From the NCBI GenBank assembly GCA_964587045.1, contig CAZPJY010000011.1, positions 1-47,603 on the forward strand: a stretch of 47,603 nt of DNA, in the 5' to 3' direction. Positions 1 to 47,603 of the stretch are shown here, piece by piece (within the stretch, counting starts at the first letter, position 1; every line of letters starts with the position of its first letter). This stretch comes from an uncultured Methanosarcinales archaeon (lineage in GTDB: Archaea > Nanobdellota > Nanobdellia > Woesearchaeales > CAZPJY01). Made by a program: the position numbers and the translations under genes. A model generated the notes under the pieces. That model saw only the letters and a list, made by a program, of their open reading frames with translations. It was not told the origin of the DNA and searched no databases.

Positions 1-282
1 ATAGTTTTCAGTAACCTCTGTTATCTCGTAGTGCAATTGACTGAACACACCCATCTCATTGTCGGTGAGTGCTGGTGATATTTCCAAGACATACTTTCCA
101 AGTTTTGAGTATCCAAAGGTTGCTTCCCAGGGCTGCTCGTTATCGCTACGTAGGGCATCACAGATGTTCAGGATGAAGCTTCCCTTTATCTTCTTCTGGA
201 AATGATGATTAATAATATAATATTTTTTTCCTCTTTCTATGGCTTGCTCCACTTCTTGAGAGTATCGAGGACCTAACACCAT
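1..282 (-). CDS. Hypothetical protein, 3' end truncated by window edge (MVLGPRYSQEVEQAIERGKKYYIINHHF...)
   Basis: Not in the ORF track. Translated manually: ATG at 282, strong SD-like GAGGAGGTGG just upstream, frame open for 94 codons to position 1. Confidence 0.7.
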   Translation of the reverse strand, partial: MVLGPRYSQEVEQAIERGKKYYIINHHFQKKIKGSFILNICDALRSDNEQPWEATFGYSKLGKYVLEISPALTDNEMGVFSQLHYEITEVTENY

Positions 283-312
283 ACCTGACCACCTCCTCGT
301 CCTGTGTGTGTT

Positions 313-981
313 CTAATCTGCCAACTTAGGATTCACCAGATAGTTGGTTTGCGCGAGAAAGTAGATGTTCTCTTCATTCAGCTTTAGATCACGATGATCA
401 GGGGCTCGGATAATTCCCGTCGCGATTTCTGCTGGCATCCCCCTAATAAAGTAACGTGGCATACTATATCCAAACCCTGTGATTGTGTGCCGTGTGTCGA
501 AGAGGTTGTAATCTTCGATTCTCTCCAAAGATTTAGGATCATCTTCATTTAAGCGTAAAACCTGCCATAAGGTCCTGTGGAGGTCAATATCTTTTCTTTT
601 TCCCAGAGGAACAGCAAATATGTCTCCTTGCCGTTGGGAGGGGCTTTTCAGTAAGTCCTCAAGGAACCTTATCCCTTGAGGTTTAAGGGCCCGGTAGAAT
701 AATTCTTCCCCACCTTTCAAATAAGCACCAAATGCTTTATCCTCAATTTGTACTAAAAATGGCTCTTCATCAGTGCCACCAAACCAGTAGCTCTTAGTAT
801 GTCTGTTACGTATATCCTCAAACTTAAATAGAAACTGTTGGTCCTTCAGGAGGGGCAAGTAGACACCACCATCTTCCAATGGAAGGTAAATATCACTGTT
901 ATCCCTACGAGGTTGAGCTTCATCCCAAATTATTCTCGCCGTACCTGCTTTTTTCGGTAGCTCGCGTATAACTGTTACCAT
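313..981 (-). CDS. Hypothetical protein (RQGD...H...DH motif protein)
   Basis: 222-aa ORF in an AT-richer block with TATA-like sequence upstream; no family confidently recognised. Confidence 0.7.
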   Translation of the reverse strand: MVTVIRELPKKAGTARIIWDEAQPRRDNSDIYLPLEDGGVYLPLLKDQQFLFKFEDIRNRHTKSYWFGGTDEEPFLVQIEDKAFGAYLKGGEELFYRALKPQGIRFLEDLLKSPSQRQGDIFAVPLGKRKDIDLHRTLWQVLRLNEDDPKSLERIEDYNLFDTRHTITGFGYSMPRYFIRGMPAEIATGIIRAPDHRDLKLNEENIYFLAQTNYLVNPKLAD

Positions 982-1017
982 ATCTTAGGGAAAATAAAGC
1001 TTATATTATTCATTTAT

Positions 1018-1033
1018 GGCGATAATTATCGCC
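1018..1033. promoter_or_regulatory. Perfect 16-bp palindrome GGCGATAATTATCGCC, candidate operator
   Basis: Seen directly; the core CGATAATTATCG recurs at 1725-1736. Confidence 0.6.
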
Positions 1034-1718
1034 TTTTTTTCATATTTATAGTGTACGTGAGTATCTTGTTCTCTGCCTTGCGCACATGCGCCTGGAAGGT
1101 AGAGAAAGACAGACCGGCGAGCGTTGCAAGCCGTTTCAGACTGGTCTTCCGGGGATAGGTGTAATAGCCCTGCTCCAAAGCAAGCTGCACCGCGTGTTCC
1201 TGCTTCACGCTCAGCGTTGGTAACATGGTGAAAAATCCCACCTGCGTGATTTTTTTCCTCTTGAGGTAACGGAGCTTGAGCCGGTAATGGATGGTCCCAG
1301 ACGAGAGGAGATCCTCAAGGTTCTTTCTCTTCAGGGAAGCCACTTCCCATTCTTCCCATCCGTCGTGACGGAAGAGAATCGGCTGATAATGGATAATCTC
1401 TTTGTTGTAGAAGACGGATACCTCTTTTTTTGATTCTTCGTTGACATCCTGTGAGGTGATGAGGATGAATAAATCCTTCTCTATCTCCAGCGATTCAATC
1501 TTTCTCCAGGTGCCACTTTTCTTCAGTCTGTTCAGGTCGCGAAAGAAGTTTTTCTTGTCCTGCTCCTTCCCCCTAACTGTGGCTGCGACCACAAAATAGA
1601 ACCTGTTGTTCTTCATGTAATGGTTGATGGGGTAATATAGGAGATCGATTTTGTTTTTAACGACGATACGACGAAACGCGCTTTGCTCGTCATAGACTGT
1701 AAAGGAACAAGTCCACAT
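1026..1718 (-). CDS. Transcriptional regulator with C-terminal HTH_10 (bacterio-opsin activator-type) domain
   Basis: C-terminal LSVKQEHAVQLALEQGYYTYPRKTSLKRLATLAGLSFSTFQAHVRKAENKI matches the archaeal HTH_10 pattern. Confidence 0.88.
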   Translation of the reverse strand: MWTCSFTVYDEQSAFRRIVVKNKIDLLYYPINHYMKNNRFYFVVAATVRGKEQDKKNFFRDLNRLKKSGTWRKIESLEIEKDLFILITSQDVNEESKKEVSVFYNKEIIHYQPILFRHDGWEEWEVASLKRKNLEDLLSSGTIHYRLKLRYLKRKKITQVGFFTMLPTLSVKQEHAVQLALEQGYYTYPRKTSLKRLATLAGLSFSTFQAHVRKAENKILTYTINMKKRR

Positions 1719-1724
1719 AATAAA

Positions 1725-1736
1725 CGATAATTATCG
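1725..1736. promoter_or_regulatory. 12-bp palindrome CGATAATTATCG between the TATA-like box and the start of the HTH_10 gene
   Basis: Seen directly; TTAAATA on the - strand at 1739-1745, ATG at 1718. Confidence 0.6.
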
Positions 1737-1790
1737 CTTATTTAAGTAACTATTGGTGTGAGGAATCAGAATATACTACCCCCAGTCGTA

Positions 1791-2396
1791 TTATACTCCC
1801 GGAGACAGCACCTCGAACGCGATCCTCGACCAGGTCTCGACCTCTTCAGCATCCATTATCCTCCTAAAGTCCTCGAGGGAGACCCACCTCCCTGTCTTGA
1901 TCTCCTCATCCTGCGTCTCCACCTTGACGCTTGCGGCTCTGATGAGGTAGAGCACACCGAAGTGCACCCGTCCGACCGGATTGGAGTCGTCATTGATGTA
2001 GCCGAGGACCTGCAGGTCGATATCTCCCGAGTAGCCGATCTCCTCCTCAAGCTCCCGGACGAGGCTTTCCCTCAGAGGGTCATTGCCCTCATGCGCTTCG
2101 ATGTGGCCTCCGAGGCCGAGGGACCAGAGATGCTCAAGCCTCGTGTCGCCGTGCGCCTTCGAGACGGCCGCACGCTGGTAGGCGAAGAGCTTCCTCGCGT
2201 CGGGGTCATACAGGATGCCTTACGCGATGGGCTGCTTATGCGTCTCGTCCCTCTCAGCATCTCCCCTGCGCATGTATTTCGCATTCGCGAGTATGCGTGA
2301 GACGTAGGAGCCGTCCACCCTGAAGCCATCGAAGCGATCATCCTCAAAGAGCCTGTCATTTGGCACGACCAGTATCATCCTGTCATTCTTGTCCAT
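1791..2396 (-). pseudogene. NUDIX hydrolase (YmaB/COG4112-like) interrupted by an in-frame TAA at codon 59
   Basis: Manual translation: MDKNDRMILVVP...RRGDAERDETHKQPIA*GILYD...WSLGLGGHIE...RELEEEIG...GYINDDSNPVGRVHFGVLY...ETWSRI. TAA at 2220-2222 falls where the family has Tyr (KQxIxY). Confidence 0.85.
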
Positions 2397-2402
2397 TGAG
2401 AA

Positions 2403-5039
2403 TCACTCGATATGTATCGCAGGCTTACCCGGAAGGGCCTGGGCGGCTTTTGTATCCTTCGCATCCTTCTCGTCGACAATATCGACGGCGCAGCCAAGGT
2501 CCAGCGCGCCAAGCGCCGCCCGCTCCTCGTCAGGGGAAAGCACGGTGAGAGGTACTTTTGAGGGATCCTTGAGGAAGCGGGGGACGAGCTTCGAGATCTC
2601 CTTGCCGTGGGGCTTGAGCTTCTGGTCATTCATCATCGCCTTGAGTATGGCACCGCCGTCGCGCGTGCCGGCAGCCTTGAAGGCAGCGACGAACGCGGCT
2701 TTCCACGGGTCCGCGAGCATGATGGTCACTCGCTTCGGCTTCTGCACCTTGATGAGACGCATGACCGAGAGGATGTCTGCGCGCACGGCGCGGACGAGCT
2801 CCTCCTGGGCGTCGAGCTTTTCGTCGATCTTCGACTCGTCATACGAAGGCCACTTCGCGAGTGAGATGAACGGTTTTTTTCCCATCCTTTCCCATAGCTC
2901 CTCGGCGAGGTGGGGAGTGAAGGGCGCCATGATGAGGAGGAGACGCTCGAACACATCCCTTTGGAGCTCATCTTCGGCGTGCAGGTAGTTCACGAGTTCC
3001 ATGAGATGGATGAGGGCTTGGTTGTACCTGAAGGATTCGATGCCCTTCGTCACGTCACGTATGGCCCCGTTGATCTTGCTCTCTTGGTTGGGCTTGGACT
3101 TCACGAGCTTCTTCTCCGCGAGCGCCCACACCTTCTGGAGGAAGCGGTAGGATCCTCCCACCGCCTGGTCGTCCCATTCCATGTCCTTGTCAGGGCTTGC
3201 GACGAAGAGCAGGAAGAACCTTGCGGTGTCTATCCCGAACTTTTTTGCGATATCCTCCTGTGTGACGACGTTTCCCTTGCTCTTGCTCATGACGACACCG
3301 CCCTTGTGCAGCATTCCCTGATTGAAGAGGTGCGGGCAGGGCTCGTCTATGGCAAGGAGCCCGAGGTCGCGGAGGAACTTGGTGAAGAAACGGAAGTAGA
3401 TGAGATGCATCGTGGCGTGCTCCTTTCCCCCGATGTACGTGTCTATCGGCATCCAGTATGCTGCCTTCTTGGGGTCGAAGGGCATCTTGCCGTTATGGGG
3501 GTCGGTGTAGCGCAGGAAGTACCACGACGAGTCGACGAAGGTGTCCATAGTGTCTGTCTCCCTTCGAGCAGGCTTCCCGCATTTCGGGCAGGAGGTCTTC
3601 ACAAAGGCCTCACACTGTTCGAGCGGGTTGCCCTTGCCGGAGGTGAACTGGAAATCCTCAGGCAGAAGGACGGGAAGATCTACTTCTGGAACAGGGACTA
3701 TCCCACACTTGCTGCAGTATACAATTGGTATGGGGCATCCCCAGAAGCGCTGCCTGGATATCAGCCAGTCCCGAAGCTTGTACTGCGTTGTGGCTCGTCC
3801 GAAACCTTGCTTTTCGAAGAACTTGATGAAACCAGGTATCGCCTCGCGGTTGTTGTCACCGTCAAACTCGCCGGAGTTGACCATGTTGCCGTCTCCCATA
3901 TACGCGCGGGACATCTTGTCAGCTTCCAAGTCGAAGTCAGGCGGGTTGATGACCACCTTGATTGGGATGCCGTATTTCTTCGCGAAACGGAAGTCGCGCT
4001 CATCATGAGCCGGAACAGCGATGATAGCGCCTGTTCCGTATTCATGCAGCACGAAGTTTGCGATGTATACCGGAATCTTCTCCCTGTTCACAGGGTTTAT
4101 CGCGTACTTCCCGATGAACATTCCTTCCTTTTCCCTGTCTTCTGCGGTCCGCATGAACCTGTCCTCAAGGACCACCTTCCGGACGAACTCCTTAACAGGC
4201 TTCTCATACTTGGTTCCCCTGACTAGGTCCATGACGTCCGGGTGCTCAGGGGCGTAGACCAGGTAGGTTATGCCGAAGAAGGTGTCTGGCCTGGTCGTGA
4301 AGACTGTTATCTTCTTGTCGGATCCCTCAATCTTGAAGTTTATCTCAGCTCCCTTGCTCTTGCCTATCCAGTTGCGCTGCATCGCCTTGACATCATCAGC
4401 CCAACCTTTGAGCTTGTCGATGTCCTTCAGGAGCTCGCCTGCGTACTGGGTGATCTTGAAGAACCACTGTTCAAGGTCCTTTACCTCGACCTCTGTGTCC
4501 TCATGACGCCAGCACTTACCGTTGTGCACCTGCTCGTTAGCCAGCACCGTGTCGCATTTCGGGCACCAGTTCACAATAGATTTCTTCTTGTAGGCGAGAC
4601 CCTTCTCAAACATCTTGAGGAATATCCACTGGTCCCACTTGTAGTACTCTGGAGTGTGGGACGCTACCATCCTGCTCCAATCGTATGACAGTCCCAGTTC
4701 CTTTTGCTGCCTGATGAAGCTCGTGATCGCCTTTTCTGTGAAAATCTTGGGATGCGACTTCGCCTTGATGGCAGCGTTTTCTGCAGGCAGCCCGAAGCTG
4801 TCATACCCCATAGGGTAAAGGACATTGAAGCCGCTCATCCGTTTGAACCTTGCATAGGCGTCTCCGATGCAATAGTTGCGTGCGTGCCCCATGTGAAGGC
4901 CGGAGCCTGAAGGGTAAGGGTACATCTCAAGAACGTAATACTTCTTTTTCTTCGGATCCTCAGACACCTTGAATATGCCAGCGTCCTCCCATGCCTTCTG
5001 CCATTTCCGCTCAATAGCGTTGATCTCGCCTGCCTCCAT
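2403..5039 (-). CDS. leuS: Leucine--tRNA ligase (bacterial-type core, archaeal-type C-terminus)
   Basis: YVLEMYPYPSG, HMGH, FTTRPDT editing motif, DWLISRQRFWG, GGKEHA, MSKSKGN; ends ALPGKPAIHIE. Confidence 0.97.
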   Translation of the reverse strand: MEAGEINAIERKWQKAWEDAGIFKVSEDPKKKKYYVLEMYPYPSGSGLHMGHARNYCIGDAYARFKRMSGFNVLYPMGYDSFGLPAENAAIKAKSHPKIFTEKAITSFIRQQKELGLSYDWSRMVASHTPEYYKWDQWIFLKMFEKGLAYKKKSIVNWCPKCDTVLANEQVHNGKCWRHEDTEVEVKDLEQWFFKITQYAGELLKDIDKLKGWADDVKAMQRNWIGKSKGAEINFKIEGSDKKITVFTTRPDTFFGITYLVYAPEHPDVMDLVRGTKYEKPVKEFVRKVVLEDRFMRTAEDREKEGMFIGKYAINPVNREKIPVYIANFVLHEYGTGAIIAVPAHDERDFRFAKKYGIPIKVVINPPDFDLEADKMSRAYMGDGNMVNSGEFDGDNNREAIPGFIKFFEKQGFGRATTQYKLRDWLISRQRFWGCPIPIVYCSKCGIVPVPEVDLPVLLPEDFQFTSGKGNPLEQCEAFVKTSCPKCGKPARRETDTMDTFVDSSWYFLRYTDPHNGKMPFDPKKAAYWMPIDTYIGGKEHATMHLIYFRFFTKFLRDLGLLAIDEPCPHLFNQGMLHKGGVVMSKSKGNVVTQEDIAKKFGIDTARFFLLFVASPDKDMEWDDQAVGGSYRFLQKVWALAEKKLVKSKPNQESKINGAIRDVTKGIESFRYNQALIHLMELVNYLHAEDELQRDVFERLLLIMAPFTPHLAEELWERMGKKPFISLAKWPSYDESKIDEKLDAQEELVRAVRADILSVMRLIKVQKPKRVTIMLADPWKAAFVAAFKAAGTRDGGAILKAMMNDQKLKPHGKEISKLVPRFLKDPSKVPLTVLSPDEERAALGALDLGCAVDIVDEKDAKDTKAAQALPGKPAIHIE

Positions 5040-5063
5040 GCGCCCAGAGAGTGCGCGGATAGT

Positions 5064-5071
5064 ATTTAAAT
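5064..5071. promoter_or_regulatory. Palindromic TATA-like box ATTTAAAT between divergent leuS and the 5090 ORF
   Basis: Sits about 20-25 nt from both divergent ATGs in a 50-nt gap; typical spacing for leaderless archaeal promoters. Confidence 0.55.
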
Positions 5072-5089
5072 GTTGTCCAACAGGTTTTT

Positions 5090-5527
5090 ATGTCCAGACG
5101 TCCTATCCTGCAACGCATGCTACTTGAGGATGACCAGTGGGTATGGGCCTACCGGCCGGAGAACACGGCTGACAAGGAGACCATTGGGAAATGGGTCCTA
5201 CATGGCAAAGTGAGGGCGCTGAGGCGCACCTTCGAGGACATCTCTTCGCTCGTCGAGGACGGCCTAATATACCGGGCGAAATACACCCACAAGAAGCACA
5301 AGGACGACCCCCTGTACAGTTGGGAACCCGTGCTCATCGTCTATGCCGATGATGCGACGAAGGAGGACACCTTGGCCCTGCTCCACAGGTTGGGGCTCCA
5401 GCCGGTAGAGTGGAAGTACGACCGGGAGACCGATGAGGACTGGAAGCCTGGAGGGAAGCTCCATGAGGCGGCGTTGAGGGAGCGGCGCCTGAAGGATCTG
5501 GTAAGGATATGGGAAGGGAAGCGATAG
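5090..5527 (+). CDS. Hypothetical protein, possibly DUF1917/BLES03 (eIF4E-like fold) family
   Basis: GKWVL...G.IYRAKY...VLIVYADD...LGL...WKYD pattern resembles DUF1917; recalled from memory, not searched. Confidence 0.5.
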   Translation: MSRRPILQRMLLEDDQWVWAYRPENTADKETIGKWVLHGKVRALRRTFEDISSLVEDGLIYRAKYTHKKHKDDPLYSWEPVLIVYADDATKEDTLALLHRLGLQPVEWKYDRETDEDWKPGGKLHEAALRERRLKDLVRIWEGKR

Positions 5528-5557
5528 ATTTTTATTCCTCTATCCGACAGTTCCATC

Positions 5558-6769
5558 ATGTTCGTCAAAGGTGAACTGCGGCTTCTGTGGAGGTTTTACC
5601 TCTATCGCTTCATCGAGCACATCCTCGGCATGGCGGCCCTACTGTGGACCGTGTATTTCGCAGCGAAGGGATTCAGCTATGCGGAGATAGGACTCGGCCT
5701 CGCCGTGCTCTCGGCGGGCACGTTCCTCTTCGAAGTCCCGACAGGCGCTGTCGCGGACATCAAGGGGAGGAGGTTCAGCGTCTCTCTCGGCTATGCGATA
5801 GTCGCGGTCGTATCGGCGACCGCGCCCTTCCTCTCGTCACTCGCCGCCCTGTGCGCGCTATTCCTCCTCTGGAGCGTGGCAATGACGCTCGTTTCCGGGG
5901 CCGACGTGGCCTGGGTGGTCGACCATCTCAGAGAGCACGACAGGGAGGACCTGGTGGGCACATTCTATGCGAGGGAGTCATCTTTCATGCACGCCGGTGT
6001 CATCATCGCTGGTCTCACCCTCACCGGGCTCCTCATGGTATTCAGAGACGGGCCGCGCTTCCTCGCGATGGACAAGGTGTGGTTCGTCCAGGCGGCAGGC
6101 ATGGCACTCGTCGCACTCATTGTCATCACAATCCCCGAGCATCGCGAGCGCAAGATCGTCACCGCATCGAGCACGTTCCATTTCTCGAAGGAGGGATTCA
6201 GGCATGTCATGGGAGAAAAGACGCTCCGGCCCCTCTTCATCTCCAGCATCTTCTTCAGCTTCTCGCTGGCAACATGGAGTTTCGCCTACCAACCCTTCCT
6301 AGTAGGTGCAGGGCTCAGCATCGCTGATCTCGGGTGGGCCCGCAGCGCCGCATCCATTGGGGGTATTGTGGCCGGACTCCTCGCCGCAAGGCTCACCAAG
6401 AAGGAGAATCAGTTCGCCGTCCTGGGATTCCTCTTCATCCTGCTCATGCTGATCTTCGTCTCTGTGCCGCTCACAGGGCACGTGCTGCAAGGGTTCCTCT
6501 TCTACTTGGTCATCTCCTTCATCGGGTACACCATATTCCCCCTGGAAGGGGCCCTGCCCCACAAGTTCATCCCTTCAGAGATGAGGGCGACCATCGGGTC
6601 AATAAAGAGCATGTTCGAATCTGGCGGCTACATTCTTGCTCCCTTGATCGCCGGCGTGCTGATAGATAGGAGCGGCACCCAACCCGCGATACTCCTCGCA
6701 GGGGCGTTCCTCCTCCCTGTCATCGGCATCTACTTCAAATTAGGAAGGAAAAGAATCAGAACTTCTTGA
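5558..6769 (+). CDS. MFS transporter
   Basis: About 12 hydrophobic segments; FEVPTGAVADIKGRR MFS motif A. Confidence 0.92.
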   Translation: MFVKGELRLLWRFYLYRFIEHILGMAALLWTVYFAAKGFSYAEIGLGLAVLSAGTFLFEVPTGAVADIKGRRFSVSLGYAIVAVVSATAPFLSSLAALCALFLLWSVAMTLVSGADVAWVVDHLREHDREDLVGTFYARESSFMHAGVIIAGLTLTGLLMVFRDGPRFLAMDKVWFVQAAGMALVALIVITIPEHRERKIVTASSTFHFSKEGFRHVMGEKTLRPLFISSIFFSFSLATWSFAYQPFLVGAGLSIADLGWARSAASIGGIVAGLLAARLTKKENQFAVLGFLFILLMLIFVSVPLTGHVLQGFLFYLVISFIGYTIFPLEGALPHKFIPSEMRATIGSIKSMFESGGYILAPLIAGVLIDRSGTQPAILLAGAFLLPVIGIYFKLGRKRIRTS

Positions 6770-6953
6770 ACTGGGCCGCTTCATCGATGAGGTCAACATT
6801 ACCCATAAACATCGCCCTGCAGCAGTATCTCGTCAGTCCGAGCTGGTCGAGGACTTTCTTTCTGTCCTCTCCCTTGTCCACCTTATCCTTGAAATCCTCC
6901 CATAGGTGACCTATGGGTTTTCCGCAACTCCAACATCTGACTGGTATTATCAT
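6756..6953 (-). CDS. rpoN: DNA-directed RNA polymerase subunit N (Rpo10)
   Basis: MIIPVRCWSCGKPI...LDQLGLTRYCCR; start placed at the ATG at 6953. Confidence 0.96.
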   Translation of the reverse strand: MIIPVRCWSCGKPIGHLWEDFKDKVDKGEDRKKVLDQLGLTRYCCRAMFMGNVDLIDEAAQFKKF

Positions 6954-6958
6954 GAGTA

Positions 6959-7360
6959 TCACCTATAAGATTTCTGCCTCTTCGCCCTCGCCTGGCCATG
7001 GCTGTTGGGTTTGGCGGGCTCTTTGCGCCTTACATCCGCCACGAGAAGGTGCCTGTCATATTTCAGGAATTCCTTTTCGAGGTTCTTGTCACCGGTCCAT
7101 TCGATAATACCACGGGCTATCGCGAGCCTGGAGGCCTCGGCCTGGCTTGTCATGCCTCCTCCACGCACGTTCACAGAGACGTCAACCTTTCCGAGCACCC
7201 CACCAGAAAGTATGATGGGCTCCTCAATCTTCTCCTTGGCTATCCTCGGACCATAGGCTGAGAGGGCTATTCTATTCACAGTCACTAATCCCGATCCAGC
7301 TCGTAGTGTGGCACGGGCAATGGCCCTTTTTCTCTTTCCTGAAGTGTGGACTACCTTCAT
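6959..7360 (-). CDS. rpsI: 30S ribosomal protein uS9
   Basis: SGKRKRAIARA, V.GGG, YDRHLLVAD.RRKEP, ARAKRQKSYR; start at ATG 7360 overlapping the uL13 stop. Confidence 0.96.
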   Translation of the reverse strand: MKVVHTSGKRKRAIARATLRAGSGLVTVNRIALSAYGPRIAKEKIEEPIILSGGVLGKVDVSVNVRGGGMTSQAEASRLAIARGIIEWTGDKNLEKEFLKYDRHLLVADVRRKEPAKPNSHGQARAKRQKSYR

Positions 7361-7770
7361 ATTGATGCCCCCAGGGACTTGCATACTGCCCCCACGCTTG
7401 TGAATTTCTTGTTTGGTATCTTTGACCTGTTGGCCTCTTCGATGGTCTCGGCCTTCCCTTCGAACTCCTTGGGAACTCCTATATAGCAGTGGACCCTCTT
7501 AAAGGCCTCCCTACCACGCGCGGTCTTCCATGGCAGCATCCCCCGGATGATCCTCCTGACAAACCGGTCAGGCATCCTCGGCTGGTACGGCCCCTGTAGT
7601 GGAACACCCCTGTTCCTCTGTCTCATGTACTTGGCTACAACCTCTTCAGGCTCACCTGTTATTATGGCTTTCTCAGCGTTCACTATGTGGACCTGCTCCC
7701 CGAGGAGGGCCTGCTTGGCCGCGACCGTCGCGATCCGTCCGATGATGAGGTCTTTTGCGTCGATTATCAT
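7357..7770 (-). CDS. rplM: 50S ribosomal protein uL13
   Basis: IIDAKDLIIGRIA, IVNAEKAIITG, GPYQPRMPD..VRR.IRGMLP.K..RG (archaeal type). Confidence 0.96.
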   Translation of the reverse strand: MIIDAKDLIIGRIATVAAKQALLGEQVHIVNAEKAIITGEPEEVVAKYMRQRNRGVPLQGPYQPRMPDRFVRRIIRGMLPWKTARGREAFKRVHCYIGVPKEFEGKAETIEEANRSKIPNKKFTSVGAVCKSLGASI

Positions 7771-7774
7771 GTGC

Positions 7775-8128
7775 TCAACCTATTATCTTGATATTCTTCC
7801 CCTTGGGATTCTTCTTCATGAGCTCGAGCAGGCTGATCGGCTGCCCGTTGGCCTTCTTTATCTTGTCGATTGCGCTTCCCGAGTAGGTGAATGCAGCTAC
7901 TGTAAGGCTATGCGGCAGCTCCCCTCCACCGAGGACCTTGCCTGGAACCACGACCATGTCCTTCTCCTTCGTGAACCTAGCCAGCCTGGACAGGTTGACA
8001 ACCCTCCTACGGCGTACAGGTTTCTCTAAGTCAGTCGCGAGCCTCTTCCAAATGTTAGCGTTCTCCTTGATGGAGAGCCGCTTCAGCTCTTCAATGACAT
8101 TTGACAATTGGTCGTTTTGCATCTTCAC
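7775..8128 (-). CDS. rpl18e: 50S ribosomal protein eL18
   Basis: IWKRLA..LEKP.RRRRVVNLSRL, VVVPGKVLG.G, VAAF..S.SA..KI. Confidence 0.95.
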   Translation of the reverse strand: MKMQNDQLSNVIEELKRLSIKENANIWKRLATDLEKPVRRRRVVNLSRLARFTKEKDMVVVPGKVLGGGELPHSLTVAAFTYSGSAIDKIKKANGQPISLLELMKKNPKGKNIKIIG

Positions 8129-8676
8129 ATCCTATCCATCACGCCGCCAACCCTCTGCTCGAAGGACGGTTGCGCTTCCGCCTGCCTGGCGCGGGTCGCC
8201 TGGTCGCTGATGAAGGTGACATAGTTGACTGCGTTGGAGACGTACTCCATATCAATCTTGTCAAGCCCTGCGTTAGTCAGTTCGGCCTTGACGGTCGAAT
8301 ATTTTAGCAGGCCTCCGAGACCCTCGGTTGAGTAGGTGATACGCACAACGCTTTTGTACGTTACAAGAGTGCCTGCGCTTCCTGGTTTGTGCACCATGAT
8401 TCCGTCGTCACCGACATCCCATTGGATGCCGAGGAAAGGTGTTATCTTCAGCACGGACCACAACATGGTGGCCAGGGCGCCAACCAAAGCGAGCCCCAAG
8501 ATTATGGTGCCCTGCTCTGGGATGGCGATTCCAAGCGTGTCTCTCAACACCTCCAAATCGACGATCTGGACTATGTACCTCGCGGCCAACCAGATGGCCA
8601 CGATGATTACGACGGCTACAGGTATCCTCTCGACGAGGATTTTTCCCATATCCGGTCGCATCTCATATGTTACCAT
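8125..8676 (-). CDS. Hypothetical membrane protein (2 TM helices plus a possible PH-like beta domain)
   Basis: Two hydrophobic segments then a beta-rich region; stop overlaps the eL18 start. Confidence 0.7.
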   Translation of the reverse strand: MVTYEMRPDMGKILVERIPVAVVIIVAIWLAARYIVQIVDLEVLRDTLGIAIPEQGTIILGLALVGALATMLWSVLKITPFLGIQWDVGDDGIMVHKPGSAGTLVTYKSVVRITYSTEGLGGLLKYSTVKAELTNAGLDKIDMEYVSNAVNYVTFISDQATRARQAEAQPSFEQRVGGVMDRM

Positions 8677-8678
8677 TA

Positions 8679-8762
8679 TGCGGGGGACGGGGTTCGAACC
8701 CGCGCAGGCACTAAGCCACTAGGCCCTCAACCTAGCCCGTTTGACCACTCCGGCACCCCCGC
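8679..8762 (-). tRNA. tRNA-Leu(GAG), CCA not encoded
   Basis: GCGGGGGTGCCGGAGTGGTCAAACGGGCTAGGTTGAGGGCCTAGTGGCTTAGTGCCTGCGCGGGTTCGAACCCCGTCCCCCGCA: anticodon stem CTAGG/CCTAG, loop TTGAGGG, long variable arm, GTTCGAA T-loop. Confidence 0.96.
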
Positions 8763-8770
8763 AGTGGTCT

Positions 8771-9571
8771 TTAAATGTTCTTTAGGAGCTTGCCGAATTC
8801 TTCGGTCGTGTCCTTGAGATACTCGACGCTTCGTTTGAGTACCTCTTGCAGGGGCAACTGCCCCCAAACCTCGACATCGAAAATGAAGTCGGTGTCGCTG
8901 TGAGTGATCTTGAAGTTCTCAGGGAACTTGTCAGCGCAATCATTGCAAAGGTCGCAATTGATCATGTTCTCCTTGTTGATGGACAGCTTCTTGTTCTTTA
9001 CGTCATATACTGCATGAGGACATGTCTTGGCTGCCGCTTCTGCATCTCCTTCGGCAACAGGCTTCTTAATCTCAACCTGCGGCTTGTACCTGTAGTAAGC
9101 GATGCCTGGAGACCATTTGGCATGCGTCTTGCCCAGGCCTAGGGTAGCCGTCGCGAGCAGCTCCAGCTCCTGGCCTTCAATCAGCTTGACAATCTGAGTC
9201 TTGGGATAAACCGGCTTGACTTTTGGGTCTGTGCTTTTGATGTCGGATGCGTACACAATCCCCGGTCCCTTGGCTTTCAGCTTTAGCTTGAGCTGGCACT
9301 GCGCACAGCCCGCACCCTTGCACTTGCAGTTCTCAGGCAGGTTGTAGGATTTGAGGTCAGTCTTGAGAACGACCAGGCCGAGGCGGTGCGCAATTATCTC
9401 ATCGTAAAGGATGGAATTGTTCTTGACGAACTCAACTTCCTTGATCGCCATGGTCGGAACGTGGTCGATTATCGCGCGCCGCAGGGCGTTGATATGTGCT
9501 GGGGAAGTGTTCTTCACAAGAAGCTTGGCAGTCCCCTTCTTGTCGTCTTTCTCAAGCAGCATGACATCCAT
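8771..9571 (-). CDS. rpoD: DNA-directed RNA polymerase subunit D (Rpo3) with ferredoxin-like Cys domain
   Basis: INALRR...VPTMAI, NNSILYDEIIAHRLGL, CxCxxxGCxxC, G.GK.HAKWSP, CP...CDLCNDC; start at ATG 9571. Confidence 0.95.
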   Translation of the reverse strand: MDVMLLEKDDKKGTAKLLVKNTSPAHINALRRAIIDHVPTMAIKEVEFVKNNSILYDEIIAHRLGLVVLKTDLKSYNLPENCKCKGAGCAQCQLKLKLKAKGPGIVYASDIKSTDPKVKPVYPKTQIVKLIEGQELELLATATLGLGKTHAKWSPGIAYYRYKPQVEIKKPVAEGDAEAAAKTCPHAVYDVKNKKLSINKENMINCDLCNDCADKFPENFKITHSDTDFIFDVEVWGQLPLQEVLKRSVEYLKDTTEEFGKLLKNI

Positions 9572-9572
9572 T

Positions 9573-10206
9573 TTACACCCTCCTACCCCTTCGGCCACCC
9601 TTCTTCCGGCACCCATCGTGCGGCATTGGGGTGACCTCTTCTATAATACCTATCCGCAGTCCCATCCTTGAGAGGGCGCGTATGGCAGCCTGGGCTCCTG
9701 GTCCTGGGTTGTTGGGGCCGTTGTGCCCTCCAGGCGCCTTGATCTTCACATGGATTCCTGTCACACCCCTCTCCCTCGCGAGTTCGGCAGCGCGTTTTGC
9801 GGCGAGCATCGCCGCTGTCGGCGAGCTTTCCATCCTGTCGGACTTCACCACCTGCCCGCCGGATGATCTCGCCAAGGTCTCTGTTCCTGTTATGTCTGTG
9901 ATATGGATTATCGTGTTGTTGTAGGAAGAGTATATGTAGGCCACGCCCCATCTGATAGGCCTCCTTTCCCTCCTGACAGGTTGCGCCTCTTCTGCCTTCT
10001 NNNNNNNNNNNNNNNNNNNNNNNNNNNNNNNNNNNNNNNNNNNNNNNNNNNNNNNNNNNNNNNNNNNNNNNNNNNNNNNNNNNNNNNNNNNNNNNNNNNN
10101 TGGGAGCCTCTTTTGGAGCTTCCTTCTTGGGAGCCTCTTTTGGAGCTTCCTTCTTGGGAGCCTCTTTTGGAGCTTCCTTCTTTGTGGTCTTAGCTTCCTT
10201 TGGCAT
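9573..10206 (-). CDS. rpsK: 30S ribosomal protein uS11 with a long Lys/Glu/Ala/Pro repeat N-terminal extension (spans the N gap)
   Basis: After the gap: ...[23 protein letters not shown]...[13 protein letters not shown]...[19 protein letters not shown]. Before the gap: MPKEAKTT(KKEAPKEAP)n. The frame offset is explained by the arbitrary 100-N gap length. Confidence 0.92.
10001..10100. other. Assembly gap (100 N)
   Basis: Run of N next to a tandem repeat. Confidence 1.
10101..10181. repeat. 27-bp perfect tandem repeat x3 (tgggagcctcttttggagcttccttct) encoding KKEAPKEAP
   Basis: Seen directly; runs into the gap. Confidence 0.95.
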
Positions 10207-10750
10207 TCTTCTCTACCTCTGCCTTAGCAGATTTGTTCTCAGTGGCTCTCTCCGGATGGTCCGGATTTGCCAGGGATGAGGAAGGGGCAAAAGATATAGT
10301 GTCCTCCTCCTTGACCTTAACCATGTAGGACGGGCTGTTGACCATGTGGCCCCCGACCATAATATGCTTGTGGACGATCAGTTGACGCGCCTGCTGGGTG
10401 CTCCTTGCAAGACCTTTCCTGAAGACCAGGGTGCAGAGCCTCCTCTCAGCAAGGTCCTTTATGGACAGACTGAGGATGTCATCGGGCTGCGCATTCTCTT
10501 TCACGAGACCGAGATCAATGAGCTTGAGGAAAAGCGCCGCCTTCTCCTTCTCTGCCTGATCGCCAGTCGATGCGATTAGCTTCTTGAGCTGGCCCTTGAA
10601 ACCCGTAAGCTTGCTGCTGACCTTCCATACATCCTTCTTGTTGGAGAAGGCGTACTCCTTGGAGAGGAGCTTCTCTTCGTCTATCCTCTCCTTCTCCCAG
10701 GGATGCCTGGGTGTCGAGTATTTCTTCTTAGGTTTCTTTGGATCTCCCAT
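10190..10750 (-). CDS. rpsD: 30S ribosomal protein uS4
   Basis: MGDPKKPKKKYSTPRHPWE.ERI, ERRL.TLVFRKGLA....QARQLIVH.HI, NSPSY.V. Confidence 0.96.
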   Translation of the reverse strand: MGDPKKPKKKYSTPRHPWEKERIDEEKLLSKEYAFSNKKDVWKVSSKLTGFKGQLKKLIASTGDQAEKEKAALFLKLIDLGLVKENAQPDDILSLSIKDLAERRLCTLVFRKGLARSTQQARQLIVHKHIMVGGHMVNSPSYMVKVKEEDTISFAPSSSLANPDHPERATENKSAKAEVEKNAKGS

Positions 10751-11220
10751 TATTTACTCCCTACCTTTTTCCTCTTCACGCCGAGGGATCCCTTGCCCTT
10801 GTTCCGCCTGAAGTTCGCCTTGGTGCGCTGCCCCCTGACAGTGAGGCCGGACTGGTGCCTCATGCCCTTGTAGGACTTGGTCTTCTTCATTATCTTCAGG
10901 TCGTTGTCAAGCGTGAATCTTACATCAGTGCCCACCAGATGGCCGCTTTCGCCTGTCTCGGGATCCTTCCGCCGGTTGAGCATCCAGACAGGGGCCCCAA
11001 GCTTTTTTGGGGTCGTTATCGCGTCATTTAGGACTTTAAGCTCAGCATCCGTCAGGTTGCCCGCCCTCTTGATCTTGTCTATGCCAGCTATGTTGAGCAC
11101 CATGAGCGAGAACATGAAGCTGACCCCTTTAATCTTCCTGAGAGCTATGAAAATGGGTTTGGAGCCGTCCAAATCGGTATTGGCGACCCTTATGATGTGT
11201 CTGAATTCCTTTTCTGCCAT
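10750..11220 (-). CDS. rpsM: 30S ribosomal protein uS13
   Basis: FRHIIRVANTDLDG, IKGV, P.WMLNRRKD.ETG, SYKGMRH..GL.VRGQRTK. Confidence 0.96.
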   Translation of the reverse strand: MAEKEFRHIIRVANTDLDGSKPIFIALRKIKGVSFMFSLMVLNIAGIDKIKRAGNLTDAELKVLNDAITTPKKLGAPVWMLNRRKDPETGESGHLVGTDVRFTLDNDLKIMKKTKSYKGMRHQSGLTVRGQRTKANFRRNKGKGSLGVKRKKVGSK

Positions 11221-11228
11221 TTTGGTTT

Positions 11229-11276
11229 TACCCGAGAAAGAGCTATAGCAACCCTATATGCGCGTTAACTCGGGTA
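11229..11276 (-). promoter_or_regulatory. Stem-loop in the 5' leader of the uS13 operon
   Basis: TACCCGAG(11229-36)/CTCGGGTA(11269-76) perfect inverted repeat with inner TATAG/CTATA; TTTTTAAA TATA-like box on the - strand near 11300-11307. Confidence 0.55.
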
Positions 11277-11300
11277 TGAGGAGGGGGAAACCGAAGTAGT

Positions 11301-12077
11301 TTAAAAAGCTTTCCCCTCGCCTAGGACATCGAAAGCCACACGGAAAATCTGCTCAAGACCGTTTCTCGTCAGATCGTGGTGGAACTCTGGCCTCCATTCC
11401 ATATCTGCCAAAGAATCACTTATGGCGAACAAAGTCCCGATCTCCACGTTATGGTATTTTGCAGCAGCGAAAAGGGCCGATGCCTCCATCTCTACAGTGA
11501 GTACCCCTTCATTTTGGTAGTGCTTGACCTCGTCTTCGGTCTCGCGAAAGACTGCATCGATGGTCCATGATGTCCCCTTTGTGTAATCAAGTTTGTTCTT
11601 TTTCAATGCACTTTCCAGCAAGTCCACCATGAGCTCAGAGCTTTGGGCATATTTCGAGGGAGGCATGTAATGATAAGATGTGCCTTCATCGCGTATCGCG
11701 CGATCGCAGAGCACCAGGCTTCCAATGTCTAGGTCACTCTGGAGTGCACCGGCGGTCCCTATTGACAAGAACCTTTCAGCTCCCCATGCAATCATCGTCT
11801 CGAGTATGTTGACAGCTGCAGGCGCACCAATTCCAAACCGTCCGATGATTCCGAAAGGTTGGCCTTCGAAGATATAGGTCTCTCCCGCAAAACCCGTGAC
11901 CTCTTTAACGGGGTGCTTTGTGATTATGTGATCGAGGAACTGCCTTGAATAGCTGAGGATCATGGACTTCGGGGCGAAGAAATCAGTGATCTTTTGTATC
12001 CTCCTTGCATAAGATATGAAGTCATCACCGGTGAAGATGGACTTCTTGTCATACTTTTCCTGATAGTTGGGGATCAT
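11301..12077 (-). CDS. Nucleoside phosphorylase (PNP/UDP family)
   Basis: GIGAP, IGTAGAL, AIRDEGTS.HY, WTIDA.FRET, VEMEASALFA; start at ATG 12077. Confidence 0.92.
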   Translation of the reverse strand: MIPNYQEKYDKKSIFTGDDFISYARRIQKITDFFAPKSMILSYSRQFLDHIITKHPVKEVTGFAGETYIFEGQPFGIIGRFGIGAPAAVNILETMIAWGAERFLSIGTAGALQSDLDIGSLVLCDRAIRDEGTSYHYMPPSKYAQSSELMVDLLESALKKNKLDYTKGTSWTIDAVFRETEDEVKHYQNEGVLTVEMEASALFAAAKYHNVEIGTLFAISDSLADMEWRPEFHHDLTRNGLEQIFRVAFDVLGEGKAF

Positions 12078-12151
12078 CCCTCGCTGGAATTTTTCTTTAA
12101 ATATAAAGCTTGACACAAGTTTTAAATATTGAGCTGAGATTTCCCAAGACT

Positions 12152-12352
12152 ATGGCACTAAAAGACTGCGGTTTTTGCTCAAACAAGGTTCCGGAAGGCG
12201 GACAGTGCAATGAGTGCGGATTTGTAGACGGCCTCAACCGGCAGCCCTCAGACCAGGAGTACCGGATAGCACGTGCAATAAACGACGAGCATGGGTATCC
12301 CCACTTCCAGAACCTGGACATGATGCTCTTGTATATGGACGAGGAGGAGTGA
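12152..12352 (+). CDS. Small zinc-ribbon protein (CxxC-x9-CxxC)
   Basis: MALKDCGFCSNKVPEGGQCNECGF; TTTAAATA about 25 nt upstream. Confidence 0.7.
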   Translation: MALKDCGFCSNKVPEGGQCNECGFVDGLNRQPSDQEYRIARAINDEHGYPHFQNLDMMLLYMDEEE

Positions 12353-15097
12353 TTATTCCCTCATTGATCTAATCATGTATTTCTCCTTCTCCTTCAATTC
12401 CATATTGATCACCACTTTTTGGACCTCGACGAAGAAGAGTACGGAGCTTGCCATGATGAGGATGGCAACCCACTCGACCATGTGCAAGGGAACAGTATGG
12501 AATATCTCCTGGCCGGCAGGCAGGTAAATCGCCATGAGCGTCAGCACTATCGATCCGAGAATTCCGATATTGACATACCTGTTGGAGAACGGGCCTATGT
12601 CAAAGATGGATTTATCCCCGCTTCGCGCATTGAATATGTGGAACAGCTCGAAGAATATCAACGTTGCAAAAGCCATGGTTCTGGCCTTGTCCAGGGTCCC
12701 GCTCTTGACGATGATCTCCCACAGGAACAAAGAGATGGTCCCGAGGGTGATGAGGGGGATGAACTCAGCCACACGGAGCATCATGAACTCGTTGATAATT
12801 CCTTCCTTCACCGGCCTCGGTTTCTGCTTCATTATGTGCTCCCTAGGTCTCTCGAGCGACAGCCCCATTGCAGGGAGGTCGCCGGTCACCAAATTCACGA
12901 ACAGGATCATGAGCGCTGTCAGGGGCAATGCGACTCCCATCATGACCGAGATGAATATTATGATGACTTCCGCGATGCTCCCGGTAAGCATATAGTAGAT
13001 GAACTTGACTATGTTTGAGTAGATGGTCCTCCCTTCTTCAATTGCCTTCACGATGGTGGTGAAATCATCATCGGACAGGACCATCTCGGCAGCCTCGCGT
13101 GCGACATCGGTCCCGGACTTGCCCATGGCTACACCTATATCTGCTTTCTTCAGCGCCGGAGAATCGTTGACCCCATCGCCAGTCATCGCCACGATGTGGC
13201 CGTGCTTTTGGAGCGCAGAGACAATCCTGAGCTTGTGATGGGGAGTCACCCGCGCGTAGACCGTGGTCTTCTCGACGTAGTGCAGGAACTGCTCCTCATC
13301 CAGCTCATCCAGCTCTGTGCCCGTGAGTACCGAATCGCCTTCGGCGAATATCCCCAAATCCTGGGCGACGGTCTTGGCAGTCACCTTGTGGTCACCTGTT
13401 ATCATGATGACCTTTATCCCTGCCTCATGGCATTTCTTGATTGAAACCTGGACCCCGGGTCTCGGAGGGTCCTTCATGCCGACGATGCCGACGAAGACAA
13501 GGTTCCTTTCGACATCGCCCCTCAAGTGGGAGCGGGGGATGTTGCGGTAGGCCAGAGCAAGCGTCCTGAGCCCCTGGGACGCGTACATGGTCGTAATGTC
13601 AAGCAGCTCCTGTCTCCCTTTGGCATCCATTGCGTGGATTCTGTTGTTACGGAGGATGTGCGTGCATTTGTGCAGGATGACATCAGGGGCTCCTTTTGTG
13701 TAGACCACACACCTCTTGCTTGTCATGTTCACGCTTGTCATGTATTTTCGGCTCGTGTCGAACGGTATCTCCCTGAGGCGCGGGGATTTCGCCTTGACCG
13801 ATTCGGTGGTTATCTTGGCCTTCTCACTGAGCACCAGCAATGAGCCCTCGGTGGGCATGCCAAACAGCCTCCATTCCCCGTCGACAAGGCTCAGCGTTGA
13901 ATTGTTGCACAGGATACCGATCTCGAGCATCTTGGATAGGTCCGGATCCTTGAGCGGATTGACCTTGACATCGCCTGAGATGAAGCTGCCGAATGGGTTG
14001 TACCCTTCACCTGTCACCTCAATGTGACGTCCGCCGACGAAGATGCGTTCGACCGTCATCTTGTTCTGCGTGAGCGTTCCAGTCTTGTCTGAGCATATGA
14101 CCGTAGCGGCCCCCAGCGTCTCGACCGCCGGCATCTTCTTTATGATGGCGTTCTTCTTGGCCATGGATTTCACTCCATGCGCCAGGATAACAGTCACGAC
14201 AGCCGGCAGGCTCTCCGGGATACCGGACACAGAGACTGCGGCTACGATAAGCAGCATTGACAGGAGCGGCGTGCCCTTGAACACACCTAACATGAACATG
14301 AAGGCGCATAGGAGTATGACCGCTACGGCAATCCTCTTGCTCATCTGGTCCAGTTTCCTCTGGATGGGGGTGGGCTCATCCCTGATGCCTGAGATCAGCT
14401 GGGCTACCTTCCCTATCTCGGTCTCCTCGCCGGTCTTGACCACCAACGCCACCGCCCTGCCCGTGACCACGTAGCTTCCAGTGAATATCATGTTGAACCT
14501 CTCTGCAAGCGGGGTCCCATCAGGCAGGGTCGAAACCTCCTTGGAAACAGGGCTCGACTCGCCAGTCAAGGCTGATTCATCAACCCTGAACTCGGTCACT
14601 TCAAGCACTCTGCCGTCGGTTGGCACATGGTCGCCGACCTTAAGAAGCATTACGTCCCCGGGCACGAGATCGCGGGCGTCGATAATCTTTGACGTGTTGT
14701 TCCTCCTGACTGTGGCCTGCTTGGTTGTCATATTCTTAAGGGCTTCCATAGAGCGTTCCGCCCGGAAGTCTTGAATGAAACCTATCGCAGCAGTGAAGGC
14801 AATGATGGAGAGAACAACCCAGAAATCGATCACTTCGCCGACGAAAAATGAGATAACCGCCACGCCCAGGAGTATGTATATGAAGATGTTCTTGAACTGC
14901 CGCATAAGTATGTCCCAAAAGCTCGCGCTTCTCCGGTCCTTGATTTCATTGGACCCATACTTCTCGAGTCTTGATTTGGCTTCAATCTCAGCAAGACCCT
15001 TGTGGGAGGTTCTCAACTCGGAAAGGAGCTCCTTTTCGCTGATGCTGTGCCATATTGGCTCCGTAGAATCGGGGGAGGACTGCTGAACCATCTTCAC
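12353..15097 (-). CDS. Cation-translocating P-type ATPase (P2A, Ca2+-type)
   Basis: LTGES, PESL, CSDKTGTLT, KGAP, DPPR, MITGD, TGDGVND, about 10 TM helices. Confidence 0.95.
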   Translation of the reverse strand: MKMVQQSSPDSTEPIWHSISEKELLSELRTSHKGLAEIEAKSRLEKYGSNEIKDRRSASFWDILMRQFKNIFIYILLGVAVISFFVGEVIDFWVVLSIIAFTAAIGFIQDFRAERSMEALKNMTTKQATVRRNNTSKIIDARDLVPGDVMLLKVGDHVPTDGRVLEVTEFRVDESALTGESSPVSKEVSTLPDGTPLAERFNMIFTGSYVVTGRAVALVVKTGEETEIGKVAQLISGIRDEPTPIQRKLDQMSKRIAVAVILLCAFMFMLGVFKGTPLLSMLLIVAAVSVSGIPESLPAVVTVILAHGVKSMAKKNAIIKKMPAVETLGAATVICSDKTGTLTQNKMTVERIFVGGRHIEVTGEGYNPFGSFISGDVKVNPLKDPDLSKMLEIGILCNNSTLSLVDGEWRLFGMPTEGSLLVLSEKAKITTESVKAKSPRLREIPFDTSRKYMTSVNMTSKRCVVYTKGAPDVILHKCTHILRNNRIHAMDAKGRQELLDITTMYASQGLRTLALAYRNIPRSHLRGDVERNLVFVGIVGMKDPPRPGVQVSIKKCHEAGIKVIMITGDHKVTAKTVAQDLGIFAEGDSVLTGTELDELDEEQFLHYVEKTTVYARVTPHHKLRIVSALQKHGHIVAMTGDGVNDSPALKKADIGVAMGKSGTDVAREAAEMVLSDDDFTTIVKAIEEGRTIYSNIVKFIYYMLTGSIAEVIIIFISVMMGVALPLTALMILFVNLVTGDLPAMGLSLERPREHIMKQKPRPVKEGIINEFMMLRVAEFIPLITLGTISLFLWEIIVKSGTLDKARTMAFATLIFFELFHIFNARSGDKSIFDIGPFSNRYVNIGILGSIVLTLMAIYLPAGQEIFHTVPLHMVEWVAILIMASSVLFFVEVQKVVINMELKEKEKYMIRSMRE

Positions 15098-15150
15098 CCG
15101 TCAATAGTCCATTTTAGACTATAAATAGTTATGCAACCACTTCGGCATAC

Positions 15151-15405
15151 TCACTCATTGACGAGGAAAACCTTGTCGTGCTCCCTCACGTGGTCGGAAA
15201 CTTTCATTCCGATACTCTGCCCAGCCTCAGCCTCTTCGACACTGGCGTGATCCACTTCCATTGAATCGACTTTTTGGGTCAGGTCAGTTGTGGCCCCCTT
15301 GATTTGAATGGTATCCCCGACCTTAAGGCTGCCATTTGTCACCTCGATGACAGCAACAGATATCTTACTAAAATAATGCGTTATCCTGCCTACTTCCTCA
15401 GCCAT
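15151..15405 (-). CDS. Small translation-elongation-factor-domain-II-like beta-barrel protein
   Basis: MAEEVGRITHYFSKISVAVIE...LKVGDTI.IKG.TTD..Q.V.SMEVDH..VEEA..GQ.IG; start at ATG 15405. Confidence 0.85.
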   Translation of the reverse strand: MAEEVGRITHYFSKISVAVIEVTNGSLKVGDTIQIKGATTDLTQKVDSMEVDHASVEEAEAGQSIGMKVSDHVREHDKVFLVNE

Positions 15406-15451
15406 GCAGCTCACCCCGACAAGAATTTCTATTCTATCTATAAAAAACTTT

Positions 15452-16006
15452 CTAGAAGTCCCTTCTGCGACGGAGAAATTGGACAAATCCCTCAGGTAAA
15501 ACCGGTTTTCCACGTTCCGCAACGTAGCGGTACGGCAGCTCCACAGCTTCGTCTTCCCTCAACTCAATCTCGGGTCTGTCCACATACTCAGGCTGCCTGC
15601 CTTCGAGGAGCATCGATGCGGCCAAAACAGCTGTGTCGGTCGACATCTGCATAGGTCCCAAGTTTCGGGTAGGGCAGTCCATATTCCTGGTGAGAGCCTC
15701 CCCAGTGCGCCCCCTCGGAGGGTGATCCCCCAAGACGCCCCCAAAAATCAGGAACTTGAAGGCTTTGCCCTTCGGACCCAGCGTCTTTTCTGCCTTGGGG
15801 TCCAGTATGCAAGCACCACTCAGACCCATCCCGACCACGCTCTCCTTTGCCACCGCCCCCAACCTGGAGAGCTTCTCATGGGCTTTCTTCCCCTTGACAT
15901 TTGTGAAAATGAGATTCTGCTTGCCCACAATCCGGGAGATGTGTGTGTACTCCATCAGGCTCCAGGCATATAATCTGCTGTCGAGATGCTCGATGACATA
16001 TTTCAT
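15452..16006 (-). CDS. Sfm1-like SPOUT SAM-dependent methyltransferase (COG2428)
   Basis: YVIEHL...WS..EY, ILDP.A, FGGVLGDHPPRGRT, RNLGP.QMSTD.A, E.VELPYRY; start at 16006 or 16030. Confidence 0.88.
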   Translation of the reverse strand: MKYVIEHLDSRLYAWSLMEYTHISRIVGKQNLIFTNVKGKKAHEKLSRLGAVAKESVVGMGLSGACILDPKAEKTLGPKGKAFKFLIFGGVLGDHPPRGRTGEALTRNMDCPTRNLGPMQMSTDTAVLAASMLLEGRQPEYVDRPEIELREDEAVELPYRYVAERGKPVLPEGFVQFLRRRRDF

Positions 16007-16030
16007 TCTGTTGGGGATTGTCGTTTTCAT

Positions 16031-16215
16031 ATTTTATAATGACTGTTATTATGTATATACAAAACGTTTTATTATTCAAGTAACCTGATTAAATATATAT
16101 TTTTAATTGATTCTTCTATCAAATAGAGGAAGAAGAGAGCACATCCAGGGATGACAAAGATCCGAGATAGTGACAACTCTAGAGCCGACGGGCTTAAAAC
16201 GTGGAGGTAAAGAAA
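16031..16215. promoter_or_regulatory. AT-rich divergent promoter region and long leader of the Ub-like operon
   Basis: Very AT-rich 16031-16110 with palindromes TGTATATACA and AAAACGTTTT; hairpin TTCTTCTAT-CAA-ATAGAGGAA at 16111-16131; SD GGAGGT at 16203-16208. Confidence 0.6.
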
Positions 16216-16707
16216 ATGGGAAGTTACGATACGGGTGATTACAGCCCGAGCAGCTACACTCCCCCAAGAAGGGAGACGCCTCGGAGGGAAGAGGAACCTC
16301 CCGAGACCAGCAACTACGACGCATCATTGCCTATCCTAATCGCTTTGGGCGGAGGACTCACGCCCCGCAGGATAGTCAAGAAGCTGGTCCCACCCGAGGA
16401 GTACCAGGGCAAGCATCTCATTGAGATAATCAAGTACATCATAAGCCCCGAGGTCTCCGCGACAGAGGACGAGATCAGCATCGCAGAGATGGTGCGCGTG
16501 AGGATGGAGAAGCCAGACTACAGGGCGATAATCAACGACTTGTACAACGTGCCCAACGAACGCCTCAGGGAGGACACCATGAACCAGTACCTCATCAGCA
16601 AGGAGCGCGAAACAGAGAGCGGCCCGATTCCGTTCAACTACCTGGACCTCGCAATAGTGAGCCACGATGAGGGCGGGAGGCGGAAATCATTGGAGGAAAA
16701 GCTTTAA
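16216..16707 (+). CDS. Candidate ubiquitin-like protein with GG motif and cleavable C-terminal tail
   Basis: SD-preceded ATG; low-complexity N-terminus; ends ...YLDLAIVSHDEGG-RRKSLEEKL; first gene of an E2/JAB/E1 operon. The Ubl fold is inferred. Confidence 0.6.
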   Translation: MGSYDTGDYSPSSYTPPRRETPRREEEPPETSNYDASLPILIALGGGLTPRRIVKKLVPPEEYQGKHLIEIIKYIISPEVSATEDEISIAEMVRVRMEKPDYRAIINDLYNVPNERLREDTMNQYLISKERETESGPIPFNYLDLAIVSHDEGGRRKSLEEKL

Positions 16708-16718
16708 AGTGATAGAAG

Positions 16719-18227
16719 ATGGCACAGCTCCCGACTCCTTACCTCTTCGAGTTCTCACACCCTGTCGTGGTGTATTATGGAAGGATACTTGTGCCATCTT
16801 CCACTTCTTCTTCCCAAAAACTGGAGCTTGGGAGCAAAAGCCTAAGCCTCGAAGAGGGAATCAGCATTCGGGAGCTCGAGGAGATGTACCGCTCCCACCA
16901 CAGCGATGCGATAGACACAATCAAGCAGGAGTTCATCGAAAACGAGCTGCGCCAGAGCTTCCTCTCAAGAGAGATAGTCGACTCGGCCCTTAGGGACAAC
17001 CGGACCCTATCATTCATCATAAATGATATCCTTCCCATCCTGACATCCAACAGCCTCGATTCAGCAATAGATGACGCTTTGACCGACACGCGCTCGGGTT
17101 CCGTAGACTACAGAGCCATGCTCGGAATCAGAAGCTCTTCCTCTGGATCGGCAGACGTGAGCAGTAGGGAATTAAACCAGGCCAAGAGGGAAGCAGAGAG
17201 GAGAGTCAAATCAGATTACCAACAGTACGAGAGGAGACGGGCAGGACGCAGGGACGACCTCGACGTCGCGATAAGCTATTACTTTGGCAGGCCGCAGGCG
17301 GGATGGCACAATGACGGGTCAGTATTCTCAGAATATGTTATCGGATCAAAAAACATTATGATACTCAATTCAAACATATACACACTCTATCCACCCAAGG
17401 AACTTCTCAGGCTTTTTAGCCAGGAGTTCGACAGGAACGCATATGATAACATTATCCGCATGTCTGACTCCGACCCGCGGGAGACCGCTGACTTCATCGA
17501 ATCCCATCCGGATGTGATCTCGCACCAAGCAAAATCCAGGATCGTCAACAAGCTCGCGGGCAGCAGGCTCACGATTGACGACAATTACTACATCCCGCTA
17601 CTCTCATCAGAAGGAAACGAAATCAAAATCAGATATTCCAAGCTGATAGAGCGCGAGCTGAAGCTCGAAGCTATAGAGGAAAACCAGTTCCGCACCGCCC
17701 AATACCAGATGATGCAGCAGGAACGTGAGACCCTCGCAAACCTCGCTACCAGGAGGAGGTTTGAGCACAACGGCGCTGGCTTCGAGAAAGCTGAGAGCGG
17801 CTACTACGTCTATGCGACTACTCCTGAATACGCGCTCAAAAGCCCCCACACTGGCACCTACTTCCGGTTCGGCAAAGCCAAGGTCGGGGTGAGAATCGAA
17901 TCCTACAATGGCTCATTTGATATAAGAGGGCCGATAGTGCTGAACCGGTACTCCCATCCTTTCCTGTATGGAAACCGTGAAAAGCAGAGCATCTGCCTTG
18001 GGGCCTTTGACTCCAGCAATTTCTCTAGGCTGAGACCTGCTGAGAAGGTCCAGGCGATGATCGCCCAGGGTATCAAGACCCTCATGATGGGCTACAGGTC
18101 AGGATCCAGTCCACACCATGAACTGGGCTCAGGATTCAGGTCCATCTCAAAGCAGGAGATTGAACGGAGGAAGATACCGGTGCTGAACGAATCCATGGTA
18201 AACGAATATGTGAGAGGAGGAATATGA
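16719..18227 (+). CDS. Large protein with helical/coiled-coil regions and a C-terminal E2 (UBC-like) domain
   Basis: Beta-rich stretch followed by SHPFLYGNREKQSICLG; Cys426 is the only Cys in 502 aa; adjacent to JAB and E1 genes. Confidence 0.65.
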   Translation: MAQLPTPYLFEFSHPVVVYYGRILVPSSTSSSQKLELGSKSLSLEEGISIRELEEMYRSHHSDAIDTIKQEFIENELRQSFLSREIVDSALRDNRTLSFIINDILPILTSNSLDSAIDDALTDTRSGSVDYRAMLGIRSSSSGSADVSSRELNQAKREAERRVKSDYQQYERRRAGRRDDLDVAISYYFGRPQAGWHNDGSVFSEYVIGSKNIMILNSNIYTLYPPKELLRLFSQEFDRNAYDNIIRMSDSDPRETADFIESHPDVISHQAKSRIVNKLAGSRLTIDDNYYIPLLSSEGNEIKIRYSKLIERELKLEAIEENQFRTAQYQMMQQERETLANLATRRRFEHNGAGFEKAESGYYVYATTPEYALKSPHTGTYFRFGKAKVGVRIESYNGSFDIRGPIVLNRYSHPFLYGNREKQSICLGAFDSSNFSRLRPAEKVQAMIAQGIKTLMMGYRSGSSPHHELGSGFRSISKQEIERRKIPVLNESMVNEYVRGGI

Positions 18228-19906
18228 AGGAATTAGACTTGCAAATCCTAGGCGAGCTCAAAGAGGAGAAGAAAGCTGAGGAGAGAATCTACAGGATAAC
18301 TCAAGGAGCGTACCAAAAGATTATGACTTACGCGCGCATCGCATCAGAGATCGCAGGCACTGGCATGGAATGTTACGGCTACCTGCTGGCGGACTCCGAG
18401 AGCCTGGACGGGGTCGTGAGGGACGCGTACTTCGCACCTGACCAGGACGCGCAATCAGCATATGTGAGGGTCAGCGAGGAAGGGGTCTACCAGGCGTCAA
18501 AAGAATTCGAGCCCATCGGAAAGTACATAGTCGGTTGGTGGCACTCCCACGGTGACATGACCACCTTCCATTCGGGGACTGACGATCGCAACTTCCTCCA
18601 GATACTGCACTCTGTTGCCCCACAGACGATGTACAGGAAGGAAGAGGTTGAACCGGTGCTGGACGGGGACGTTCTGTACTTCGACGAGTACAAGCTCAAG
18701 GTGGATGACGCGGACTCGCTGAAGAAGAACATGAGTCTTATCAAGAAGGCAAAGGACGACCCTTACGCGTTCTCGATGGTGGTAAACATCTTCGGAGAGT
18801 ACTATCTTGAGCACATCACCAAGAAGTTCAGGCATGCCACACGAAGCTACGAGGTCCAGCAGCCGACCCACCCTAAAATTGAGTTTGTCCAAGCAGAGGA
18901 CGACGTGACCTTCACCGCATCGGAGCTCGAGCAGGACATCTGGTCGAAGATAAACTTCAACGGAGCAGACACCCTCTATGACGCGCCGAGGCATTACAGC
19001 ACAGAAAAGTCCAGAATGGGATGGTTCGAGAGGCTGTGGTACGGCAAGCCCAGGTACCAAAGGCAAATAGAGTCATTTGCAAAAAAGGCATCGGAGCATG
19101 TGAACCAAGGCGGAAAATATGCGGGCTTCCTCTCAGGATTCATGCTTTCAGACAACCCCTACAGCGTCCTGTCCGGGGGCAGGACAGGAAGACCAAGGAA
19201 AGTCTCGGCAGATAAGGCATACAAGAACCTGACAGACGTGTTAGACAACCTTGACGACCCGATATATAGCAATGGCGGCAAGAAAATCGGAATCCAAGAG
19301 CAAAGAAACCTTCTCATATACAACTTCATCGAGGACTTCCTTGAGGATCCGGAAGGGAAAGTGATGAAATACCGGAAGGAAGCCGAGATCCTCAACGAGT
19401 GCTTCAGGAAAGCTGTCAACGCCACCAACGCCCTCGCAGAGTACGCCCTGGAGACCTACACGGATTACAGGAACGAGAGGGTCCACAAGTACACGAACCT
19501 GGTCTCGAACATCATGGCGAGACTTGACACCGCCAGATACGTCGACTTCAATGAGGAAGTCGTCAATGAGCTCAAGGGTTTCAGGAGCGGGGACTGGACC
19601 AACGACATGCCCCTGTACGCTCAGAGGAGGAAGGTTGTGGACCAGTTCGTCCATGATTACCTCGAAAACGCGGGTAGTGGCGGCAACGCGGATGAAGTGG
19701 CGTTCCTCGAAGGATTCACAAACCTTTACAGTTCTGGAGGTGATGTCGACTCCTTCCTCGAGGAGAAGCTTGGCATCTCACATGAAAGATTCAGGGATAC
19801 GGCCAAGGCGCAACCCAAGAGGAAAACTTACCGCGCAGAGCCGGTCAAGACTTACCCCCCTAACGATAAAGATATCTTCAGTTGGATGGAGGCCACTTTA
19901 CTATGA
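18224..19906 (+). CDS. JAB/MPN+ (JAMM) metallo-isopeptidase with a long C-terminal extension
   Basis: E49 in MECYGYLL; VGWWHSHGDMTTFHSGTDD = H107-x-H109-x7-S-x2-D120. Confidence 0.92.
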   Translation: MKELDLQILGELKEEKKAEERIYRITQGAYQKIMTYARIASEIAGTGMECYGYLLADSESLDGVVRDAYFAPDQDAQSAYVRVSEEGVYQASKEFEPIGKYIVGWWHSHGDMTTFHSGTDDRNFLQILHSVAPQTMYRKEEVEPVLDGDVLYFDEYKLKVDDADSLKKNMSLIKKAKDDPYAFSMVVNIFGEYYLEHITKKFRHATRSYEVQQPTHPKIEFVQAEDDVTFTASELEQDIWSKINFNGADTLYDAPRHYSTEKSRMGWFERLWYGKPRYQRQIESFAKKASEHVNQGGKYAGFLSGFMLSDNPYSVLSGGRTGRPRKVSADKAYKNLTDVLDNLDDPIYSNGGKKIGIQEQRNLLIYNFIEDFLEDPEGKVMKYRKEAEILNECFRKAVNATNALAEYALETYTDYRNERVHKYTNLVSNIMARLDTARYVDFNEEVVNELKGFRSGDWTNDMPLYAQRRKVVDQFVHDYLENAGSGGNADEVAFLEGFTNLYSSGGDVDSFLEEKLGISHERFRDTAKAQPKRKTYRAEPVKTYPPNDKDIFSWMEATLL

Positions 19907-21288
19907 GCGTAGAAGAGACACTCGACCGCTACTCCCGCCAAGAGCTGATAAGCGGGTGGGACCAAGGTAAGCTCGAGGGATCCAAGATAGCTATCGTCGG
20001 AGGCGGGATGCTCGGGCAGATGCTGGGCCTCACTATGAGTGCTCTCGGTTTTGGAAGCCTTGAAATTTATGGTGTTGGAGAGTCGATTTTCGGAAACGCA
20101 AAGGAAGCAGCGGCCTTCTACACCCGAGTCAACCCTCTGGTGACCGCAAAGGGATATGGACTAGATGTGTGGAAAAGCCCAGCATTGCTCGGAATCCATG
20201 ACCTGATAATTGACGCGAGCAACAACCCCGCGGCCAAGCTGGCGCTGGCAGACTACGCGATAGCAAACCACATCCACTTCCTGAGTGCATCGTCAGGCAA
20301 GGGTGAATCCAGGATGGGCATGCTTTCCAAAAGCAGGGTTTCTAGACGCATGCTCGAGAATATCCTATTCACAACGCTTGAAAATGAGGAGCAGGGGGCG
20401 TTGCCAAGCATGCTCATGGCAGGCGTGGTGGCAGAGGAGGCCCGCAAGTGCGTGATGCCGATCCCAAACGACGACACGCTTGAGGACATAATCATCTACA
20501 ACCTCATGTCGAAGAAGCGTTTCGACTCCTCAAAGGATGAGGATGAAGTCAAATTCGACGCCTTCAAGGACAAGAGGGTCCTGATGGTTGGCGCTGGGGC
20601 GCTAGGGACCTTCGCTGGGCTCGGGCTGGCGCTCTACGGCATAAGAGAGCTGGACATTGCGGACGGGGACACTGTGGAATCGACCAATCTGAACAGGCAG
20701 GTGCTGTACTATGAGTCCATTGGCGAGAGGAAAGCGGCAGCACTCGCCGAAAAGCTCACACGATTTGCACCCAACTCAAGAATTGTCCCCCTTGTCGAAT
20801 ACATCACGCCGGAATCAGAGCAAAAGATCGCCCGCAGGAAGTACGACCTAATCATCGAGACGGTCGATAACAATAAGGCTAGGGCGCTCATCAACTACTT
20901 CGCAAGGAAGTACAGGATTCCACTGATATCCGGAGGGACCAGCTTCTCAGCCGGCCAGACTGTAGTCTACAAACCTGGCGAGACCTCTTGCCTCAACTGC
21001 CAGGCCGACATCGACAAGCTCGCGGCAGCAAGCCACAGGCCGGCAAGCTGCATCTACGCCCCAGAACCGAGCGTGGTCATCTCCAACCAGATCATTGGAG
21101 CGTCTATAGTCGGGGAGGCTCTGTCATTATTCTCCCGCAAGGCCGTCAACGGAATCATCAAGTACGTCTCGCAGGAGAGCTACAGGCTTGGGATGCTGCC
21201 GACCAGTCCAGCCTGCGACTGCCACAAGGACGCCGGCGGCTGGATGGAAAAGATGGGATACCTGTATGCGGGTGAGCCTCATGGATGA
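19903..21288 (+). CDS. E1-like activating enzyme with two tandem ThiF/MoeB domains
   Basis: Domain 1: DRYSRQ...IAIVGGGMLG, no NLNRQ. Domain 2: VLMVGAGALG, DGDTVESTNLNRQ, VDN..AR, CLNC, SC, CDCH. ATGA overlap with the JAB gene. Confidence 0.92.
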   Translation: MSVEETLDRYSRQELISGWDQGKLEGSKIAIVGGGMLGQMLGLTMSALGFGSLEIYGVGESIFGNAKEAAAFYTRVNPLVTAKGYGLDVWKSPALLGIHDLIIDASNNPAAKLALADYAIANHIHFLSASSGKGESRMGMLSKSRVSRRMLENILFTTLENEEQGALPSMLMAGVVAEEARKCVMPIPNDDTLEDIIIYNLMSKKRFDSSKDEDEVKFDAFKDKRVLMVGAGALGTFAGLGLALYGIRELDIADGDTVESTNLNRQVLYYESIGERKAAALAEKLTRFAPNSRIVPLVEYITPESEQKIARRKYDLIIETVDNNKARALINYFARKYRIPLISGGTSFSAGQTVVYKPGETSCLNCQADIDKLAAASHRPASCIYAPEPSVVISNQIIGASIVGEALSLFSRKAVNGIIKYVSQESYRLGMLPTSPACDCHKDAGGWMEKMGYLYAGEPHG

Positions 21289-22075
21289 TTTGACTAGCAT
21301 CATGGACGACCTAAAGCAGGGGCAGAGGAGGAGCAACCTGGAGGACCTAAAGCTCGAAAGAGCTCCGACTCCTGAGCAGGCTGTCGGTTACATGCTGATG
21401 AGGTCGCCAAACGAGTCGAATCGCGACTACAGATACAACTTTGATCCCCTTGAGAACCTTTACATGAAGAAGTTGGTGTCAGAGAGGGTGCTGGAGAACA
21501 GGATCATCATGGACGCAGACGACTACTTCAAAGGTATAGTATTCCTGGACTACTACGCAAACGTCATCAGGGGCAGCACCTCCTTCCTCTCGGACATGTA
21601 CGAGATCGCCCAGCAGCTGGAAGGCTTGAGGCAGGACCTTGACCCGGACCTCAAGCTCATCGTTACATACACAAGCATTTCTTACATCTCACAGTTCCAG
21701 ATGCCGATGCGCTCGCAAAACACCACATCATCCGCTATCAGGAGGCATGAGAGCCTCAACACGATTATCAGCGACCCCTACATTTCATTGAGGGAGATCG
21801 ACCCGACCTACAGCAGCCTCGCTTCGATGGTTTGTTCTCAGTTCCAAGACGAGCGGATAAAAGGGATGATTCCAAATGCGACTGGAGCCTACGACCTCAA
21901 AGCACTAATGTTCACCGACGCCCTCCTTCCTTACATTGAGAGCAAGGAACTGGTCTACCACAGACTGGAGATCAATGAATATGCCAAGGCAGCCATGCGA
22001 GCGCTCGCTCTGGCGGCAAAGGAACTCTCATACGACACAATGAATGAGTATATAGAACGGCTGGGTGGTTCGTGA
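21281..22075 (+). CDS. Hypothetical protein within the Ub-like operon
   Basis: ATG 21281 preceded by GGTGA, overlaps the E1 stop; mostly helical-looking; no family recognised. Confidence 0.75.
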   Translation: MDDLTSIMDDLKQGQRRSNLEDLKLERAPTPEQAVGYMLMRSPNESNRDYRYNFDPLENLYMKKLVSERVLENRIIMDADDYFKGIVFLDYYANVIRGSTSFLSDMYEIAQQLEGLRQDLDPDLKLIVTYTSISYISQFQMPMRSQNTTSSAIRRHESLNTIISDPYISLREIDPTYSSLASMVCSQFQDERIKGMIPNATGAYDLKALMFTDALLPYIESKELVYHRLEINEYAKAAMRALALAAKELSYDTMNEYIERLGGS

Positions 22076-23457
22076 TGGGACAGGTAGAGACCCTAACGAA
22101 AAAAGCCTTCGAAAAGAGCAGGATCGGGTCGGTCGCTGAGCTCGAGAATGTCGCCGGAAGCGAGGACTCAGACATACTTTCAGTGGCGAATTCGATGACG
22201 TTGCGGTTCCAAAAGGCTCTCCATTGGGCAGCGGAACCGGCAGTCATCAACAATCTCTTCGAGGTTGGGATGCTCTTTGGATCGTACCCTGTCGTGAAGA
22301 ATCTGCAAGCGGACCGGATATCACAAAGCGAATATGAGTACTTCCTCAAGCACAAGGCGGTGCCTTATGTCCCCATGTACAGAGACGGCAACAAGTTCAA
22401 AATCGACGACAAGATGCTCGGAGACATCATCAAAGAATTAGGCGGCAAGGAGGCGTTGGGATACATCGAAGGGGCTGTCCTTGAGATGAGACGTGCTGGC
22501 AGCCGGAACCTGGTCAAGCAGCTGCTGCTGGCCTACCATTCAGGGAACGAGGGCCTTCGGAAGGAGGTCGAAAAAGACATGAAGAACGTGCCTAGAAGGG
22601 GCTCTCTGGAATCCCTAATCAGGGAGCACTGTGCAATGCAAGGCTACAAGTTCAGGGGGTTGCTGCAGGCAGGCGACGCGGACAGGTACTACCCGGTAGC
22701 GAGCAATCTCTTCCTTGCCACCGCAGATGGAGACGCAGTGGTGCTCAAGGAGAACCTCAAGCTGAACGTCGACTACTCCCGTTTCAACGGCTACACTATG
22801 GAAAAGGAGATCTACCAGCTCGGATTGAGCCATCCGTCGATGCTTAAGATGAAAAAGAGCTTCCTCCTAGACGGGCACGAGTTTCTCGAGCTGCCGTTCG
22901 TGGATGGCGAGAACCTCAAACGCTACACCAGGACCAGCTCCAGGCTGAGTGAGTCAGAGTCCTTCGATATCGCGATTCAGCTCGCCGACGTCCTGAGCCA
23001 TCTCCACAATAACGGAATCGTCTACATGGACGTCAAGGACAAAAACGTTCTGCTAAAGGGCGGCAGGGCGACGCTCATCGATTTCGGGATGGCACAGATA
23101 CTGGGAAAGAGAACTTATGCTCACTCACTTCTCTCGACCCCGAGATACGTTGCGCCTGAGATGGGGCTTCGCTTCAGGGCATGCCCCGAGACTGACACCT
23201 TCCAGCTTGGAATACTTCTCTATGAGCTGCTTTACCACGAGCATCCCTTCGCGACACAGGGTTTCCGGGAGGGCGACAGCTACAGGGAAAGCGAGATAGT
23301 CAAGTACGCTCTGCCGAACTGCCTGTCGCAGTGGCAGCCCAAAGGCAAGTATGACGGCTTCTTTTCCCAGGTCTTCGAGAAGGACCCGGCCAAAAGGCCT
23401 GACATGTTCTGGGCCAAGAAGGAGCTGGCCAGGCTCAGAGGTGATATCCTTGGATAG
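22072..23457 (+). CDS. Hanks-type Ser/Thr protein kinase with an N-terminal domain of about 190 aa
   Basis: VVLK, helix-C Glu (MEKEI), YMDVKDKNVLL catalytic loop, DFG, TPRYVAPE, DTFQLG, DP.KRP; start GTG 22072 or ATG 22075. Confidence 0.92.
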   Translation: MMGQVETLTKKAFEKSRIGSVAELENVAGSEDSDILSVANSMTLRFQKALHWAAEPAVINNLFEVGMLFGSYPVVKNLQADRISQSEYEYFLKHKAVPYVPMYRDGNKFKIDDKMLGDIIKELGGKEALGYIEGAVLEMRRAGSRNLVKQLLLAYHSGNEGLRKEVEKDMKNVPRRGSLESLIREHCAMQGYKFRGLLQAGDADRYYPVASNLFLATADGDAVVLKENLKLNVDYSRFNGYTMEKEIYQLGLSHPSMLKMKKSFLLDGHEFLELPFVDGENLKRYTRTSSRLSESESFDIAIQLADVLSHLHNNGIVYMDVKDKNVLLKGGRATLIDFGMAQILGKRTYAHSLLSTPRYVAPEMGLRFRACPETDTFQLGILLYELLYHEHPFATQGFREGDSYRESEIVKYALPNCLSQWQPKGKYDGFFSQVFEKDPAKRPDMFWAKKELARLRGDILG

Positions 23458-24058
23458 AGGACTCTACCTGGGAAGGTTCCAGATATTCCATAACGGCCAC
23501 CTCTCCATCATCGAACACCTGGATGCAGAGCCTGACGTCGATGCCTTCGTTATAGCCGTAGGGAGCAGCCAGTACGACCGCAACCACCCGAGCCCCGACG
23601 TCCCTGAAGCAGTTAACCCATTCACCATCGAGGAACGCACGGAGATGATAAGGAGGTCAATCGAAGGCCGGGTAAAGAAGAGGTTTGACCTAGTCCAGCT
23701 GATGGACCTGCACGTATGCGAGCAGTGGAAGAAGTACGTGCTCCACGAGGTTGGCGACTTCAGGTATTTCTACTCAAACAACAGGAGGGAAATTGCGCTC
23801 TTCCACGAAAAGATTGCGCGGCCCGTGCCAATCAAGGACCGCTACCACGCGCAGCTCATACGGGAGATGATCGCTGCGGGCGACCACTTTGAGAAGTACG
23901 TGCCTTCCGGGACTGCCTCGGTCGTGCGCGACTACGACTTGGTCAGGGTCCTAAAGGAGTTCTACAGCTCCCACCAGGAGGAGCTTGAGGAGATCCACCG
24001 GCTCGACAGGGGCAGAGGCATCCTCACCTACCCCCAGTTCAGGGGTGAGAGCACATGA
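23450..24058 (+). CDS. Nicotinamide-nucleotide adenylyltransferase-like (cytidyltransferase family)
   Basis: RGLYLGRFQIFHNGH, IAVGSSQ, NPFT.EER..MI, IRE.I; probable TTG start at 23450 after GAGGTGA (alternative GTG 23441). Confidence 0.88.
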   Translation: MDRGLYLGRFQIFHNGHLSIIEHLDAEPDVDAFVIAVGSSQYDRNHPSPDVPEAVNPFTIEERTEMIRRSIEGRVKKRFDLVQLMDLHVCEQWKKYVLHEVGDFRYFYSNNRREIALFHEKIARPVPIKDRYHAQLIREMIAAGDHFEKYVPSGTASVVRDYDLVRVLKEFYSSHQEELEEIHRLDRGRGILTYPQFRGEST

Positions 24059-25059
24059 GGGACAAGCCTAAGATAATCTGCACCCTCGGCACTACGACAG
24101 ACGACAAGGACGTCCTGAGGGACATGGTCAGGTACGGGATGAACTGCGCGCGCATCAACACCGCATACGCGGGGCTGCCTGAGTACGCGCAGAGGATCAG
24201 GATGGTTCGGGAGATCGCGGACATCCCTATCATGCTGGACCTAAAAGGGCCGCAGGTGAGGCTGCACAGCCTGGTCAACTACAGGATAAGGAAGGGCGAC
24301 AGGCTCATAATCGGCTTCAAGGACGAGCCGTTGGCGTTCTCACTTGACTTCTACGACGACATAGGAATCGACGACAGGATCTATTTCGAGAACGGGACCA
24401 TTGAAAGCGTCGTCACTAACAAGGCAGACGACAGGACCATTGACCTCGACATACTCGAACCTGGTGAGGGAACCCTAAGGAACCTCATGGGGGTGAACGT
24501 GCCGGGCAAGTACCTCAACGTACCACGCTTAAACGGTAAGGACCGGGCCGCCCTGAACTTCGCTGCAAATGAACACATAGAACACCTTGCGCTGTCATTC
24601 GTGCAGGACCCAAAAGACGTGCTCGGTCTTTACCGCCTGGCGGAAGGTCTGGGCTACCGGCCAAAAATCTGCGCAAAGATAGAGGACAGAATCGGAATCG
24701 AACGCCTCCCGGCCACGATAGCAGAAGCCAAAAGGGAGGGGATATGTCTCTCGGTCATGGTCGCAAGGGGGGATATGGGAATAGAACTACCTTACTATGA
24801 GGTCCCAAAGGCGCAGCAGGGGATAATCCGGACATGCAAAGATTACAACATCCCTGTGGTGGTCGCAACAGAGATGCTGGAGTCGATGAGGTGGAACTCG
24901 CGCCCCAGCAGGGCCGAAGTGGCTGATGTCGCCTTGGCAGCCTTGCAGGGCGCGGACGCCGTCATGCTCTCAGGCGAGACTTCGAACTCAAGACATCCTG
25001 CAGCGGCCGTGAGGGCGGCATCCGAGATTCTCAGGTATTATAGCAACTATAATAAATGA
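24055..25059 (+). CDS. Pyruvate kinase-like protein, A+B domains only (no C-terminal domain)
   Basis: KIICTLG, MLDLKGPQVR, GVNVPG, ALSFV, AKIE, MVARGDMG, ATEMLESM, PSRAEV.DV, DAVMLSGET; stops at 334 aa. Confidence 0.88.
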   Translation: MRDKPKIICTLGTTTDDKDVLRDMVRYGMNCARINTAYAGLPEYAQRIRMVREIADIPIMLDLKGPQVRLHSLVNYRIRKGDRLIIGFKDEPLAFSLDFYDDIGIDDRIYFENGTIESVVTNKADDRTIDLDILEPGEGTLRNLMGVNVPGKYLNVPRLNGKDRAALNFAANEHIEHLALSFVQDPKDVLGLYRLAEGLGYRPKICAKIEDRIGIERLPATIAEAKREGICLSVMVARGDMGIELPYYEVPKAQQGIIRTCKDYNIPVVVATEMLESMRWNSRPSRAEVADVALAALQGADAVMLSGETSNSRHPAAAVRAASEILRYYSNYNK

Positions 25060-26453
25060 GCGAGCCCACCCAAGGCGCAATGGTTATGACCAAGATTCTC
25101 GCAACCGTCGGCCCAGCGACAAGCTCTGAAGAGGTAGCAAGGAAGCTGATCGATGAGGGACTGGACGGCATAAGGCTTAACATGTCGCACGGGACGCACG
25201 AGGAGCACGCTCAGCTCCTGTCCACCTACAGAAGTCTCAAAGACGACCTCTTCATCATGGTCGACGTGAAGGGCAGGAAGCTCCGGCTTGGGGATTTCGG
25301 AGAAGGCAGGTCCGTCAGCCCAGGGGATGAGGTTGTCATAGACTCATCGCTTGACCCGTTCGATCCGGGAAACGCGTCTCGCCGTGAGATACCTATCCAA
25401 ATCGAGTCATTCCCTGTAAAGGAGGGTGACACGATACTGCTATCAGACGGCGAGGTGTGCCTGTCTGTCAAGCACATTGAGGGATCGCGGGTCATAACGG
25501 AAGTGGTTTTCGGCACGTCGATTGAGAGCAGGAAGGGAGTGAGCGTACCCGGTGTCGAGCTACCCCTCCCCTTCCTTTCCGATGATGACATCCGCGCCAT
25601 AGAGTTTGCAAAAACACACGACGTGGACTACATCGCCCTGTCTTTCGTGACCTCAAGGAAAGAGGTCGAAGAGGCCAGAAAGCTGGTCGGGGATTCCAAA
25701 ACACTTCTGATATCAAAAATAGAAAGCGCGCTCGCCGTTCCGAACTTCGACGAGATCATGGAAGCCAGCGACGGCATCCTCATCGCCCGCGGGGACCTAG
25801 GGGTGGAGCTCCCCATTGAGGACGTGCCCGGCAGGCAGAAGGACATGATCTCAAAGGCCAACATAGCGGGAAAGCCCGCAATCGTCGCTACACAGATGCT
25901 GGAATCGATGAGGTGGAATGCGAGGCCCACCCGGGCAGAGGTCAACGACGTGTACAACGCAGCGCTGGATGGGGCGGACTGCGTCATGCTGTCAGCAGAG
26001 ACATCTATAGGCAGGTACCCTGCGGAGTCCGTAAGGATCATGAACACCATTGTGCTGCGGGCCCAGCACAGGATAAGGGGCAGGCTGGAGAAGGTGGATG
26101 AGCACCAGGTCGTCAACATGGTCACCAACGCAGTCGTAGACGCCGCCAGTCATAGCGTTATCAAGGGCATCGTTTGCCTGACCCGCAGCGGCTACACCGC
26201 CAGGATGATCTCACGGTTCAGGCCGAGCAAGATGATTCTCGCAGCAACATGGGACCGTAAGGTCAGGAATCAGCTCGGGCTCGTCTGGGGGGTCTATCCC
26301 TTCATGTTCGAAGGTGAAGGCGACATCTCGCGTGTTTGCCGGCTGGCCAAGGATAAGGATTACTTGCAGGACGGAGACTTGATAGTTGCAGCAGCCGGTG
26401 TTGGCCCGACAGGTGAGGGAACGACCAACCTCATGAGGATTGAAAGGGTCTGA
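25056..26453 (+). CDS. pyk: Pyruvate kinase, full length
   Basis: TKILATVGP, RLNMSHG, SKIE, IARGDLGVE, ATQMLESM, PTRAEV.DV, C-domain TRSG.TAR.ISRFRP...TTN. Confidence 0.95.
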   Translation: MSEPTQGAMVMTKILATVGPATSSEEVARKLIDEGLDGIRLNMSHGTHEEHAQLLSTYRSLKDDLFIMVDVKGRKLRLGDFGEGRSVSPGDEVVIDSSLDPFDPGNASRREIPIQIESFPVKEGDTILLSDGEVCLSVKHIEGSRVITEVVFGTSIESRKGVSVPGVELPLPFLSDDDIRAIEFAKTHDVDYIALSFVTSRKEVEEARKLVGDSKTLLISKIESALAVPNFDEIMEASDGILIARGDLGVELPIEDVPGRQKDMISKANIAGKPAIVATQMLESMRWNARPTRAEVNDVYNAALDGADCVMLSAETSIGRYPAESVRIMNTIVLRAQHRIRGRLEKVDEHQVVNMVTNAVVDAASHSVIKGIVCLTRSGYTARMISRFRPSKMILAATWDRKVRNQLGLVWGVYPFMFEGEGDISRVCRLAKDKDYLQDGDLIVAAAGVGPTGEGTTNLMRIERV

Positions 26454-26511
26454 TTCTGGCCAGAATTGAGTAACACAAGGTTTTAAAAGGCTTCTAGATT
26501 TCTTAACCGCG

Positions 26512-27504
26512 ATGGACGCAATAATAATACAATCACTCACAAAGAAATTTGGAGATTTCAAGGCTGTTGACAAAGTCTCGTTCAAAGTCAAGCAGGGTGA
26601 GCTCTTCGGGCTCCTGGGCCCCAACGGCGCAGGCAAGACTACTACTATCAACATGCTCTCCACACTGCTGTCAATAACTTCAGGCACTGCCCTGATCGCC
26701 GAGCATAACGTGGCAAAGAAGAGGGACGCGGTTAGGAGGAGCATAGGCATCGTCTTCCAGGACCCGGCGTTGGACTTCAAGCTGACTGGAAGGGAGAACC
26801 TGGACTTCCACGGGAGGATGTACCGCCTGCCGAAAAGCGTCCGCGCTGAGAGGATAAAGGAGGTCCTGGAGTTGGTCGACCTGACGGAACGTGCTGACGC
26901 CCTGGTCGAGACCTATTCGGGTGGCATGAAGCGAAGGCTCGAGATAGCCCGGGGCCTGATGCACCACCCAAAGGTTCTTTTCCTGGACGAGCCCACCTTA
27001 GGACTCGACGCGCAGACGAGGCGCCACATCTGGGATTACATCAAGAGGCTCAACAAGTCAAAGAAGATCTCAATCATCCTAACCACCCATTACATGGAGG
27101 AGGCGGACTACCTCTGCGACCGCGTCGCCATCATAGACCACGGAAAGATCGTCGCTCTCGACACCCCGACCAAGCTTAAGGACGTCCTCGGCGGGGATGT
27201 GGTGCGTCTCTCAGTGGAAGGCCATCCTGAAGAGCTGGCCAACAGGCTGAGCTCGATGAGGTGGGTGAAGACCCTCAACAGGCACGACAACCAGCTAAGC
27301 CTCACCATGGAAAAGGGCGAGACGCGCATACCTGAGCTGATCTCCCTAGCGCAGAAGCACAAGGTGAAGGTGAAGTCCGTCGAACTCCACAAGCCCAGCC
27401 TTGAGGACGTGTTCCTTCATTATACTGGCAAGACAATACGCGAGCATGAGAACGGCTCCATCAGCGCCAGAAGCGAATTGATAAGACGGAGGAGAAGGCA
27501 ATGA
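26512..27504 (+). CDS. ABC transporter ATP-binding protein (DrrA-like)
   Basis: GPNGAGKTT, YSGGMKRRLEIAR, LFLDEPT, TTHYMEEA. Confidence 0.95.
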   Translation: MDAIIIQSLTKKFGDFKAVDKVSFKVKQGELFGLLGPNGAGKTTTINMLSTLLSITSGTALIAEHNVAKKRDAVRRSIGIVFQDPALDFKLTGRENLDFHGRMYRLPKSVRAERIKEVLELVDLTERADALVETYSGGMKRRLEIARGLMHHPKVLFLDEPTLGLDAQTRRHIWDYIKRLNKSKKISIILTTHYMEEADYLCDRVAIIDHGKIVALDTPTKLKDVLGGDVVRLSVEGHPEELANRLSSMRWVKTLNRHDNQLSLTMEKGETRIPELISLAQKHKVKVKSVELHKPSLEDVFLHYTGKTIREHENGSISARSELIRRRRRQ

Positions 27505-28256
27505 TCCAGACCATTTATACCCTTTGGCTGAGGGAGATGAAACGTTTCCTCAGGATAAAGATGCGCCTGGTGACAACCATTACGACACCTCTCATGTTTC
27601 TGGCGTTCTTCGCTTTGGGCTTCGCTGATATGAGGTTCCCGGGAGTCGGCGATGTGGGCTACCTGCAGTTCCTGGTGCCCGGCATCATCGGCATGGGACT
27701 GATTTTCTCATCGACCTTTGCAGGGATGTCCGTCCTTGTTGACAAGGAATTCGGATTCTTGAAAGAAGTCATGATTGCGCCTGTGTCGAGGACTGCCATC
27801 GTCCTGGGCAGGATTGCGGGCGGATTGAGTATGGGCCTCATCCAGGCGGTCTTGATACTCCTGATATCGACCGTCATCGGCTTCAGCATACCGGGTGTTC
27901 TTGCATTCCTGTTAGCCCTGATCTTCATGACCCTTGTGTCGGTCGTGTTCATCGGATTCGGGCTAATAGTCGCCTCCAAGATGAGAGACATGCACAGCTT
28001 CCCGATAGTTGTCAACTTCTTCATCTTTCCCTTGTTCTTCCTGTCGGGCGCTGTGTTCCCAATCTCGGGAATGCCCGGCTGGGTCAAGTGGCTGAGCCTC
28101 ATCGATCCCCTGACCTTTGGTGTCGACGGCATGAGACGGGCGCTCGCAGGCGTGTCAGAGTTCTCCTACCTGATCAACGCAGTGGTGCTGCTGGTGTGGG
28201 CGGTGGCAACGGTAACGCTCGGCGCTTGGTTCTTCGAGAGGAGCGACGCCTACTGA
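27501..28256 (+). CDS. ABC-2 type transporter permease
   Basis: 6 TM helices; YLQFLVPGI, DKEFGFLKE...APVSR, FFLSGA.FP. Confidence 0.93.
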   Translation: MIQTIYTLWLREMKRFLRIKMRLVTTITTPLMFLAFFALGFADMRFPGVGDVGYLQFLVPGIIGMGLIFSSTFAGMSVLVDKEFGFLKEVMIAPVSRTAIVLGRIAGGLSMGLIQAVLILLISTVIGFSIPGVLAFLLALIFMTLVSVVFIGFGLIVASKMRDMHSFPIVVNFFIFPLFFLSGAVFPISGMPGWVKWLSLIDPLTFGVDGMRRALAGVSEFSYLINAVVLLVWAVATVTLGAWFFERSDAY

Positions 28257-28603
28257 ACCATTTTGCCTGTGTAGAAAGTCTTGATGGAGCGCTTGAGCCT
28301 CTTGCCCTTGGACTCGACTATGGGCTCGAAGAGGCTGTACCTCCCCGTGACTGCGTTGGGCAGCCTGGCGTAGCGCGCGTAGGTCTCAAGCGCGCTCCTG
28401 ACCAGAAGGCTGTCCCTGGCTTTGAAGGTGACATCATACCTGTTCCTGTTCTCCAAGGGTCCCTTGACAGAAATCCTCACATCCGGGTATTCCTTGTTTG
28501 CCGCCCTCAGACCGAAATAGATGTCCATTAGGCTCTGGGCAAGATCTTCCAGTCTCTCCGGATTAGTCCGCCTGAACAAGTAATGCAGCGTGGTTTTTGG
28601 CAT
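28250..28603 (-). CDS. Hypothetical protein
   Basis: ATG 28603 with TTTTATA about 25 nt upstream; fills the gap between genes. Confidence 0.65.
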   Translation of the reverse strand: MPKTTLHYLFRRTNPERLEDLAQSLMDIYFGLRAANKEYPDVRISVKGPLENRNRYDVTFKARDSLLVRSALETYARYARLPNAVTGRYSLFEPIVESKGKRLKRSIKTFYTGKMVQ

Positions 28604-28636
28604 GGTTGACTGTGAGAGGCACAACTATAAAAAGGT

Positions 28637-28993
28637 TTAGAGTAAGGGATCCTCCCCTCCTTTGCTTAGGGGATTGCACTTGGCTATGCGCTTTGCGGCA
28701 AGCAGGCCTCCTTTGAGTGCCCCGTACTTCTCAACTGCCTGCCTTCCATACTCAGAACATGTCGGTGTGTACTTGCAAATCTTATCTTTACCGAGAATTT
28801 CCTTCAGGTCCGGTCCGATGCGTGTCTGGTAATCGTCTATCCTGCTGAGCACATATTCCTTGGCCGACGTGTGGCTGACCCTGCTCTCCAAGGTGGCAGA
28901 GTTGGCATCGCTGTTCAGGAGCATCAGCAAAGCCGCAGCAGCGCAACAAGCACAGCAGCACTCGTCTCCTTCATTTAACGTGACCTTTACCAT
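28637..28993 (-). CDS. YidD-like (membrane protein insertion efficiency factor/haemolytic domain) protein with Cys-rich N-terminus
   Basis: [44 protein letters not shown]. Confidence 0.85.
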
Positions 28994-29065
28994 GGATCGA
29001 GTGGTTTTCTGCTTATTCTTAAAGGTATCCTAACTTTTATAAATCCGCCTGCTGACCTCCTTTTA

Positions 29066-29824
29066 ATGGAGCGCAAAATCGAGTTTGTGAACAACAAGGG
29101 ACAGGTTCTCCGAGGCATTGTGTTCGTCCCAAAGAGGTACACGACAGCGGTGGTCTGCCTCCACGGCTTTCCGGGCAGCATGTCAGGGACCGCCCAGCGA
29201 GTGAGCCGGTGGTTGGGACGAAAGGGATACCTCTGCCTTCGGTTCGATTTCTCAGGGACCGATTCGTCTGAGGGAAGATTCGAGGACAAGCTGATGAGCC
29301 AGGAGGCAAACGAGATCCGCTACGCGATCAACTACCTCGAGAGGAACTTCAAGTACAAGAGGCTCGTCCTGTTCGGCCATTCCACAGGAGCTATTGATGC
29401 AGCCCTGTACGCCCACAGGGACAAGAGGATTAGCAAGCTCGTCCTGAGCGGCATGGTGTTCGACCTCAAGAGGTCCGCGAGGTATGATTTCACAGACGTT
29501 CAGGTGAGACAGTTTTGGGAGAGGGGCTTCATCACCTACAACCGGCCGGGCAGATGGATGCACAGGAAGCGTCTCAAGAAAGCCTTCTACGACGAGTTCT
29601 TCAAGCTCAATGTCCCTCTTGCGATCAAGAGGTGGCATAAGCCCCTGATGATTATCCACGGAACACGGGATCAGATGATTCCCGTTGATGACCCAAAAGA
29701 GCTGTTCAGCATTGCTAACAGACCGAAGAAGCTGGTCATCATCAAGGGCGGGAAGCACAACATGAAAGGCCCGCAGCACTGGACTGAATACGCGAGGGCG
29801 ATCGAGAGGTTCATCAGATGGTGA
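29066..29824 (+). CDS. Alpha/beta hydrolase
   Basis: LHGF, RFDFSG, GHSTG nucleophile elbow, IIHGTRD, GGKH. Confidence 0.92.
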   Translation: MERKIEFVNNKGQVLRGIVFVPKRYTTAVVCLHGFPGSMSGTAQRVSRWLGRKGYLCLRFDFSGTDSSEGRFEDKLMSQEANEIRYAINYLERNFKYKRLVLFGHSTGAIDAALYAHRDKRISKLVLSGMVFDLKRSARYDFTDVQVRQFWERGFITYNRPGRWMHRKRLKKAFYDEFFKLNVPLAIKRWHKPLMIIHGTRDQMIPVDDPKELFSIANRPKKLVIIKGGKHNMKGPQHWTEYARAIERFIRW

Positions 29825-30576
29825 CCTTCCTGCAGGCCATCCTTCTAGGCATCGTCCAGGGAATAACGGAGTGGTTCCCCATCAGCTCATCAGGCCACCT
29901 TGTCATTGTCCAGCATTTTCTAGGGGTATCACCTCCGGTCGTGTTCGACCTCATGCTCCATCTGGGCAGCCTGCTGGTCGTCCTCTGGGTGTTTCGGAGG
30001 GACATAATCCGCATCCTGTCTGGCGCTGTCAAGGGTGATCGCAAGGAGTGGGCGATGCTAGGATACCTCGCCCTCGCATCGGTCCCGATAGCTGTAGCTG
30101 GACTGGTCTTCGAGGACCAGGTGAAGGCCGCCTTCCAGAGCACGGTCTCTGTTGGTATCTTCCTGATTTTCACGGCTATCCTCCTGTTCTTCTCCAGGTT
30201 CCCAAAGGAGAAGGGCAGGCACCTGTCCTTCCTGCGCGTCTTGGCAATGGGGGTGGGCCAGGCGCTGGCAATCCTTCCCGGCGTGTCCCGCTCGGGAGCC
30301 ACCATATCCTCAGGAATGATGTTGGGCGTCAGGAGGGAGGAGGCTGCAACTTTCGCATTCCTCATGTTCATCCCGGCAGTCATCGGTGCGACCATCTTCG
30401 AGCTCCCAAACGTGGGCGCAGTGGGAGAGGCGGCGCCGCTCCTGGCAGGGATCGCAGCGACCGTCATCACCGGATGGCTCTCCCTGACACTTCTCTTGAG
30501 AATGATAAGCAGGGGGCAGTTCCACCATTTCGCATGGTACTGCCTTGCAGTCGGGATCATCATTATCGCATTGTAG
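29818..30576 (+). CDS. uppP: Undecaprenyl-diphosphate phosphatase (BacA/UppP)
   Basis: LGIVQGITEWFPISSSGHL and QALAILPGVSRSGATI motifs. Confidence 0.94.
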   Translation: MVTFLQAILLGIVQGITEWFPISSSGHLVIVQHFLGVSPPVVFDLMLHLGSLLVVLWVFRRDIIRILSGAVKGDRKEWAMLGYLALASVPIAVAGLVFEDQVKAAFQSTVSVGIFLIFTAILLFFSRFPKEKGRHLSFLRVLAMGVGQALAILPGVSRSGATISSGMMLGVRREEAATFAFLMFIPAVIGATIFELPNVGAVGEAAPLLAGIAATVITGWLSLTLLLRMISRGQFHHFAWYCLAVGIIIIAL

Positions 30577-30612
30577 AAAGCATTTTAAAGACCCAAACCC
30601 AAGGATTGCCCC

Positions 30613-31182
30613 ATGGGGATTCTCATCTACGAGCTTGAGGGCGAGAAGGGAGCCAGATACGTCCTCGAAGACCAGACAGGCCCGTTCCAGCACATTACAT
30701 GGTTTCTCTTGTACAACGGCCTCAAGCATTTCGTTGTCGGAGTGGTCGACGAGCAGGGGAAAGCCCACCCGGCTGACCTGGTGCAGTTCAAGGACCAGTT
30801 TGTCGGCAAGAGAATCAAGTACTTCAAACACCCCCTAAAGGATTTGGCCAAGGCTCATGAGACCGAAAGGATAGTCAAGACCTCAAGGCGGGCGGAATCC
30901 ATCCAGGGCAAGGTGTTCATCGCCCAAGGGGGAGGCGGACCGTACTACATCGAGGACAACTCGAACCTCTTCGATCATCCGATATGGTTCATCAACGTCG
31001 GAGAATACAAATACCACGTCCTGGCGCTCGATGATGGCAGGACCATAACCTTCGCTCGCGACATCAAGGGAATAAGGGATTTCGAAGGGAAATACGTCAA
31101 GTACTACAAGGAGCACCTGCCAGATGACAAGATGTCAGTTGCGCCCGCAACCGGAAGGATTGAGAGAATCAGCGGGATGTAG
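30613..31182 (+). CDS. Hypothetical protein made of two internal repeats of about 95 aa
   Basis: YVLEDQTGPFQHITWFL...FVGKRIKYFK.PL vs YYIEDNSNLFDHPIWFI...FEGKYVKYYK.HL. Confidence 0.75.
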   Translation: MGILIYELEGEKGARYVLEDQTGPFQHITWFLLYNGLKHFVVGVVDEQGKAHPADLVQFKDQFVGKRIKYFKHPLKDLAKAHETERIVKTSRRAESIQGKVFIAQGGGGPYYIEDNSNLFDHPIWFINVGEYKYHVLALDDGRTITFARDIKGIRDFEGKYVKYYKEHLPDDKMSVAPATGRIERISGM

Positions 31183-31219
31183 CGCAAAGGTTAAATAGTG
31201 AGAAGGATAAACGCTTGAC

Positions 31220-31723
31220 ATGAATGCCCTTATCGTTGTTGACGTCCAAGAGGAATGGAGCGACCCGAAATCCGAGTATTACGCTGGCGAGCCCGAGGCC
31301 TTCGTCGACCGAATCAACGAGTTGATTGACTTCTGCAGGGCTACCGGCTCAAAGGTGATTTTTACCAGGCATGAAGAGGAGGAAGGCGAAGCCTTCACCG
31401 GCCCAAACGCAGAGCTGCTAACAGGGCTTGACAGGAAAAAGGGGGACTTGGTCATCACCAAGCACAGGATCAGCCCGTTCTACAGGACGAACCTCGAGGA
31501 GGAACTCAAAGGTGTGGACCACGTCATTGTAGCCGGAATCCTCACCAACCTTTGCGTCAGGAGCCTGGTTGAGGGGGCTTATGACAGGGATTTCAAGGTT
31601 ACTGTCGTAAGCGACTGCACACGCTCGTTCGACACCGAAACGCAGGAGTTCACCCTGAAGGATCTCAAGACGACCAGACCGGAAATCGAGATCGTCAGCC
31701 TGCAGAAATTTGTTGGTGAGTGA
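31220..31723 (+). CDS. Isochorismatase-family cysteine hydrolase
   Basis: ALIVVDVQ, ITK.R.SPFY.T, AGILTNLCVRS...AYD. Confidence 0.9.
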   Translation: MNALIVVDVQEEWSDPKSEYYAGEPEAFVDRINELIDFCRATGSKVIFTRHEEEEGEAFTGPNAELLTGLDRKKGDLVITKHRISPFYRTNLEEELKGVDHVIVAGILTNLCVRSLVEGAYDRDFKVTVVSDCTRSFDTETQEFTLKDLKTTRPEIEIVSLQKFVGE

Positions 31724-32120
31724 TTTGAAGTTCCTCTTCTTGTGCGCCCATAACGTATTCAGAAGCAAGGTCGCCGAGGCCCTTTTCAAAAAGATGGCGC
31801 CTGAGCATGAGGCAAGGAGCGCCGGGACGAAGAACACCGTGCCGGCTGACGAGTCTGAGGACTGGTACAAGAGCATCGTCGAATCGGCCAGCCAGTTCGG
31901 ACTGAGTTTTGAAGCGAAGAGCACCAAGCTCAGCCAAGAACTGCTCGACTGGGCAGACAGGGTAATAGTGGTCGCAGACGACGCGGGAGAAGTGCCCGGA
32001 GCTGAGGTGTGGAGGATTTCTGACGTGAAGGGCCACAGCATCAATGAGAGAATAGAGGTCATCAGGCAGATCAAGGAGAAGGTCGGGGAGTTGGTGGAAT
32101 CAATATCCGCTCCCGCCTGA
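31710..32120 (+). CDS. Low-molecular-weight phosphatase (LMW-PTP/ArsC family)
   Basis: FLFLCAHNVFRS (CX5R), SAGT, WAD.VIV; exact start uncertain. Confidence 0.88.
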   Translation: MLVSDLKFLFLCAHNVFRSKVAEALFKKMAPEHEARSAGTKNTVPADESEDWYKSIVESASQFGLSFEAKSTKLSQELLDWADRVIVVADDAGEVPGAEVWRISDVKGHSINERIEVIRQIKEKVGELVESISAPA

Positions 32121-32870
32121 AATGAGCGTACTCTCTCCTATACGAACCTTCATCGGATCGAGTTCGATTTCTCCGTCATCGCTCAGCGCGTTCAGCAGCT
32201 CCTTGAAGTTCCAAGGCTTGACACCGCCTGACATCTTGATGCCACGGGGGAAGTTCTTTCTCATCACCCTGAGGTCGTCAACCCTCGCACCACCAGAACC
32301 GAAACCAGTCGAGGTCTTCACAAAATCCGCGCCGCACTCGTCAGCAATCTTGCAGGCAATCGCTATCTGGGCGTGGGAGAGCTCTGAGGTCTCGAGGATG
32401 ACCTTGACCCGTGCGCTTTCCTTGTGTGCGGCATCGATTACCGCTCGCATGTCATCATGCACAGCATCCAACTCCCCGTTCTTCAGCCTGTCGTAGTCCA
32501 TGACCATGTCAATCTCGTCAGCGCCTGAGGCAATAGCGAGCTTGGTCTCTGAGACTTTGAAAAGGGTTGGGTACCACTGTCCGTCGGGGAAGCCCACCAC
32601 TGAAGCTATCTTGACGCCCTCCAGCCTGTTATTGTCCAGGTAAACCCTCGCGTAGTGGACATCCTCAGGTCTGATGCATATGGAGTACGGTTGTTGGGAT
32701 AAAGAGGATGTGGCCTCCAAGAAGGCATGGAAGGATTTCTCCCTCAGACGCACAGCACTCACACCCTTGAGGTCGGCCTCCTTTTCGAAAGCCTCTGACC
32801 TGGCGAGAAATGTGTGGTCGCAAATTCCTGCCACCATTCCTGTTGTCAGCTTGTCAATCTGCATAGGCAT
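32100..32870 (-). CDS. deoC: Deoxyribose-phosphate aldolase
   Basis: DHT.L, SVVGFP.G, GADEIDMV, KVILET, ADFVKTSTGF, IKMSGGV, RIG.S. Confidence 0.93.
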   Translation of the reverse strand: MPMQIDKLTTGMVAGICDHTFLARSEAFEKEADLKGVSAVRLREKSFHAFLEATSSLSQQPYSICIRPEDVHYARVYLDNNRLEGVKIASVVGFPDGQWYPTLFKVSETKLAIASGADEIDMVMDYDRLKNGELDAVHDDMRAVIDAAHKESARVKVILETSELSHAQIAIACKIADECGADFVKTSTGFGSGGARVDDLRVMRKNFPRGIKMSGGVKPWNFKELLNALSDDGEIELDPMKVRIGESTLISGGSGY

Positions 32871-32991
32871 GTTGGGAAAAAAACCGACTTTAAAAGCGTT
32901 CCTAAAGTGGCAGCGAAAAGCTTTGGTGAGGAAACAGCCCCTGAAAGCTTAATGGAAAGTTTTATATTAATACATCCCCCTGATTGTGGCA

Positions 32992-33873
32992 ATGGGATAC
33001 GCTCTCGGCATCGACATGGGAGGCACCAAGATCTCAGGAGCCTTGGTTAATAGCAGGGGGAGTGTGATCCGCAAATCCCGCGCCGACACGCAGTCTGACA
33101 AGCCCCTCAAGGTCATCCTGAAAAATCTCTGTTCTGTCATCGACGAGCTGATGGATAGTGATGTCGACGGCATCGGCATCGGTCTCCCCGGGTCGGTTTT
33201 CGAGAAAGGCCCATTAGGACGGAACGCCAACATCCCACAACTGGATGGCTTCGACCTGCGCGCATTCCTGAAGAGGAGGTACAGGCTTCCGGTAGTCCTT
33301 GAGAACGACGCCAACTGCTTCGCCCTGGCCGAGGCAATGTTTGGAACAGGGAAGGGCGATGACGTCGTGGTCGGCATCATATGGGGGACCGGTCTTGGGG
33401 GCGGAATCGTAATCGGCAGGAAGGTCTTTCGGGGCGCTCACGGGCTGGCTTCGGAGCCTGGGCACGCCTTCCTGGACGGGAGGGGAAAGGTCCGTTGCGG
33501 ATGCGGCAAGGTCGGCGACCTCGAATCGTTCACCTCTGGACCTAAGATAGTGGAATACTACCACGTTTTCGGGGGCAAGAAGGAACTTACCACCAAGCAG
33601 GTCTTCTCGAGCAGGGAAAAGGCCGCTAAAAGGGCTGTCGACCAGGCCGTGGACTACTTAGCAAAAGGGGTGGGGATGATTGTTGCTACACTCGACCCAG
33701 ATGTGGTGGTGGTAGGAGGCGGCGTTAGCAACAACGGAAAAGTCAGCGAGCTGAACAAGCTTGCGCAGAAGTACGCTCCGCGGGCGATGAGGGGAAGGTT
33801 CAAGGTTGTCAAGCATACCCTCGGCGACGACTCGGGCATGATCGGTGCCGCAGCCCTGGTCCTCAGCAGGTAA
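32992..33873 (+). CDS. ROK family sugar kinase
   Basis: GIDMGGT, ENDAN, GTGLGGG, E.GH, CGCG..G.LE, VVVGGG. Confidence 0.92.
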   Translation: MGYALGIDMGGTKISGALVNSRGSVIRKSRADTQSDKPLKVILKNLCSVIDELMDSDVDGIGIGLPGSVFEKGPLGRNANIPQLDGFDLRAFLKRRYRLPVVLENDANCFALAEAMFGTGKGDDVVVGIIWGTGLGGGIVIGRKVFRGAHGLASEPGHAFLDGRGKVRCGCGKVGDLESFTSGPKIVEYYHVFGGKKELTTKQVFSSREKAAKRAVDQAVDYLAKGVGMIVATLDPDVVVVGGGVSNNGKVSELNKLAQKYAPRAMRGRFKVVKHTLGDDSGMIGAAALVLSR

Positions 33874-33905
33874 TTTTATATATTCTCCCGATTCAGTGCA
33901 CCCAT

Positions 33906-34259
33906 ATGAAGGTATACCACCCTATCATATTCCTTGCCGAGAACACGCCATTCAGCTACGCGATTCTTGAAATGGTCGGAAATTCAGTCCGCATCCACTC
34001 ATATGCTGTAGGCAAACCGATGGATGACAAGGGTGACTATGATGACGAGGTCAGCCAGAAAACACTCGATGAGCTTGCCGACAAGTTCGTGAGGGACGTG
34101 GGTTCGAGCCAGTTCATCTTCTCCTACGGTCTGCCTGAGATGTCATTCACCGACCCTATGGGCGAACTGGGCCTGCCGTTCAAGCGTGCCCCAATCAGGC
34201 CGCTCGATCCAGTCCATAGGAGAAAGTTCGAAGAGTATGTGATAAAAAAAATCAGTTGA
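33906..34259 (+). CDS. Hypothetical protein
   Basis: 117-aa ORF with TTTTATATA upstream. Confidence 0.65.
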   Translation: MKVYHPIIFLAENTPFSYAILEMVGNSVRIHSYAVGKPMDDKGDYDDEVSQKTLDELADKFVRDVGSSQFIFSYGLPEMSFTDPMGELGLPFKRAPIRPLDPVHRRKFEEYVIKKIS

Positions 34260-34674
34260 TATCAATAACCTTAATCTTGAAGATCAAATCCTTTCCGGCC
34301 AGCGGGTGGTTGAGGTCGATTGTCGCCTCCTTGTCGTCGATGTCGACGATGACCGCCGGCATCTGCTGTCCGTTCGGAAGTGTCATGCCGAGCATCATGC
34401 CTTTCTTGAGCTCGACTTTCGGGAGCTTGTCTCTTGGGACTTTTTGCACCAGCTGCGGGTTCGGGTCGCCATAGGCATCACCTTTGGCTATGTTGAATTC
34501 CTTCTCTTCGCCTTTCTCCATCCCGATTAGGGCCTTCTCAAAACCAGGAATCACTCGGTGCTCCCCAACAGCAACTTCGAACGCGTCCCTCCCGTCAGTC
34601 GAATCGAAGATCGTGCCATCTTTGAGCTTGCCTGTGTACTCAACCTTGACCTTGTTTCCTTCTTTCACTGGCAT
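34252..34674 (-). CDS. FKBP-type peptidyl-prolyl isomerase (SlyD-like, IF domain)
   Basis: V.YTGKL.DGT.FDST, VIPGFE.AL.GM, AYG, DLNHPLAGKDL.F. Confidence 0.94.
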   Translation of the reverse strand: MPVKEGNKVKVEYTGKLKDGTIFDSTDGRDAFEVAVGEHRVIPGFEKALIGMEKGEEKEFNIAKGDAYGDPNPQLVQKVPRDKLPKVELKKGMMLGMTLPNGQQMPAVIVDIDDKEATIDLNHPLAGKDLIFKIKVIDIN

Positions 34675-34819
34675 GATTATCACCTACCATCGAACAAACC
34701 AGAATTAGTCAATCCGACATTTCGGGGGAGTCCCTCATCGTATATAAGGGTTTCGACAATAGTATCCCTATGAGGAAAGTTCAAAAAAAACCCCGCGATT
34801 CCATTATTTGGTGATAGAT

Positions 34820-35386
34820 ATGAAAATGAAAACTGGACTCGTGGCCCTGATGAGCGGCATGATGGTGACCGGAGCGATGGCGTCGAACTCCAATACACCG
34901 GATTCCCATAAGAGCCTCTTTGATCTGAAGAAAAACTTCTCCGAGAGCGTCAAGTTGGTTGACATGTTCGTAGGTAAACATGGCGACCTGTATGAGAAGC
35001 TCAAGAACGCCGCCCCGGACGAACGGCAGCAGGCCTGGCTCGAATACTGGAAACAGTTCGACCCGACCCCTGGGACTGATGAGAACGAGTACCTTGACGA
35101 GTTCAAGGCCAGGGTCGATTTTGTCAACCAGAATTTCTCATCCCACACGAGGAAGGGCTACCTCACCGACATGGGCTTGGTATACATAGCTTACGGCCCT
35201 CCTAATGAGGTCGACCGGTATCCGTTCCGAATGTCAGGCAAGCCCCTGGAAAGGTGGGAGTACTACAAGCCTCTGGGACAAAGCTTGGACCGTGCGTTCA
35301 TTTTCGTCGACCGTGTCGGCACGGATGAGCCCGCCAACTACCAGCTCTGGAACTTAACGGACATGCCCCACTATTTCGAGTACTAA
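34820..35386 (+). CDS. Secreted GWxTD-domain-like protein
   Basis: Signal-like N-terminus; YW...DPTPGT.ENE...EF..RV...N..F....GYLTDMG.VYI.YGPP.EV...W.Y...F.FVD. Confidence 0.82.
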   Translation: MKMKTGLVALMSGMMVTGAMASNSNTPDSHKSLFDLKKNFSESVKLVDMFVGKHGDLYEKLKNAAPDERQQAWLEYWKQFDPTPGTDENEYLDEFKARVDFVNQNFSSHTRKGYLTDMGLVYIAYGPPNEVDRYPFRMSGKPLERWEYYKPLGQSLDRAFIFVDRVGTDEPANYQLWNLTDMPHYFEY

Positions 35387-35652
35387 AAATCTTCCTTGCG
35401 GTACAGTCCGACCTTGAAATCCCGAAGCTCATAAGAGATGAAAGAGTGCCTAGCCAGCTCTATGGTGGCTTCCTCAGAGATGTTGATGTGATAAGCATTC
35501 GGCACCTTCGCCGGGACGACCTGTATGCCTTCAGGTATGCCTGACTTCCTAAGGTGGAAGATCATATCTCCCTGCATGGCTTCGATTGTGTTTCCAACGC
35601 TCATAAGATCGTTGGCTTCTCTATTAGTCAGTTCAATTTGTATTTCTATCAT
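35383..35652 (-). CDS. Hypothetical protein
   Basis: 89-aa ORF, ATGA overlap with the upstream gene. Confidence 0.65.
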   Translation of the reverse strand: MIEIQIELTNREANDLMSVGNTIEAMQGDMIFHLRKSGIPEGIQVVPAKVPNAYHINISEEATIELARHSFISYELRDFKVGLYRKEDF

Positions 35653-36047
35653 TGTTTCACCTTGAGTAAATCATCAATTGATATCAGCTTTACCTCTTCC
35701 ATCAGGTAGATTCCTGAAGTCTTCATCCGATATCCCCAATTACTTTCGCTGTTGAGGAGCGGGCTTTTCAGAGCGGCAGTAAAGCTCCTCGTCAATGTCC
35801 CATGGTATCTCATCATGTATTTCATCAGTCCCCTTGCAGAGCCGGGCGTGCGGCATACCCAGATGCCCCCCCAATCTTTGTCATCTGCGGCTATCTTATC
35901 TTCTGGGAGCATTATCCATTCCCCTACCTTGTAGGTCATGATGTTTGGGTTGTTGCGAAGCCCGAGGGAACGCATGTCTTCAGTCAGGACACGGTATCCC
36001 ATCAGGTACCTTTCGCCATCCAGGGAAGTCTCCTGTATTCTTACCAT
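35649..36047 (-). CDS. Hypothetical protein
   Basis: 132-aa ORF with TTTTAATA upstream; GYRV...Y.VGEW...GGIWVC pattern. Confidence 0.7.
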   Translation of the reverse strand: MVRIQETSLDGERYLMGYRVLTEDMRSLGLRNNPNIMTYKVGEWIMLPEDKIAADDKDWGGIWVCRTPGSARGLMKYMMRYHGTLTRSFTAALKSPLLNSESNWGYRMKTSGIYLMEEVKLISIDDLLKVKQ

Positions 36048-36121
36048 ATGTTGACGGCGAAAACAGGGAATATTAAAAGGTTACCCATAGATTATTATAA
36101 AATGGGTTCCAACTGACTGTT

Positions 36122-36454
36122 ATGAACAAATACCTGTTGTGGATTCCAAGGGTCCTCGGCATAGCGTTCGCCGTCTTCATTAGCATCTTTGCGCTCGACG
36201 TCTTCGGAGAAGGCTCGGGCTTCTGGATAACCTTGGTGGCTCTGCTGATTCACCTGGTGCCAACTTACCTTATAGTCGCTGCTATAATAATTTCCTGGAA
36301 GTGGCCGAAGGTAGGGGGCTGGATTTGGATCGCATTGGGGCTTTTGTACTTAGCTATGGCCGGCGGCAAGGTCCACTGGTCGGCGCTTGTCCTGCTGCCC
36401 GCTCCTGCAATAATAATAGGGATACTTTTCCTCCTGCAGTCCCAAAGGAAATAA
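36122..36454 (+). CDS. Small 4-TM membrane protein
   Basis: Four hydrophobic segments; WIPRVL...FALDVF. Confidence 0.8.
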   Translation: MNKYLLWIPRVLGIAFAVFISIFALDVFGEGSGFWITLVALLIHLVPTYLIVAAIIISWKWPKVGGWIWIALGLLYLAMAGGKVHWSALVLLPAPAIIIGILFLLQSQRK

Positions 36455-36485
36455 TTATTTATACTTCCCCTCTTCCTTGAGACCA

Positions 36486-36899
36486 ATGATGATTACCCTA
36501 TGTGCGAGCACGACGCATTACAAGAAGCTGCACGGCATCGCAGACTCCCTGAAACAGAGGGGATACAAGGTCCTGCTTCCGAGCATGGTCGACTACAAGC
36601 ATCTCGAGGAGAGAGCTCTCGCTAAGATCCAGAGAGGGCTCATACTGGACCATTTCGGCAAGATAGACCGTTCTGACGCCATATACGTTGCCAACTACGA
36701 AAAGAAAGGCATCCCAGGCTACATCGGCGCCAATGTGCTGATGGAGATCAGCCACGCCCTGTACAAGGGTATACCCGTATTCCTCGCCTTCCCACTTCCA
36801 GACATCGAGTTCCACAGGGATGAGCTACTGGCGATGAGCCCGATCGTCATCGGCCAGGACTGGGACCTGCTCGACAAGTACTTCGAAAACCATAAATAG
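36486..36899 (+). CDS. Nucleoside 2-deoxyribosyltransferase-like fold protein
   Basis: ITLCAS...G..V..P...HF.KI..SDAIYV.N...GYIG.....EI..A. Confidence 0.65.
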   Translation: MMITLCASTTHYKKLHGIADSLKQRGYKVLLPSMVDYKHLEERALAKIQRGLILDHFGKIDRSDAIYVANYEKKGIPGYIGANVLMEISHALYKGIPVFLAFPLPDIEFHRDELLAMSPIVIGQDWDLLDKYFENHK

Positions 36900-36921
36900 G
36901 CGACGGCATTCTTGACCTGTC

Positions 36922-37398
36922 ATGAAAACCATCATAGTCTATTACTCATTCGAAGGCAATACGAGGTTCATAGCTGAGACCCTCGCCAAGACCCTGCGGG
37001 CCGACCTGCTTGAGCTCATGCCAAAGGAGGACGTCTCCAGCAAGGGGTTCATGAAGTATGTCTGGGGAGGAAGGCAGGCAATGCAGAAGGTCGAGCCTGA
37101 GCTCAAGCCCCTTGACAAGAACCCTGACGGTTATGAGCGCATCATAATTGGTTCTCCTGTGTGGGCATGGACTTTCGCACCTGCCCTTCGGACATTCTTC
37201 AGGCACTCCAACTTCAAGGGAAAGAAGGTTGCCATCTTCCTCTGCCATGGTGGAGGTCCTGGTAAAGCAATGGAGAAGACCAAGAACGAGCTTGAGGGCA
37301 ACAAGATCGTGGGCGAAATCCTATTTGAGGAGCCGTTGCAGGACAAGAAAGCGAACAAGCAAAAGGCGATCGCGTGGACAAAAAGCCTTAAAGCCTAA
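36922..37398 (+). CDS. Flavodoxin
   Basis: YYSFEGNTR.IA, IIIGSPVWA, F.CHGG. Confidence 0.92.
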   Translation: MKTIIVYYSFEGNTRFIAETLAKTLRADLLELMPKEDVSSKGFMKYVWGGRQAMQKVEPELKPLDKNPDGYERIIIGSPVWAWTFAPALRTFFRHSNFKGKKVAIFLCHGGGPGKAMEKTKNELEGNKIVGEILFEEPLQDKKANKQKAIAWTKSLKA

Positions 37399-37417
37399 TT
37401 TCTTATAGGATTCCTGC

Positions 37418-37915
37418 ATGAAAACTCTCATAGCCGGCATCCTAAGCCTACTGGCCGGATGCGGGATCCCCGGTCAACAAGATGTGCCGGCAAAGGAGGT
37501 GATGCAGATGCAAACATTGGATTTCACACTTAGTGATATGGAAGGAATGCAGGTCACCCTCAGCTCGCTCCTACATGAGACTCCTGCAGTCTTGGACTTC
37601 TGGGCCACATGGTGCGGCCCGTGCAGGATTTCCATGCCTCATCTGGACAATCTCAGGAAGCAGTACGAAGGGAAGGTGAATTTCCTAGCCATCAACCTGG
37701 ATCAGAACCCCTCTGTTGTGCGTCCATTCGTGGAGCAGGCTGGATACGGGCTCCAAGTCCTCTTGGACACTGATGGCAGGGTGGCAGCGCAGTACGGAGT
37801 GAGGGGAATCCCAACGACTTACCTCATAGACAAGGAAGGAAGCGTCGCATACCATTATATGGGTGCTGGAACAGAGAAGAGCCTGGAGAAGGCCATTCAG
37901 AGCGTCCTGCGATGA
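37418..37915 (+). CDS. TlpA-family thiol-disulfide reductase, lipoprotein-like
   Basis: LLAGC lipobox; DFWATWCGPC; YGVRGIPTTYLID. Confidence 0.92.
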   Translation: MKTLIAGILSLLAGCGIPGQQDVPAKEVMQMQTLDFTLSDMEGMQVTLSSLLHETPAVLDFWATWCGPCRISMPHLDNLRKQYEGKVNFLAINLDQNPSVVRPFVEQAGYGLQVLLDTDGRVAAQYGVRGIPTTYLIDKEGSVAYHYMGAGTEKSLEKAIQSVLR

Positions 37916-38388
37916 CCCCCAATTGAGACCCTGTAAGTAACATTGTCAGGGGAGTGTTCCGGCGGCCAGCCCCAAATCAATCTGATGCCGATCTGCTTCA
38001 TCATATGGTCGACATCTACGCCGTAGGCCTCGGGGCTGTCTGTGACCATGTCAATCCCAGTTGAGGCAAGCGCGTTCTCTTCCTCTCCTCTGTGCAGCCT
38101 CCTCGCTATGCCCTGCCAGTATCTTGGGTTGTAGCACTGCCTGTTGTTCCATTCCGGGTGCCTCACTCTCATTCGCTCGGCAAACTCCCCCACCTTGTAA
38201 GCTGTGTAAATGACGTAGAGACCGCTGTTGAAGTCGAAGACCTCAGAGAGCAACGGCTGGCCTGGAGGACATGTGCTCTTATAATTGAAGTTGGGGCATC
38301 CGCGGGGATGCCCGTGGTAAGGGAGTCTGCACAGTCCATGGACAGCCCGGGATATATGAAGAATTCCTGGGTCGATTGGAGTTATCAT
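37897..38388 (-). CDS. Predicted metal-binding protein (DUF2284-like)
   Basis: C...GCPNF....CPP and PEA.GVDV motifs. Confidence 0.65.
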   Translation of the reverse strand: MITPIDPGILHISRAVHGLCRLPYHGHPRGCPNFNYKSTCPPGQPLLSEVFDFNSGLYVIYTAYKVGEFAERMRVRHPEWNNRQCYNPRYWQGIARRLHRGEEENALASTGIDMVTDSPEAYGVDVDHMMKQIGIRLIWGWPPEHSPDNVTYRVSIGGHRRTL

Positions 38389-38420
38389 CCATACGCAGCC
38401 ACAAATGGTTATTAATAAAG

Positions 38421-39014
38421 CTATCCTGGGGTAAGATGGTCACTCGAGTCATGTTCGACGAGCAGGCACTTCCCGTCATCACCGATAATGTACTCTGTGT
38501 AGGATGCCGGCCCTACCTGCGTCAGCTTGACCGCGTCCTCGATGGGCATGCCCCTTATTATCCCTTCTAAGAGCATTATCGATCCCCCATGCCCGACGGC
38601 CAGCACGGTCTCGCTGGAATAAGCGTTGAGGATTGATGAGTAGAAGTCCTTGAGCCTCTCCCAGACCTCTTTGTAGCTTTCCCCGCCTCCGGCACGCGTC
38701 GATAGGTCGGAGAAATCGTCGGATTTCCCTGTCATCGAAGGCTTGCCGTCGAAAGTGCCAGCCGTCCTCTCCCTGAGGCGCTTGTCAGGGATGAACCTTG
38801 CCTCCTCGTGGTATTTTGCGATCTCCTTTGCGGTGTTGAGCGACCTTGCTAGGTCTGAGGTATAAATCGTATCTATATGCATATCCTTCAGGCGCGTTGC
38901 CAGCTTCCTGGCCTGCTCCCATCCTTCCCTTGACAGCGTGCCAGGAGACCAGCCCTGGTGGATCCCCTTGATGTTCTCTTCGGTGATGCCATGCTTGGTT
39001 AGTATCAGCTTCAT
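38421..39014 (-). CDS. Histidine phosphatase family protein (phosphoglycerate mutase-like)
   Basis: LILTKHG.T, G..QA, SDLAR...TA, LRER..G..DG, GGES, VGHGG; RHG is replaced by KHG. Confidence 0.88.
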   Translation of the reverse strand: MKLILTKHGITEENIKGIHQGWSPGTLSREGWEQARKLATRLKDMHIDTIYTSDLARSLNTAKEIAKYHEEARFIPDKRLRERTAGTFDGKPSMTGKSDDFSDLSTRAGGGESYKEVWERLKDFYSSILNAYSSETVLAVGHGGSIMLLEGIIRGMPIEDAVKLTQVGPASYTEYIIGDDGKCLLVEHDSSDHLTPG

Positions 39015-39097
39015 AAGGGTTGGTTGAACCATTTATTACTTAAATTGTTGCCTTAAAAAAACATATTTTCAAACAACCTCCTCTTTAGCTGTAACAC

Positions 39098-39512
39098 ATG
39101 GCCCGCCTCATCAAAAACTCTCTTGAGAAGGCCGGACTGGTCCCTGCACGAGGTCATCAGCACCCTTCAGCGTGACACATCCAAATTGATCTCAACCCAA
39201 CCCTTCCTAAAGGACCTCCACGACCACGTTTTCCAATCGATCGACACTGTCGAGACATGCAGGGAGATGGTCTCCAGCATGCAGGACCTCTACTTATCGA
39301 GCGTCTCCAACAGGATAAATGAGGTCATGAAGGTGCTGACCATCTTCGCTGCGATATTCATACCTTTGACTTTCATGGCAGGTATATACAGCATGAATTT
39401 TGACTTCATGCCTGAGCTCCACTGGAAATGGTCCTACCTCGTGCTGTGGGTATTGATACTCATCGTCGGAGGAAGCATGCTCCTATATTTCAGGAAGAAG
39501 CGTTGGCTCTAG
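39098..39512 (+). pseudogene. corA: corA Mg/Co transporter remnant with a large internal deletion and frameshift
   Basis: ATG 39098 gives MARLIKNSLEKAGLVP (CorA N-terminus-like), then stops; the +1 frame gives LHEVIS...YLSSVSNRINEVMKVLT...PLTF.AGIYSMNF..MPEL.W. The GMN motif reads SMN. Confidence 0.8.
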
Positions 39513-40507
39513 CCAAAAGTGAACGAGTTGAAGGTGAACCCGGCAGGAACCTCGAGCCGCAGCACCATACGGCCGTAATCGCCCTCATAGACGTTGTACA
39601 GGTTGGGCTCGCCGACAACTACTTCTCCTTGGTCCGTCCCGTCTATGAAAACCCTCATATTGGTTATATTACCAGACGGGGCAGCCACTATGTTCGCCTC
39701 TGAGCCCAGGAAGTTGAGGATGATTGCACCGTCGCTCTCTGCCTCGAGGTGATCCTCGGCAGACAGCCATGTGCCCTCTAGGTAAATCATATCCTCCTTG
39801 TATGAGTCGCTAGCTGGGTAGGTAAACTCCTCTTTCGGCCGCAATCCTCCCTCGTTGCCCAGGTCCTGCTGCCTTGGTATCATATACTGCCAGCCGGCGT
39901 ACAGCTCGGGCGTTTGAAGCATCAAGGATTCTGTTCCGGTATCAGCAGAAACCATAACATCGACTTTCTTTCCCGCTTCCCTAAGGAGCTTTTGGATCCA
40001 CTGCTCGGTCTCCTGGTACGCGCCTTCCCCTATGTGGTCGTAGCGTATCACTCCTTCGGCGTCGATGAGGTATTTGCGAGGCCAGTACCTGTTGCCAAAA
40101 GCCCGCCAAGTGGCGTAGTCGTTGTCGAGCACCACCGGGTACTCTATGCCGTGCTCCCTCACTGCCATCAGGACATTCGCGTATTTCTTCTCGAAGGCGA
40201 ACTCTGGTGTGTGCACTCCGATGATGACAAGTCCCATGTCACGGTATTTCTTGTCCCACTGAACCAGGTAGGGGAGGGTGCGGATGCAGTTGATGCAGGA
40301 ATAGGTCCAGAAGTCCACGAGGACAACTTTGCCGCGGTTCTGAGCGATGGTTATGTAATCTGTATTGATGTAGCCGACAATGTCTGTGAGCTCCGGCGCC
40401 GTCTCCCTGTCCTGCGGGGCTACTGCAGGAGCCCTCACACTCTCTAGGTAGATTATGGCCAGCACGATGACCGCCAGCACCAGTACAAGAGTTATGTTCC
40501 TGTTCAT
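39509..40507 (-). CDS. Membrane-anchored redoxin (DipZ C-terminal-like)
   Basis: N-terminal TM; DFWTYSCINC, GVHTPEF.FEK, N.YWP..YLID, GEG.Y, TPELY.G, FTFG. Confidence 0.9.
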   Translation of the reverse strand: MNRNITLVLVLAVIVLAIIYLESVRAPAVAPQDRETAPELTDIVGYINTDYITIAQNRGKVVLVDFWTYSCINCIRTLPYLVQWDKKYRDMGLVIIGVHTPEFAFEKKYANVLMAVREHGIEYPVVLDNDYATWRAFGNRYWPRKYLIDAEGVIRYDHIGEGAYQETEQWIQKLLREAGKKVDVMVSADTGTESLMLQTPELYAGWQYMIPRQQDLGNEGGLRPKEEFTYPASDSYKEDMIYLEGTWLSAEDHLEAESDGAIILNFLGSEANIVAAPSGNITNMRVFIDGTDQGEVVVGEPNLYNVYEGDYGRMVLRLEVPAGFTFNSFTFG

Positions 40508-40508
40508 C

Positions 40509-41195
40509 TTAAAAACCAATAAAGTATGAAGCCAAATTAAGGTTATTCGTGAAGACCAGCACCCCTAGTATCAGCAGCAGTATCCCGACGACGAGGTTGA
40601 AGTATTTCAGGAAACGCTGCGAGCGGTTTATCAGCTCGATCGCCTTGCCGGTGAACAGCCCCACTATGAGGAAAGGTATGCCAAGACCAAGCGAATAGAC
40701 CATCAGCAGCACGAAGGCGAGTCCAGGCTGGGATATAGCGAGCGCCAGCACGCTCCCGAGCACGGCGCCTACGCAGGGGCTCCAACCTACAGCGAAAGCT
40801 GCGCCGAACAGGAATGAGGTTAAGTACGTTATCGAGAATCTCTTCCTGACCCGCAGCTTGTGCTCCTTTTCGAGGAACTTGAGCCTGATCAGACCCAGTA
40901 TGTACAGGGCGAAAAGTATGATTATGACTCCGCCGATGCGGCTAAGCCAGATCTGAACGTCGTATGAGACCGCTTCTAAGACAGTATTGAGGAGCACGCC
41001 CAACAAGGCAAAGACGAGTGAGAACCCAAGCACGAACGAGAGGGAGTTGAGGAACATTTTAGTCCGGTTATCCGTCTCTCCAGCAGAAGTCCCGGAGAGG
41101 TAGGAGAGGAACCCTGGGATGAGAGGGAGTACGCAAGGGGATAAGAAGGATATTATTCCGGCAAGGAATGCAGCGAAAAGCGTTATGTCTGCCAT
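40509..41195 (-). CDS. ccdA: CcdA/DsbD transmembrane disulfide-reduction protein
   Basis: SFLSPCVLPLIP and GWSPCVG motifs, 6 TM helices. Confidence 0.92.
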   Translation of the reverse strand: MADITLFAAFLAGIISFLSPCVLPLIPGFLSYLSGTSAGETDNRTKMFLNSLSFVLGFSLVFALLGVLLNTVLEAVSYDVQIWLSRIGGVIIILFALYILGLIRLKFLEKEHKLRVRKRFSITYLTSFLFGAAFAVGWSPCVGAVLGSVLALAISQPGLAFVLLMVYSLGLGIPFLIVGLFTGKAIELINRSQRFLKYFNLVVGILLLILGVLVFTNNLNLASYFIGF

Positions 41196-41197
41196 TT

Positions 41198-41650
41198 TCA
41201 GATGTCAGAAAGCTCCTCCAGGTATCTCTCCTTCGTCCAGGTGTCAGGCGCCTTCAGCACGCGCTCGCCGTCCTTTATCACGACCTTGGTGTGCTGGTAC
41301 GATATGCCGAACTCCCTTGCGAGCGACTCCTCCAACTCGCTGGTCTCGCTGTCCTTGTAGTTGACGCGGAAACCGATGATGTTGGGGTCGTCGAGCTCGG
41401 CAAAAGCTGCTTCAGTGTCAGCCTGCTCAGCCTCGCATGTCGGGCACCAGTTGGAGTAGAAGTACAAGACGACTGTCTTGCCCTCGCCAAGCGCCTGTTC
41501 GTATTCTGCCTGCGTGAACTCCTTGTAAGGCGTGACCGAACCGGCTAGCAACTCGGCGGAATCGGCTGTCGCCACGCCTTGGGGCTTGCATCCCGCCAGC
41601 AGGATCAAAGCGGACAAGAGTATGATTAGATAAGTTCTCATGGGAGGCAT
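41198..41650 (-). CDS. Thioredoxin-family lipoprotein
   Basis: LLAGC lipobox; FYSNWCPTC; GISYQHT. Confidence 0.88.
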   Translation of the reverse strand: MPPMRTYLIILLSALILLAGCKPQGVATADSAELLAGSVTPYKEFTQAEYEQALGEGKTVVLYFYSNWCPTCEAEQADTEAAFAELDDPNIIGFRVNYKDSETSELEESLAREFGISYQHTKVVIKDGERVLKAPDTWTKERYLEELSDI

Positions 41651-41687
41651 TGCTAAAAGAAGGTTTAAAAAAGTGATGTTTAACTCT

Positions 41688-43634
41688 TCAGATTAGCAGA
41701 GGCAACATGATTAGGGAGACAATCGACATCAGTTTTAGTAGGATGTTGATGGCAGGTCCGGCTGAGTCCTTTGCTATGTCACCGACCGTATCCCCTATAA
41801 CCGCCGCTTTGTGGGGATCTGACCCCTTCCCGCCGAAGTTGCCCTTCTCGATGAACTTCTTTGCGTTGTCCCACGCGCCGCCAGAGTTCGCCATGAACAG
41901 TGCCATCATGACGCCGGAAGCGAGTGCCCCGGCGAGTAACCCTCCGACCGCTTCGACCCCGAGCAGCAATCCTATGGTAACTGGCATCACGACCGCGAGC
42001 AGCCCGGGCACAACCATCTCCTTGAGCGCTCCTCGAGTTGCGATATCGACGCATTTCGCGCTGTCAGGCTTCGCCTCCCCTTCCATCAGCCCCTTGATGG
42101 TCCTGAACTGCCTTCTGACTTCCTCAATCATCTTGAAGGCTGCGCTCCCGACCGCCTTATAGATGAATGAACTGAACAGGAAAGGCAACATGCCGCCGAT
42201 GAGCAGGCCGATAATCACGCCCGGATTGGTTAGAGAAATGGTGGAAATCCCAGATCCCTCCGCAAACGCACTAAAAAGGCCTAAAGCCGTCAAGGCGGCC
42301 GAGCCGATAGCGAAGCCCTTTCCCATAGCTGCAGTCGTGTTCCCGACAGAATCGAGCGCATCGGTGCGTGCCCGGACATCCTTGCCAAGATTTGCCATCT
42401 CAGCGATGCCGCCGGCGTTGTCCGCAACCGGCCCGTAGGCATCGACAGCAAGGCTTATGCCAAGTGTTGACAGCATCCCCACAGCCGCAATGGCGATGCC
42501 ATAAAGTCCCGAGGATTGGTAGGCTATGTAGATGGCGATAACGATGACCAGCACGGGCAATGCCGTGCTCTGCATGCCCAAAGCGAGCCCTTCAATCACA
42601 TTAGTCGCCGGCCCAGTCTTCGAAGCCTCTGATATGGCCCTCGTCGGCTTGAAGTCGAAAGACGTGTAGTATTCTGTGAGCAGACCTATGAGCACTCCGG
42701 CAATCAGTCCGGCGATGATGGAAACGAAGACCCCCATGTCGCCGAGCATCGTCTTGGAAAGCACAAAGCTCAGGATTATGACCAGAACGCTTGCAGCGAA
42801 CAGACCGTTGCGAAGGGCTAAGTGCAGCTTGCTATCATCATTGGTCCGAACGAAGAGCATGCCCACAAGCGAGCTTAGAATGCCTGCTGCGGCTATCAGC
42901 AGCGGGAACATAACGTACGTTGCTCCGAGCGCGACGCCCAGTGCCATGGTGGCGATTATGCTCCCAACATAGCTCTCGAACAGGTCTGCGCCCATGCCGG
43001 CCACGTCACCCACGTTGTCGCCGACGTTGTCTGCGATCACGGCTGGGTTGCGCGGGTCGTCCTCAGGGATGCCCGCCTCGACCTTCCCTACTAGATCGGC
43101 GCCGACGTCTGCCGCCTTCGTGTAGATTCCTCCGCCCACACGCGCGAACAGGGCAATGGAAGACGCGCCGAAGCCGAAGCCGAAGATGATGGCAGGGTCC
43201 TTGAATATTGAGTAGAGTATGTAGATACCCAGAACGCCGAAGCCGACGACGGAGAGTCCTGTGACAGAACCGCTTAGGAAGGCTACGCGCAATGCTGCCT
43301 TCAGGGATTTTGTGGCTGCCTGGGCTGTTCTCACATTCGCCTTGGTAGCTATCGACATCCCTATGAACCCGGCAGTTGCTGAGCAAACCGCTCCCACGAT
43401 ATAGCTCAAGGCTGTCGGCACGTTGATGAAGATTGCGAGGAGAACGAATACGGCTATGGCGAAGGCCGAGAGAATCAGGTATTCCCTGCGCAGGAACGCC
43501 ATCGCTCCCTTGTGGATGAGGCGGGCGATGTCCTGCATGGTCTCGTTGCCAGCGTCCTTCTTGGTGATGACCCAGCTAATGAGAAATGCCGTCACGAGCG
43601 CAAGGGCTCCAAGGATTGGTATTGCGACTTCCAT
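41688..43634 (-). CDS. hppA: Membrane-bound cation-translocating pyrophosphatase, K+-dependent type
   Basis: [46 protein letters not shown] (Ala = K+-dependent), [15 protein letters not shown]. Confidence 0.96.
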
Positions 43635-43660
43635 CGGGAAGCTTATGGGCCTTGGATTTT

Positions 43661-45172
43661 TTAATATTTTCGGACTTTCCGCGGTAGGGAGTAGTTCGGG
43701 GCCTCTTTGACTATTTCAATGCTGTGCGGGTGCGACTCGACGCTCCCCGCGTTGGTAATGAACTTGAACTCTGCCTTGGTCCTCAGATCCTCAATCGTGC
43801 GCGAACCTGTGTAACCCATCCCTTTCCTGAGTCCGCCCTCATACTGGATGAGCACGGCAGCAAGCGGTCCCCGGTAGGGTACTTCTCCTTCGATGCCCTC
43901 AGGCACCAGGTTGTCTTTATCGACCTGGCTGTACCTCTCCCTTGAGCCCTCGTGCTCCTTCATCGCTCCAAGCGAGCCCATACCCCTGTATGCTTTTACC
44001 CAAGCACCATTCTTGAAGATGAACTCGCCGGGTGACTCGACAGTGCCTGCCAAGAGGTTTCCTAGCATGACAGAATGTGCGCCTGCTGCTATGGCCTTTG
44101 GTATATCACCTGAGAACCTGATTCCCCCGTCGGATATCACAGGCACGTCTGAGCCCTCTATTGCCATAGCGCATTCTGCCACAGCGGTAATCTGGGGTAT
44201 GCCTATTCCACTGACCTTCCGCGTCGTGCATATTGATCCGCCGCCCTGGCCTGGCTTTATCGCGTCGGCCCCAGCTTCGACGAGGCGCTTGGCAGATTCG
44301 GGGTTGGAAATGTTGCCGACAATCACATCCAAGTTGGGGTATGCCCTTTTGATCTCGACCAGGGTATTGTATATGTTGACATGGTCAGCATGCGCAGTGT
44401 CGATGACGACGCAGTCCACCTTCCTCCTCACGAGATGCTCCAGGCGCTCGAGCGCGGAGTCACCCACGCCTATCGCTGCGGCGACGCGCAGCTGGCCGTT
44501 ATTGTCCAGGTTGTACTTGGACGAGCTTCCGGTCTTCACGCCTTTGAGGTCCTTGAAGGTGTACATCCCGACTATCTTCCTGCTCTTGGTCAGGAGAGGC
44601 AGGACCTTGACCCTTTGACGGAGCATGATTTTGTATGCCTCATCAGGTGCTGTTCTGGGCTCTGCCCATATCACCTTGCTAGTCATAATCTCCCTCGCTG
44701 GAAGGGAATAATCTATGCAGAAGTCGAAGTCGTTGCCTGTGAGTACGCCCACCAGCTTTCCGTCGCCGTTCACTACCGGGAAGCTCGAGAATGTGTAGCC
44801 TTTGACCTGTTTCATGTTCAGTATAGATTCGATGGTGTCAATATCGCGGACCGTTATCGGCCGCTCCACCTTCGCGTTCATGTGCTTCTTTACCCTGTCC
44901 ACATGGCGGGCCTGCTCGCCAGCAGTGTTGTTCTTGTGAATCACCCCTATCCCCCCTGCAAGCGCCATGGAAATACCCATCTGGTATTCGGTCACGGTGT
45001 CCATTGCAGCGCTCGCTATCGGCAGCTTAAGTGGAATGTTACGGGAGAACATGGTGGTTATATCGGCCTCGTGCGGCATGACCTCTGAGTAGGTCGTCAC
45101 GAGAGTCACATCATCAAATGTTAGGGCAAACCCTTCCTCAGCCCTCTTTTTAAAGAATGTGTTCTTGTCCAT
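43661..45172 (-). CDS. guaB: IMP dehydrogenase with CBS pair
   Basis: [54 protein letters not shown]. Confidence 0.96.
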
Positions 45173-45281
45173 TGTCAGACCTCCATGGATTTCAGAAGTG
45201 CTGCTGCCATGATGGGCTGATTAGCCACTTATTATTGAATCTTTCGGCAGCTATAAAAATAAGCAGATTCTCCGTCAGGCC

Positions 45282-45971
45282 ATGAAAGCGGTGTTTTCGG
45301 ACTTCGACGGCACTCTGAGCCAGAATTTCATCTCGATGCAGTTCATAGACTACCTAAAGGAGAGGTGGGCAATCCCGCACGACAACTACAAAAGTCAGAT
45401 GCACTTTGCCAGGGAGTACGAGATGGGAAAAATCAGCTATGAAGACTGGCTGGACGTTTGGGCTAAGCTGTGGGCGCAGGGACTTGAAGGCCATCGCGTC
45501 GATAGGATCATGTCGACAGCCAAGGAGTTCTACGAAGGGTTCCGCCCGAATATCTACCCCAGCTCGTATGAAGCCATGGCAATCCTGAAAGCCAAAGGGT
45601 ACCACACCGTCTTGGTATCCGCAGGGGTCTATGAGGCAGTATCTCTGGCAGCAGACGACATGGGCATGGACGCGTGCATCGCCACGAAGTGCGAGATTAG
45701 GGATGGAGCCTACACAGGCCAGCTGACGACCGAAATCCACAGGCCTGCGGGAAAGGCGGCTGCGCTTACCAGGTACATAAAAGAGCACGGCATCGACGCC
45801 TCTTTGTCAATAGGTTTGGGGGACTCAGGCCACGACGCGTCCCTGCTCTCCGTGGTCGGCTTCCCTATAGCGTTGAACCCCTCGACAGAGCTCGAGAACA
45901 TGGGGGAAAAGCGTGGCTGGGCAGTCGAGGACAAGGACTCGATACTAAGATACCTCAAGATTATCACTTAA
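45282..45971 (+). CDS. HAD-IB family phosphatase (SerB-like)
   Basis: DFDGTL, VSA, G.YTG, K, GDS..D...L..VG.P.A.NP. Confidence 0.9.
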   Translation: MKAVFSDFDGTLSQNFISMQFIDYLKERWAIPHDNYKSQMHFAREYEMGKISYEDWLDVWAKLWAQGLEGHRVDRIMSTAKEFYEGFRPNIYPSSYEAMAILKAKGYHTVLVSAGVYEAVSLAADDMGMDACIATKCEIRDGAYTGQLTTEIHRPAGKAAALTRYIKEHGIDASLSIGLGDSGHDASLLSVVGFPIALNPSTELENMGEKRGWAVEDKDSILRYLKIIT

Positions 45972-46009
45972 AGATAAATTTTTTAATCGTTCTCCAATTA
46001 TCATCTTAT

Positions 46010-46504
46010 ATGGAATGGCTCAATAAGGATATGCTTATAGACGAAGCCGTTAACAAATTTCCTGTGGTTGCGGAATATCTCGGCATGGAGGGTATACATT
46101 GCGTCGGTTGCGTTGTCGCCAATGTCGAAACGCTCGAGCAGGGCATCGCAGGGCATGGCAGGGACTCAAGGTACATCAAGAGCCTGGTTGACGAGCTGAA
46201 CTCCATCGTCGGCGAAGAGTACCAGAAGGCCGATTCCTACACCATCCGGATGACTGATATCGCTGCCAAGCACATAAAGGACACGGCAAGCGATGGCTTG
46301 AGGCTCGAGGTGAGGCTGACGTCGTTTGGCTCTCCTTATCAACTGTCGCTTGAGGGAAGAAAAAGCAAGACTGATCTGGTCTTCGAGAAAAAGGGGGCCA
46401 AGGTCTTCGTCGGAAGGCATCACATCGCTTACCTTCATAACACGCTCATGGACTGGGACGAGGTCGGTAAGGGATTTCTCATCAGCCCAAACCAAAATTT
46501 TTAA
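46010..46504 (+). CDS. DUF1858 domain fused to a degenerate HesB/IscA-like domain
   Basis: G.HCVGC.....ETLEQG...HG (DUF1858); then I.MT..AA..I...LRL.V...Y.L.L...D...E..G..V.V...L....D....GF without IscA cysteines. Confidence 0.75.
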   Translation: MEWLNKDMLIDEAVNKFPVVAEYLGMEGIHCVGCVVANVETLEQGIAGHGRDSRYIKSLVDELNSIVGEEYQKADSYTIRMTDIAAKHIKDTASDGLRLEVRLTSFGSPYQLSLEGRKSKTDLVFEKKGAKVFVGRHHIAYLHNTLMDWDEVGKGFLISPNQNF

Positions 46505-46529
46505 AAAATATAGATGCTATAATCTTCAT

Positions 46530-46928
46530 ATGGCCTTCCCAAAGCCAAAGAAAGGAGCAATATTCTACGAGGACCGCCAGGTGTACGCGGCGCTTGCGAA
46601 CAATCCGATAGCCGAGGGCCACTGCGTGGTGGTCTGGAAAAGGGATGTGAAGGACCTCCACATTCTCAAGAGGGCGTCGTTCGAGCACCTCATGGCTGTC
46701 GTTGACGCGGTTCGCAACGCCATGCTGAAAGTCCTCAGGATAAAGAAGGTCTACCTGATCTACATGGACGAGGCAAACCACGTGCACTGGCACCTAGTGC
46801 CGAGACACGCGAAGAGAGGCGTGAACATGCTGGCCGAAAGGCCCAGGAAGCTCAAGGACACCAAACTTGCTGTCAAGCTCATGAAGCAGCTGGTGCCGTT
46901 CGTGATGAGAAGCATTAAGAAGGTTTAA
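46530..46928 (+). CDS. HIT family protein
   Basis: P...GH.VV..K; HVHWHLVPR HIT motif; start at ATG 46530. Confidence 0.9.
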   Translation: MAFPKPKKGAIFYEDRQVYAALANNPIAEGHCVVVWKRDVKDLHILKRASFEHLMAVVDAVRNAMLKVLRIKKVYLIYMDEANHVHWHLVPRHAKRGVNMLAERPRKLKDTKLAVKLMKQLVPFVMRSIKKV

Positions 46929-46953
46929 ATAGCCATTAATCAGTTGTATCGGC

Positions 46954-47603
46954 ATGATCAACGTCACCCAGTTCGCAAATTTCAATTACAACATCACGAG
47001 CGATGCGTTCACGGAACTCTCGAACGTCGGATTCGGCGAATACCTGGGTGTGGTCAAGCCCCTCATATTCTACCTTTTCGGGATAGCCCTCTACGGCGTG
47101 TTCATCTTCAAGTTCTACCGCTTCTTGGCCAGGAGGGACATCGTCCAGCTCAAGCATGAGAAGTACGTGGGTGAGTTCGCCGGAGGAGTGAGGAAGCTCT
47201 TCGACGCGCTCCTCAACTTGTTGCAGAACATCATCCTGACACCTCTCCTGGTGTTCTTCTGGTTCGCGATCCTCGCTTTGATACTGTTGTTCCTTTCAAA
47301 AAACTACGCGCCGAACACGATGCTGCTGGTCGCGGCCTCGCTCGTAGGGGCTGTCAGGGTCACCTCCTACTACAACGAGAACCTGTCGCAGGACCTGGCC
47401 AAGATGATGCCATTTGCGCTGCTCGGCGTGTTCCTCGTCGACATATCTTATTTTTCCCTCAGTGAGACCCTGAATGTTGCAAGAGAGCTGCCAAGTCTTT
47501 GGAAGGTGGTGCTTTACTATCTCGTATTCATCATGAGCCTGGAAGTCGTGCTGAGGCTGGTCAAGACTATTATCGCACCGTTCAAGCCTGCGAAGAAGGA
47601 CTA
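46954..47603 (+). CDS. Multi-pass membrane protein (stop codon probably begins at the window edge)
   Basis: Not in the ORF track. ATG 46954, open frame MINVTQFANF...YGVFIFKFYRFLARRD...VRVTSYYNENLSQDLAKMMPFALLGVF...AKKD, then 'ta' at the edge. Confidence 0.82.
   Translation, partial: MINVTQFANFNYNITSDAFTELSNVGFGEYLGVVKPLIFYLFGIALYGVFIFKFYRFLARRDIVQLKHEKYVGEFAGGVRKLFDALLNLLQNIILTPLLVFFWFAILALILLFLSKNYAPNTMLLVAASLVGAVRVTSYYNENLSQDLAKMMPFALLGVFLVDISYFSLSETLNVARELPSLWKVVLYYLVFIMSLEVVLRLVKTIIAPFKPAKKD

Follow-up and report, generated by a model that had tools for sequence, protein, structure and literature searches.

Organization of the locus

This study analyzed an operon that surrounds a gene for an E1-type enzyme in a 47,603-nucleotide stretch of archaeal DNA (the window). 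All coordinates are positions in the whole window, and the genes lie on the (+) strand. The operon encodes, in order, a small protein, an E2-like protein, a JAMM peptidase, the E1, a protein of 269-295 aa, and a protein kinase, with a 4-nt overlap at three junctions. The JAMM gene overlaps the stop of the E2-like gene and the start of the E1 gene by 4 nt each; the gene for the 269-295 aa protein overlaps the E1 gene on one side and the kinase gene on the other, the latter by 4 nt. The features are as follows.

16201..16707 (+), candidate ubiquitin-like modifier, 168 aa; Gly-Gly end, same operon place in relatives
16719..18227 (+), E2-like protein, 502 aa; invariant His and Cys, weak structural matches
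18224..19906 (+), JAMM/JAB metallopeptidase, 560 aa; Pfam Prok-JAB, PADLOC JAB models, zinc motif
19903..20523 (+), E1 N-half, degenerate (inactive-type) adenylation domain, residues 1-207; Pfam ThiF, MoeB match
20524..21288 (+), E1 C-half, active adenylation domain, residues 208-461; Pfam ThiF, E 6.7e-42, invariant ATP/Mg residues
21266..22075 (+), protein without an assigned family; 269 aa (ATG start, 21266) or 295 aa (TTG start, 21188)
22072..23457 (+), Ser/Thr protein kinase, 461 aa; Pfam Pkinase, E 6.1e-31

The locus sits between genes for ribosomal, RNA-polymerase, pyruvate-kinase, and transporter proteins, a housekeeping setting and not a defence island. No AAA+ gene was found in the operon around the E1, and no RING gene was seen at this locus. 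PADLOC 2.0.0, the library of which may not hold Bil models, returned only generic Cap2 E1 and Cap3 JAB matches and recognized no known system.

The E1 contains one degenerate and one intact adenylation domain

The E1 open reading frame covers 19882..21288 (+) and encodes 468 aa from a TTG start, or 461 aa (19903-21288, +) from the ATG at 19903. The whole protein matched Pfam ThiF (PF00899, curated cut-off 28.1 bits) in two stretches with an E of 6.9e-53, and each half was also matched by itself (N-half, E 2.7e-10, 40.2 bits; C-half, E 6.7e-42, 143.7 bits). Comparison of the N-half and C-half profiles with hhalign gave a probability of 99.5 and an E of 1.2e-22, although plain BLASTP of one half against the other yielded no match (E 2.5). 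Both halves thus have the ThiF fold, the first in a degenerate and the second in an intact form. Residue conservation was counted over 101 members of the family to which the protein belongs, hereafter the tandem-E1 family.

In the N-half, the translation contains LDRYSRQ at residues 7-13, with R9-Y-S-R12-Q13 retained, and a Gly-rich loop, VGGGMLG, at residues 31-37. The D.D.V..SNL.RQ segment (TNLNRQ) is absent from this half, and the alignment of the N-half by itself with MoeB (E 7e-5) has a gap precisely at MoeB DFDTVSLSNLQRQ, the nucleotide motif. Arg9, Arg12, and Gln13 are conserved in 97, 100, and 99 of the 101 members, respectively. Opposite the C-half Asp322, that is, in the position of the Mg-binding Asp, the N-half has Asn107 (86/101 members). 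The N-half has therefore lost its nucleotide and Mg residues and kept the RYxRQ helix.

The C-half presents the complementary picture. Its translation contains VGAGALG (228-234), DGDTVESTNLNRQ (254-266), CLNC (363-366), C383, and CDCH (438-441), and ten residues are invariant in all 101 members, namely G230, G232, D254, N262, R265, Q266, K277, D322, R327, and C383. The set C363, C366, C438, and C440 forms a Cys4 Zn site. The expected RYxRQ site is occupied by KKRFDSS (204-210), and the positions at which Arg and Gln are expected (209 and 210) vary across the family. The candidate catalytic residue, Cys383, lies 17 residues past the CxxC; the span from residue 366 to this Cys measures 17-26 residues in 101/101 members, and no CYS/SCCH domain is inserted in the crossover loop. 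Past C440, the tail comprises 21 residues here (family median 20, maximum 104), and there is no C-terminal UFD.

The first-pass annotation had described a first domain that keeps DRYSRQ and a Gly-rich loop but has lost the nucleotide segment, and a second domain that carries the full motif set with KRFDSS in place of YSRQ. Each of these motifs was read in the translation as described. The single-domain layout of the MoeB, ThiF, and UbaA homodimers was not found: the chain carries two domains, of which the first is devoid of the nucleotide motif. These findings establish that the gene encodes an E1-type enzyme with one degenerate and one intact adenylation domain in a single chain.

The predicted structure resembles a UBA1-like pseudo-dimer

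The AF2 model of the E1 was confident (pLDDT 95.1, pTM 0.94) and placed two short helices in the crossover span 366-383. A Foldseek search with this model revealed that the best matches were all UBA7, UBA1, or UBA6 (E 8e-24 to 1e-20). When aligned with VIA-align, residues ~4-446 of the model superimposed as a single rigid body on single-chain UBA7, UBA6, and UBA1 with Z scores of 33-35 (rmsd 2.3-2.9 A, 398-426 aligned residues, 17-20% identity), and the N-terminal helix bearing R12 fell within the aligned range. The fit to BilD was comparable (Z 33.6-33.7; 33.7 for 8tz0_A), with 385-391 aligned residues and an identity of 13%. In the alignments with SAE2 and MoeB, only the C-half was aligned (residues ~213-455, Z ~26).

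Because the whole chain fits UBA7/UBA6/UBA1 and BilD whereas single-domain E1s fit only the C-half, the model supports a packing of the two halves as a UBA1/BilD-like pseudo-dimer; this fit is that of an AF2 prediction, and AlphaFold may draw on knowledge of UBA1. From the same rigid-body fit, we infer that Arg12 probably reaches the ATP-binding site of the C-half. The earlier proposal of a single-chain pseudo-dimeric E1 in an archaeon is supported by this rigid-body fit, and the suggested structure prediction, which could have revealed a first domain that does not pack against the second, instead speaks against such a failure to pack.

Proteins encoded by the neighboring genes

The small protein terminates in SHDEGG plus a tail of nine residues (RRKSLEEKL), and Gly159 is the predicted C-terminus of the mature form. 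It yielded no match in Pfam, NCBIfam, PDB sequences, or the Atlas. Small proteins encoded at the equivalent operon position in relatives can be aligned with it, and 28 of the 30 matches to its profile in related loci end in GG plus 0-10 residues. These features suggest a putative ubiquitin-like modifier with an exposable C-terminal Gly-Gly.

The E2-like protein contains a putative catalytic module at approximately residues 345-480, preceded by an N-terminal part without an assignment; the module has HPF (413-415) followed by Cys426, and H413 and C426 are invariant in all 28 sequences aligned. Its AF2 model had a pLDDT of 82.8. When this model was searched against 48,161 chains, the best 15 of 50 matches were E2/UBC-type with weak Z scores of 5.9-6.6, and the similarly weak structural matches included the E2 modules of Cap2 (Z 6.3) and BubB (Z 6.1). 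Foldseek returned nothing at E<=0.001 for the model, and Pfam gave no match.

The JAMM peptidase consists of an N-terminal catalytic domain and a further ~400 aa C-terminal region without an assignment. Residues 44-127 matched Pfam Prok-JAB (E 3.1e-08, 33.9 bits, cut-off 25), and the zinc motif E...HxHx7Sx2D is present in the translation as HSHGDMTTFHSGTD, which reads H-x-H-x7-S-x2-D.

The remaining two genes lie downstream of the E1. The 269-295 aa protein matched no Pfam, NCBIfam, or PADLOC family and nothing in the Atlas, and its comparison with the 250-296 aa proteins encoded after the E1 in relatives detected no relation (hhalign probability 1.5). The kinase domain occupies approximately residues 218-445 and contains YMDVKDKN and DFG motifs; the N-terminal ~215 aa have no assignment. 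The best PADLOC/NCBIfam matches of the kinase were generic kinase models (PD-T4-6, 1.2e-29; MAD6, 5.1e-27), and its MAD6 score of 94.6 bits is far under the cut-off of 460 bits.

Distribution of the tandem-E1 family

Clustering at 50% identity divides the tandem-E1 family into at least 220 clusters; it has lengths of ~410-535 residues, and is hosted mainly by DPANN archaea, with additional members in Desulfobacterota-type and other bacteria. No description of the family was found in the literature searched, which is weak evidence, subscription journals lying outside the search. Of 41 genomes sampled from the order, 9 carry full-length copies, at most four each, and no such copy was detected in the other 32 sampled genomes, some of which are incomplete. 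The genome under study contains a second, paralogous operon, which shares a 20-kb stretch with an Mrr-type nuclease and an AAA ATPase, and a single-domain ThiF, a separate housekeeping enzyme, on another contig (C7). No member was found on viral contigs, a result of little weight either way.

Among 36 loci with a tandem E1, drawn from DPANN archaea and some bacteria, a JAB gene was present in 29, an E2-like gene in 28, a small-protein gene in 28, and an AAA+ ATPase gene in 20. The AAA+ proteins are ClpX/HslU-like (AAA_2 plus ClpB_D2-small), and their genes often adjoin the JAB gene. The order Ubl-E2-JAB-E1 recurs in loci L001, L002, L005, L007, L008, L010, and L011. Locus L002 also carries a PAN-like ATPase upstream of the small-protein gene.

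Comparison with known E1 systems

The E1 shares with UBA1, UBA6, and UBA7 a single chain, the order of inactive (IAD) then active (AAD) adenylation domain, and an RYxRQ-type N-terminal helix on the inactive domain. Those enzymes comprise ~1000 residues with FCCH, SCCH, a four-helix bundle, and a UFD, whereas the 461-residue E1 lacks these elements. In canonical E1s and BilD, the CYS domain and UFD serve thioester chemistry and E2 recruitment. SAE1/SAE2 and NAE1/UBA3 likewise pair one inactive with one active domain, and SAE2 has the Zn site in common with the E1; however, their domains reside on two polypeptides with Cys and UFD domains.

By sequence, the MoeB/ThiF/Uba4/UbaA group was nearest to both halves among the matches listed. 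The C-half matched MoeB (1.5e-18) and SAE2 (3.4e-18) among its best, and the listed matches of the N-half profile included MoeB (2.5e-22), Uba4 (8.6e-18), ThiF (1.5e-17), NAE1 (1.9e-12), and SAE1 (2.6e-8); BilD was absent from the best 60 of 92 N-half profile matches. The Cys in a short crossover loop is common to this group and the E1, and the Zn CxxC...CxxC-type site is that of MoeB. In contrast to the single-domain symmetric homodimer of this group, with its two active sites, the E1 is a fused asymmetric pair accompanied by an E2-like gene. The main task of MoeB, ThiF, Uba4, and UbaA is sulfur transfer, in which no E2 takes part.

The BilABCD operon is parallel in gene content. The preprint of Chambers et al. 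(10.1101/2023.09.26.559546) describes its order as Ubl-E2-JAB-E1, with BilD holding IAD and AAD in one chain, and a Bil Ubl with a short tail past the conserved Gly that is cut off by the JAB peptidase. The four-gene set and its order are identical here, and the E1 model fits the Type II BilD structure (PDB 8TZ0/8TYZ) as well as it fits UBA1. Several differences separate the two systems. In BilD, the crossover loop bears a helical CYS domain of ~80 residues, whereas the span from residue 366 to Cys383 measures 17-26 residues in the tandem-E1 family; the Bil E2 has a CEHH pattern, in place of which the E2-like protein has HPF...C; the hosts of Bil are Rhizobiaceae, not DPANN archaea and Desulfobacterota-type or other bacteria; and additional genes occur here, namely the kinase at this locus and ClpX-like AAA+ genes in relatives. 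The first-pass annotation named eukaryotic UBA1 as the fusion of an inactive to an active domain, but its treatment of this layout as eukaryotic is out of date. Because BilD has it too, the single-chain IAD+AAD layout is not restricted to eukaryotes; the E1 described here is an archaeal variation on an existing layout and not its first case.

Compared by description, the Caldiarchaeum/Asgard operons also combine archaeal Ub-like, E1-like, E2-like, and JAB/Rpn11-like genes; the Caldiarchaeum E1-like protein is described in a review (PMC11354881) as having a ~60-residue Cys domain, with a RING E3 present in that system and no RING gene seen here. Prokaryotic E1/E2/JAB conjugation machinery is likewise common to Bub (6E) and CBASS Cap2/Cap3, and the PADLOC Cap2 models match the E1 C-half. 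In Bub and Cap2, the E1 forms homodimers and carries a fused peptidase or E2, whereas the genes here are separate and the Cys is invariant; Bub, as its source outlines it, works via oxyesters without a catalytic Cys.

Proposed mechanism and alternative readings

We consider it likely that the 461-aa E1, with its two ThiF-fold domains in a predicted UBA1/BilD-like pseudo-dimer, activates the GG-ended small protein for the E2-like neighbor. In such a pathway, Gly159 of the small protein would first be exposed through removal of the tail by the JAMM peptidase. Adenylation of this Gly would follow at the C-half, with ATP-Mg bound there, and Arg12 of the N-half would complete the single active site, replacing the second subunit of a MoeB-type homodimer. 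Cys383 would then accept the modifier as a thioester, from which it would move to Cys426 of the E2-like protein and on to target lysines. The JAMM peptidase could undo conjugation as well. The kinase and the 269-295 aa protein at this locus, and the ClpX-like AAA+ proteins in many relatives, may constitute an effector or regulatory arm.

The first-pass annotation had named a sulfur-carrier adenylase that forms no thioester as an outcome that would speak against its proposal. In this rival reading, the protein would be a MoeB/ThiF/UbaA-type adenylase for sulfur transfer or biosynthesis. It would adenylate or thiocarboxylate a small carrier protein and do nothing further, neither relaying a thioester to an E2 nor conjugating proteins. 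The sequence proximity of both halves to MoeB, ThiF, and Uba4 among the matches listed and the placement of the Cys in a short crossover loop, as in ThiF and UbaA, instead of in a CYS domain would agree with this reading. However, the neighbors include no rhodanese domain and no sulfur-metabolism gene, and the genome has a separate single-domain ThiF. Because relatives keep the linkage to the E2-like protein with its invariant His and Cys, the JAMM peptidase, and the small protein with GG plus tail, we regard a sulfur-carrier role as very improbable. A Bil-like antiviral module, in which the tandem E1 charges the small protein for virus proteins and the kinase or AAA+ protein is an added effector, has somewhat less than an even chance of being correct. 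The gene set and order equal those of BilABCD, the E1 of which is described as IAD+AAD too; the patchy spread among genomes of the order, the several copies in some of them, and the Mrr-type nuclease and AAA ATPase near the paralogous operon point in the same direction, as do the defence kinases that head the PADLOC matches of the kinase. Those kinase matches are generic and far below the cut-offs, however; no PADLOC or NCBIfam defence model recognizes the locus, the flanking genes are of the ribosomal, RNA-polymerase, pyruvate-kinase, and transporter kinds, and viral contigs yielded no member, which again carries little weight.

The same flanking genes are consistent with a housekeeping pathway of the ubiquitin/SAMP-like kind, in which conjugates are tagged and then unfolded or regulated, AAA+ unfoldases and the JAMM peptidase handle them, and phosphorylation provides control at this locus. 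The ClpX/HslU-like AAA+ genes in over half of the related loci, often adjoining the JAB gene, and the PAN-like ATPase upstream of the small protein in one of them argue for this reading. The operon studied here has no AAA+ gene, however, and the absence of a full-length copy from most sampled relatives (some genomes being incomplete), together with the multi-copy genomes, is unusual for core proteostasis. We lean slightly toward conflict or defence, at somewhat less than an even chance, over the regulated unfolding or turnover of host proteins, which we rate as a little less probable.

Origin and implications of the tandem layout

Until 2023, the pairing of a dead with a live adenylation domain in an E1, whether within one chain or as a heterodimer, was regarded as a hallmark of eukaryotes; with BilD, the layout became known from bacteria too. 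The tandem layout of the present family may be convergent, arising from a separate duplication of a MoeB-like gene that was independent of the eukaryotic and BilD duplications, an explanation to which we give somewhat less than an even chance. Among the matches listed, the N-half profile is nearer to the active single-domain MoeB, ThiF, and Uba4 than to the inactive domains of NAE1 and SAE1, and its best matches do not include BilD; the CYS, FCCH, and UFD domains are not shared, and the structural identity to BilD is just 13%. Conversely, UBA1 and BilD have the same inactive-first order and geometry, and profile ranks are weak evidence because fast-evolving inactive domains lose signal. In a tree, the N-halves did not group with the C-halves of their own family, and neither origin was clearly fitted. 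It is unlikely, in our estimation, that the family instead represents a stripped canonical E1 core, as part of an ancient Ubl/E2/JAMM/E1 module found widely among DPANN archaea and often accompanied by an AAA+ unfoldase, with a fusion that shares the eukaryotic origin. If this were true, the logic of tag, unfoldase, and JAMM peptidase would predate eukaryotes in archaea outside Asgard.

The tandem-E1 family extends the IAD+AAD layout to archaea in its smallest form so far. It offers a compact model for the purpose of an inactive domain, as well as for thioester formation and E2 handover without a CYS domain or UFD, and its halves can be used in E1 phylogenies that weigh one duplication against several. 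The partners of the E1, a kinase here and ClpX-like ATPases elsewhere, hint at an undescribed output of prokaryotic protein tagging.

Two adenylation halves in one chain

The E1 open reading frame occupies 19882..21288 on the forward strand and encodes 468 aa if a TTG start is used; from the ATG at 19903 the product has 461 aa, with a 4-nt overlap with the stop of the upstream gene. The first-pass annotation had described this protein as a UBA1-like tandem of an inactive and an active adenylation domain, and all the motifs it listed were found in the translation. LDRYSRQ (residues 7-13) and VGGGMLG (31-37) lie in the N-half (residues 1-207), and the C-half (208-461) contains the Gly loop VGAGALG (228-234), DGDTVESTNLNRQ (254-266), CLNC (363-366), C383, and CDCH (438-441). 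The RYxRQ place of the second domain is occupied by KKRFDSS (204-210).

Pfam ThiF matched the whole protein in two stretches (6.9e-53), the C-half alone at 6.7e-42, and the N-half alone at 2.7e-10 (40.2 bits; cut-off 28.1). A PDB sequence search with the N-half alone matched MoeB at 7e-5, and the gap in this alignment fell exactly on MoeB DFDTVSLSNLQRQ. Because BLASTP between the N-half and the C-half revealed no significant match (E 2.5), a profile comparison was required; hhalign of the two profiles gave a probability of 99.5 and an E value of 1.2e-22.

Conservation was counted in an alignment of 101 full-length family members. The Arg and Gln residues of the N-half were retained almost throughout (R9 in 97/101, R12 in 100/101, and Q13 in 99/101), and the C-half columns for the second Arg and the Gln of RYxRQ were variable. 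G230, G232, D254, N262, R265, Q266, K277, D322, R327, and C383 of the C-half were invariant (101/101); in the hhalign alignment of the halves, the N-half counterpart of Asp322 was Asn107 (86/101). Taken as a pair, the losses in the two halves indicate complementary decay of two possible active sites, with one complete site left. The Zn cysteines C363, C366, C438, and C440 were kept in 93-100 of the 101 members; a Desulfobacterales/Aenigmatarchaeota subgroup has lost them and retained C383.

A word-based search identified 366 relatives of the E1, the nearest sharing 47% identity, and the named ones carried the labels Woesearchaeota, Nanoarchaeota, or 'Euryarchaeota'. Searched exhaustively with HMMER, the N-half profile yielded 220 cluster representatives at E<=1e-30; among the best 150 of these, 127 were at least 380 aa long, every one with at least two matched stretches. 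No longer or fused form turned up among 7,999 candidates, a negative that counts only weakly against such forms. No tandem member was found on viral contigs, where only 2 partial C-half matches appeared. A putative split form (inactive domain alone) in one sampled genome, G030, was an ordinary full ThiF protein (4.4e-42).

Predicted structure and comparison with known E1 enzymes

An AlphaFold2 model built with the 101-sequence alignment had a mean pLDDT of 95.1 and a pTM of 0.94. The top Foldseek matches were all eukaryotic single-chain E1s, led by UBA7 (8oif, 7.9e-24) and followed by UBA1 and UBA6. The model was also aligned by VIA-align with these enzymes, with BilD, the E1 of bacterial BilABCD systems, and with single-domain proteins.

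VIA-align comparison of the E1 model (chain; model residues; Z; rmsd; aligned residues; identity)
UBA7/UBA6/UBA1 single chain; ~4-446; 33-35; 2.3-2.9 A; 398-426; 17-20%
BilD 8tz0_A; 5-447; 33.7; 3.4 A; 391; 13%
BilD 8tyz_A; 5-451; 33.6; 3.7 A; 385; 13%
Single-domain SAE2, MoeB; ~213-455; ~26; 2.4-3.0 A; 215-223; 25-30%

The fit to UBA1-type chains over residues ~4-446 supports, at the level of the predicted fold, the earlier proposal of a pseudo-dimer in which the two domains pack against each other. The equivalent arginines are MoeB Arg14 and yeast Uba1 Arg21; the aligned range pairs model residue 3 with Uba1 residue 12 at its end, which would agree with R12 matching Arg21. Z differences within one unit were treated as a tie, and BilD and the UBA1-type enzymes thus fit the model equally well. 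Of the earlier reading, the single-chain pseudo-dimer in an archaeon stands as a model-based prediction, and the layout it called eukaryote-like is shared with bacterial BilD (Z 33.6-33.7).

The distance between residue 366 and Cys383 was 17-26 residues in 101/101 members, and the tail beyond C440 had a median of 20 residues across the 101 members. These short segments leave the family with no CYS/SCCH, FCCH, or UFD domain, in contrast to UBA1-type enzymes; since the CYS and UFD domains were looked for and are absent, the E1 is outside the UBA1 type. BilD, as described in two preprints (10.1101/2023.09.26.559546; 10.1101/2024.11.21.623953), carries a CYS domain of ~80 residues. The absence of this domain, together with a structural identity of 13%, places the E1 outside the BilD family as defined there. 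The action predicted from the model resembles that of the canonical E1 core and of BilD.

PADLOC and NCBIfam revealed only generic similarity to Cap2, ThiF, and MoeB. Related systems are treated in the Chambers preprint, Ye et al., Iyer et al. 2006, PMC11354881, the Ledvina preprint, and PMC12355090. In the open literature, supplementary tables aside, we found no description of an archaeal E1 with this inactive-active architecture or of such an operon with an AAA+ ATPase or a kinase; the supplementary lists of Bil operons could conceivably include relatives of the tandem E1.

The E1 operon

Six genes on one strand form the E1 operon (16201-23457), with 4-nt overlaps at the E2-JAB, JAB-E1, and unknown-kinase junctions.

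Genes of the E1 operon
16201-16707, +, small protein, 168 aa; no family match; end DEGG followed by RRKSLEEKL
16719-18227, +, E2-like protein, 502 aa; no family match; HPF...C motif
18224-19906, +, JAMM peptidase, 560 aa; Prok-JAB 3.1e-08; HSHGDMTTFHSGTD
19903-21288, +, tandem E1, 461 aa; two ThiF-fold halves
21266-22075, +, protein without family match, 269 aa (also taken as 295 aa)
22072-23457, +, Ser/Thr kinase, 461 aa; Pkinase 6.1e-31

H413 and C426 of the E2-like protein were invariant in 28/28 homologues. Its AlphaFold2 model (pLDDT 82.8) gave no Foldseek match at E<=0.001; in an unbiased structural alignment against 48,161 chains, rows 1-15 of 50 were E2/UBC-type entries, with weak scores (UbcH10 Z 6.6, Ube2K 6.4, UbcH5b 6.3, the Cap2 E2 module 6.3, and BubB 6.1). 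Because the scores are weak, we regard this neighbour as likely, on its predicted structure, to be an E2. A PDB sequence search with the E2 profile gave a single match, to a tRNA nucleotidyltransferase-related protein (2.8e-4); it fell in the helical middle part and was taken as spurious.

The small protein, a candidate Ubl, could be aligned with the small proteins at the same position in relatives, and 28/30 profile matches in related loci ended in GG plus 0-10 residues, many as ...AIKPQEGG. A PDB sequence search with its profile returned nothing under E 1, a weak-threshold Pfam scan detected a ubiquitin-type family in 0/8 homologues, and the ESM Atlas contained no usable match for it or for the 269-aa protein. 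An NCBIfam RFC match of the small protein was dismissed (18.6 bits; cut-off 280). Compared with the 250-296 aa proteins that follow the E1 in four relatives, the 269/295-aa protein gave an hhalign probability of 1.5.

A bacterial-consensus promoter/terminator scan identified 4 promoter-like sites against 4.7 expected, a result that is uninformative for an archaeon. Three sequencing runs, all DNA metagenomes, contained part of the window, and no RNA run was among those listed for it. Next after the kinase, at 23351-24058 (+), comes a cytidylyltransferase-like gene in which GRFQIFHNGH is an HxGH-type motif; its longest open reading frame overlaps the kinase end by ~100 nt, and co-transcription with the operon is possible. 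Upstream of the operon, at 15151-15522 and 15452-16030 (-), lie a small EF-Tu-domain-2-like open reading frame and a divergent gene for an SFM1-like protein arginine methyltransferase, whose 3' end overlaps that frame by ~70 nt.

Genomic context and a second operon

The window is an entire contig of a 1.6-Mb genome of 50 contigs scored 100% complete. Its genes include an S13/S4/Rpb3-like cluster, S9, an HTH_10 regulator, transporters, and two pyruvate kinases, and the context is ordinary chromosomal. The pyruvate kinase genes stand in tandem (24055-25059 and 25056-26453, 4-nt overlap); the first (334 aa) has the barrel domain only, to which the second (465 aa) adds the C-terminal alpha/beta domain. 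The leucyl-tRNA synthetase at 2403-5039 (-) matched the bacterial-type model TIGR00396 with 953.6 bits (cut-off 548.4) and the archaeal-type model with 308.9 bits, under its cut-off of 648.5, on a contig that otherwise looks archaeal.

The same genome encodes a single-domain ThiF on contig C7 and a second, paralogous tandem-E1 operon on contig C6 (locus L090, C6:7000-26999; genes 7496-12877), with an AAA ATPase and an Mrr-type nuclease upstream.

Genes of the paralogous operon on contig C6
Small protein, end YEDGG+AGY
E2-like protein, HPF...C, 8e-5
JAB-like protein, 3e-8
Tandem E1, 32% identity to the window E1, 3e-61
Extras: second JAB-like protein, TPR protein, two transglutaminase-like proteins

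A 388-aa protein of this paralog gave an hhalign probability of 0.2 against the post-E1 proteins of the four relatives. Full-length tandem E1s were present in 9/41 genomes of the order (40 sampled plus this one, all of different genera, 0.6-2.1 Mb), with up to 4 copies each. Small genome size and the labels on the nearest homologues suggest that the host may be a DPANN (Woesearchaeota-like) archaeon. One of the four copies in genome G012 (G012:C16:5917-7365) contains two in-frame stops (1 TAG, 1 TAA) and, judged by its sequence, is probably a pseudogene.

A conserved neighbourhood of candidate Ubl, E2-like, JAMM, and E1 genes

Neighbours were counted in 36 related loci with a tandem E1 open reading frame of at least 380 aa; several misses are contig-end cuts.

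Neighbours of the tandem E1 in 36 related loci
JAB, 29/36
E2-like protein, 28/36
Small GG-ended protein, 28/36
ClpX/HslU-like AAA+ ATPase (AAA_2 plus ClpB_D2-small), 20/36

The AAA+ ATPase is in the operon in loci L005, L008, L010, L014, L015-L018, L021, L022, L024, L030, L032, L034-L038, and L041, often immediately beside the JAB gene; in locus L002 its place is taken by a PAN-like ATPase that carries a proteasomal OB domain and is encoded upstream of the small protein. The order Ubl-E2-JAB-E1 was found in DPANN loci and one Thermoflexales locus, and Desulfobacterales-type loci showed E1-Ubl-E2-...-AAA-JAB or Ubl-E2-AAA-JAB-E1. None of the other related loci was found to contain the window's kinase or 269-aa protein. 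Locus L004 has two tandem E2-like genes and two JAB genes around the tandem E1 (5073-8356, 321-1772, 8356-10200), a doubling that suggests local duplication of the module.

Origin of the tandem arrangement

In a quick IQ-TREE analysis, 25 N-halves and 25 C-halves of the family were combined with 20 single-domain relatives. A branch with SH-aLRT 88 had the N-halves to one side of it, though six N-half rows had long branches and three were placed basally on the opposite side; the family C-halves formed a clade (96) that included one truncated row, and the single-domain enzymes formed a separate clade (99). The main groups were common to the N-half and C-half subtrees. This topology would fit a single duplication or fusion that preceded the family radiation. 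The N-half profile matched the active enzymes MoeB (2.5e-22), ThiF (1.5e-17), and Uba4 (8.6e-18), and the eukaryotic inactive domains of NAE1 (1.9e-12) and SAE1 (2.6e-8) scored below them. Because the profile is nearer to these active enzymes than to the eukaryotic inactive domains, the comparison hints that the tandem layout may have arisen separately from the eukaryotic one.

The tandem E1 is real, and it is an archaeal, minimal, new form of a layout known in eukaryotes and in bacterial BilD. It is housed in a conserved Ubl/E2/JAMM/E1 module, the output of which may be defence or proteostasis.
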